DNA from: Gemmatimonadales bacterium
Lineage (GTDB): Bacteria; Gemmatimonadota; Gemmatimonadetes; Gemmatimonadales; GWC2-71-9
Direction of reading: 5' to 3'
Length of the DNA stretch: 41,724 bases
NCBI GenBank assembly: GCA_036443495.1
Contig: JAZFYL010000092.1
Location: 1 to 41,724 of the forward strand
Positions 1 through 41,724 of this stretch are shown one piece after another (positions within the stretch are counted from its first letter, which is position 1; every line of letters begins with the position of its first letter). Under the pieces are notes generated by a model. That model saw nothing but the letters and a program-made list of their open reading frames with translations, did no database searches and was not told the origin of the DNA. The position numbers and the translations under genes were made by a program.

Positions 1-711
1 GGCGACATGCTCTTCATCGATGAGATCCACCGGCTCCGACCGGCGCTGGAAGAGTTTCTCTACCCGGCCATGGAAGACTTCCGGGTCGACGTGCGGATCT
101 CGGAGGGCCTCAACGCCCAGACCATCCCCATGGCACTCGAACGCTTCACACTTATCGGCGCCACCACGCGCTTCGGCCTCCTCACGCCGCCGATGCGGGC
201 CCGGTTCGGCATGGTGGAGCGGCTGCACTTCTACCCGGACGAGGATCTCAAGGTGATCGTGAGCCGATCGGCGAAGCTGCTCGAGATTCCGGTCGACGAC
301 GCGGGAGCCGGAGAGATCGCTCGCCGGAGCCGGGGGACGCCGCGGGTGGCCAACCGGTTGCTGCGCCGTGTTCGTGACTACGCCGAGGTCAAGGCCGATG
401 GGCACATTACCGGTGCTGTCGCCCTCGAAGCGCTCGAGCGACTCAACGTCGACGAGTTCGGGCTGGACGATATGGACGCGCGCATCATCCGCACCATCAT
501 CGAGAAATTCGGCGGCGGGCCGGTGGGCGTGAACACCGTCGCCGTCGCCATCGGTGAGGACACCGGCACGATCGAAGAAGTGTACGAACCGTTCCTGATC
601 CAGCAGGGCATGCTGGAGCGAACCCCGCGTGGGCGCTGCGCCACGGCTCTCGCCTATCAGCGTTTCGGCTATCAGCCCCCCGCCTCTCAGACAACGATCT
701 TTGACGGGTAG
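1..711 (+). CDS. ruvB: Holliday junction branch migration helicase RuvB (5' truncated by window edge)
   Basis: Walker [50 protein letters not shown] motifs typical of RuvB. Confidence 0.97.
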
Positions 712-1750
712 GCCCCCCTCCCGGTACCGCACGGCGGACTTCGACTACGCGCTCCCGGAAGACCTGATCGCCCAAAACCCCAGCGCGGCACGGGGCGACA
801 GCCGGCTTCTGGTCGTGTCGCGCGGTTCTCCCGACCCGTGCCGCGATGCGGCGTTCACGGATTTCCCCGACCTCCTGGGCCCCAACGACCTCCTGGTGAT
901 CAACACCACCAAGGTTCGTCATGCGCGGTTGCTGGGCACCAGACCATCGGGTGCCCCGGCCGAAGTGTTGCTGATTCATCCCGGGCCGGAGGACACCTGG
1001 GTGGCCATCGGAAAACCCGGGAGCGCCATGCGTCCCGGCAAGCGCATCAACCTCGGCGACGGATTCGCGGTCGAGACCGTCCGCGTGCTCCCCAACGGGG
1101 AGCGGGTCGTGCGTTTCATTGGAGGGAGCGCGACGGAAGCCATGGGCCGTTTCGGCGCCTTGCCTTTGCCACCCTACATCCGCCGCCGGGCCGAGTCGGC
1201 CGACGAAGACCGCTATCAGACAGTGTATGCCGCACGGGAGGGCAGCGTCGCCGCTCCGACCGCCGGGTTGCACTTCACCGCAGCCGTGTTGGACCGCGTG
1301 ACGTCATCAGGGACCAGGATCGCCACCATCGACCTCGAAGTCGGACCAGGCACCTTCAAGCCGGTGGAGACGGAGAACCTCGAACACCACGTGATGCACC
1401 CGGAGTGTTTCGAGCTTCCGCCAGAGACGGCGCTGGCGATCCGGACCGCCAAGTCGGCCGGCGGCCGGGTATGGGCCGTGGGCACGACGGTCGTCCGCAC
1501 GTTGGAGAGCGCCGCGGTGGATGCAGGGGCGGTGACACCAGGAAAGGCTGAGACGCACCTCATGATTACCCCCGGTTATGCGTTCCGGGTGGTGGACGCG
1601 CTCCTCACCAATTTTCACCTGCCGCGTTCCACCCTCCTCATGCTGGTCTGCGCCTTCGCCGGATACGATACGGCCATGGCCGCCTACCGGCATGCGGCCG
1701 ACGAACGGTACCGGTTCTACAGCTACGGCGACGCCATGGCGGTGCTATGA
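701..1750 (+). CDS. queA: S-adenosylmethionine:tRNA ribosyltransferase-isomerase
   Basis: [13 protein letters not shown]-terminus, [44 protein letters not shown]; probable TTG start at 701 overlapping the ruvB end (ORF-track start at 629 too long). Confidence 0.96.
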
Positions 1751-1790
1751 GGAGAGAAGTGAGCGGGGCGAGGGGAATGGATGTTCCAGG

Positions 1791-1822
1791 TCCGACCGCC
1801 CGATCGCCTGACCGCCTGACCG
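1791..1822 (+). repeat. Degenerate 8-bp tandem repeat x4 (tccgaccg cccgatcg cctgaccg cctgaccg)
   Basis: Read directly in the queA-tgt intergenic gap. Confidence 0.8.
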
Positions 1823-1828
1823 GCCTCT

Positions 1829-2965
1829 ATGATGTTTGACTTCCGTCTCGAGGCCACCGCCGGAATGGCCCGGGCCGGGACGTTGACGCTTCCGTTCGGG
1901 GAAGTCCTGACACCAGCGTTCATGCCGGTTGGGACGCACGGCGCGGTGCGGGGCCTGCATCCCGCAGAAGTCGAACGCACCGGTGCACAGGTGATCCTGG
2001 GCAACACCTACCACCTTCATCTCCGCCCGGGCGAAGAGGTGGTGGAAGCACTGGGCGGATTGCATCGCTTCACCTCGTGGCCCAAGCCGATGCTGACCGA
2101 CTCCGGCGGCTTCCAGGTCTTCTCGCTGGAGACCCTGCGACACATTTCCGAAGAGGGCGTCGAGTTTCGGAGCCACATCGACGGGTCGCTCCGAACGCTG
2201 TCGCCGGAGCGGGCGGTGGACATCCAGTGGGCGTTGGGTGCCGACATCGCCATGGCGTTCGACCATGTGGTTCCCGGGCAGGCTCCACGCGAGCTGGCCG
2301 AGGAGGGCCTCGAACGCACGCTGCGCTGGTTGGACCGTTGCCGTGACCGGCACCAGACGCTTGCCGCGGGCCAACCCGACCGGCAGACCTTGTGGCCCAT
2401 CATCCAGGGTGGCACCTACGAGGATCTGCGGCGGCGCTCCGCCGAGGAGACGCTGGCCCGGGGCCCGTGGAGCGGTGTCGCCATCGGCGGCCTGTCGGTG
2501 GGTGAACCCAAGGACGTCATGTACCGCGTGCTGGAACGGTTGGAGCCGCTGCTCCCGCGAGACCGACCCCGTTATCTTATGGGGGTCGGGTTTCCCGATG
2601 ACCTGTTGGACGGAATCGCCCGCGGGGTGGATCTGTTCGACTGTGTCGCGGCCACCCGCAACGGGCGCCACGGCAGCGCCTGGACGAGCACGGGGAAGGT
2701 CAACGTGCGCACGGCAAAGAACCGGTTCATGTCCGGACCCCTAGACCCCGATTGTGATTGCGAAACTTGCGAGCGGTTCAGTCTAGCCTATCTTCGACAC
2801 CTGTTCGTTGCCGGTGAGATGCTGGGGCTCCGGTTGGTGTCGCTCCACAACATCCGATTCTTGGTCCGGCTGGGTGAACAGGCGCGTCGCGCCATCCTCG
2901 AAGGATCGTTCGATCATTGGAGCCGCGAGTGGCTCCGGCGTTACCACGACAAGGAAACACCGTGA
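1829..2965 (+). CDS. tgt: Queuine tRNA-ribosyltransferase (tRNA-guanine transglycosylase)
   Basis: TPAFMPVGT, ILGNTYHL, TDSGGFQVFSL, IIQGG, RYLMGVG, DLFDCV, zinc motif CDCETC...H. Confidence 0.98.
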   Translation: MMFDFRLEATAGMARAGTLTLPFGEVLTPAFMPVGTHGAVRGLHPAEVERTGAQVILGNTYHLHLRPGEEVVEALGGLHRFTSWPKPMLTDSGGFQVFSLETLRHISEEGVEFRSHIDGSLRTLSPERAVDIQWALGADIAMAFDHVVPGQAPRELAEEGLERTLRWLDRCRDRHQTLAAGQPDRQTLWPIIQGGTYEDLRRRSAEETLARGPWSGVAIGGLSVGEPKDVMYRVLERLEPLLPRDRPRYLMGVGFPDDLLDGIARGVDLFDCVAATRNGRHGSAWTSTGKVNVRTAKNRFMSGPLDPDCDCETCERFSLAYLRHLFVAGEMLGLRLVSLHNIRFLVRLGEQARRAILEGSFDHWSREWLRRYHDKETP

Positions 2966-3291
2966 ACACCATACTCTCGAGCATCATGGCCCGGCCGGAA
3001 GGCCAAGGCGGCGGCATGTCCTTTCTGATCATTCAGTTGGGCTTGATCGCGCTGGTCTTCTACTTTCTGATCATCCGCCCGCAATCCCAGGCCCGCAAGC
3101 GCCACGAGGCACTCCTGGAGGATCTCAAGAAAGGTGACGAGGTGGTCACCTCGGGCGGGGTCATGGGCAAAGTGACCGACATCAAGGACGCCCGCATCAC
3201 CATCGAGACCGGCACCGCTCAAATAGTGGTTCTTCGGCAGCGCATAACCCAAGTTGGCGACGCCGTCGCCCCGGGGGCAAGGGGTCGCTAG
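2962..3291 (+). CDS. yajC: Preprotein translocase subunit YajC
   Basis: TM helix then FYFLIIRPQ and LKKGDEVVTSGG.G; GTG start at 2962 after AAGGA; classic queA-tgt-yajC order. Confidence 0.95.
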   Translation: MNTILSSIMARPEGQGGGMSFLIIQLGLIALVFYFLIIRPQSQARKRHEALLEDLKKGDEVVTSGGVMGKVTDIKDARITIETGTAQIVVLRQRITQVGDAVAPGARGR

Positions 3292-3827
3292 TGGGTTTGC
3301 GCCCTCTCCATCTGCTGGGATCGCCCCTGCTCCGGGAGCCAAGCGCCCGCCTGGAAACGGTAGACGACGACGTCCGTCAACTGGTTGCCGACCTGTTCGA
3401 CACGATGGATGCCGCCGAGGGCGTCGGCCTCGCCGCCAACCAGGTCGGCGTGGCCCTACGCGTCGCTGTGGTCGGGGTCGAAGACGACCGCTTCGTGTTG
3501 ATCAACCCGGCAATCATCGAATCCGAGGGAAAGGACACGGCGGAAGAAGGCTGTCTCTCCGTACCGGACATCTACGCCGACGTCACCCGGCCAGCGAGGA
3601 TCGTCGTCGAAACACTCGACGAATCCGGTGAGCCCTACCGTATCGAGGCGGACGGCCTCAAAGCCCGAGTCATCCAACACGAGATGGACCACCTGGACGG
3701 CATGCTGTTCCTCGATCGACTCAGCCCCTTGAAACGGCGCGTGCTGACCAAGCGGTGGAAGAAAAGCGGTAAGGACACTCCCAATCACCTGTTGGAGGTG
3801 ACGGCGGCCTCGACCACAACGGACTGA
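3291..3827 (+). CDS. def: Peptide deformylase
   Basis: GVGLAANQVG, EGCLS, QHEMDHLDG motifs. Confidence 0.98.
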   Translation: MGLRPLHLLGSPLLREPSARLETVDDDVRQLVADLFDTMDAAEGVGLAANQVGVALRVAVVGVEDDRFVLINPAIIESEGKDTAEEGCLSVPDIYADVTRPARIVVETLDESGEPYRIEADGLKARVIQHEMDHLDGMLFLDRLSPLKRRVLTKRWKKSGKDTPNHLLEVTAASTTTD

Positions 3828-4750
3828 TGCGCGTCGTTTTCTTTGGAACGCCCGAATTCGCGGAGCCATCACTTCGGGCGCTCGTGGAGGCCGACCACGA
3901 CGTGGTCGGCGTGGTCACCCAGCCCGACAAGCCCAAGGGCCGGTCTCGTTCCGTCTTCGTGCCACCACCGATCAAGACCGTCGCCGAAGAGTATCGGCTC
4001 CCCGTTCTCCAACCCGACCAGCCCACGGGAGACTTGTTTCGCGCGTCGCTCAAGCGCATGAACGCCGAACTTGGGGTAGTGGTGGCGTACGGGCACATCT
4101 TGCGGCAGGAAATTCTCGACGTCCCCACGATGGGCATGATCAACATCCATGCCTCCCTGTTGCCGCGGTGGCGCGGAGCGGCTCCCATCCAGAAGGCCAT
4201 CCTGGAGGGGGATCCGGTGACCGGCGTCAGCATCATGCAGATGGACGCCGGCATGGATACCGGCGCCATCATCCATCATATGCAAACGTTCATCCAGGAT
4301 GGAGACACCACCGGAGACCTCTTACCCCGGTTGGCGGAACTCGGCGCAACCGCCATGGTCACCGCCATTGAAGGCCTGGTCGAGGGAACCGCAACTTTTA
4401 CTCCCCAGGACGAAGAGAAGGCCACCCACGCACCCAAAGTGACCCGGGCGATGGCCCGCATCGATTGGCACGATCCGGCCGACCGGGTCGCCCACCAAAC
4501 TCGGGCGTTCGATCCGACGCCCGGCTCGTGGGCCCTCCTGGACGAGGCACCGATCAAGCTGTTTCACGGGGAGGCGATTCCCACCACCGCCGAACCGGGA
4601 ACGGTTCTGGACGTCGGCGAAACCCTGCTCGTGGCCTGTGGCTCAGGTGCGGTGCGGATCGGCGAAGTGCAGCCCGCGGGAAAACGCCGTCTCCCGGTCG
4701 CCGACTGGGCCCGGGGGCGGAGCGACCTTCCGGGCCAACTCTTCGAGTGA
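3827..4750 (+). CDS. fmt: Methionyl-tRNA formyltransferase
   Basis: MRVVFFGTPEFA, VVTQPD, INIHASLLPRWRGAAPIQ, MDAGMDTG; follows def. Confidence 0.98.
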   Translation: MRVVFFGTPEFAEPSLRALVEADHDVVGVVTQPDKPKGRSRSVFVPPPIKTVAEEYRLPVLQPDQPTGDLFRASLKRMNAELGVVVAYGHILRQEILDVPTMGMINIHASLLPRWRGAAPIQKAILEGDPVTGVSIMQMDAGMDTGAIIHHMQTFIQDGDTTGDLLPRLAELGATAMVTAIEGLVEGTATFTPQDEEKATHAPKVTRAMARIDWHDPADRVAHQTRAFDPTPGSWALLDEAPIKLFHGEAIPTTAEPGTVLDVGETLLVACGSGAVRIGEVQPAGKRRLPVADWARGRSDLPGQLFE

Positions 4751-5370
4751 GGCCCCTTCCCAGACTCCACGCGATCACCGACCACAGGGCGCTCTCCGAC
4801 CAGGACTTCCGTGTCCGCCTGGCCGCGATAGCGGCCATCGGTCACGCCGTGGCGCTGCACGCCCGCGATCGAACCGCTTCCGACCGGGCGCTGGTCGAGA
4901 CCGCCCGCCGGATGCAAGCTCACGCGGCAGCCCCCGGCGCAGCCACCTTCGTCAATGGCCGGCCGGACATCGCCCAGGCATTAAGCCTCGAGGGCGTCCA
5001 GCTGCGGACCGGCGACCTCTCGCCCCGGGATGCCCGGGCCATCTTCCCCCGGGGCTGGCTCGGCGTCTCAATCCATACTCGGGAGGAGGCGCGGCAGGCC
5101 GTCGACGAGGGCGCTGATTTCCTGCTCGCGGGTACTATCTTTCCTTCAGAGACGCATCCCGGGACGCCCGCCGCCGGCTTGACCCTACTGGACGACGTGG
5201 TGCCGTTGGGCCTGCCGGTCGTCGCGATCGGCGGCATCACCCCTGATCGTGCCCGGGCGGCCGCAGACGCTGGAGCGTACGGCGTAGCGGCCATTTCCGC
5301 GCTGTGGCAGGCCCGCGATGCGGCGGCGGCGGCGGCGGCGCTCCTGACCCCCTGGATGGAAGCGGAATGA
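4747..5370 (+). CDS. Thiamine phosphate synthase superfamily (ThiE/TenI) protein, motifs look more TenI-like
   Basis: LHAITD, VNGRPDIA, GVSIHT.EEA..A..EGADFLLAG, VVAIGGITP; GTG start overlapping fmt stop; directly upstream of thiS-thiG. Confidence 0.85.
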   Translation: MRPLPRLHAITDHRALSDQDFRVRLAAIAAIGHAVALHARDRTASDRALVETARRMQAHAAAPGAATFVNGRPDIAQALSLEGVQLRTGDLSPRDARAIFPRGWLGVSIHTREEARQAVDEGADFLLAGTIFPSETHPGTPAAGLTLLDDVVPLGLPVVAIGGITPDRARAAADAGAYGVAAISALWQARDAAAAAAALLTPWMEAE

Positions 5371-5576
5371 ACGAAGTGACCCTGATCATCAACGGAGACC
5401 AACGCCGAGTCCCGGCACTCGCTTCGGTGCAGGAGCTGCTCGAGCACCTGGGTTTGGACGCCCGTGGGGTCGTCGTTGAAGTCAACGAGCACATCATCAG
5501 GCGGCCCCACCTGAGAGAGACGACACTCAACGAAGGGGATCGTGTCGAGTTGGTACACTTCGTCGGTGGCGGTTGA
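5367..5576 (+). CDS. thiS: Sulfur carrier protein ThiS
   Basis: 69 aa, IING..., VVVEVN, GDRVELVHFVGGG with C-terminal GG; upstream of thiG. Confidence 0.95.
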   Translation: MNEVTLIINGDQRRVPALASVQELLEHLGLDARGVVVEVNEHIIRRPHLRETTLNEGDRVELVHFVGGG

Positions 5577-5616
5577 GTCACCCGATCTGACGGACGCGAC
5601 CCAGAGGGAAAGCACC

Positions 5617-6435
5617 ATGACCTCCACCATGGATCACACCATCACTCAAGCGGACCCGCCAATGGTCATCTCCGGCCGGACGTTCCGGTCGCGGCTCATG
5701 GTGGGTACGGGTAAGTATCGAACCAACGAGGAAATGGTCGCCACGCTCGAGGCGTCCGGCGCCGAAGTCGTGACGGTCGCTGTCCGTCGGGTCGACCTCG
5801 ACCGAGCCAACGAAGAGAGCCTGCTGCACCACCTGGACACCGATCGCTACTTCTTGCTGGCCAACACGGCGGGATGTTATAGCGCCGGCGAAGCCATACG
5901 GTATGCCCGACTCGCCCGCGAGGCCGGCTTCAATGATTTCGTGAAGCTCGAAGTCATCGGTGACCAGGAAACCCTGCTGCCCGACGTCGAAGGGCTGCTG
6001 GAGGCGACCCGGACGCTGGCCAAGGAGGGGTTCTCCGTCCTGGCCTACACCAACGACGACGTGGTCACCGCGCTCAAGCTCGAGGAGGCCGGGGCCGCCG
6101 CCGTCATGCCTCTGGCCTCGCCGATCGGAAGCGGTCTGGGGTTGCTCAACCCCTACGGGATCCGGACCATCAAGAAACGGCTGTCGGTTCCGGTGATCGT
6201 GGACGCAGGTGTAGGCACGGCCTCGGACGCGTGCCTTACGATGGAGCAAGGTGTGGACGGCATTCTCATGAACACCGCCCTGGCGAAAGCCGACCACCCG
6301 GCGGTGATGGGCCTGGCCATGCGATATGCGGTGGAGGCCGGTCGTGCGGCGTACCTCGCCGGCCGCATGCCTCGCCGGGAGATTGCCGTCCCCTCGAGCC
6401 CTGTGACGGGCATGCTCGACCACCCGTCGGCCTAG
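5617..6435 (+). CDS. thiG: Thiazole synthase
   Basis: SRLMVGTGKY, VTVAVRR, NTAGC, VKLEVIGD..TLLPD, MPLASPIGSGLG, VIVDAGVG; start 5617 or 5629. Confidence 0.98.
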   Translation: MTSTMDHTITQADPPMVISGRTFRSRLMVGTGKYRTNEEMVATLEASGAEVVTVAVRRVDLDRANEESLLHHLDTDRYFLLANTAGCYSAGEAIRYARLAREAGFNDFVKLEVIGDQETLLPDVEGLLEATRTLAKEGFSVLAYTNDDVVTALKLEEAGAAAVMPLASPIGSGLGLLNPYGIRTIKKRLSVPVIVDAGVGTASDACLTMEQGVDGILMNTALAKADHPAVMGLAMRYAVEAGRAAYLAGRMPRREIAVPSSPVTGMLDHPSA

Positions 6436-6442
6436 CATCAAA

Positions 6443-7756
6443 GTGTCCCAGGCTGGTCCCCCGAAGGGTGTGGCCACTCGCCGGGCCGCCCTGACGGTCC
6501 TCGAGCAGGTCCGCGGTGGCGCTCCATTCGATCGGGCTCTCGAACGAGCGGCCGGAGGCCTGCCGCAACCCGACCGGCGGTTCGTCCACGAGGTCTCCGC
6601 CGGCGTGCTCCGGCACCAGGAACTGTTGGATCACGAGCTGGCGCCGTTGGCTCGCTATGGCTGGGAGCGGGTGCCGGACCGCCTCAAGGACATCCTTCGT
6701 ATAGGAGCGTATCAGCTCCGTTTCCTCGATCGAGTACCGCCGCACGCCGCCGTCTCCACCAGCGTGACCCTTGCGCGAGAGGCAGGAGAGGGGGGGGGAG
6801 GCAAGGTATCCGGTTTCGTGAACGCCCTCCTCCGATCCATCGCCAACACCCCGGCATCATCGAACACAGCCCCCATGGACTTGGCCACCCGATACTCTCA
6901 CCCCGGGTGGCTGGTCGATCGATGGCTCGAACGTTTCGGTACGTCGGAGACGGAAACGCTGTTGCGGTGGAACAACCGCCGGCCGATGCTGGTCCTCCAG
7001 CCTGCCCGCCTGCCTGCGCGCGACATTCGCAAGGCCCTGGATGAAGCAGGGATCGCTTCACGGGACGCTCCCCTGGGGATGGGTCTCTCGGTCGAAGGCG
7101 GGGCCCCGACATCTTTCCCTGGGTATGAGGAAGGCGCTTTCATCGTCCAGGATCCTGCCCAAGCGCTAGTGTCACGTTTCGCCGCCCCGGAAATGGGCGC
7201 CGTCGTCTACGATGCGTGCGCCGCCCCAGGCGGCAAGACTGTCGCGCTGGAGCACGCCGCCCGGTTCGTCATCGCAGCGGACCGGCGCGCAAACCGCATC
7301 CCGCGCCTCGTCGACAACCTCGCACGGGCCGGCGCTGGTCGCGCGGGTGTGATCCTGGCTGACGCGGCCGCCCCACCGGTCCGGGCGGTGGATCTGGTCC
7401 TGGTGGACGCCCCCTGTACCGGCACGGGAACCTTTTCCCGCCACCCCGATGCCCGCCACCGCGTGCACCCGGACGAGATCACCCGACTGGCGATGGAACA
7501 GAGGCATATCCTGGATGGCGCCAAGACGGCGGTGCGCCCAGGAGGTCTGTTAGTTTACGCCACATGTTCATTGGAGCCGGAAGAGAACGAACAACAGGTG
7601 GACCGCTTCCTCGCCGAGAACCGGGATTTCCAGCGAGAGGCGCCGGAGGGCTTTCCGCAGGAACTGTTGTCACCGCAGGGCGACCTGGTTCTCCTGCCGC
7701 AGCGACATCGGACCGACGGCGCCTACGCCGCCCGGTTGCGGAGGGCTGACAAATGA
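6443..7756 (+). CDS. rsmB: 16S rRNA m5C967 methyltransferase RsmB/Sun (NusB-like N-domain plus RsmB MTase)
   Basis: LRIGAYQL..LDRVP.HAA, SHP.WLV.RW, VQD, DACAAPGGKT, DAPCTGTG, YATCS. Confidence 0.93.
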   Translation: MSQAGPPKGVATRRAALTVLEQVRGGAPFDRALERAAGGLPQPDRRFVHEVSAGVLRHQELLDHELAPLARYGWERVPDRLKDILRIGAYQLRFLDRVPPHAAVSTSVTLAREAGEGGGGKVSGFVNALLRSIANTPASSNTAPMDLATRYSHPGWLVDRWLERFGTSETETLLRWNNRRPMLVLQPARLPARDIRKALDEAGIASRDAPLGMGLSVEGGAPTSFPGYEEGAFIVQDPAQALVSRFAAPEMGAVVYDACAAPGGKTVALEHAARFVIAADRRANRIPRLVDNLARAGAGRAGVILADAAAPPVRAVDLVLVDAPCTGTGTFSRHPDARHRVHPDEITRLAMEQRHILDGAKTAVRPGGLLVYATCSLEPEENEQQVDRFLAENRDFQREAPEGFPQELLSPQGDLVLLPQRHRTDGAYAARLRRADK

Positions 7757-8526
7757 GGGTGCGACGCCACCTGCCACCGCTCAAGCGGAAAGCCTCCATC
7801 CGGCTTCCCGCGGTGAAGGTCCGGGGCGTGTGGCCCTGGCTCGCCGGAGCCGCGATCCTGGGATATCTTGTCACCGTCGTCTGGCTCTTCCCCGAGCCGA
7901 TCCTTGCCTCGGACAATGCAGTCCCTCGCGTCCTGGATCTGCCGCAGGCGGATGCGTTGGACAGGTTGTCGGAGGCCGGATTCAGGGGACGCGTGGTCGA
8001 GAACGAGCCTCACCCGGAGGCTCCCTCGGGAACCGTCACCTGGCAGGACCCTCCGCCCACCCTGGAAGCCCCGGCGGGAGCCGTGGTGCGGCTGACGGTC
8101 AGCAACGGCCCCCCCGCGATCCCGATTCCCGACGTGGTCGGACTTCAGGCAATGTTGGCCAGCGAGATCCTCCAGGCCGCCGGCTTCGAGATCGGGCGAA
8201 TCGATTCAATCGCCGCGCTGTCAGACTTGGGGTCGATCGTGGTGACCCGCCCTCGCGCTGGAGTTGCCAGGGCACCAGGAACACCCATCACGATAGTGGT
8301 GAGTCAGGGGCCCGCCGTCATTCCGGTCCCCAGCGTCGTCGGGTTGACCCATCGCGAGGCCTGGGATCGGCTCGCCGAAGCCGGGTTGAAGGTGGGAAGA
8401 GTCATGACGCGGCCGACAGACACGATGGAACCGGGCCGTGTCGTGGAGCAACGCCCAGGAGCAGGTACCCGGTCGCCAATGGAGGGCAAGGTGGACCTCA
8501 TTTTTTCACGGGCCCCACGGCCATGA
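7753..8526 (+). CDS. Membrane-anchored PASTA-domain protein (3 PASTA repeats, no kinase domain)
   Basis: Basic N-terminus, one TM helix, three repeats starting VPRVLDL / IPDVVGL / VPSVVGL with Q.P..G..V.L.VS.G ends. Confidence 0.88.
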   Translation: MRVRRHLPPLKRKASIRLPAVKVRGVWPWLAGAAILGYLVTVVWLFPEPILASDNAVPRVLDLPQADALDRLSEAGFRGRVVENEPHPEAPSGTVTWQDPPPTLEAPAGAVVRLTVSNGPPAIPIPDVVGLQAMLASEILQAAGFEIGRIDSIAALSDLGSIVVTRPRAGVARAPGTPITIVVSQGPAVIPVPSVVGLTHREAWDRLAEAGLKVGRVMTRPTDTMEPGRVVEQRPGAGTRSPMEGKVDLIFSRAPRP

Positions 8527-9188
8527 CACCCTATATCGCCCCGAGCGTACTCAGTGCCGACCTGGGCCACCTCAAGGAACAGATCGAAGCCACGATCCAG
8601 GGCGGGGCGGATTGGATCCACGTCGACGTGATGGACGGCCAGTTCGTCCCACCGATCTCATTCGGCGCCCCAATGATCTCGGCCTTGCGGTCCATCACCG
8701 ACCTGCCGCTGGACGTCCACCTCATGGTCGACCGGCCGGAGCGTTATATTCAGCCTTACGCCTCCGCCGGGGCAAACATCTTTACCTTTCACCCCGAGGC
8801 CACCGTCCACGTCCAGCGGCAGCTCGCCGCGGTGCGTTTGGCGGGTATGAAGGCTGGCCTGGCCCTCAACCCCGGTACGCCGATCAGCCTGCTCGAGGAG
8901 GTCCTGGACGACCTGGACCTCGTCTTGGTGATGTCGGTCAACCCCGGCTTCGGCGGCCAGGCCTATTTGCGGTCGGCCACGGCGAAGATCGCCCGGGTGC
9001 GGGAACTGCTCGACCGGCGGGGCTGTTCTGCCAGGTTAGAGGTGGATGGAGGTATTACGGTGTCAACGATCCGGGACGCGTGGGAGGCGGGAGCGGATAC
9101 GTTCGTCGCCGGTACGGCCGTGTTTGGAGAGCATGATCCGGCAGCGGCAGTCCAGTCACTGCGGGACGCCTGTACGGTCCAAATCTGA
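8523..9188 (+). CDS. rpe: Ribulose-phosphate 3-epimerase
   Basis: IAPSVLSAD, IHVDVMDGQFVP, DVHLMV, MSVNPGFGGQ, EVDGG; ATG at 8523 overlapping upstream stop. Confidence 0.98.
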   Translation: MTPYIAPSVLSADLGHLKEQIEATIQGGADWIHVDVMDGQFVPPISFGAPMISALRSITDLPLDVHLMVDRPERYIQPYASAGANIFTFHPEATVHVQRQLAAVRLAGMKAGLALNPGTPISLLEEVLDDLDLVLVMSVNPGFGGQAYLRSATAKIARVRELLDRRGCSARLEVDGGITVSTIRDAWEAGADTFVAGTAVFGEHDPAAAVQSLRDACTVQI

Positions 9189-9201
9189 GAGCTGAGCGCG
9201 T

Positions 9202-9738
9202 ATGTCGAAGCAGTGGTTTTCCGTGGGACTCGTGGTGATGGTGTTGGGAACCGCCACCGCGATGATGGTTCGGTATTCGCCGGGCAGTCCGGTTTCCGTG
9301 GGAGAACGCGCGCCGGACTTTCGCCTGGTGGCGTTGTCGACTGGGGACACGGTTTCCCTCCGGGACGAGTACGCCGGCAGCGTCACCTTGGTCAACATCT
9401 GGGCGACCTGGTGCGCCCCGTGTCGGTTGGAAATGCCCTCCATGCAGACGGCTTTCGTGGACCTGGAAGATCGCGGGTTCCGCATCGCCGCGGTCAGCAT
9501 CGACGACAGTGACAGCGAATCCGTTCTTGCCTTCGGTGAAGAGTTGGGCCTGACATTCGACCTGTTGCACGATCAGAGCATGGAAATCCAGCGCATCTAT
9601 CAGACGACCGGTGTCCCGGAGAGCTTCCTGCTCGACAAGAACGGGATCATCGTCAAGCGCGTGATCGGGTGGCATGACTGGAGCGCCCCAGCGAATCGCG
9701 GCCTGATCGAACGCCTGCTGGATCAACCCGAGTCGTAG
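9202..9738 (+). CDS. TlpA/ResA-family thiol:disulfide oxidoreductase, membrane anchored
   Basis: N-terminal TM, APDF.L, LVNIWATWCAPCR.EMP, GVPESFLLD..G. Confidence 0.92.
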   Translation: MSKQWFSVGLVVMVLGTATAMMVRYSPGSPVSVGERAPDFRLVALSTGDTVSLRDEYAGSVTLVNIWATWCAPCRLEMPSMQTAFVDLEDRGFRIAAVSIDDSDSESVLAFGEELGLTFDLLHDQSMEIQRIYQTTGVPESFLLDKNGIIVKRVIGWHDWSAPANRGLIERLLDQPES

Positions 9739-9800
9739 CCGGGCCACTCTTCCCACCACGACACGCTCAGAGCCCTCCCCACCCCGTTCCACAAGGCTTC

Positions 9801-10838
9801 ATGTCCTACATCCTCGGCATCGAAACGAGCTGCGATGAGACCTCAGCAGCCGTCCTGCGGCCGGATGGACCTGACCCCTTGCTGAGCCTGGTTATCCTGT
9901 CGCAGGACATTCACCGGGTCTTCGGCGGCGTGGTGCCCGAACTGGCGAGCCGCGAGCACCTGAAGACCATTACCGCGGTGGTCGATCGCGCCATCGAGGA
10001 CGCCGGAATTACCGCCGAGGACCTGAGCGGGGTGGCCGTCACCGCGGGGCCGGGGCTGGTCGGCGCGCTCCTGGTGGGCGTGATGTACGGCAAGACACTG
10101 GCGTTTGCCTTGGGTAAGGCGGTGCTCGGAGTGAACCATCTCGAGGGCCACCTGTTCGCGCCCACGATCGAGCACCCCACTCTCACACCTCCGTTCGTGA
10201 GTCTGCTGGTGAGCGGAGGTCACACGATGCTCCTCGACGTGCGGGGTTGGGGCGACTACCGTTTGCTGGGGCAAACGCGGGACGACGCTGCCGGGGAGGC
10301 GTTCGACAAGGTGGCCAAGCTACTGGGGCTGGGGTATCCCGGCGGGGCCGCGATCGAAAAACTAGCGGCGACGGGCGATCCTTCCCGGTTCCAGTTTCCC
10401 AGACCCATGCTCAAGAACCTGGGACACCCCGGGGAGGGGCAGTACGCCTTTTCGTTCAGCGGGTTGAAGACCGCCGTGCTTCGCGCGGTCAAGCAAAGCG
10501 AGAACATCGGTGCCGATCGTGCCGACTTGGCGCGCGGGTTCCAGGACGCTGCCCTGGACACTCTGGTGGGGAAGACCGCCCACGCCGCCGAAACGCTAGG
10601 GTACGACCGGGTCACTGTCGGCGGGGGCGTGGCCTGCAATCGGGCCCTGACCGAACGATTGACCGAGCGGCTTGCCGGTCGGGCGACGGTGACCGTGGCG
10701 AGCCCGAGGCTCAATACCGACAACGCGGCGATGATCGCCGCTGTGGGCGCGTGGCGTCTGGGGCGTGGGGAGCGGAGCGGCTGGGACCTCGAACCGTCGG
10801 ACCGGTTGCCGATCCCCGGCCTGTCTTTTTCAGCCTAA
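9801..10838 (+). CDS. tsaD: tRNA threonylcarbamoyladenosine biosynthesis protein TsaD
   Basis: LGIETSCDETS, GGVVPELASREH, NHLEGH, LLVSGGHT, DDAAGEAFDKVA, FSFSGLKTA, TDNAAMIA. Confidence 0.98.
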   Translation: MSYILGIETSCDETSAAVLRPDGPDPLLSLVILSQDIHRVFGGVVPELASREHLKTITAVVDRAIEDAGITAEDLSGVAVTAGPGLVGALLVGVMYGKTLAFALGKAVLGVNHLEGHLFAPTIEHPTLTPPFVSLLVSGGHTMLLDVRGWGDYRLLGQTRDDAAGEAFDKVAKLLGLGYPGGAAIEKLAATGDPSRFQFPRPMLKNLGHPGEGQYAFSFSGLKTAVLRAVKQSENIGADRADLARGFQDAALDTLVGKTAHAAETLGYDRVTVGGGVACNRALTERLTERLAGRATVTVASPRLNTDNAAMIAAVGAWRLGRGERSGWDLEPSDRLPIPGLSFSA

Positions 10839-10854
10839 AGGGAACCAAAACGGC

Positions 10855-11694
10855 ATGACGATATACCCCATCATTTTTAGCGTGGGTCCGCTGCAGATCA
10901 CCGGCTACGGGATCATGATGATGATCGGCTTCCTGATTGGAGGCTGGCTCATCGGTCAAGAGTTGAAACGGCGTGGTTGGAAGGAAGACTATGCCGGCGA
11001 AATCGTCGTGGCCGCGGTGATCGGAGGCATCGTCGGCGCGAAAGTATGGTACGCGATCCTCATGCAGGACGCCGGTGCCCTCTTCTCCCGTGGTGGCATG
11101 GTCTGGTACGGCGGATTCCTCGGTGGCGCCCTGGGGGTGTACCTCAACGGGCTTCGTCTCAAGGTACCGACCCGCTGGACGGCGCAGTTGGTGGCTTCGC
11201 CGCTGGCGGCGGCCTATGCCCTCGGCCGTGTCGGCTGCTTCCTGGTGAACGACGACTACGGGCGACCGACGGATGTCGCTTGGGGAATGAAGTTCCCGCA
11301 GGGGCTGCCTCCCTCGACGGCCGGGAACATGGAACGGCTGTTCGGGATCGCCATGCCGGAGGGCATGGCCCCCACCACCGTTCTGGCAGTCCACCCGACG
11401 CAGCTCTATGAGGTGACAGTCATGCTGGCCGCGTTCGCGGTCCTCTGGATGCTGCGTCGCCGAGTGGCGGGCACCGGATGGTTGTTCGGATTGTATCTCG
11501 TCTTTGCAGGGACGGAGCGCTTCTTGGTTGAGTTTCTACGCGCCAAGGACGACCGGTTCTTCGGGCCCTTCACGGTGGCGCAAGTGACCAGCGTCGCCTT
11601 GGTGCTGGCAGGAGCCTACATATGGGCTACTCTCTATCGCCAGAAGGAAGTCGATCCGGGCCCCTATCTCAATGAAGAGCCAACCCAGGCATAG
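10855..11694 (+). CDS. lgt: Prolipoprotein diacylglyceryl transferase
   Basis: P.IFSVGPLQI..YG, GGMVWYGG, GRVGCF...DDYGRPT, HPTQLYE, RF.VEF.R; multiple TM helices. Confidence 0.93.
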   Translation: MTIYPIIFSVGPLQITGYGIMMMIGFLIGGWLIGQELKRRGWKEDYAGEIVVAAVIGGIVGAKVWYAILMQDAGALFSRGGMVWYGGFLGGALGVYLNGLRLKVPTRWTAQLVASPLAAAYALGRVGCFLVNDDYGRPTDVAWGMKFPQGLPPSTAGNMERLFGIAMPEGMAPTTVLAVHPTQLYEVTVMLAAFAVLWMLRRRVAGTGWLFGLYLVFAGTERFLVEFLRAKDDRFFGPFTVAQVTSVALVLAGAYIWATLYRQKEVDPGPYLNEEPTQA

Positions 11695-11702
11695 GGGTAG
11701 GG

Positions 11703-13838
11703 CTAGGACGGCATCGATTGCGCACGATCGGTCATTTGCTGCTTGATGCGGGCAATCTCGGCCCGGATTTCCGCCAAATCGGCGTCGATCCGCTCGAGCG
11801 ACCGCACCAGGTTACGATCGTCTTCCATGAGATCCGCTAACGGCGTTCGGGGTACCGGCGTGTGCTTGACGGGCTCGGGATCCGGGATCATCACGGACGT
11901 CACTTTGAGTCGCCGTGGTTCGATCACGAAACTCCACAGGAGCCCGATGCCAAACAGAACCATGAGCAGGCCCTGAACTAGAAACCCTTCGAGCGTGCGG
12001 TAGATCCCCAAGGCGGGTAGTTCCGGAGCCCAGGACAGGTAGGTGGCGCTCACCAGTCCCGCACCCTGCAACTCCAGCACACCCTTCCCGGCAAACACGA
12101 AGGCCATGTAGTACAGGAACGCGCCAGTCACACCGAAGAAGGGCTTGAGCGGAATCCGCACGCCGAAACGGCTGATCGCCAGATAGAGCAGGCCCAGTGC
12201 GACGCTCGCCACGAGCATACCGCCTACGACCGGCAACACCGCCCCCCCCCCGCTTACGTCGCTCGAAACCAGTAACGCCTTGTAGAAGAGGACCGTCTCG
12301 AACCCCTCCCGGTAGACCGCCAGGAACGCGACCATCGGCAACGCCAGCAGTGACCCGCCGGCGAGCGCCAGACGGACCTTGCCCGTTACGAAGCGGTTCC
12401 AACGGGCCACTTCCATTTTCGAGAGCAGCCAATAGCTGACATAGAACAACACCGCCGCGGCCACGAGCATCGTGACCCCTTCGAGCAGTTCCTGTTGCGC
12501 GGTGCTGATGTGGAAGATGGTCTCGATGAGGACCGCAGTGAGCAGACTTGCCGCCACGGCCGCCACAACTCCGATGTATACGTCCCGCTTCCGCTCCCCC
12601 GCCCCGGTCCTCACCAGGAACGCGATGAGTGCGCCGATGATGAGAATCGCCTCGACACCCTCGCGCAGCAGAATCACGAACGACTGAAAGAACAGTTCCA
12701 ACCTCGAGGTGGGCTCACCCAGTACCTGCCGTGCGATCCCGAGTTGACTCGACAGCTCCCCTCTGAGTGACCGGAGTTCGAGCGGAGGCGTGGCCGCCGA
12801 CACCGCACCCCGGAAGGTCGCGAAAGCACCCTCCAGCCCGGAGGCCAAACCTGGATTGCGGGCGCGCACCGCCGGCTCGACCGCTTCGAACGTGACGTAG
12901 GCAATCAACACCATGTTCCCCGCCTCGTCCGGGTGCCCGTTCATGGCGAGAGTGTAGGCGCTATCGATCTGAATCCCGACCAGGGCCAGGGTTGCGGTCG
13001 CTCGCTCCACGGCGGTCACCGGGCCCGGATGGGCGCGCACGGCGGCGATGGCAGCCATGTTGGAGCCAGAGCCGTGCAAGGCTAATTCGCGACGCAGGTC
13101 TTCGTCGCTCAGTCGCGCGGTCCGCTCGAACAGCCAGAGATGCGGTGGGATCTCGCCCCCCCCCCCGGCCCGCGGCCCGGGAAGTCTCAGCGTACTGGCA
13201 TACAGCGCCACGGCCCAGCGGGCGTCCTCGTCGAGCACCTCTTCGTACGGCACCATCGCCGTACCGGCCACGCCAATGGTGATCCGTCGGTAGAAATCGA
13301 GCGGCGTTCGGTCGGCCAGACCCAACGCATCCGTCAGGTCGGCTGGCGGTGGATCCAGGCCCGTCGCCGTGGGGCCGTCGCCGATCCCGGCCGCTCCATG
13401 GCACGACGCGCATTGCTGTTGGTAGATCTGTCCGCCCCTGGCAAGCGACGGTGTGGATGGGGGAACCATATCCAGCGGGATCCCCATGGCCTCGGACAAG
13501 GAAGTAGTCAGATGGCCAACGTACGCGGCGACCACCTCGGGATCCTCGACGGCATGCACGAGAGTCAAGACGGAATCGAGCTGAGTTCTGGCGCGGGCCC
13601 GGGCGGGGACGGGCAATCCGTCGGCGGCTCGGATCGCCTCCTGCAGGAACATCACGGCCTCATCGACCTCGGCTTGCGCCACCACCCGGCCATCCTGGAC
13701 GCCGAGGCGGTATTCCTGAGCGGCTAAGATGGCCGTGGCGGTCAACCGCCGGAGCGCGGCCGACGGGTCATCCTGCGCTGGTGAAATGCTGATAACGGCA
13801 AGCGCAACGGCCAAGCCGTGGATGAGAATCATTTTCAA
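11703..13838 (-). CDS. Cytochrome c / FTR1-family iron (or lead, PbrT-like) permease fusion
   Basis: Signal peptide, CASCH heme-binding motif with PPPADL, two REGxE motifs (LREGVEA, YREGFET) in the multi-TM C-terminal half; start TTG 13838 or ATG 13832. Confidence 0.92.
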   Translation of the reverse strand: MKMILIHGLAVALAVISISPAQDDPSAALRRLTATAILAAQEYRLGVQDGRVVAQAEVDEAVMFLQEAIRAADGLPVPARARARTQLDSVLTLVHAVEDPEVVAAYVGHLTTSLSEAMGIPLDMVPPSTPSLARGGQIYQQQCASCHGAAGIGDGPTATGLDPPPADLTDALGLADRTPLDFYRRITIGVAGTAMVPYEEVLDEDARWAVALYASTLRLPGPRAGGGGEIPPHLWLFERTARLSDEDLRRELALHGSGSNMAAIAAVRAHPGPVTAVERATATLALVGIQIDSAYTLAMNGHPDEAGNMVLIAYVTFEAVEPAVRARNPGLASGLEGAFATFRGAVSAATPPLELRSLRGELSSQLGIARQVLGEPTSRLELFFQSFVILLREGVEAILIIGALIAFLVRTGAGERKRDVYIGVVAAVAASLLTAVLIETIFHISTAQQELLEGVTMLVAAAVLFYVSYWLLSKMEVARWNRFVTGKVRLALAGGSLLALPMVAFLAVYREGFETVLFYKALLVSSDVSGGGAVLPVVGGMLVASVALGLLYLAISRFGVRIPLKPFFGVTGAFLYYMAFVFAGKGVLELQGAGLVSATYLSWAPELPALGIYRTLEGFLVQGLLMVLFGIGLLWSFVIEPRRLKVTSVMIPDPEPVKHTPVPRTPLADLMEDDRNLVRSLERIDADLAEIRAEIARIKQQMTDRAQSMPS
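13823..13837. promoter_or_regulatory. Fur-box-like 7-1-7 inverted repeat over the permease start codon
   Basis: TGAGAAT-C-ATTTTCA versus Fur consensus TGATAAT-N-ATTATCA (2 mismatches); AT-rich island in front of an iron transporter. Confidence 0.7.
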
Positions 13839-13861
13839 CTCGTTTCACGGAGGTGCAGCCG

Positions 13862-13890
13862 AATCTAGATTGTATTTGTCGGAATTGGAA
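13862..13890 (-). promoter_or_regulatory. Putative sigma70 promoter of the FTR1 permease
   Basis: Minus strand TTCCAA-N17-TAGATT (alternative -10 TACAAT at 13869-13874); overlaps palindrome AATCTAGATT. Confidence 0.4.
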
Positions 13891-13898
13891 GAGTATCC

Positions 13899-14285
13899 TC
13901 AGGCGCGCTCGATGCTTGCCACGGCGCCTGCGGTGTTTTCGGTGTGACTGAGAGAGAGATGAATCGTGAGACCGCCGGACTCCCGGGCCAGGACCGCAGC
14001 GCCACCGAGAAGCCGAATGGAAGGAAAGCCCTCACGGCCCCGGACCACCTCGATATCCTGCCACCCTACACCGCGGCTTCCGGGCAGGGCCTGAAGGGCC
14101 TTGTAGACGGCCTCCTTCGCGGCAATGCGTACTGCCAGATGCTGCGCCGGAAGAGGCTGCTCCACCACATAGGCCCGTTCGTCTTCCGTGAGCAACTTGG
14201 CGTAAACCGCTTCCCCCTTGTCCCGAAGCATGCGCTCCACGCGGACTACCTCGACCAGATCGAGCCCCACACCGACCATGCTCAC
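13899..14285 (-). CDS. acpS: Holo-[acyl-carrier-protein] synthase
   Basis: GVGLDLVE, LAVRIAAKEAVYKAL, WQDIEV, IHLSLSHT; start GTG 14285 (overlapping upstream stop) or ATG 14279. Confidence 0.95.
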   Translation of the reverse strand: MSMVGVGLDLVEVVRVERMLRDKGEAVYAKLLTEDERAYVVEQPLPAQHLAVRIAAKEAVYKALQALPGSRGVGWQDIEVVRGREGFPSIRLLGGAAVLARESGGLTIHLSLSHTENTAGAVASIERA

Positions 14286-15073
14286 AGGTGCTCCCAGAAA
14301 AATTCGGCCGCCGGGCGCAGGACGGCCGGCGGTTCCATGAAACCGCCGAAGACGAGCCCGAGGTACACGGCAGCGGCGACCAGGGCGAGGGTCGCGACCC
14401 ACATGGGCCATTGGGGCCGGCGCCAGCGCCGTACGTTGTCGATCTCCACGGCCCAGCGCTGTTGTTCTCTGACGACCGCCTCTTCCAAATCGATCCAGGC
14501 CGCTTCCAACCTGCGGGCGGAGAGATCCAGCGCGGCGTTCCATTGGGTCAGGAGGGCACCACCTGTATCGGGTCGCTCGAGCAGTGCCGCAACCGCCTGG
14601 TCGAGGCTTTCGAGAACCTGTTCCAGGCGACCGGTGCCCTTCCCCAGGTGAGCGGTGATGGCGAGACGCTCGGCCTCGGTCGGGAGCCAGCGTTTGAGTA
14701 GCGGTGTCGGCATCCTCGAGATACAGGCGGCATCGTGGAACTGCTGTTCCAGCCGGTCGATCAGCGCCGCACTGGCGGCCGATACGGCACGACCCCAGGC
14801 GGACATCCACAAGCTGCCGTCGATGGCTCGGACAGCCTCCTCGGTCTCATCGGCTTCCACGCGATCCCGTGCCTGCCCCGCAGCTTCGAAGAGGTCGGTG
14901 GCCAAGGCCAGCCTGATGCCGTCGAGGGGCGGGTCTGACACGTGGCCGGCCCTGGTGGATGCAACCCGCCCGAGCAGGCCACCAAACTCCGGCACGGTGA
15001 GAGCCGTCTCTGACGCACCGGTCACGGGATGCAGGCCCGGGCTTGGGTTGGTTGAATCACGCGAAGATGGCAT
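14282..15073 (-). CDS. Hypothetical alpha-helical protein with C-terminal transmembrane anchor
   Basis: Fills the gap between HAD gene and acpS in operon orientation; Ala/Leu/Glu-rich helices, RRWRRP then ~20 hydrophobic residues; start uncertain (GTG at 15025 plausible). Confidence 0.75.
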   Translation of the reverse strand: MPSSRDSTNPSPGLHPVTGASETALTVPEFGGLLGRVASTRAGHVSDPPLDGIRLALATDLFEAAGQARDRVEADETEEAVRAIDGSLWMSAWGRAVSAASAALIDRLEQQFHDAACISRMPTPLLKRWLPTEAERLAITAHLGKGTGRLEQVLESLDQAVAALLERPDTGGALLTQWNAALDLSARRLEAAWIDLEEAVVREQQRWAVEIDNVRRWRRPQWPMWVATLALVAAAVYLGLVFGGFMEPPAVLRPAAEFFWEHL

Positions 15074-15758
15074 CGATCACCGATGAGGTGTCGACCAGAT
15101 TCTCGACTACGAAGTACGCGCCGGCGGCCGACAGCTCCTCGGACGAATAGTTCCCCGTTGCCACGGCAATCGCACGGACGCCCAAGGATTGTCCGCAGGT
15201 CACGTCGGCGGGGGTATCGCCGATGATGACGATCTCCTCCCCCGTGGGGATACGGCCGAAGAAGGGCTCCGCTCGCTGAGCGGCGATCGGTGGAAGGTCC
15301 GGCCGATTGGCGGAGTCCGATCCGAAGGCCCCGACCGCGAACCGTTCCGGGTCGATGCCCACCGACCGCAACTTGAGCGCAGCCCCACGGACCAGATTAC
15401 CCGTCACGAGGCCCAGCGTCACCCGCTCGTCATCGTCGAGCAGATCGAGCAACTCCGTGGCTCCCGGCATGAGGGCCGGCCGCGGGCCGTCGGGCGAAAC
15501 CAGTTCGGCTTCCAGCAGCTCCAGATACTGCTCGGCCATGGGTTCGACCAGCGCATCGCGCGACGGTTCGTCGTGGCCCGCTTCTCGGAGCAACTCGACG
15601 ATGATCTGCGGGTCTGTCTTGCCGTCGAACCTGACCCGGCCGAATACGGCCGGGTCCCCGATCTTTTCCGATAGCACGGTTATCAGCGCCCTCCGGCCGG
15701 CGCCATTGGAAATCAACAGGGTGCCATCGATGTCGAACAAGACCAGCTTCTGTGTCAT
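15057..15758 (-). CDS. HAD-superfamily hydrolase (phosphoglycolate phosphatase-like)
   Basis: LVLFDIDGTL motif I, GKTD, LVTGN motif II, IIGDTPAD motif IV. Confidence 0.92.
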   Translation of the reverse strand: MTQKLVLFDIDGTLLISNGAGRRALITVLSEKIGDPAVFGRVRFDGKTDPQIIVELLREAGHDEPSRDALVEPMAEQYLELLEAELVSPDGPRPALMPGATELLDLLDDDERVTLGLVTGNLVRGAALKLRSVGIDPERFAVGAFGSDSANRPDLPPIAAQRAEPFFGRIPTGEEIVIIGDTPADVTCGQSLGVRAIAVATGNYSSEELSAAGAYFVVENLVDTSSVIDAIFA

Positions 15759-15879
15759 GAGTCCCCGCGGAACGTAAAACACCAAGGGCGCGATGCGTGC
15801 CCCTCACCGCAAGATAATCGCGGACGCAGACACCGTTGCCCGCATGGTTCCAATACCACCTCAAGAACGCCCGTCCAGC

Positions 15880-16059
15880 TCAGGCCTGCCCACCGGCGGC
15901 GCCCGTTCCCTGGCATTCCCGGCACAGTTCGACCCCGCGGAAATTACAGATCAGGCAGACGAAGGTGCCGCACTTGGTGCACGGATAGCCCTCGGAAGCC
16001 CGCTCTTCGCGGCCGCAAGCCCGGCACACCATGGAGTCTTTCTCATGCAGTTCCGTCAT
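15880..16059 (-). CDS. Unannotated 59-aa cysteine-rich zinc-finger microprotein (4 x CxxC)
   Basis: Hand translation: MTELHEKDSMVCRACGREERASEGYPCTKCGTFVCLICNFRGVELCRECQGTGAAGGQA*; AGGAG Shine-Dalgarno 7 nt upstream, overlapping the regulator stop; below the ORF-track cutoff. Confidence 0.85.
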   Translation of the reverse strand: MTELHEKDSMVCRACGREERASEGYPCTKCGTFVCLICNFRGVELCRECQGTGAAGGQA

Positions 16060-16068
16060 GGCTCTCTC

Positions 16069-17415
16069 CTAGAGCTTGATGGAGTAGCGCTTGATCTTGT
16101 TGATCAGGGTGGCCCGGGAAATTGAGAGTTCAGCCGCGGATCGGGTCCGGTTGCCTGAATGGTGACGCAAGGTCCGCTCGATGTGCTGGCGTTCCAGATC
16201 ATCGAGGGTCAGCGGAGTGTGCCGGCGGTCTCCCATGCCATACCGGGCCCGGAATTCACCGGGCAAATGCTCCACCTTGATCTGTTCCTGCCCGCGCCCC
16301 AGAATCATGGCTCGCTCGAGGACGTTGTGCATCTCCCGGATGTTGCCGGGCCAGGCGTAGCTGAGCAAGCGCTCCAGTGCTTCCGGAGCGATCGCGGTCG
16401 GTGCCCCGGACAACTCTCCTGCCAACTCGTCGAGTAGCCGGTTGATCAGCGCCAATTGATCTTCCTGGGGCCGCTCACGCACCGGCGGCAGATTGAGCGG
16501 CATCACGCTCAAGCGATAGTACAAATCCTCCCGCATACGGTCGGCGTCAACCTCGGCCTTCATGTCCTTGCTGGTGCCGGCGATGAGGCGGACGTCCACG
16601 GTGACCTCCCGGGTGCCTCCCATCCGCCGGAAGCTCTTGGTTTCCAGGAGCTTCAGAAGTTTGGGCTGCAACTCCGGGGTCAGGTCGGCGATGTCCTCAA
16701 TGAAAATGGTTCCCTCGTCGGCGATCTCGAACAGGCCCTGTTTCCGATCTCGTGCTCCGGCGAACGCCCCTTTTTCGTGGCCAAACAGCTCGGAGTCCAG
16801 AACGGTGGCCGATAACGCGCCACAGACTACCTCCACGAACGGCGCCTTGCACCTCGGACTCATATCGTGAATCAGCCGGGCCACCCAACCCTTCCCGGTC
16901 CCGCTTTCGCCCTGCAGGAGCACGGTGGTCCTCTCACTGAGGGCCAGCAACCCGACTTGGTGAGCGAGATCTTTCATCAATGAGGAAGTCCCCAGGGAGT
17001 CCACTCCATGAGTCGGGGCCCCTTGAGACTGTAGGGCCTGGTTCACCCGACGCAGGCGGGCTTTGTCCGCGACACGCGCCGTCGCCGCCGCCAGGTGATC
17101 CATGGCCACCGGTTTAGTGAGGAAGTTCTCCGCACCCATCTGGATCGCCTGGACCGCCGTCGACACGTCTCCCATGCCGGTCAACAGCACGACGAGCGCA
17201 TCTTGCTCCCGAAGCCGTTCGAGCACCTCCATGCCGTCCATGCCCGGCAACTGGAGGTCCAGGATGACGACGTCGGGCCGGAGCCTTTCATACGTCGCCA
17301 AACCGGCTTCCCCGTTCAGTTCGCGTGTCACTTCATACCCCAACTGCTCCAGGTACTTTCCGATGGACCGCAGGACGTCTACATCGTCGTCGATGAGCAG
17401 AACGGATGCCGCCAT
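16069..17415 (-). CDS. NtrC-family response regulator (REC-AAA+-Fis HTH) with atypical GAFAGA and Walker B
   Basis: LLIDDD, ILDLQLP, FLTKP receiver; GESGTGK Walker A; REDLYYRL; WPGNIRE; C-terminal GNRTRSAAEL.ISRATL HTH. Confidence 0.95.
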   Translation of the reverse strand: MAASVLLIDDDVDVLRSIGKYLEQLGYEVTRELNGEAGLATYERLRPDVVILDLQLPGMDGMEVLERLREQDALVVLLTGMGDVSTAVQAIQMGAENFLTKPVAMDHLAAATARVADKARLRRVNQALQSQGAPTHGVDSLGTSSLMKDLAHQVGLLALSERTTVLLQGESGTGKGWVARLIHDMSPRCKAPFVEVVCGALSATVLDSELFGHEKGAFAGARDRKQGLFEIADEGTIFIEDIADLTPELQPKLLKLLETKSFRRMGGTREVTVDVRLIAGTSKDMKAEVDADRMREDLYYRLSVMPLNLPPVRERPQEDQLALINRLLDELAGELSGAPTAIAPEALERLLSYAWPGNIREMHNVLERAMILGRGQEQIKVEHLPGEFRARYGMGDRRHTPLTLDDLERQHIERTLRHHSGNRTRSAAELSISRATLINKIKRYSIKL

Positions 17416-17430
17416 TATCTACCTCGCTCC

Positions 17431-20214
17431 TTAACCTGAGTGTGTCGGCAGCTCAAACCAGAATCGGGCCCCGCCGGTGGGGAGATTCTCGGCGTGAATG
17501 CCTCCCCCGTGTGCCTCGATGATGCCGTGGGAGATGGCTAGACCCAACCCGGTCCCCTCCCCCACCACCTTGGTGGTGTAGAACGGTTCGAAGACCCTGC
17601 CCAGTGAATCCGGATGGACTCCCGGTCCCGAATCGATTACTTCGCACCCGATCATGGATCCGTCAATGTACGTCCTGATCCGGCCCACTTTGTGGTCGAC
17701 TTGGTCCATGGCCTGTCGGGCGTTAACGATCAGATTGTCGAGCACTTGCCGGATCTGGGTGGGATCGGCATTCACCACCGGCAGATTGGGCTCGAGTCGA
17801 GTCTCCCACCGAACGGCATCGCCCCGCGCCTCCTGTTCGAGTGCCAAGGACTCATCGACAATGCGGTTGAGATCGACATCTTGGCGTTTCAGCGGTACCT
17901 GCCGGGCCGACGTCAACAGATCCTCAATAATGCTAGCGGCCCGCGCCCCTTCATGCCGAATGCTCTCCAGCACGCGCTGGGTGCCTTCGTCGAGCGGTTG
18001 CTCGATAATGAGGGTTTGCGCGAGTGCGTTGATGCCTGCGATGGGGTTGTTCAACTCGTGGGCCACTCCCGAGACCACCTGCCCCAGGGCAGCCATCTTC
18101 TCGGCATGAATCAGGCGCTCCCGCAGTAGCTGCTCGTCGGTAACGTCACGGACGATGGCCAGCACCGTCGGCTGATCGCCGCCGTAAGTCATTGGAGTAG
18201 CGACGACAGCCGCTTCGCGTACGGCTCCGTCGCTCCGGCGAAAGCGATAGAAGAACTCGCGCGTCTTGCCCGCGAGGCTCGATTCGAGGTAGCGCCGTAC
18301 CGCTTCCTGGTCGGCGGGTTCGACGAATTCCACCATCTGGGCGTCGGGCTCGAGCTGCTCGAGCCCCAGCATCTGCAGGGCGGCCCGGTTGGCCGAGAGC
18401 AACCGTCCCTCTCGATCGAGGGTGTAGATCCCCACCGGGGCGGCGGCGAAGAGGGTCCGGTAGCGGGCCTCGGACCGTCGCAATTCCGACGCCGCCTCGT
18501 GCTCCTGCGTCACGTCCCGCATCACCGCCACCTCGCCACCCTCCTTCAGCGGTGCACTGGACACTGCCACCCGGCGCACGGAATCATCGGGACGCCGGCA
18601 CAACCCTTCGTAGCGTTGCGCCGAAGCAGAAGAGCGCTGATCCCGGTCCGCAGCCGGAAGGAGGTCGTTCAAGATCTGGCCCGTCAGCGCACTCTCGTCC
18701 ACGGCGAACAAGGAGATCGCCGCGGGATTGGCAAAACTGATCCGGCCTGCGGTGTCGGTCAGCACGATTGCATCGTGCGCCGTCTCGACCACCAGGCGGA
18801 ACCGCTTTTCGAGCCTCACCAAATCGGTCAGGTCATCGACGGCAACGACAAACCGATCATCCGGCAGTGGGGTAGCCGTGACGACCAGGAGTCGGCCATC
18901 ACGAGCATCCAACATGGCGGCGGCCGGCCCCTGCGCGATGCGCGCTTCCGTCAGCGGGTCGTCCGGGGGGTCGGGCCAATCCAGGAAGACGCTGGTGAAA
19001 TCGAATCCCGGGAGCGCGGTCACCGGGATCTTGGCCAGATCCGCGACAAACCGGTTGGCCCGGAAGATGATCCCTGCCTTGTCCGTGACGGCCAGGCCGC
19101 TGCCGGCAGCGTCGAATGCGGTTTGCCAGTCCTGTTTTATCCGGGTGACCTGGTCCAGCAGCTTGCTCTTGCCGATCGCCAGGGCGGCTTGATCGGCGAA
19201 TGCGACCGCGAGGCGGCGCTCCTCCAGCGGGTACTCCCGTGGCTGGTCGTGATAGAACGCCAACGAGCCGATGGTCTCGCCCGCAAACACCAGCGGCAGG
19301 AGCGCCACGGCCAGGAATCCTTCGGAAGCCACAGCGGCCGCCAGGGGATTGCCGGGACGCCCCTGGACACGAGAGGCAAACACCGGCTCACGGGCCACCA
19401 GTCGTCGCGTAGAACTCAGCGAATTAGCCAGTCGCTCCACTTCCCGCACGTATGTCTCTGACAAGCCCAACGCCACCACACACTCGGTGCGTTGCTGATC
19501 CGAGTGGAACAGGAACACCCCGGCCCGCTGCGCGTCGAAAACGCGTCGGCCTTCATCGGCGACGAAGCGCATCGTCCGCTCGGCATCCTCCACGCCCGTA
19601 AGCGCATGGGTGATCCGACCCAAGGCGTCCAACTGCTCCAACCGGGTGATCAGATCCGCCCTGGTCCTGAGCGCACTGACCGCGGCGCCCAATTGATCGG
19701 CGATGGCACTGGCCAGCAGCATCTGGTCTTCCCCGGGAGTTCGCCAGGAGTCGGGCGACTGGGTCATGGTGAGAGTGCCAACGATCTGCTCGCCCTGGTG
19801 CATGGGGATCACGAACCCTGCTCTCGGAACCCGTTCGCGGGTGGGATCGATTGTGAGCTCGGGCTCACCGTCGAAGTTCTCGCTGATGCGCGTCTCGCCC
19901 GACCGGGCCACCGCAACTTCGACCGAGCGTTCACCCAGCAAGTCTCCGGCCCGATGAAGCATGGTCGCCAGACCGATCGCGCCGAGTACCACCAAGGTAT
20001 CGGAGGACTCGTCGAGCCCGCCCGTCACCATGGCACCGTCTAACCCGAGCCCGTGCAGGGCCGCCTCCAATCCTCGGTGTACCGCTTCGTCGAGGGTTTC
20101 GATGCCGGGAAGATCCCGAGCCAGCTCCAGAACCACGCGCGCCCCGGCGAGGGTACGCTCCATCGCCTCCAGATCGGCGGCGGCCGGGGTAGATGGTTGG
20201 GAAGATCGGGTCAT
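17431..20214 (-). CDS. Soluble sensor histidine kinase (GAF-GAF-PAS-PAS-PAS-HisKA-HATPase)
   Basis: H-box VAHELNNP, N-box QVLDNLIVNA, DSGPG, FEPFYTTK, GTGLGL; PAS starts (FRANR, FANPAA, SANRAA); GAF-type A.ADQ.A.A ends; no obvious TM. Confidence 0.93.
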   Translation of the reverse strand: MTRSSQPSTPAAADLEAMERTLAGARVVLELARDLPGIETLDEAVHRGLEAALHGLGLDGAMVTGGLDESSDTLVVLGAIGLATMLHRAGDLLGERSVEVAVARSGETRISENFDGEPELTIDPTRERVPRAGFVIPMHQGEQIVGTLTMTQSPDSWRTPGEDQMLLASAIADQLGAAVSALRTRADLITRLEQLDALGRITHALTGVEDAERTMRFVADEGRRVFDAQRAGVFLFHSDQQRTECVVALGLSETYVREVERLANSLSSTRRLVAREPVFASRVQGRPGNPLAAAVASEGFLAVALLPLVFAGETIGSLAFYHDQPREYPLEERRLAVAFADQAALAIGKSKLLDQVTRIKQDWQTAFDAAGSGLAVTDKAGIIFRANRFVADLAKIPVTALPGFDFTSVFLDWPDPPDDPLTEARIAQGPAAAMLDARDGRLLVVTATPLPDDRFVVAVDDLTDLVRLEKRFRLVVETAHDAIVLTDTAGRISFANPAAISLFAVDESALTGQILNDLLPAADRDQRSSASAQRYEGLCRRPDDSVRRVAVSSAPLKEGGEVAVMRDVTQEHEAASELRRSEARYRTLFAAAPVGIYTLDREGRLLSANRAALQMLGLEQLEPDAQMVEFVEPADQEAVRRYLESSLAGKTREFFYRFRRSDGAVREAAVVATPMTYGGDQPTVLAIVRDVTDEQLLRERLIHAEKMAALGQVVSGVAHELNNPIAGINALAQTLIIEQPLDEGTQRVLESIRHEGARAASIIEDLLTSARQVPLKRQDVDLNRIVDESLALEQEARGDAVRWETRLEPNLPVVNADPTQIRQVLDNLIVNARQAMDQVDHKVGRIRTYIDGSMIGCEVIDSGPGVHPDSLGRVFEPFYTTKVVGEGTGLGLAISHGIIEAHGGGIHAENLPTGGARFWFELPTHSG

Positions 20215-20218
20215 CGGC

Positions 20219-21115
20219 TCACGGAACGAATACGTGGATGGCGCCGGGAACCACCGTCGCGGTAAACGGGGTGGAGCCCCCTGGGTCGCCGTCTAGTTGT
20301 ACGGGTTGCACGGGGGTGGAGTGCACGTGGATGGACTGCCCGCGGATGTACCCCACATAGCCGGCGCTGGTGGGATTCTCGGTCCCGTACCGCAGTAAAT
20401 CCCACGCCGCCAGCACTCCGTCGCCGAGGCTGTCGGCCCGAACCACGATGACGTCCAGCAACCCATCTTCGGGCGAGATACCCTGGCGGAACTTAATGAA
20501 GGGTGGAACGACTTCGGCGCAGTTGGCCACGATGACCAGCGCCGCCCTGGCCTCGTATTCCTGTCCGTCGACGGTGATGACGTGGAACGCGCTCTTGAGT
20601 TGGTCGAGTAGCCGATAGATGGTTGCGACATAGGCGCCCATGCCCCAGCGATGCTTGTCGGCGAGAGGCGTTTCGATCATGACACGGGCGTCGAACCCGG
20701 CTCCACACGCAACCGCGAAGTAGTGGGTTTCGCCCTGGCATTCCAGCCGGCCGAGATCGATCTGGCGAGTGGTGCCCGATAATATCGTCTCGGCTGCCCG
20801 GGAAGGAGATCCGGGTACCCGCAGGTTGCCCGCCAGCAGGTTCCCCGTCCCGCCCGGGATGAGGCCCAGCTTGACGTCCGTCCCGACCAGGGCCGATGCA
20901 GCTTGCATGGTGGTGCCATCACCGCCAAACACAGCCACCGCATCGTACTGCTGTTCGACCGCCTCCTGTGCCAGCCGGCGGGCGTCTCCGGGTCCCCCGG
21001 TGGCCTGCACATCAACTGTCCACCCCCCACCACGCAAGACGTTGACCACCGCGTTGACGGCGGCCGGTCGCGTCCGAGCCGCCGCGGGGTTGGTGATGAG
21101 AAGCGTGCGTGCCAT
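20219..21115 (-). CDS. Diacylglycerol/lipid kinase family protein (YegS/DagK-like)
   Basis: ITNPAA, GGDGT, IPGGTGNLLA, G.GFDA, DGLLDV, QLDGD motifs. Confidence 0.93.
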   Translation of the reverse strand: MARTLLITNPAAARTRPAAVNAVVNVLRGGGWTVDVQATGGPGDARRLAQEAVEQQYDAVAVFGGDGTTMQAASALVGTDVKLGLIPGGTGNLLAGNLRVPGSPSRAAETILSGTTRQIDLGRLECQGETHYFAVACGAGFDARVMIETPLADKHRWGMGAYVATIYRLLDQLKSAFHVITVDGQEYEARAALVIVANCAEVVPPFIKFRQGISPEDGLLDVIVVRADSLGDGVLAAWDLLRYGTENPTSAGYVGYIRGQSIHVHSTPVQPVQLDGDPGGSTPFTATVVPGAIHVFVP

Positions 21116-21116
21116 G

Positions 21117-24100
21117 CTAGAACTCCCGCTCCCACAGGAGGTCGACACCGATCTGGTAGCGGGTGCCGCGGCCGACATCCACCTGCGTGGTCAGTTCACA
21201 CGCTTCGACCGGTTCGAGACTGAGCGAAGAACGCCAGTGCGTGCCGAACCGCCACTCGAGACTGGCCCCCAGCGCCTTGTAGTTGAGCAGTTGGTCGTTG
21301 GGGCAGAATCCCGCGCTCAGGGTAATGAACATCGCCCGGGTGAGACGCCACCCCGCCGAAATCGTGGTTGACGTCACCGAACTGCCCCGTATCGGTGTCG
21401 CGCCCGGACGAATCTGCAGGTAATCGATGGGGAGCCCGATATCGGAAATCAAAGTGCGTTCCACTTCGGAGGAGAGGGCCGAGGAGAGCGCGGCCAGACC
21501 CCAGGCCAACGCCCCTTCCTCGCTCGTCTGGTTCTCGCCCGAACTGAGATCGAAGGCCGGCTTCCCGAACATGAGGAAGGACACCAGGTCGGATTCGGAA
21601 ATCGGCGGGCCGTCGCGGTTGGTCAGCCGGAGCCGAGGGGCACGCATCGTGCCGCTGATGGTGGCGACGATCGGGATCTGTTCGCTCCGATCCACCGGCG
21701 TGACCTTGTGCTCGGCCACGATATCCAACTGCGCGTCCAGATCGGGCGTCCCGAAATATCTGATGCTACCGCGGATGACATCGAAATTCCGGTTCACCAA
21801 ATTGCCGATCCGCAGAGTATAGCGACCACGCAGGGTCTCGAGGTCGCCAGACAGCCGGTACTCGCGCCGGATCTTGTTGACGCGCAGATCGCCACGCAGG
21901 AGGATGTTGGCCTCGTTGGAACGTAGGTAGAAATCGTCCTGCACTCGGAGGTCGAGGTCGACGATCCGAAGCGAATCCAGGAACCGGTTCTGGAAGCGCG
22001 ACCCCAAGTGTCGCTCACGGATGTAGTCCAAGTCGATCAGGTCCGCGTTGGTAGGGTCTTCCAGGTCTAGCACTTGCTTGCCGACCAGATCGGCGAAATG
22101 GAGCACCCCTCGGTTCGCGACGCCGGTTCCAGTGAGAACCGGCTGGAAAAGCGACCCAGTCAGGCGAACATCGCCCGAGGCAGCCAGGGTGAGAAAATCC
22201 GGAACGTCGATCACCAACAGGTTTTGGGCATGGATGTCGAGATTCAGCCGTGGGCTGGTCAGGCCTTCCATCCGAACCCAGCCGCCGACATCCATGAATC
22301 CGCCGTCACCACCGATGCGCAGGGTATCGATGAGAATCGAGTCGCCTACCATATGGGCGCGCCCGAGAATATCACGGAACGAGACACCCAAACCTGGTAC
22401 CCCCGTCCGGCCATTATCGATCTGCAGCATGCCCGCCAATCGGGGCTCGTCCCACGAGCCCTCAATCTGAACGTCGGCCACCAATAGGCCTCGTAAGTCC
22501 TCAACACTGTTGGTGAATGCATCGAACACGCCGAGGTCCACACTATCCGCCAACGCACGGACGTACAGCGGTCCGTTGACCCGTCGATCCGCTATCCTGG
22601 CGAGTGCCAAGTCGACCGGCAGTCTGGCCTCGATGCGCATCACCTGTTGCCCGGTGCGCCACATGAGCAGGTCCGCCAGGAGTTGCCGGTCCGCGTACTT
22701 GATCACGGCCTGGCCGAGCGGTCCGCGAAAATCAGTTAGGGTCACGTCGGCGGCTTGCGCCGAGCCCACGATGCTCGGGGATTCCCGGGTACCAGCCATC
22801 CGCATGCTGGCACTGAAGGAACCGCCCACGTTGGTCGTGTCCCACTGCAACAATCCGTACAGGTCCTTGATGCCGATGCCCAACGCTTCGAGTTGGTACT
22901 GATCTCCTCCCTGTGGTGTGATCCGGATGAATCCGGAGCCGTCCCGAGCGGTGAGATTCACTCGGGAGAGGGTCGTTCCGGTATCCGAGATGACCAGGGT
23001 GGTGGGCGTGTTCAGATCCCACTCCGTCGACACCAAGTCGGCATGTAACGTGTCCACTTCCCACCATTCGGTTCCCGATCGGCGACCACGGACACCCCCG
23101 ATGGTCACTTCTGTCGCGCGGTCCATGCCCACCATCGCCAGCCAGGCGAGTGAGTCCGGCGGTCCCTGGAGTTGGAGCCGCACCAGGGGGAATTCCAGTT
23201 TGCCGACGAGCAGCGTGTCGGCCCTCAGGCTCAGCGCGACCGACGTTTCCCGACCTCCCGACCAGGCGAGCGACCCGCGCACCGCATCGGCCTCCGTCTG
23301 TGCCAGCGCGACGTCGAAGGCGGTGATCTGGGCTACGGCTCCCAGCTCATCGAGTGAACCGTTCAAGTCCATCCTGGCTTCCAGCAAGCCTTCGAGGTAG
23401 TGCCAGTTCATGGTGTCGCGTTGAAGGCCGAATGCGTTTACCACGAGTGTGTCGAACACGCCCAGACTGTCGCTGATCAGCCCGAAAGACATCGCCCCGT
23501 TGACCGGGAGGCGCCATCCCAGATCGCCGGAGCCAGCCAGTTGGCCGCGGGCCCATTCCATGTGCAGGGTGTCGAGGTCGATGAGGCTATCCTGTGCGCC
23601 GATCTCCATCTGCAGGTTGTCGAACCGGAACTCCCGGATGGACCCCGCCCGAAGGTCTATCGACAGCCGGCCGGAGGGACCGGTAACGGTATCGGCGAGC
23701 CCGTCGAGCGTTGCGCTACCAGCCAGACGGGTCGTCGGCCCAGTGCCCAGGAGTGCCGCCAGATCGACGTCGCTGAACGTGACCTGCAACGGCCGTCCGC
23801 CGAGCCGTTCCGGCAGCAGCGAAGCCGATCCGGTGATGGCAACCGTCCCCAGTTCACCGCTGACCTCGGCGGTCACCGCCATGGCGGTTATCGGCCCCTC
23901 CATGCGCAGGTGGCCGGCGAGTTGCCCCCGGGTGCCTAGACCTGGGAAGCCCCGTCGGATGCCTTCGAAATCCAACGGCTCCAAATCGGCGTCGACCCCA
24001 AATACAAGCGTGTCCGTCCGGGTGTCGAGCCGGAACGCGCCAAACGCCTGGCTCACCGGCCGGGGCCCATCCTCATGGCGGAACACCCCGGCGAAGGAGG

Positions 24101-25520
24101 CGTTGCGCAGGGGACCGTCGAGCGTGCCGATCGCCTCCAGCCGGCCTTCCAAGAGGACCGCCGGGGCGAGTCCTCGAACGGTCCGGAGATCGATGTCGGA
24201 GTCGTGGACCTGGATACTGTCGAACACTAGCCCCAGGGAGTCGTCGATATGGATGTGCCCGTCCGCCAAGACGGAGCTGACCGGCAGGCTGTCGTGGGTC
24301 TCGTCGACAAAGACCCAATCCGCTCCGACACGGAGGTTGTCGAAGTGCCCATCCATCACGGTGATGCCGGTGAGTCGGCCGTAGAACGGCAAGCTGTCGA
24401 TGAACGGGCGGATCACATCGAGATCCAGGCGTTCGGTCCGCACGTTGAGATCGCGGAAGCCGAGCCCACGCCGGTCATCCTTGACGACGGTCAGTCGGCC
24501 CTCGATGCTCGAGCCGTCAGGGGCAGCCAACACCATGTCGCGCAACACGAACGACGCCCGGTCGCGCGATTCAGTTCGAGCGGCAAACACCGTGCGGCCT
24601 CTAAGGTCGGCGAAATCCGGGGTGATCCATCGGAAATCGACGAGGGCGGCCTGCGAGGAAGTGAAGGTGAAATCGAAGAACTCCTTCCCTTCACGGAAGG
24701 TCACCACCCCGCCTCCGGTGAGGGTGGTGTTCGGAAGGGCGGCGTGTTCCAGGGAGAATACGAGACTGTCTCCGGGGACTTGTATGCGGCCGATCGCGTG
24801 ACGGATCGACACTTGGGGGTCACTGATGTCGGCGTATAGGCTGTCGATGTCCACCGTCAGGGGTTGCCGGTCGGGCGAACTGGCGGTGACTCGCCGGAAG
24901 CGGGCGGCAAGATTGTCGATGGTGACGATCTTGCGGAAGCCCTCCGGAGTTTCCTCGATGACCCGTCCGGGCTTGGCCCGCTCACGCGCGAGCCCACGGC
25001 GGATGGCCGCCTCGCTGCGGAGGCTGTCGTCCGGGGACCACGGGGTATCGATCCGAACCCTGGCATCGTCGATCCGCACGTTCCGGAACTGGATGAGTTG
25101 CCCCGGTCCGGTGCCGCTCCCCTCGCCGATCCGAAGCACCTCCAGCAGGTTGAGCCGTCCCGACGGCATCTTCTTGAGGTATACGTCGGGCCGCTGCAAT
25201 TCCGCACTGGTCATGACGATTTGCCCGGCGAGCAACTGCGGCAATGTATAGGTCACCCGAATCGACCCGACGGTGGCAACCAGCCCGCCGGCGGTATCAC
25301 GGATGACGACATCGTCGAGCACTAGGCTTCGCACAAAACTTCCGGATATACCCCCCACGAATAGCCGCCCGCGCAGCACGCCCGCCAGCTCCGCGGAGAC
25401 AACCCTGGCGAGTAGATCCCGTCCGGGGCCCGTCGCGGTCATGGCGGTGACCACGCCAAGCACGGTTGCCAACGTACTGAGCAAGGTCACGAATACGGCG
25501 TGGGCGACGGACCGGCGCAT
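21117..25520 (-). CDS. tamB: Translocation/assembly module TamB (AsmA-like) protein
   Basis: About 1470 aa, N-terminal TM anchor, beta-rich repeats, C-terminal DUF490-like region (G.I.Y.G..D.DAQLDI, L.L...P...ESDLVSFL.FG), ends WEREF; ATG overlaps upstream Omp85 stop. Confidence 0.85.
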   Translation of the reverse strand: MRRSVAHAVFVTLLSTLATVLGVVTAMTATGPGRDLLARVVSAELAGVLRGRLFVGGISGSFVRSLVLDDVVIRDTAGGLVATVGSIRVTYTLPQLLAGQIVMTSAELQRPDVYLKKMPSGRLNLLEVLRIGEGSGTGPGQLIQFRNVRIDDARVRIDTPWSPDDSLRSEAAIRRGLARERAKPGRVIEETPEGFRKIVTIDNLAARFRRVTASSPDRQPLTVDIDSLYADISDPQVSIRHAIGRIQVPGDSLVFSLEHAALPNTTLTGGGVVTFREGKEFFDFTFTSSQAALVDFRWITPDFADLRGRTVFAARTESRDRASFVLRDMVLAAPDGSSIEGRLTVVKDDRRGLGFRDLNVRTERLDLDVIRPFIDSLPFYGRLTGITVMDGHFDNLRVGADWVFVDETHDSLPVSSVLADGHIHIDDSLGLVFDSIQVHDSDIDLRTVRGLAPAVLLEGRLEAIGTLDGPLRNASFAGVFRHEDGPRPVSQAFGAFRLDTRTDTLVFGVDADLEPLDFEGIRRGFPGLGTRGQLAGHLRMEGPITAMAVTAEVSGELGTVAITGSASLLPERLGGRPLQVTFSDVDLAALLGTGPTTRLAGSATLDGLADTVTGPSGRLSIDLRAGSIREFRFDNLQMEIGAQDSLIDLDTLHMEWARGQLAGSGDLGWRLPVNGAMSFGLISDSLGVFDTLVVNAFGLQRDTMNWHYLEGLLEARMDLNGSLDELGAVAQITAFDVALAQTEADAVRGSLAWSGGRETSVALSLRADTLLVGKLEFPLVRLQLQGPPDSLAWLAMVGMDRATEVTIGGVRGRRSGTEWWEVDTLHADLVSTEWDLNTPTTLVISDTGTTLSRVNLTARDGSGFIRITPQGGDQYQLEALGIGIKDLYGLLQWDTTNVGGSFSASMRMAGTRESPSIVGSAQAADVTLTDFRGPLGQAVIKYADRQLLADLLMWRTGQQVMRIEARLPVDLALARIADRRVNGPLYVRALADSVDLGVFDAFTNSVEDLRGLLVADVQIEGSWDEPRLAGMLQIDNGRTGVPGLGVSFRDILGRAHMVGDSILIDTLRIGGDGGFMDVGGWVRMEGLTSPRLNLDIHAQNLLVIDVPDFLTLAASGDVRLTGSLFQPVLTGTGVANRGVLHFADLVGKQVLDLEDPTNADLIDLDYIRERHLGSRFQNRFLDSLRIVDLDLRVQDDFYLRSNEANILLRGDLRVNKIRREYRLSGDLETLRGRYTLRIGNLVNRNFDVIRGSIRYFGTPDLDAQLDIVAEHKVTPVDRSEQIPIVATISGTMRAPRLRLTNRDGPPISESDLVSFLMFGKPAFDLSSGENQTSEEGALAWGLAALSSALSSEVERTLISDIGLPIDYLQIRPGATPIRGSSVTSTTISAGWRLTRAMFITLSAGFCPNDQLLNYKALGASLEWRFGTHWRSSLSLEPVEACELTTQVDVGRGTRYQIGVDLLWEREF

Positions 25521-27622
25521 CAGAACGGCTGCCCCACGGAGACTTGAATGGTGAAATTCCTCGTCCGGGCCTTCTGTACCGGGAAGGGGAGTTCGACCAG
25601 GTCTCCATCCGCAGTGCTGGCCAGCAACCGGCCGGGAGGAAAGTCGTAGGGGTTGTAGGCCACGTCGAACCGGGCAGGACCCAACGGCGTGTTGAACCGT
25701 AGGCCTGCCCCGGGGGTGATACGCAGCCGGAACGGAGCGAAGGCGTCTGGATCCCTCACCCACACCGAGCCCGCGTCGATGAACAACGCGAACCGGAGGC
25801 GCGGGGAGATGCCCGTCGGCATGCGGAGTTCGACATTGCCGACCGACAACATGTCGCCCCCGGTCGCCTCCACTTGGGCATTCTGGAGCGATTCCGGAAT
25901 GATGTTCCCAGCCGAATCGCGCCCGATCTGTGATTCATCAATGACATATACCACCGGCCCCAACTCGTTTCGGTGGTAGCCGCGCACGTCGTTGGGACCG
26001 CCCGCATAGAACCGCTGATTGGGGGGGATGAAGGCGTCGGTGCCCGATTCCAGCGTGATGCGGGGCGCGAAGATGATCCCGCCCCGCACCCGCCAACTGA
26101 GGACATATCCGCGTCGAATGGGGTGGTACCAGGCGATATCACCGATGAATCGAACGAACTCCTGCGTGGCGGAAGAACCGATGAGGCTTGAACTGATCGT
26201 CCCCTCCAGCGAAGCGACATAGCCTCTGGTCGGGTTGATGAGGTTGTTGGCCCGCGGGAGGGTCGACCGAATGGTGAAGGTGCCCAGATTCTGCCGTTGG
26301 CGCAGTTCGTCGATGTCCTCACGAGTACAGGCGTTGAAATACGCGCAGAAGTTCACGTCGCTCGCCTGGGTCAGGCCGTTCTCCCAGCGATAGACGAAAT
26401 CGAGGCCCAGCCGGGACTCGGTGATGCGCGCCAAACTCAGGCTCGTCCCGAAGTCCTCCCGCAAGAAGACCTTGGGGGAGCTGCGCCGCTCAGCGAACAG
26501 CGCGATGGCCAAGGTGTTCTTGGGTGACAGAAACGCCGGACGGCGTATAGAAGCCGTGACGTTGTAATTGAGCTCCTGCGAGAACGGATCATCGGCCAGC
26601 CATTGGCATATGTTCTCCGAAAGAGCCGTGAACGGCTCCGCCACGCCGAGTTTCGACACCCGGGTCGACAGATCGAAGATGCGCCCATTGCCCAGCATGT
26701 TTCTGGCACTCCACCCCGCACCCAACCGGATACAATCGTTGGTGCCGTATCCCCCACCCCACCGCAGTCGGTGAAACCGACCCTCGATGACGCGAACGCT
26801 GAGCGGGACAGTGTCTGAATCGAATCGGTACAGGAGCGTGTCCACGCCCACTGACACGTACCGGAACAAGTCCGACCGATACAAGTTTCGCTGGCTGCGG
26901 AACAAGTCCTCCCTCGAATAGGTCCGCCCGGGAGAAGTGGTCAACAGGGATCGGACCACCTTGGGGTTGATCGAAGCCGTCCCCACCACGTCGATCTCTC
27001 CCACCACCCCCAGAACCCCGGGATAGACGTCGAGGCCGATCGTCGCAGTGCGCTCGGTTGTGTTCATATCGAAGCTCTGAAACACCTCGGCCGAATGATA
27101 CCCGCGGTCCTGGAGGCGCCGGGCCAGCGTGTCTGCAGTTGCTACCATGAGGAATCGATTGAACGGATCTCCGACCCGCAGCGGCAGGTCCCGAATGATC
27201 CGCCGGGTGTCGGCTATGGAATCGAGGCCGAGGATCACCAGGTCGGTCACGACGACGGGGGGGCCCTCGTCGATCAAAAATGTGATGTAGATGTTGTCAT
27301 CGGTACGACGCACCAGTGTATCCACTTGGACGTCGAGATAGCCCGACTTGCGGAACAACAACTTGAGGCGCTCCACATCGGCTTCGAAGTCCCGCTGACC
27401 GAACGTGCGTTTGGCACCGAGTCCCATCCACCGGACGAACGGGCTGGTAGCGAAGAAACTCGAATTCGTGGTGGCGATGAAGGATTGAAGGGTTTCGCCA
27501 TCGATGGCCCGGTTGCCCTTGAACTTCAGTTGCCGCACTACCGGGTCCTGCAGCTGAGACTGCGCCTCTCCGGGGAACGCCGAGCACAGCAGCGGGATGA
27601 CCACGGCGATGCGGGCGGTCAC
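25520..27622 (-). CDS. Omp85-family outer membrane protein (TamA/BamA-like; POTRA repeats plus beta-barrel)
   Basis: Signal peptide, POTRA (F.GN.AI, Y/GY..V.V, I.EGP), RFYAGGPNDVRGY, GAGLRFNTPLGPARFD.A, C-terminal VGQPF; GTG start at 27622 after GGAGG (ORF track 27655). Confidence 0.92.
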   Translation of the reverse strand: MTARIAVVIPLLCSAFPGEAQSQLQDPVVRQLKFKGNRAIDGETLQSFIATTNSSFFATSPFVRWMGLGAKRTFGQRDFEADVERLKLLFRKSGYLDVQVDTLVRRTDDNIYITFLIDEGPPVVVTDLVILGLDSIADTRRIIRDLPLRVGDPFNRFLMVATADTLARRLQDRGYHSAEVFQSFDMNTTERTATIGLDVYPGVLGVVGEIDVVGTASINPKVVRSLLTTSPGRTYSREDLFRSQRNLYRSDLFRYVSVGVDTLLYRFDSDTVPLSVRVIEGRFHRLRWGGGYGTNDCIRLGAGWSARNMLGNGRIFDLSTRVSKLGVAEPFTALSENICQWLADDPFSQELNYNVTASIRRPAFLSPKNTLAIALFAERRSSPKVFLREDFGTSLSLARITESRLGLDFVYRWENGLTQASDVNFCAYFNACTREDIDELRQRQNLGTFTIRSTLPRANNLINPTRGYVASLEGTISSSLIGSSATQEFVRFIGDIAWYHPIRRGYVLSWRVRGGIIFAPRITLESGTDAFIPPNQRFYAGGPNDVRGYHRNELGPVVYVIDESQIGRDSAGNIIPESLQNAQVEATGGDMLSVGNVELRMPTGISPRLRFALFIDAGSVWVRDPDAFAPFRLRITPGAGLRFNTPLGPARFDVAYNPYDFPPGRLLASTADGDLVELPFPVQKARTRNFTIQVSVGQPF

Positions 27623-27906
27623 TATACCGCCCCTCCCGGGCCGCAACCGGGTCACGACCTCGACTGGCTCAAGAAGGAGCCTTGTAATGTTCCATTATGG
27701 AACTGGTATTCAGCAGTCCGCATGTAGGTAACATCGCTAACTTCAGCGAGTTACGCCACGCTGTCAAAAAATTGGTCTGTGCCGCCGTCTCTCCGCGAGT
27801 AGCAGTTCCGGGAGCGCCTCCTCAGCCGATCATCACGACTATCTTACGGGCCCGAACCCATCGGGTATCCCATCACCCCTCCTCCCCCTTGGCACAGGAT
27901 GGATCG

Positions 27907-29406
27907 ATGATCTTTCCGGCGTTTCGTTGGCCTAGTCTGTGGCAGCCCCCGGTGTTGTTGGTGCTTGTTCTTGGCCTGGCCGGTAGTGCCTTCGGTCAGA
28001 GCAGCGCCGGTGTAGACGAACGGCTCGATACGCCGCCATTCGACCGGTACCTCTGGGGAGTCGTCCTGACGGACACCGACGGCACGACCCTGTACGACCG
28101 GAATGCCGGGCGTTTGTTCATGCCGGCAAGCAACACCAAGCTCATCGTCGCGGCGGCGGCAGTGGCCCTGCTGCCGGCAGAGTGGACGGTAACCACCAGC
28201 ATCTATGCGACCGGCCCGGTCGTGGACGGGACGGTACGGGGCGACCTCATCCTCTACGGGCGCGGGGACCCGACCTTCAGCAATCGCTGTTACGGTGTCG
28301 ACACGACTCTGGCCGGTGCCTGTCAGCGGGATCCGCTGGCCCAGGTACGGTTGCTGGCCTCCCAACTCCGCGAGCGCAGTATCCGGCAGATCGCCGGCAA
28401 CATCATCGGCGATGGAAGTTATTTCGAACCCACCATGGTCCACCCCGCGTGGGAGCGGTACGACCTGAATTGGTGGTATGCCGCGCCGGTCTCGGGCCTG
28501 GGGCTCAACGACAACGCCATCGATATCACCTATCGTCCCGGCGCGACGGTCGGAGCCCCACCGATCATCTCCTTCACCCCGGACTTCGGGAACATCGCCT
28601 TCGCCAACCGCAGCAGAACCAGTGAGCCTCGCACCCGACGCACGATCGACTTCTTTCGCACGCCGGGGAGCCTGGCGATCTGGTCCGAGGGAGAGTTGCC
28701 GATGGGCAGCCGCGAACGGACGGAATACTTCGCCCTGCCGGACCCCAATCAGTTCACCGCCGAAGCGCTCCGCTTCGCGCTCGCGGACGAGGGGATCTCG
28801 GTGAGTGGGGGCACGACCTCGACCACCGACTCACTCCGGTTCCGTCAGGCGCGGCAGTCCCCCCCCCTGGCCGAAGTGGTGTCGCGCCCGCTCCGGGATT
28901 GGGTCTTCCCCATTCTGAACACCAGTCAGAATTGGTTTGCGGAGATGCTGCTGAAACAACTGGGGAAGCAGTTTGCCAACGAGGGATCGTGGAAGGCCGG
29001 CCTCGAGGTGGAGCGACGGTTCCTCATCGACTCGGTGGGCATCGATTCGACGGAGTTCAGCCTGTCCGACGGATCGGGCCTGGCCGCCTCCAACCTGGTC
29101 ACCCCTCAAGCCTTTGCGGCGTTGCTGGCCTACATGTGGCGGCACCCCAATTTCGAGACCTTCGCCGCAGCCCTCCCACAATCGGGCAACCGGGGGTCAC
29201 TGAGTTCCCGCTTCATCGGCACACCGCTGGAAGGTCGCGTGCGAGCCAAAACCGGGAGCATTGCCAAGGTCAACAGCCTCACCGGCTACATCGAGCGCAG
29301 TGACGGCCGCCCCTGGATCTTCTCGGTCATCGCCAACCACCACACTCAGGGCTACTCCACCATGATCAACTACATCGACACCGTCGTCGTCGATCTGGGG
29401 AACTAG
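27907..29406 (+). CDS. dacB: D-alanyl-D-alanine carboxypeptidase/endopeptidase (PBP4, peptidase S13)
   Basis: PASNTK (SxxK), G.GDPT, SQN (SxN), DGSGL...N, AKTGS (KTG); signal peptide; start estimated at 27907. Confidence 0.94.
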   Translation: MIFPAFRWPSLWQPPVLLVLVLGLAGSAFGQSSAGVDERLDTPPFDRYLWGVVLTDTDGTTLYDRNAGRLFMPASNTKLIVAAAAVALLPAEWTVTTSIYATGPVVDGTVRGDLILYGRGDPTFSNRCYGVDTTLAGACQRDPLAQVRLLASQLRERSIRQIAGNIIGDGSYFEPTMVHPAWERYDLNWWYAAPVSGLGLNDNAIDITYRPGATVGAPPIISFTPDFGNIAFANRSRTSEPRTRRTIDFFRTPGSLAIWSEGELPMGSRERTEYFALPDPNQFTAEALRFALADEGISVSGGTTSTTDSLRFRQARQSPPLAEVVSRPLRDWVFPILNTSQNWFAEMLLKQLGKQFANEGSWKAGLEVERRFLIDSVGIDSTEFSLSDGSGLAASNLVTPQAFAALLAYMWRHPNFETFAAALPQSGNRGSLSSRFIGTPLEGRVRAKTGSIAKVNSLTGYIERSDGRPWIFSVIANHHTQGYSTMINYIDTVVVDLGN

Positions 29407-29918
29407 TGCTGCTCCTGCTGCTGCGTCACGCTCACGCTGGGCAGCGGGATCCGATTCACTACCCGGACGACAGCCTCCGGCCCCTCACCGCGGAGGGACG
29501 CGCCACCTCGCGCCGCGCGGCGGCGGCCCTCCTCCATCACGGGCTGGTTCCCACCACCACGCTGTCGAGCCCATGGTCACGGGCCAGGGAAACCGCGGAA
29601 ATCGTGGCCGCCATGATACCTCAGCACCATCGAGTGCCGCTACAACTCAGCTCCGCACTCATGGGTACGCCTAACCTGCGCGCGCTCTCCCGGGCGGTGG
29701 GCAGGCAACCGGCGTCGGCGGTGGTGCTGTGCGTAGGCCATGAACCGTGGCTGGGGGAGGTCGCCGGCCTGCTGCTCTGGGGTGGCCCGGCGAAGAAACG
29801 GATCGAGCTGCCCAAGGGCGGGCTCATCGGTCTCGATGTATCCTCACTCCGGGCGAGACGCGGGCAACTGCGGTTCCTCCTGCCGCCCGACATGATGGCC
29901 CCCGCCCCCGGCTCCTGA
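29406..29918 (+). CDS. sixA: SixA-like phosphohistidine phosphatase
   Basis: LLRHA.A, D..RPLT.EG, SSP..RA.ETA, VGHEP. Confidence 0.85.
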   Translation: MLLLLLRHAHAGQRDPIHYPDDSLRPLTAEGRATSRRAAAALLHHGLVPTTTLSSPWSRARETAEIVAAMIPQHHRVPLQLSSALMGTPNLRALSRAVGRQPASAVVLCVGHEPWLGEVAGLLLWGGPAKKRIELPKGGLIGLDVSSLRARRGQLRFLLPPDMMAPAPGS

Positions 29919-29956
29919 CGCTGGCATCGCAGGGCGGGCTTCTGCATCTTCCCACC

Positions 29957-30502
29957 ATGAAGATCTATACGCGAACCGGCGATACGGGGGAAACCGCCCT
30001 CTTCGGGGGCGGTCGTGTCTCCAAAGACCACCCTCGCGTCAGTGCGTACGGCGACATCGACGAACTCAACGCGGCGATCGGCGTCGCGCGGGCCACCGAG
30101 CCGCGCGAACTGGCCGACCCCATGCTGCAATCGATTCAACGAGATCTCTTCTCGATCGGCGGGCACCTCGCCGCCCCCAATCCGGAACGGGTGGCCAAGG
30201 CGCTGGACAAGGCTGTCCTGGCGCCCGAACAGGTCACCGCGTTTGAGAACGCCATCGATGAGGCGGACGTCGAGCTGCCCGCGCTCCGGGCGTTCGTCCT
30301 GCCGGGCGGCACGGCCAAGGCGGCTGCGCTTCACCACGCCCGCACGGTGTGCCGGCGTGCGGAGCGCAGCGTCATCGCGCTGGCGCGCGACGCAGAGGTG
30401 CCGCCCTTGTTCCTCCAATACCTCAACCGGCTATCCGACCTCCTGTTCACACTAGCCCGCCTTGCCAACCATCGCGACGGCATCAACGACGAGACCTGGT
30501 GA
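29957..30502 (+). CDS. PduO-type ATP:cob(I)alamin adenosyltransferase
   Basis: MKIYTRTGD.GET.L, AYGDIDELN, FVLPGG, ARTVCRRAER, YLNRLSDLLF. Confidence 0.95.
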   Translation: MKIYTRTGDTGETALFGGGRVSKDHPRVSAYGDIDELNAAIGVARATEPRELADPMLQSIQRDLFSIGGHLAAPNPERVAKALDKAVLAPEQVTAFENAIDEADVELPALRAFVLPGGTAKAAALHHARTVCRRAERSVIALARDAEVPPLFLQYLNRLSDLLFTLARLANHRDGINDETW

Positions 30503-31653
30503 CCCCCCCCCCTCTCTCCCAACCAACGGTGGTGGTGACCCATGGCACCGGCAGCTACCCGGTGTACCTGGCACCCGGTGTGCTCGGCGAGTTCCCGAGC
30601 CTCGTGTCGCGCCACATTCCCGATCGCACCGCCATCGTCATCACAGACCGCACCGTCGAACGCGAAATCAGGGGGTGGGAAAGGGACGCCAATCACCCCT
30701 GGCGTGTACCCGGCAGCGCCGATCCACCGCCGCTGGCCACCCGACGATGCACCATCGCGCCGGGCGAAACCTCCAAGACCCGTACCGAATGGAGCAGACT
30801 CACCGACGAGCTGCTCGCCCAGGACCTCAGGCGCGACTCGGCTCTAATCGCCGTGGGCGGGGGGGTCGTCGGAGACCTCGCGGGCTTCGTCGCCGCCACC
30901 TACATGCGCGGCATTCCCATAGTCCATGTGCCGACCACACTCATCGCGATGGTCGATTCATCCATCGGCGGCAAGACGGGAGTCGACACGGCAGCAGGAA
31001 AGAACCTGGTCGGTGCGTTTCATCAACCCATGATCATCGTCACAGATCCGCGCTGCCTGTTGACGCTGCCGGAGGACGAGTTACGGGCAGGACTGGGTGA
31101 AGTCGTCAAACACGCCATCCTCGCCGACGCCGCGTACTTCGACTGGCTGGAGCGCCACGCGACGCAACTCGTAGAGCGCGACCTCGACACGCTGACCCAT
31201 CTGGTGGTTGAAAGCGTGAGGATCAAGGCCGAAATCGTGGAACACGATGAGCGAGATCGAGGCCGGCGAGCGCACCTCAATCTCGGACATACCGTGGCCC
31301 ACGGACTCGAGCACGCGACCGCGTATCGACTCCGCCACGGATCGGCGGTTGCGCTGGGGTTGGTGGCGGAGAGCGCGATGGCCGAAGAGCTGGGGCTCGC
31401 CGACACCGCGCTCGCCGACCGGGTTCAGGCGCTGCTCGAACGTCTGGGTCTGGCGACCACTCTGGAAGACGCGCCCTCGGCGGACATGGTGCTCGCCGCC
31501 ATGGGATATGACAAGAAGTCGTCTGCCGGCACCCTCCATTTCGCCCTTCCCGCAAACATCGGGACCATGGCCGGTGGACCGGGCCGTTGGACCACACCGG
31601 TGGCGGGGATCCCGATCATCCGGCGAGCGCTGGCCCGGGTTGGTGTCGACTAG
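30499..31653 (+). CDS. aroB: 3-dehydroquinate synthase
   Basis: GE.SK, GGGVVGDLAGFVAATYMRGI, VPTTL.AMVDSSIGGKTG, KNLVGAFHQP, LNLGHT..H, HG.AV..G. Confidence 0.96.
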   Translation: MTPPPLSQPTVVVTHGTGSYPVYLAPGVLGEFPSLVSRHIPDRTAIVITDRTVEREIRGWERDANHPWRVPGSADPPPLATRRCTIAPGETSKTRTEWSRLTDELLAQDLRRDSALIAVGGGVVGDLAGFVAATYMRGIPIVHVPTTLIAMVDSSIGGKTGVDTAAGKNLVGAFHQPMIIVTDPRCLLTLPEDELRAGLGEVVKHAILADAAYFDWLERHATQLVERDLDTLTHLVVESVRIKAEIVEHDERDRGRRAHLNLGHTVAHGLEHATAYRLRHGSAVALGLVAESAMAEELGLADTALADRVQALLERLGLATTLEDAPSADMVLAAMGYDKKSSAGTLHFALPANIGTMAGGPGRWTTPVAGIPIIRRALARVGVD

Positions 31654-31664
31654 CACGACGTCAC

Positions 31665-31816
31665 CTTTCCACAAGCTTGCCGGGCTGCCGACACGGTAAC
31701 CCCTTACTGATCAACGTATTGCGCTTTTTCCACGTGGATAACCCATTTGCCCCAAATGGGGAAACGTTGAAGAACTGCGCAATCGGATCTGGGTAAACAG
31801 TTTGTGATGTGGACAA
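31665..31816. promoter_or_regulatory. Cluster of four DnaA-box-like 9-mers plus inverted repeats upstream of the sigma factor gene
   Basis: CTTTCCACA 31665-31673(+), TTTTCCACG 31726-31734(+), TTATCCACG 31733-31741(-), TTGTCCACA 31808-31816(-); each one mismatch from TTWTNCACA. Confidence 0.45.
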
Positions 31817-31826
31817 TTATTTTTTC

Positions 31827-31855
31827 TTGACCCTCCCGCCGGCGATACCTATATT
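31827..31855 (+). promoter_or_regulatory. sigma70-type promoter of the sigma factor gene
   Basis: TTGACC-N17-TATATT preceded by AT-rich UP-like tract AATTATTTTTTC. Confidence 0.75.
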
Positions 31856-31937
31856 CGGCCTCCCAACCGCCAACACGGCTGGCAATTTCTCCCGAGTGCA
31901 TGCGACACCAACTTCACACCTCCCGACAGGGGTTGGC

Positions 31938-32831
31938 ATGGCTTCTGTAACCGAGCGCAAGCCCAGGCCGTTGTTCCGTCCGGCACCGACGAGCGCGTTC
32001 GACCAGTACCTGCACGACATCCAGAAGCTCCCCATGATCACCGACCCCAAGGAGGAGAAACGCCTGGCGCGGAAAGCCCAGAAAGGCGACGCCGCCGCCG
32101 CGGAAAGGCTGGTAACCGCCAACCTCCGATTCGTGATTTCGTACGTGAAGAAGTACCAGGGCCATGGCCTGGACCTGTCGGAGTTGGTCGCCATCGGGAA
32201 CGAGGGGTTGCTGAAGGCGGTACGCAAGTTCGACCCGGACCACGGAGTCAAGTTCATCTCGTATGCCGTGTGGTGGGTGCGGCAGGCCGTTCTCAAAGCA
32301 CTCGCCGAGCAGACCCGCAGCGTTCGCATCCCCCTCAATCAAAATTCAGCGCTGATCCGGATGTCCCGGGCCGAGAGCTTCCTGTCGCAAGAACTGGGAC
32401 GGGAACCGACCGACCAGGAGATCGCCACCGCCCTGAATGATTCAGTCGACAACATCCGCTCCGCGCGTCGCATGACCAGCGCGGAGTTGTCGTTGGATGC
32501 CCCGGTGGAACGGTCGGATAAGGCGGCCAGCACCTTCGGCGAGCGTTTCGCGGGCAGCGGCGGCGGCGAAATCGAAGAGAAGACCGATGCCTCGCTAATG
32601 CGCGATTTCATCGATCGGATTTTCGAGCGGCACCTCACCCCGCGCGAGCGGAAAATTCTGTACCTGTATTACGGCCTGGAAGAAGGCTCCGAAGCCCTCA
32701 CATTGGAGAAGATCGGCGCGCTGTTGGGGGTGACCCGAGAGCGCATCCGGCAGATTCGTGAGCGTGCCTTCGAGAAACTTCGGGAATCGCCCGACCTCAA
32801 GTCGCTCAAGGGGTTCTGGGGGGCCGCCTAG
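31938..32831 (+). CDS. RNA polymerase sigma-70 factor, RpoD/SigA-like short form lacking region 1.1
   Basis: Region 1.2 QYLHDI, 2 ANLRFV..KKY / GNEGL.KAV.KFD / KFISYAVWW.RQA, 3 LGREPT..EIA..L / LSLDAP, 4 TLEKIG..LGVTRERIRQI; 297 aa. Confidence 0.95.
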   Translation: MASVTERKPRPLFRPAPTSAFDQYLHDIQKLPMITDPKEEKRLARKAQKGDAAAAERLVTANLRFVISYVKKYQGHGLDLSELVAIGNEGLLKAVRKFDPDHGVKFISYAVWWVRQAVLKALAEQTRSVRIPLNQNSALIRMSRAESFLSQELGREPTDQEIATALNDSVDNIRSARRMTSAELSLDAPVERSDKAASTFGERFAGSGGGEIEEKTDASLMRDFIDRIFERHLTPRERKILYLYYGLEEGSEALTLEKIGALLGVTRERIRQIRERAFEKLRESPDLKSLKGFWGAA

Positions 32832-32833
32832 AC

Positions 32834-32924
32834 CGACCGCCAGGTACCAGGTACCAAGGACCAAGGACCGTCCAACGTCCAACGTCCACCGTCCACCGTC
32901 CACTAACCACCAGCCACCACCTCC
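32834..32924 (+). repeat. Drifting 7-bp tandem repeat array (about 13 units)
   Basis: cgaccgc (caggtac)2 (caaggac)2 (cgtccaa)2 (cgtccac)3 taaccac cagccac cacctcc, in exact 7-nt register. Confidence 0.9.
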
Positions 32925-32940
32925 CCGACTACATTGCGTC

Positions 32941-34356
32941 ATGCGCCGATCCCTGATCCGCGAGTTGGAGCGAATCGTCGGGGCTCGCTGGGTGAAGTGG
33001 CGACCCACCGAGACGGTAGCGTATCGGGCGGACGGGTTACCTACGCACGAAACCACTCCGGGCTGCATCGTCCTCCCCGGGACGCGCCAGGAGGCCGTGG
33101 CCGTCCTTCAGCTGCTCCACACCGCCCAAGTGCCGTTCGTGGCCCGGGGGGCCGGCACCGGCCTGTCGGGAGGGGCCCTGGCCCAAGGCGATGCCGCACT
33201 GCTGACGCTTACCCGTCTCAACCGAGTCCTGCACATCGATCCGGCCACCCGGCGCGCGGTGGTCGAGCCCGGCGTCATCAACACCCGTCTCTCGGAGGCC
33301 GCGGCGCCCCATGGTCTCTACTTCGCTCCCGACCCATCCAGTCAGACCGCGTGCACCTTGGGCGGCAACGTCGCCGAAAACGCCGGCGGCCCTCATTGCC
33401 TGAAGTACGGGGTCACCACCAATCACATTGTGGCCCTCGAGGTGTGCCTGTCGGACGGAACGATGACCTCGTTGGGATCCCGGCAGGGTGAATCCTGGGG
33501 ACCCGACCTGGTCGGCCTCTTCGTCGGCAGCGAAGGCATGTTCGGCGTGGCCCTCGAGATCACGGTACGGCTGGAACCCCTTCCCCAAAGCGTGGTCACC
33601 CTGCTGGCGGATTTTATGGCGCTCCGTGACGCCGGCGAGGCGGTGACGGCCATCATCGCCTCCGGCGTAGTGCCGGCAGCGCTCGAGATGATGGACCAGC
33701 CGTGCGTGCAGGCGGTCGAGGACTCTATCTATGCCGCGGGATATCCCCGGGACGCGGAAGCTGTTCTGCTGGTGGAAGTCGACGGAACCCCGGCGGCGGT
33801 GAAAGAGGAAGCGGAGATCGTTACCCAGCTGTTGCGACGACACGGCGCCAGGCAGGTGCAGTCGGCCAGCGATCCTGACCGGCGCGCACGGCTGTGGCAG
33901 GGCCGCAAGAAGGCGTTCGGCGCCTTGGGCCGTATCGCACCCGATCTGGCCGTCCAGGATGCGGTGGTACCCCGTTCGGCTTTGCCCGACATCCTCGACC
34001 GCATCGCCGGCATCAAACGGCACTACCGGCTGAACATCAGCAACGTCTTCCACGCCGGCGACGGCAACCTACACCCCAACATTAGCTTCGATCGCAGGGA
34101 CGCGGAGCTGACCGAGAGGGTGCGCGCGGCCAGCGCGGAGATCATGGCGGTGTGTCTCGATGCAGGGGGATCCATTACCGGGGAACACGGGGTCGGCTCG
34201 GACAAGATCGGCTACATGGCCTGGGCGTTCAGCGCCGACAGCCTCGCCACGATGCAGGCCGTTCGACAGGCCTTCGACCCGGACGAGCGAGCCAATCCAG
34301 GCAAGGTCATTCCCGTTCACGCCTGCCGGGAATGGCGTGCCGGAGGCGTGCCATGA
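32941..34356 (+). CDS. glcD: Glycolate oxidase FAD-linked subunit GlcD-like
   Basis: ARGAGTGLSGGA, APDPSSQ..CTLGGNVAENAGGPHCLKYG, GSEG..G, HAGDGNLHP, GEHGVG..K, NPGK. Confidence 0.93.
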   Translation: MRRSLIRELERIVGARWVKWRPTETVAYRADGLPTHETTPGCIVLPGTRQEAVAVLQLLHTAQVPFVARGAGTGLSGGALAQGDAALLTLTRLNRVLHIDPATRRAVVEPGVINTRLSEAAAPHGLYFAPDPSSQTACTLGGNVAENAGGPHCLKYGVTTNHIVALEVCLSDGTMTSLGSRQGESWGPDLVGLFVGSEGMFGVALEITVRLEPLPQSVVTLLADFMALRDAGEAVTAIIASGVVPAALEMMDQPCVQAVEDSIYAAGYPRDAEAVLLVEVDGTPAAVKEEAEIVTQLLRRHGARQVQSASDPDRRARLWQGRKKAFGALGRIAPDLAVQDAVVPRSALPDILDRIAGIKRHYRLNISNVFHAGDGNLHPNISFDRRDAELTERVRAASAEIMAVCLDAGGSITGEHGVGSDKIGYMAWAFSADSLATMQAVRQAFDPDERANPGKVIPVHACREWRAGGVP

Positions 34357-35567
34357 GCGGAGACGCCATCGAAAGACTGCGAGCCGCCTTGGGGCCAGAG
34401 TCCGTCAACGCTGATGCGGCTGGGATTCCACGCGTCACGCCTGTTTCCGAAAGCAGCCTGCGTCTCGCGTGTCAGGTCGCCAATGAGGCCGGCTGGCGCC
34501 TTCGCGTGGAGGGACAGGGGACGTGGCTGCCCGCCGATGCGCCGGCCGATCTGATCGTCAGCCTGCGAGGCCTCGACCAGGTCGAGTCAATCAGCGCCGC
34601 CGACCTCGTCGCCAGCGTCCAGGCGGGTGTGAAGATCGGCGATCTCCGGCGGCAACTGGCCGAGGCGGGTGCCTGGTTGGCCATCGACCCACCGGGCAAG
34701 CCTGAACGAACATTGGGTTCGGTGGTCGCGACGGCCACCGCCGGTCCGCTTCGGGCACGGTTCGGCCAAATACGCGACCACGTGATCGGCTGCAGTGTGG
34801 TTACGGCGGACGGCCGACTCGTCCAGGCGGGGGGCCAGGTGGTGAAGAACGTGGCGGGATTCGACCTCACGAAGCTGCAAGTCGGCGGGTTCGGAGGCTT
34901 CGGCATCATCACCACCGTGAACCTGCGCCTTCGAGCGCAGCCGCGTGCCGACGCAACCGCCCTTGCGCGTGGGCCACGCGACCAGCTCACCGCCGCCGGC
35001 CGGTCCATACTCGAGGGGGCCGTCGAAGTGGCAGCCCTCGAGCTGCTCTCCCCCGTCGTGGCGGCCGAGCCGGAGTGGGTTCTGGCCGCCCGGGTGGTCG
35101 GCAGCGAAGCCCTTGTTCAATCCGAAGTACCTCGCCTGACAGCCACCACCGACCTGCAGTGGGAAACCGTGTCGGGGGAGCGGGGAGCGGCCCTGTGGCG
35201 CCTCGTGGCAGGTTCGACCGGCGCCGCCCCGGTCAGTTTCCGGTTGGGGGTGTTGGTCGACGGACTCGACGATACCATCGACCTGCTGACCCACGACCTG
35301 GACGATGGTCTCATCACCGCTGGCGCGGCCTCCGGTGGTCTCCGATGGACCGGCCATGCAACCCCCGACCAGCTGCGGCGGCTTCGCCAGGGCCTGGCCC
35401 AACAAGAAATCCCCCTCACCCTGGAACGGGCGCCATGGCCCGTTCGCAAGGCGGTGGGTCACTTCGGGGCGTACCGCGAAGGAGTGGGCCGCATCGTCGG
35501 GCGGCTGCGCCGTACTTTCGACCCGGACGAACGCTTGAGCGTGGCACTCGAACGTGCTGATGGCTGA
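34353..35567 (+). CDS. glcE: Glycolate oxidase FAD-binding subunit GlcE-like
   Basis: DL.A.V.AG, LAIDPP, TLG.VVAT...GP, GGQVVKNVAGFDL.KL, FDP; between glcD and glcF. Confidence 0.88.
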   Translation: MSGDAIERLRAALGPESVNADAAGIPRVTPVSESSLRLACQVANEAGWRLRVEGQGTWLPADAPADLIVSLRGLDQVESISAADLVASVQAGVKIGDLRRQLAEAGAWLAIDPPGKPERTLGSVVATATAGPLRARFGQIRDHVIGCSVVTADGRLVQAGGQVVKNVAGFDLTKLQVGGFGGFGIITTVNLRLRAQPRADATALARGPRDQLTAAGRSILEGAVEVAALELLSPVVAAEPEWVLAARVVGSEALVQSEVPRLTATTDLQWETVSGERGAALWRLVAGSTGAAPVSFRLGVLVDGLDDTIDLLTHDLDDGLITAGAASGGLRWTGHATPDQLRRLRQGLAQQEIPLTLERAPWPVRKAVGHFGAYREGVGRIVGRLRRTFDPDERLSVALERADG

Positions 35568-36825
35568 CGGCTACCGTGGGTTGGACCCCTGTGTGCACTG
35601 CGGCTTCTGTCTGCCCGCCTGCCCCACATACCTGGCCAGTGGTGACGAAAACGAAAGCCCGCGAGGACGCATCGTGTTGATGCAAGCGCTGGAGCGCGGC
35701 GACCTCTCCGCCAATGACCGCACCCTGGCCTACCACTTGGACAATTGCCTGGGGTGCCGCGGGTGCGAGCCCGCCTGCCCCTCTGGGGTGGCCTACGGCC
35801 CGGCGCTCGGCGAGGCCCGGCACGCCCTCTACCGCAGCAACGGCGTTGCGCCAACCGTTCGGACCCTGCTCGCAGTGTTTGCGAGTAAGCACCTGTGGCG
35901 CCCCCTGTTCACCATGGCGCGATGGCTGCGGCGCACCAGGTTGCCGTCAGTCTTGGCCGGGCCGGGGCCGATCGGGTTCGGATGGGGAATGCTTGCCGGC
36001 AGTGCCGGCCTGTCTCTTTCGAAGGCGACATCGCCAGACGCGGGGGCTACGGGGGTCTCTCCTGCGCCGCTGCCGAGCAGTGACGGACCGACCGTGGCCT
36101 TGTTCCGGGGATGCGTCATGGACACGCTATTCCCCCACGTCCACCGCGCCAGCCGCCGAACCCTGGAGGCAAACGGCTACCGTGTCGTCGACGTCCCCAA
36201 TCAGGGATGCTGCGGTGCGCTCCACGAACACGCCGGCGACAGCGACGAAGCCCGGCTCCTGGCCCAGCGGAACGTTGCGGCGATGCCGGGCGACGTGGAC
36301 TTCTTGGCTGTCGACAGTGCCGGATGTGGTGCGCTCATGAGGGAATACGGACGCCTGCTCGACACCGGCCCGGCGCGAAGGTTGGCCGAATCGGTCCGCG
36401 ACATCACCGAATTGCTGGCTGAGACCGGCCCCCGCCAGGGAGGCCCCCTGCCATGGAAGGTGGTCTACGATGCCCCGTGCCATCTGCAACATGCCCAGGG
36501 AGTACACCAGGCACCCTTGTCAACCCTGGCCGCCATTCCGGAACTCGAGGTTCACCTGCTCCCCGGCTACGACCGCTGTTGTGGGAGCGCCGGCTTGTTT
36601 TCGCTGACACGACCGACCTTGGCGAAAACAATCCTGGACGAGAAGTTGTCCGTGATTCTCACCGAGCGCCCCGCCCCCGCCGCCGTCGTCACCGGCAACC
36701 CCGGTTGCCTCATGCACATCGGGGCCGGCCTGTTGGCAGCCAAGACCTCCATTCCCACCGTGCACCCCGTAGAGCTGCTCGACGCATCCTACCGGCTGGC
36801 CGGATACTACAGCCGGTCACACTGA
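35560..36825 (+). CDS. glcF: Glycolate oxidase iron-sulfur subunit GlcF-like
   Basis: CVHCGFCLPACP and CLGCRGCEPACP [4Fe-4S] motifs, SPRGRI, two CCG domains, PCHL.H, NPGC. Confidence 0.92.
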   Translation: MADGYRGLDPCVHCGFCLPACPTYLASGDENESPRGRIVLMQALERGDLSANDRTLAYHLDNCLGCRGCEPACPSGVAYGPALGEARHALYRSNGVAPTVRTLLAVFASKHLWRPLFTMARWLRRTRLPSVLAGPGPIGFGWGMLAGSAGLSLSKATSPDAGATGVSPAPLPSSDGPTVALFRGCVMDTLFPHVHRASRRTLEANGYRVVDVPNQGCCGALHEHAGDSDEARLLAQRNVAAMPGDVDFLAVDSAGCGALMREYGRLLDTGPARRLAESVRDITELLAETGPRQGGPLPWKVVYDAPCHLQHAQGVHQAPLSTLAAIPELEVHLLPGYDRCCGSAGLFSLTRPTLAKTILDEKLSVILTERPAPAAVVTGNPGCLMHIGAGLLAAKTSIPTVHPVELLDASYRLAGYYSRSH

Positions 36826-36850
36826 GCCTCCGCCCGATCTATCTTTCCGT

Positions 36851-37843
36851 ATGGCTACGCTTTCGATCAGGCTAGACCGGAGCCGCGTGGAGCGGCTGCT
36901 GCGGGGCGCTGTTTCTGTCGTCCATCCGGGCGCGACGTTCAGGGTTCACGGTCCTGGCGCCCTGGATTGCCTCCAGGGGCTATTGACGAACGATCTCGTC
37001 GCACCCGGTGCCAACCAGTTGGTGTACGGCGCCCTGCTGACGCCCAAGGGCATGATCGTAGTCGACCTTTGGGTGAGCCGCAGACCAGCGGACCTCATAC
37101 TCATCGTCCCTGCGGAAGGCCACCAACAGACGGTCGAACTGCTGCAACGCAGCCTCCCGCCACGGCTCGCAACGGTGGAGGATCTCAGCCAATCCTGGTC
37201 GGCCATGTGGCTCTACGGCGATCACGTGGAAGGGGCACTGGCCGAGACCCGGTTGATCCACGCCCCCCCCGCCGTCGAACCGGGGGCCGTCACCGAAGCG
37301 AACCTGCTCGGCGTTCCGGTAATGGTCGCCGCCGGCTCCGCCCCCGCACCGTTCAAGTTCGTCCTGACCGGCCCGCGAGATGCCATCGCCCAGGTCGGGA
37401 TAGTTCTCGCGGACAACGGCGTAGCGACCGGAGACTCGGATGACTATCACGCCGCGCGCATTCTCGCCGGATGGCCCGCGCTCGGGCTGGAGATCGGCAG
37501 CAAGACCCTGCCGCAGGAAGTCCGGTTCGAGTCCCTCGAAGGCGTGTCGTATACCAAGGGCTGCTTCACGGGACAGGAGACCGTTTCCCGGGTCCATTTC
37601 CGGGGGCGTACCCAGCGGGAAGTGCGCGGCCTCGATTGGTCGGACCTGCAGCCGCTGGACGGGGCGGAAATTCACGGCGATCGTCTGCTGGGGGAAGTGC
37701 ACTCCGTGTTGGTCCTCCCCGACCGCCGGATCGGGCTTGGGACGGTCCGCCGGGAGGCTGATGTCGGCGACGCCGTGCTGGCCGGGGGCCGGGAAGCGAC
37801 GATCGTTCCCCTGCCGTTCGACCCCCCAGTTCAGGCTGCATGA
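36851..37843 (+). CDS. YgfZ/GcvT-like folate-binding protein
   Basis: G..A...LQGLLTND, LLTPKG, signature SYTKGCFTGQE.VSR. Confidence 0.88.
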   Translation: MATLSIRLDRSRVERLLRGAVSVVHPGATFRVHGPGALDCLQGLLTNDLVAPGANQLVYGALLTPKGMIVVDLWVSRRPADLILIVPAEGHQQTVELLQRSLPPRLATVEDLSQSWSAMWLYGDHVEGALAETRLIHAPPAVEPGAVTEANLLGVPVMVAAGSAPAPFKFVLTGPRDAIAQVGIVLADNGVATGDSDDYHAARILAGWPALGLEIGSKTLPQEVRFESLEGVSYTKGCFTGQETVSRVHFRGRTQREVRGLDWSDLQPLDGAEIHGDRLLGEVHSVLVLPDRRIGLGTVRREADVGDAVLAGGREATIVPLPFDPPVQAA

Positions 37844-38838
37844 TTCTCGTCACCGGCGCCACAGGTCTGGTTGGTCAGGATGTGCTCCGCGCCTTGGCGG
37901 CGCGAGGGACCTCCACCCTCGCAACCGTCCGAGATGCGGGTGGGTCCGCATTGGTGCAATCGTTGGGTGCCGAGCCGCTGTTCGGGGCGGTGGAAGATGA
38001 GAGCACCTGGCGGCAATCCATGCCCGCCCTCGACGGGATCGTTCACGCAGCGGCCATCGTCGCCGACCGCGTAGGTTGGGAACGATTCCAGGCGGTGAAC
38101 GTGCGCGGCACACAGTTGGCCTGTGACCTGGCCCGGCGGTGCGAGGTTCCACTGGTCCATGTCTCTTCCGTGTCTGTTTACGGCCGTCGCGCAGCCGATG
38201 ACGCGCCCTACAGCCTCTCCGAAGGGCATGCCTGGGGACCCCTCGATGAGCGGGACTACTACGCGCGGTCCAAGCGTCTGGCGGAGGAACACGTCACGAT
38301 CGAGTCCCACCGTGGGCTGCGGGCGTGCAGCTTGCGGCCGTGTGTCATCTATGGGCCGGGGGACCGCCTCCTGCTCCCGCGGCTGCTGGCAGCGGGGCGC
38401 CGTGGTTGGCTACCCCGGCTTGGTGCGGGCGATCAGCCCATGGCCCTGGTGCATTCCGCCAGCGTCGCGGAGGCCGCGCTCGCCGCTCTGGCGTCCGGCC
38501 GTGGTTGGGGCCGGGCATACAACGTCACCGGTGACGCCCCGGTAACGGCCGTCGAGGTCATCCAGGCCGTTACCGAGGTCGTGGGCCATCGCGTACGGAC
38601 CGTCGCGCTTCCGACAGCGCCGGTGCTCGGCTTGGCTCGCCTGGGTGAGGGCATGCTCAGCATGCTGGGCCCCCGCCGGTATCCCGGTACTCTCCAGGGA
38701 GCGGTGCGGTTCTGGCGAGGAGGGGACGCCTACAATTCGGAGGCTATCCGCCGGGATCTGTCGTGGAGCCCAAGAGTCGAACATCGGAAGGCATTGGTCG
38801 AAGCACTTAGAGCCGTGGAGCGGCGAGGAGCGCCCTGA
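37840..38838 (+). CDS. NAD-dependent epimerase/dehydratase (extended SDR, 3-beta-HSD-like)
   Basis: ILVTGATGLVG, VHAAA, NVRGT, HVSS.SVYG, YARSK, LRP..IYGPGD. Confidence 0.9.
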   Translation: MILVTGATGLVGQDVLRALAARGTSTLATVRDAGGSALVQSLGAEPLFGAVEDESTWRQSMPALDGIVHAAAIVADRVGWERFQAVNVRGTQLACDLARRCEVPLVHVSSVSVYGRRAADDAPYSLSEGHAWGPLDERDYYARSKRLAEEHVTIESHRGLRACSLRPCVIYGPGDRLLLPRLLAAGRRGWLPRLGAGDQPMALVHSASVAEAALAALASGRGWGRAYNVTGDAPVTAVEVIQAVTEVVGHRVRTVALPTAPVLGLARLGEGMLSMLGPRRYPGTLQGAVRFWRGGDAYNSEAIRRDLSWSPRVEHRKALVEALRAVERRGAP

Positions 38839-40316
38839 TGGACCAGCAGACCGCCACCCACCTCCCTCGTACCCTCGGGGAGTTGGAGCAAACCCCGTGG
38901 GGCGCCCCGCCGCTCAGAGGCCGTTCCGTCCGCGCCGAGATCCGCCACAATCTCTTGCGCGCCGTGGAAGACGGTCGGCCGTTGTTCCCCGGTATTGTGG
39001 GGTACGACGACACCATCATTCCGGAGATCGTGAACGCCCTGTTGGCACAACAGGATTTCGTTCTGTTGGGGCTCCGGGGCCAGGCCAAGAGCCGCTTGTT
39101 GAGGCAATTGGTCGACTTCCTCGACGAGGCCATCCCAATAGTGGCCGGCAGTGAGGTCAACGACGACCCCTTTGCTCCCGTGTCCAAGTTCGCCCGCAAT
39201 CTCATCGCGGAACGAGGGAGCGAAACGCCCATAGATTGGCTCGAGCGCGAACAGCGTTACGTCGAGAAACTGGCGACCCCGGACGTCACCATTGCCGACA
39301 TCATCGGAGACCTCGACCCCATCAAGGCCGCACGCGGCGGACACGTCCTGTCCGACGAACTCACCATGCACTATGGCCTGCTTCCCAGAGCCAATCGCGG
39401 CATCTTCACCATCAACGAGCTGCCGGACCTGGCCGGGAAGATCCAAGTGGGATTGCTGAACATCCTCCAGGAAGGCGACATCCAGATCAAGGGGTATCCG
39501 ATACGCCTGCGGCTCGACATCCTCATGGCCTTCACCGCCAACCCCGAGGACTACACCGCACGGGGGAAGATCATCACCCCGCTCAAGGATCGGATCGGTG
39601 CCGAAGTACTCACCCACTATCCGCCGACTCTGGAATTGGGTATGGCGATCACGGCACAGGAGGCGTGGGTCGATCGCGGGGGCCTACCGGTGCGGATACC
39701 AGACTTCGTCCTCGCGGTGGTGGAACAGGTCGCCTTCGAAGCCCGGGGAGACAAGCGTGTCGATCAGCGTTCGGGTGTGAGCCAGCGCCTGCCCATCAGC
39801 CTCCTGGAGCTCGCGGTGTCCAACGCGGAACAGCGCGGGGCCACCACCCAAGCGGAGGAAATCGTGCCGCGCATCGAAGATGTCCTCGCCGCGCTGCCCG
39901 CCATCACCGGGAAGCTGGAACTCGAGTACGAAGGCGAGTTGCAGGGCGCAGACACCATCGCCCTGGCATTGATACGCCGCGCCGTGGGGCAGATCTTCGG
40001 TGACCGGGTTGGCGGGGCGGATTATGACGGGATCATCGCCTGGTTCGACCAAGGTGGCGCCCTCAAGCTGTCGGGCAACCAAACCGCCGAAGCAAGCCTC
40101 ATGGGGTTCGCCACGGTTCCAGGGTTGGTGGAACTGGCCGACCGGGTGGGGTTGGCCACGCGCGGCGACACGGAATTCTCGGCCGCGGGGTGTGAATTCA
40201 TCCTCGAGGGCCTAACCGCGCAGAAACGCATCAGCAAGGACGAAATGATCGGTTACAATCGACAACCCTTGAGGCGGCGGGAACCGCCCACGAATCCCGG
40301 CATCAGTCTCGGTTGA
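38838..40316 (+). CDS. AAA+ ATPase of the magnesium-chelatase-like family (Rv0958-type)
   Basis: LLGLRGQAKSR Walker A, EKLATPD...AD.IGD.DP.K, NRGIF.INELPDL, TANPEDYT.RGKIITPLKDRIG. Confidence 0.85.
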   Translation: MDQQTATHLPRTLGELEQTPWGAPPLRGRSVRAEIRHNLLRAVEDGRPLFPGIVGYDDTIIPEIVNALLAQQDFVLLGLRGQAKSRLLRQLVDFLDEAIPIVAGSEVNDDPFAPVSKFARNLIAERGSETPIDWLEREQRYVEKLATPDVTIADIIGDLDPIKAARGGHVLSDELTMHYGLLPRANRGIFTINELPDLAGKIQVGLLNILQEGDIQIKGYPIRLRLDILMAFTANPEDYTARGKIITPLKDRIGAEVLTHYPPTLELGMAITAQEAWVDRGGLPVRIPDFVLAVVEQVAFEARGDKRVDQRSGVSQRLPISLLELAVSNAEQRGATTQAEEIVPRIEDVLAALPAITGKLELEYEGELQGADTIALALIRRAVGQIFGDRVGGADYDGIIAWFDQGGALKLSGNQTAEASLMGFATVPGLVELADRVGLATRGDTEFSAAGCEFILEGLTAQKRISKDEMIGYNRQPLRRREPPTNPGISLG

Positions 40317-40333
40317 CGCCCGGGTCGCGAGCG

Positions 40334-40954
40334 TTATTGCCCCATGGCCCGGGCACGCGCCACGATCACATCGGTCGCGCCGGCGAACCCCAGGCGCTCG
40401 GTATTGATGACCATGTCGTAGTTTACGGGGTCATTCCAATCCCGCTTGTAGTACTCCCGATGGTAGCGCTCCCGGTTCTTGTCGGTGCGGCGTAGAACCT
40501 CGCCGGCTTCCTTGCCACTCACTCCCAGCCGTTCGGCCGCCTGTCGGGTCCGGAATTCGAGGCCCGCGACCAGTTTCACGTGCAGGCCGTCACCACGTTG
40601 ACCCAGGACGGCCGGCGCCGCGCGACCCACCATCACCACCCGCCCCTCGGCAGCCAACTCGGCCACCAGGCTTTCCGTCATCCGGACGACGCTGGTCTCA
40701 TCCACGTCCTGGGTGGTGCCCGTAGCCGGCGGGAACAGTTCGGGGGCCGACGTTGCCATCGTCAGGGCCAGCCGCTCCACGAAACTGGGTGCGCGCTCTT
40801 CGAGTTTCGCGACTTCCTCTGGTGGCAGCCCGGCGCGGGCCGCAACTTCGTCTATGAACTCGTTGTCCACGACCGACCACCCGAGCGCCGCCGCCACCCG
40901 CCTGGCCACCTCGGAACCGCCTGCTCCGAACTGCCTCGAAATCGTGATGAGCAT
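40334..40954 (-). CDS. Cytidylate kinase-like family protein
   Basis: MLITISRQFGAGG..VA..VA..LG, V.VGR, D..R..Y, YD.VINT; ATG at 40954. Confidence 0.85.
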   Translation of the reverse strand: MLITISRQFGAGGSEVARRVAAALGWSVVDNEFIDEVAARAGLPPEEVAKLEERAPSFVERLALTMATSAPELFPPATGTTQDVDETSVVRMTESLVAELAAEGRVVMVGRAAPAVLGQRGDGLHVKLVAGLEFRTRQAAERLGVSGKEAGEVLRRTDKNRERYHREYYKRDWNDPVNYDMVINTERLGFAGATDVIVARARAMGQ

Positions 40955-40995
40955 AGCCGATAACCTATCGCTCGGTGTCTGGGACCACCACTCCA

Positions 40996-41724
40996 CTAGA
41001 CCGATTCGTCCCCGGGGTGCCGCCGCCGCGACCGCCGCCGGTGGTACCAGAGAGCCGCGGCGCCGATAGAGCACAGCACTCCCCCGATCGCCATGGCCGC
41101 CCGGACGCCTAGCACCTCCGAAAGCCAGCCAATCTGCAAGGCGCCCAGTGGCGCCACGCCGAGGGCCATGAAAGCGTAGAACCCCATGACGCGTCCGCGC
41201 AAATCATCGGGGGCCTGGATTTGGAGCATCGTGTTGATACTCACATACGTCAGGATGAGCGCGGCGCCGGCTGCCGCAAGAATGAACGCCGCCACCCAGA
41301 ACCATGGGGTGAATCCCACCATGACAAGCAACACACCCAGTATGCCGGCCGAACCGTAGACCAAACGATGTCGCGGGGCATGGCTGCCGAACCACGCCAG
41401 GAACAGCGCGCCCGCCAACGCGCCCACGCCCACGGACGCCACCAGCACTCCGTAACCTTCGGCGCCAACGTGGACCGCATCACGGGCGAACACCGGCAAC
41501 ATCACCACGAACGAACCGCCGAAAACGCTCATGATCCCGGTCATGACCATCAATCGGCGTGGGCTAGGCCGGCCCACCACAAAGCGCATGCCTTCACGGA
41601 ACGCCGAGGCGGCGTTGACGTTGGCCGGCGCGAGAGCGCCCGGCGGGAACCTCATGAACAGCAGTGCGGCGAGAACGGCGAGAAAACTGACGGCGTTCAC
41701 GACGAAGGTCGTCCCGATTCCCAC
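40996..41724 (-). CDS. MFS transporter (C-terminal half; 5' truncated by window edge)
   Basis: NAVSFL, LPVFA, G..GYG.L....GVGAL.GAL, Q..APD.LRGRVMG; six or more TM helices. Confidence 0.9.
   Translation of the reverse strand: MGIGTTFVVNAVSFLAVLAALLFMRFPPGALAPANVNAASAFREGMRFVVGRPSPRRLMVMTGIMSVFGGSFVVMLPVFARDAVHVGAEGYGVLVASVGVGALAGALFLAWFGSHAPRHRLVYGSAGILGVLLVMVGFTPWFWVAAFILAAAGAALILTYVSINTMLQIQAPDDLRGRVMGFYAFMALGVAPLGALQIGWLSEVLGVRAAMAIGGVLCSIGAAALWYHRRRSRRRHPGDESV

What the first reader, a model, noticed from the sequence alone, without database searches (positions are those of the whole stretch)
15880..16059. Hidden 59-aa microprotein with FYVE-like 8-cysteine spacing directly behind the atypical regulator
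Seen: an ORF absent from the supplied track, with a strong AGGAG RBS overlapping the regulator stop. Sequence MTELHEKDSMVCRACGREERASEGYPCTKCGTFVCLICNFRGVELCRECQGTGAAGGQA, pattern C-x2-C-x11-C-x2-C-x4-C-x2-C-x7-C-x2-C. Established: eukaryotic FYVE-type cross-brace fingers have about C-x2-C-x12-C-x2-C-x4-C-x2-C-x(long)-C-x2-C with a CG.vfC..C core, matched here by CGTFVCLIC. The PI3P-binding R(R/K)HHCR patch is absent. Inference: a minimal stand-alone two-zinc finger, possibly an accessory or redox/metal-sensing partner of the two-component system. This is the most novel-looking element in the window.
Basis: partly seen in the sequence, partly recalled or inferred. Interest (0 to 1): 0.75.

Follow-up and report, generated by a model that had tools for sequence, protein, structure and literature searches.

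The report
Conserved eight-cysteine microprotein, unnamed family
A real, strongly conserved 59-residue protein with eight cysteines, found in only one order of Gemmatimonadota, ends an envelope and signalling operon; it is a new, unnamed small metal-finger family, not a FYVE domain, and its partner is unknown.

Summary
The ORF is real (window 15880-16059, minus strand, 59 aa, AGGAG 6 nt before the ATG and overlapping the regulator's stop). It is a gene. There are 313 protein clusters of relatives. It was found in 239 of 401 Gemmatimonadota genomes, all in one order (f1 165/166, f2 68/93, f3 5/5, other families 0/136), mostly as one copy. All 8 Cys and 15 other residues are invariant in 39 sequences, and core dN/dS is about 0.17.

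No Pfam or NCBIfam model reaches its cut-off. The best hit is a sub-threshold match to C1_2 (DC1) in 26 of 71 members; FYVE gives none. The AlphaFold model is confident in the core, but its only structural matches are weak (Z at most 3.5) and go to two-zinc fingers such as PHD, AN1, ZZ, RING, FYVE and C1.

Where the upstream NtrC-type regulator exists, the gene follows it within a few bases (44 of 51 loci). That regulator's sigma-54 contact motif GAFTGA has decayed. In at least 17 genomes the regulator is truncated or gone while the microprotein stays behind tamB-yegS.

Metal content, finger topology and partner remain untested.

The parts
15880..16059 (-). 59-aa eight-Cys microprotein (P0002), four CxxC pairs, about 6.4 kDa, calculated pI 5.7
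   Evidence: ORF and translation. Relatives. Invariant columns. Purifying selection. AlphaFold2 mean pLDDT 82.4, core blocks 90-93. Mass and pI.
16066..16070 (-). AGGAG ribosome-binding site, 6 nt before the ATG, overlapping the regulator's TAG stop
   Evidence: Read directly. Short or overlapping stop-start junctions recur in relatives.
16069..17415 (-). NtrC-type response regulator (receiver, sigma-54-type AAA+, Fis-type HTH). Its L1 motif reads GAFAGA, not GAFTGA, and its Walker B region reads ED where the orthologues' consensus has DE
   Evidence: Pfam Sigma54_activat 6.8e-58, Response_reg 6.2e-27, HTH_8 7.6e-12. Alignment of 35 orthologues shows the motif is not conserved.
17431..20214 (-). 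Sensor histidine kinase with GAF, PAS, HisKA and HATPase_c domains; 15 nt before the regulator
   Evidence: Pfam; ORF coordinates.
20219..21178 (-). YegS-like lipid kinase (DAGK_cat + YegS_C); 4 nt before the kinase gene
   Evidence: Pfam DAGK_cat 2.2e-27, YegS_C 3.1e-16. It is the constant upstream neighbour of the microprotein where the regulator is missing.
21117..25763 (-). TamB-like protein (longest ORF; true start not determined)
   Evidence: Pfam TamB 2.3e-40.
25520..27655 (-). TamA/Omp85-like outer-membrane protein with POTRA repeats (longest ORF)
   Evidence: Pfam Omp85 3e-39, POTRA 1.8e-25.
15057..15758 (-). HAD-family phosphatase, next gene downstream. The probable start is the ATG at 15758, 121 nt after the microprotein's stop
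   Evidence: Pfam HAD_2 and Hydrolase_like. Sequence. Orthologue downstream in most loci.
15779..15791 (-). Weak terminator-like hairpin between the microprotein and the HAD gene
   Evidence: Consensus scan only: 5 sites found against 3.5 expected in shuffles. Not evidence of function.

Best explanation
The ORF encodes a genuine cytoplasmic 59-aa protein of an unnamed family restricted to one order of Gemmatimonadota. Its eight invariant cysteines, in four CxxC pairs, most likely bind two metal ions, probably zinc. The arrangement is probably interleaved (pairs 1+3 and 2+4), as in PHD, AN1, ZZ, RING, C1 and FYVE modules. The invariant charged loop between the first two pairs (residues 18-26) is the likely contact surface. 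The gene is the last, translationally coupled cistron of a tamB-yegS-kinase-regulator string. I think it most likely acts as a small protein-binding subunit of that operon's output. It would be made in step with the NtrC-type regulator, whose sigma-54 contact loop has decayed, and would modulate or relay that regulator's activity by binding either the regulator or the transcription machinery. Because it survives the loss of the regulator, it must also have a partner or role that does not need the regulator. Shown: the gene is real, conserved, selected and coupled. Inferred: metal, topology, binding, partner.
For: Real and selected: 313 clusters; 239 of 401 genomes, confined to one order; 23 invariant positions in 39 sequences; dN/dS 0.17; only 54 hits among 1.84 billion representatives, so a compact family. 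Fold: pLDDT above 90 over residues 11-50. The weak structural matches are almost all two-zinc fingers. There are sub-threshold C1_2 hits in 26 of 71 members. Coupling: regulator stop to microprotein start is 9 nt here. 44 of 51 loci have the regulator directly upstream. In 93 of 97 genomes with both genes listed, they share contig and strand, 84 of them at most 120 nt apart. Four of five genomes without the microprotein also lack the regulator's orthologue. Decay of the regulator's GAFTGA motif. Passages of bioRxiv 10.1101/2023.06.06.543975 report that bEBPs lacking GAFTGA act at sigma-70 promoters.
Against: The microprotein stays in place without the regulator. YegS is followed directly by the microprotein in 12 of 20 loci chosen for a weak regulator match, and truncated regulators (REC+HTH, AAA+HTH, HTH only) occur in 7 more. 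TamB is followed directly by the microprotein in one genus and in G029, where the best regulator match is only 38-41% identical. One genome keeps the regulator but has no microprotein. The microprotein (60-80% identity across families) is more conserved than the regulator (45-76%). No fusion to any partner exists. Metal binding and topology are not shown; the abstract of PMC11241148 says such motifs can be metal-free or hold another metal and that AlphaFold2 cannot tell. I could not read the model's coordinates.
Confidence: 0.35

Rival explanations
1. The microprotein belongs functionally to the tamA-tamB-yegS envelope and lipid core of the operon, not to the two-component system. It would be a C1/DC1-like finger that works with the DAGK_cat lipid kinase or another envelope-lipid protein. 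The kinase and regulator would be an optional insert between yegS and the microprotein.
For: The constant upstream neighbours are TamB and YegS. In 12 of 20 loci YegS is followed directly by the microprotein. The only recurring Pfam signal is C1_2 (26 of 71 at E<=0.01; 14 of 70 at E<=0.001). PKC-type C1 domains appear among the weak fold matches. The abstract of PMC6089211 describes a eukaryotic diacylglycerol kinase that combines C1 domains with this catalytic domain. Four genomes without the microprotein gave no YegS match with a single-protein query.
Against: No member reaches the C1_2 cut-off (best 24.2 bits against 26). YegS orthologues are common in five sister families that lack the microprotein (f4 6/7, f5 2/2, f6 29/30, f8 4/4, f9 3/4), with no CxxC-rich ORF beside them in 5 of 5 loci. 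In one genus YegS lies elsewhere, for example 115 kb away in G052. Some genomes with the microprotein lack a YegS match at 1e-60. The conserved loop is charged, unlike a membrane-inserting C1 loop.
Confidence: 0.2
2. It is a thiol-based redox or metal sensor, or a metal buffer. Oxidation or metal shortage would release the metal from the eight cysteines and switch the protein's fold or binding, as in zinc-thiolate switches.
For: Eight invariant Cys in 59 residues. It sits next to a GAF-PAS sensor kinase. Marine-sediment metagenomes hold the locus.
Against: No direct evidence. Invariance of many non-Cys surface residues points to a specific macromolecular partner rather than simple buffering. 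It is mostly single-copy and shows no metal-uptake context beyond a distant FTR1 gene.
Confidence: 0.15
3. It is a rubredoxin-like iron protein: the CxxCG knuckles bind Fe, and it carries electrons.
For: Two CxxCG knuckles can be read directly from the sequence.
Against: No rubredoxin Pfam or NCBIfam hit. Fold matches are zinc fingers. No redox-enzyme partner lies in the operon.
Confidence: 0.04
4. It is a bacterial FYVE domain that binds phosphoinositide.
For: FYVE structures appear among the weak matches at Z 2.3-3.0.
Against: No FYVE HMM hit. The basic ligand-binding patch is absent from the sequence. Other finger classes score equal or higher.
Confidence: 0.01
5. It is a chance ORF, not a gene.
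For: None beyond its small size.
Confidence: 0.01

Closest known systems
Two-zinc interleaved (cross-brace) fingers: PHD, AN1, ZZ, RING, FYVE
   Same: Eight ligands in four pairs, with only 4 residues between pairs 2 and 3. Size is about 45-50 residues. The predicted knuckles and helix starts fit. These classes fill the weak fold-match lists: PHF13 PHD Z 3.5, rmsd 3.0 over 45; Cuz1 AN1 Z 3.3, rmsd 3.5 over 49; p62 ZZ Z 2.9; HOIP RING1 Z 2.9; Leishmania FYVE Z 3.0.
   Different: All matches are far below significance (no Z>=5; Foldseek best E 0.5). There is no sequence-family hit. All ligands are Cys. It is bacterial and stand-alone rather than a domain of a larger eukaryotic protein. The topology is not verified.
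C1 / DC1 domains (Pfam PF03107 C1_2)
   Same: This is the only recurring HMM signal: 26 of 71 members at E<=0.01, always aligning residues about 5-40 to profile positions 13-47 of 48. The spacing x2, x11, x2, x4, x2, x7 is close to the C1 motif as I recall it. PKC C1B domains appear at TM about 0.43 and 28% identity.
   Different: All hits are below the gathering score (own protein 16.2 bits, best member 24.2, cut-off 26). The His ligands of C1 are Cys here, and there is an extra final CxxC. The loop is charged rather than hydrophobic and lipid-inserting.
Archaeal C(P)XCG zinc-finger micro-proteins (Haloferax volcanii, e.g. HVO_2753)
   Same: Stand-alone proteins under 70 aa with CxxCG motifs (two here). 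They are a prokaryotic class whose partners are mostly unknown (abstract of PMC11241148).
   Different: No detectable homology. That class is a description, not a family. Their metal content varies, which warns against assuming two zinc ions here.
Small zinc-binding regulators of transcription machinery (CsfB/Gin sigma-G inhibitor; TraR/DksA)
   Same: Tiny Cys4-type proteins that bind sigma factors or RNA polymerase: a functional analogy for a modulator encoded next to a regulator. CsfB appears at Z 2.4 and TraR at E 0.56 in the PDB sequence search.
   Different: Both matches are at noise level. There is no evidence that this protein binds polymerase.
bEBPs lacking GAFTGA (Caulobacter NtrC, Rhodobacter capsulatus NtrC, NtrX, VspR): for the neighbouring regulator
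   Same: It has the receiver, AAA+ and Fis-HTH architecture with a decayed L1 motif. Such proteins are reported to act at sigma-70 promoters (passages of bioRxiv 10.1101/2023.06.06.543975).
   Different: Here the motif is substituted or degenerate rather than deleted. None of those systems is described in the passages I read as having a coupled zinc-finger microprotein.

Membership tests
FYVE (Pfam PF01363) | Match to the family HMM | tested here: not met
   No FYVE hit for P0002 at E<=1. None among 71 family members at E<=0.01.
   The stretch before C27 is an acidic/basic loop without His-His, and it is invariant across the family.
FYVE (Pfam PF01363) | Eight zinc ligands with interleaved spacing | tested here: inconclusive
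   The spacing is present, but it is shared by PHD, AN1, C1 and RING. The pairing could not be read from the model.
FYVE (Pfam PF01363) | Structural similarity standing above other folds | tested here: inconclusive
   FYVE chains score Z 2.3-3.0, tied with or below PHD 3.5 and AN1 3.3.
C1_2 / DC1 (Pfam PF03107) | Score at or above the gathering cut-off (26 bits) | tested here: not met
   Own protein 16.2 bits. Best of 70 relatives 24.2 bits. 14 of 70 at E<=0.001; 26 of 71 at E<=0.01.
C1_2 / DC1 (Pfam PF03107) | His ligands at the first and sixth ligand positions (recalled C1 motif) | tested here: not met
   The sixth-position ligand is Cys35 or Cys38. No conserved His lies before C12.
Zinc ribbon / double zinc ribbon (PF13240, PF18912) | Match to the family HMM | tested here: not met
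   E 0.067 and 0.24, far below the cut-offs.
C(P)XCG micro-protein class (descriptive) | Under 70 aa with at least two CxxCG motifs | tested here: met
   59 aa, with CxxCG at C12-G16 and C27-G31. This is a description, not homology.
Metal-binding zinc finger (any) | Bound metal, two per chain | not testable with these tools
   This needs ICP-MS or spectroscopy. The abstract of PMC11241148 warns that prediction cannot decide it.
Sigma-54-dependent activator (for the neighbouring regulator) | Sigma54_activat AAA+ domain | tested here: met
   PF00158, 6.8e-58.
Sigma-54-dependent activator (for the neighbouring regulator) | Conserved GAFTGA loop that contacts sigma-54 | tested here: not met
   GAFAGA here, GAFTDA in most of family f1, and unrecognisable in many others.

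The most novel reading that the evidence does not exclude
The microprotein is a free-standing bacterial C1/DC1-like lipid-sensing finger that partners the DAGK_cat lipid kinase encoded just upstream. That would make it a split prokaryotic counterpart of the C1 + catalytic-domain design of eukaryotic diacylglycerol kinases, working in a TamAB-linked envelope-lipid circuit.
Probability: 0.07. Interest if true: 0.8.

Novelty: new member of a known kind. Interest (0 to 1): 0.45.

Why it matters
Small proteins are often missed in annotation. This one is among the most conserved genes of its neighbourhood, and in the genomes searched it was found only in one order, whose members here are mostly uncultured. 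It has no family model and no studied relative. It gives a defined target for asking three things: how an NtrC-type regulator that has lost its sigma-54 contact loop delivers its output, what a bacterial stand-alone two-metal finger binds, and whether the tamAB-yegS envelope operon has a cytoplasmic accessory factor. It also deserves a family model so that annotation pipelines stop missing or mislabelling it; one source calls a member 'ribosomal protein L37E'.

Tried and rejected
**Complex prediction.** A three-chain job (regulator + YegS + microprotein, each as an alignment) scored 0.00 in both runs. The tool's verdict was 'no answer', so it is not evidence either way.

**RNA evidence.** Four metatranscriptome-labelled runs hold only fragments of the stretch. 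One 156-nt contig (labelled as possibly RNA) covers 15754-15909, which includes the last 30 nt of the ORF. Nothing spans the core, so there is no statement on expression.

**Sigma-54 promoter scan.** The window gave 37 matches against 40 expected: no signal.

**Terminator scan.** Only a weak hairpin lies after the gene.

**Structure and sequence libraries.**
- PDB sequence search: nothing below E 0.17.
- Foldseek PDB: nothing at E<=0.001.
- VIA wide search and second look: best Z 3.3 and 3.5.
- NCBIfam: nothing.
- ESM Atlas: only unnamed Gemmatimonadota clusters, and no structure search was possible.

**Fusions.** The 'longer' search gave one 320-aa chimera with the downstream NlpC/P60 gene. 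The long hits (P0164, P0175, P0177, P0156, P0159) read as wrong-frame or chimeric calls.

**Sister families.** No CxxC-rich ORF lies within 1.5 kb of YegS in 5 of 5 genomes.

**Earlier findings of this scan.** Nothing was shown.

**Literature.** The searches 'sigma-54 / zinc finger / small protein / enhancer-binding protein' and 'Gemmatimonadota / zinc finger' (2 papers, by title and abstract start on other subjects) found nothing on this family. I consulted no supplementary files.

**Finger topology.** I could not read the model's coordinates, so the Cys pairing was not measured.

Full report
**Observation.** The minus strand of window 15880-16059 carries an ATG-started ORF of 59 codons. The cysteines fall as C-x2-C-x11-C-x2-C-x4-C-x2-C-x7-C-x2-C. 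AGGAG (16070-16066) overlaps the TAG stop of the upstream gene and lies 6 nt before the ATG.

The upstream gene (16069-17415) is an NtrC-type response regulator with receiver, sigma-54-type AAA+ and Fis-type HTH domains. Before it lies a GAF-PAS histidine kinase (17431-20214). After the microprotein comes a HAD phosphatase. Further upstream on the same strand are a YegS-like DAGK_cat lipid kinase, TamB and TamA. The gaps are 4 nt (YegS to kinase), 15 nt (kinase to regulator) and 9 nt (regulator to microprotein). The gap from the microprotein to the HAD gene is 121 nt.

**Is it a gene?** Yes.
- A word-indexed search of 5.8 billion proteins returned 313 clusters at E<=0.01. The 120 listed are 54-86 aa long and are nearly all called 'hypothetical protein'. 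Three carry Gemmatimonadales or Gemmatimonadetes names.
- An exhaustive HMMER pass over 1.84 billion representatives found only 54 hits at E<=0.001, so the family is compact.
- In 39 aligned members all 8 Cys are invariant, as are D8, M10, R13, A14, E19-P26, T32, F33 and G42.
- A profile search of 401 genomes of the phylum found it in 239. These were f1 165/166, f2 68/93 and f3 5/5, all of one order, and 0 of 136 in families f4-f12. It is mostly single-copy, and the window's own assembly has one copy.
- All 55 loci I pulled have an intact frame with eight Cys.
- Over the 42-codon core of 52 distinct sequences, invariant residues use 2-5 synonymous codons. Median dS is about 1.0, dN 0.18 and dN/dS 0.17 (1050 of 1326 pairs with pS<0.7).

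These tallies include genomes flagged as unpublished (G057, G157, G182, and in later searches G495 and G097). Locus L025 (G057) is one of the loci counted. No claim depends on them alone.

**What kind of protein?** It has no signal peptide-like or membrane stretch; the longest run of small or hydrophobic residues is 6. Calculated pI is 5.7 and mass 6.4 kDa.

No Pfam or NCBIfam model reaches its cut-off. The one recurring signal is PF03107 C1_2 (DC1). The own protein scores 16.2 bits. 26 of 71 members match at E<=0.01 and 14 of 70 at E<=0.001. The best is 24.2 bits against a cut-off of 26, always over the same register. No FYVE hit appears anywhere.

AlphaFold2 with a 71-row alignment gives mean pLDDT 82.4, with 90-93 for residues 11-50 and pTM 0.61. 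The model has short strands around the first two CxxC knuckles, and helices that begin at the third and fourth pairs.

Fold matches are all weak. Foldseek against the PDB finds nothing at E<=0.001. The independent VIA search peaks at Z 3.3 (AN1) and its second look at Z 3.5 (PHD). These weak lists consist almost wholly of two-zinc fingers (PHD, AN1, ZZ, RING, FYVE, C1) plus a few ribosomal zinc ribbons.

Only four residues separate pairs 2 and 3, and pairs 3 and 4 sit at helix starts. From this I infer an interleaved two-metal finger. I could not read the coordinates, so the pairing is not shown. The metal is not shown either. The abstract of PMC11241148 reports that archaeal CxxCG micro-proteins can be zinc-bound, metal-free or hold another metal, and that AlphaFold2 cannot tell.

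**FYVE.** Membership fails. There is no HMM hit, the basic ligand patch is absent, and structural scores are no better than for other finger classes.

**Link to the two-component system.**
- Among 51 non-own loci from 50 genomes, 44 have the regulator's stop at most 201 nt before the first Cys codon. In 32 of those 44 it is at most 48 nt before, which means a stop-start distance of about 15 nt or an overlap.
- I compared the place tables of two wider searches (top 150 rows each). In 93 of 97 genomes with both genes listed, the two share contig and strand with the regulator upstream, and 84 of them lie within 120 nt. Two of the four exceptions look like contig breaks.
- Four of five genomes without the microprotein have only paralogue-level regulator matches, 38-43% identical.

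**The regulator is atypical.** In 35 orthologues the sigma-54-contacting GAFTGA motif is not conserved. It reads GAFAGA here, GAFTDA in most of f1, and is unrecognisable elsewhere. The Walker B acidic pair also varies. Passages of bioRxiv 10.1101/2023.06.06.543975 state that bEBPs lacking this motif (Caulobacter and Rhodobacter NtrC, NtrX, VspR) act at sigma-70 promoters. Sigma-54 itself was not found in this 87.8%-complete assembly, but it is present in 5 of 5 relatives tested.

**Independence from the regulator.** The dependence does not hold the other way.
- In one f2 genus and in G029 the microprotein directly follows TamB, and the best regulator match is only 38-41% identical.
- I then fetched 20 loci from genomes whose regulator match was missing or weak, or lay on another contig than the microprotein. 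In 12, YegS is followed directly by the microprotein. In 5 the regulator is reduced to REC+HTH, one of these with a remnant of the AAA+ lid. In 1 it is AAA+HTH and in 1 HTH alone. One locus was too short.
- Locus L012 shows the REC+HTH form by Pfam.
- Conversely, G204 keeps YegS and the regulator but has no microprotein ORF.

So the microprotein is the constant element and the signalling genes are dispensable. It is also the best conserved gene of the block: 60-80% identity across families, against 45-76% for the regulator and 34-54% for YegS.

**YegS.** YegS is older and wider than the microprotein. Its orthologues occur in f4, f5, f6, f8 and f9, with no Cys-rich ORF beside them in 5 of 5 loci. 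The microprotein is therefore an order-specific addition.

**Mechanism.**
- My best reading (about 0.35) is a small metal-stabilised protein-binding module. It would be made in step with the decayed NtrC-type regulator and would modulate or relay its output. It must also have a partner that does not need the regulator.
- The main rival (about 0.2) ties it to the TamAB-YegS lipid and envelope core, possibly as a C1-like companion of the lipid kinase. The abstract of PMC6089211 notes that a eukaryotic diacylglycerol kinase joins C1 domains to this catalytic domain. This is the boldest reading the data allow, but the C1 signal is sub-threshold and the phyletic link with YegS is loose.
- A redox or metal switch (about 0.15) and a rubredoxin-like iron protein (about 0.04) are untested.
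- No fusion proteins exist to point at a partner.

**Dead ends.** The complex prediction gave no verdict. RNA contigs are too fragmentary to speak to expression. The sigma-54 promoter scan showed no enrichment. Literature searches found nothing on this family, and earlier notes of this scan held nothing.

**Verdict.**
- The FYVE label is rejected, while the 'two-zinc stand-alone finger' idea is plausible but unproven.
- The 'partner of the two-component system' reading is only partly supported.
- It is a new, unnamed family of a known kind, the small prokaryotic metal-finger micro-proteins.
- It is of moderate interest because of its extreme conservation, narrow range and unusual genomic company.

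Noticed in passing
window 16069-17415 (-); alignment A3: The regulator's orthogroup has lost the sigma-54 contact motif. It reads GAFAGA here, GAFTDA in most of f1, and is unrecognisable in many f2 members. The Walker B acidic pair also varies (ED here). The C-terminal Fis-type HTH is almost invariant. This suggests a sigma-54-independent NtrC-type regulator.
   Followed up: partly
L012, L059-L063, L071, L075 (relatives): There is a series of decayed regulators in the same slot: REC+HTH without AAA+, AAA+HTH without REC, and HTH alone. All are still followed at once by the microprotein. The 3' end of the regulator gene may be kept because the microprotein's translation depends on it.
   Followed up: partly
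L037, L043, L048, L049 (one f2 genus); P0072, P0131; also P0105, P0106, P0142, L046: A subset of family members carries a C-terminal tail that ends in a short Trp-containing acidic motif (D-W-P-E-H, or W-L-x-D/E). The D-W-P-E-H form occurs in the genus where the regulator is missing. It could be a docking peptide for another partner.
   Followed up: no
window 20219-27655 (-): tamA, tamB, a yegS-like lipid kinase, the kinase, the regulator and the microprotein form one co-directional string with 4-15 nt gaps. A D-Ala-D-Ala carboxypeptidase (27697-29406, +) diverges from it. In relatives an NlpC/P60 hydrolase, an EamA transporter or an S58 peptidase sits between the microprotein and the HAD gene.
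   Followed up: partly
whole assembly G000: No sigma-54 DNA-binding domain (PF04552) was found in this 87.8%-complete assembly. Five of five near-complete relatives have one, so it is probably just unassembled here.
   Followed up: yes
L057 (G204:C2): One genome keeps YegS and the regulator orthologue (52% identity), but the microprotein slot holds a 154-aa ORF on the opposite strand instead.
   Followed up: partly
L044 (G047:C10): A second copy of the microprotein lies in one genome between an M14 carboxypeptidase-like gene and a DPP-IV/S9 peptidase gene, away from the usual operon.
   Followed up: no
window 11703-13838 (-): A 711-aa ORF joins cytochrome c domains to an FTR1 iron permease domain.
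   Followed up: no
P0025: One source names a family member 'ribosomal protein L37E'. This is probably a mislabel caused by the Cys pattern.
   Followed up: no
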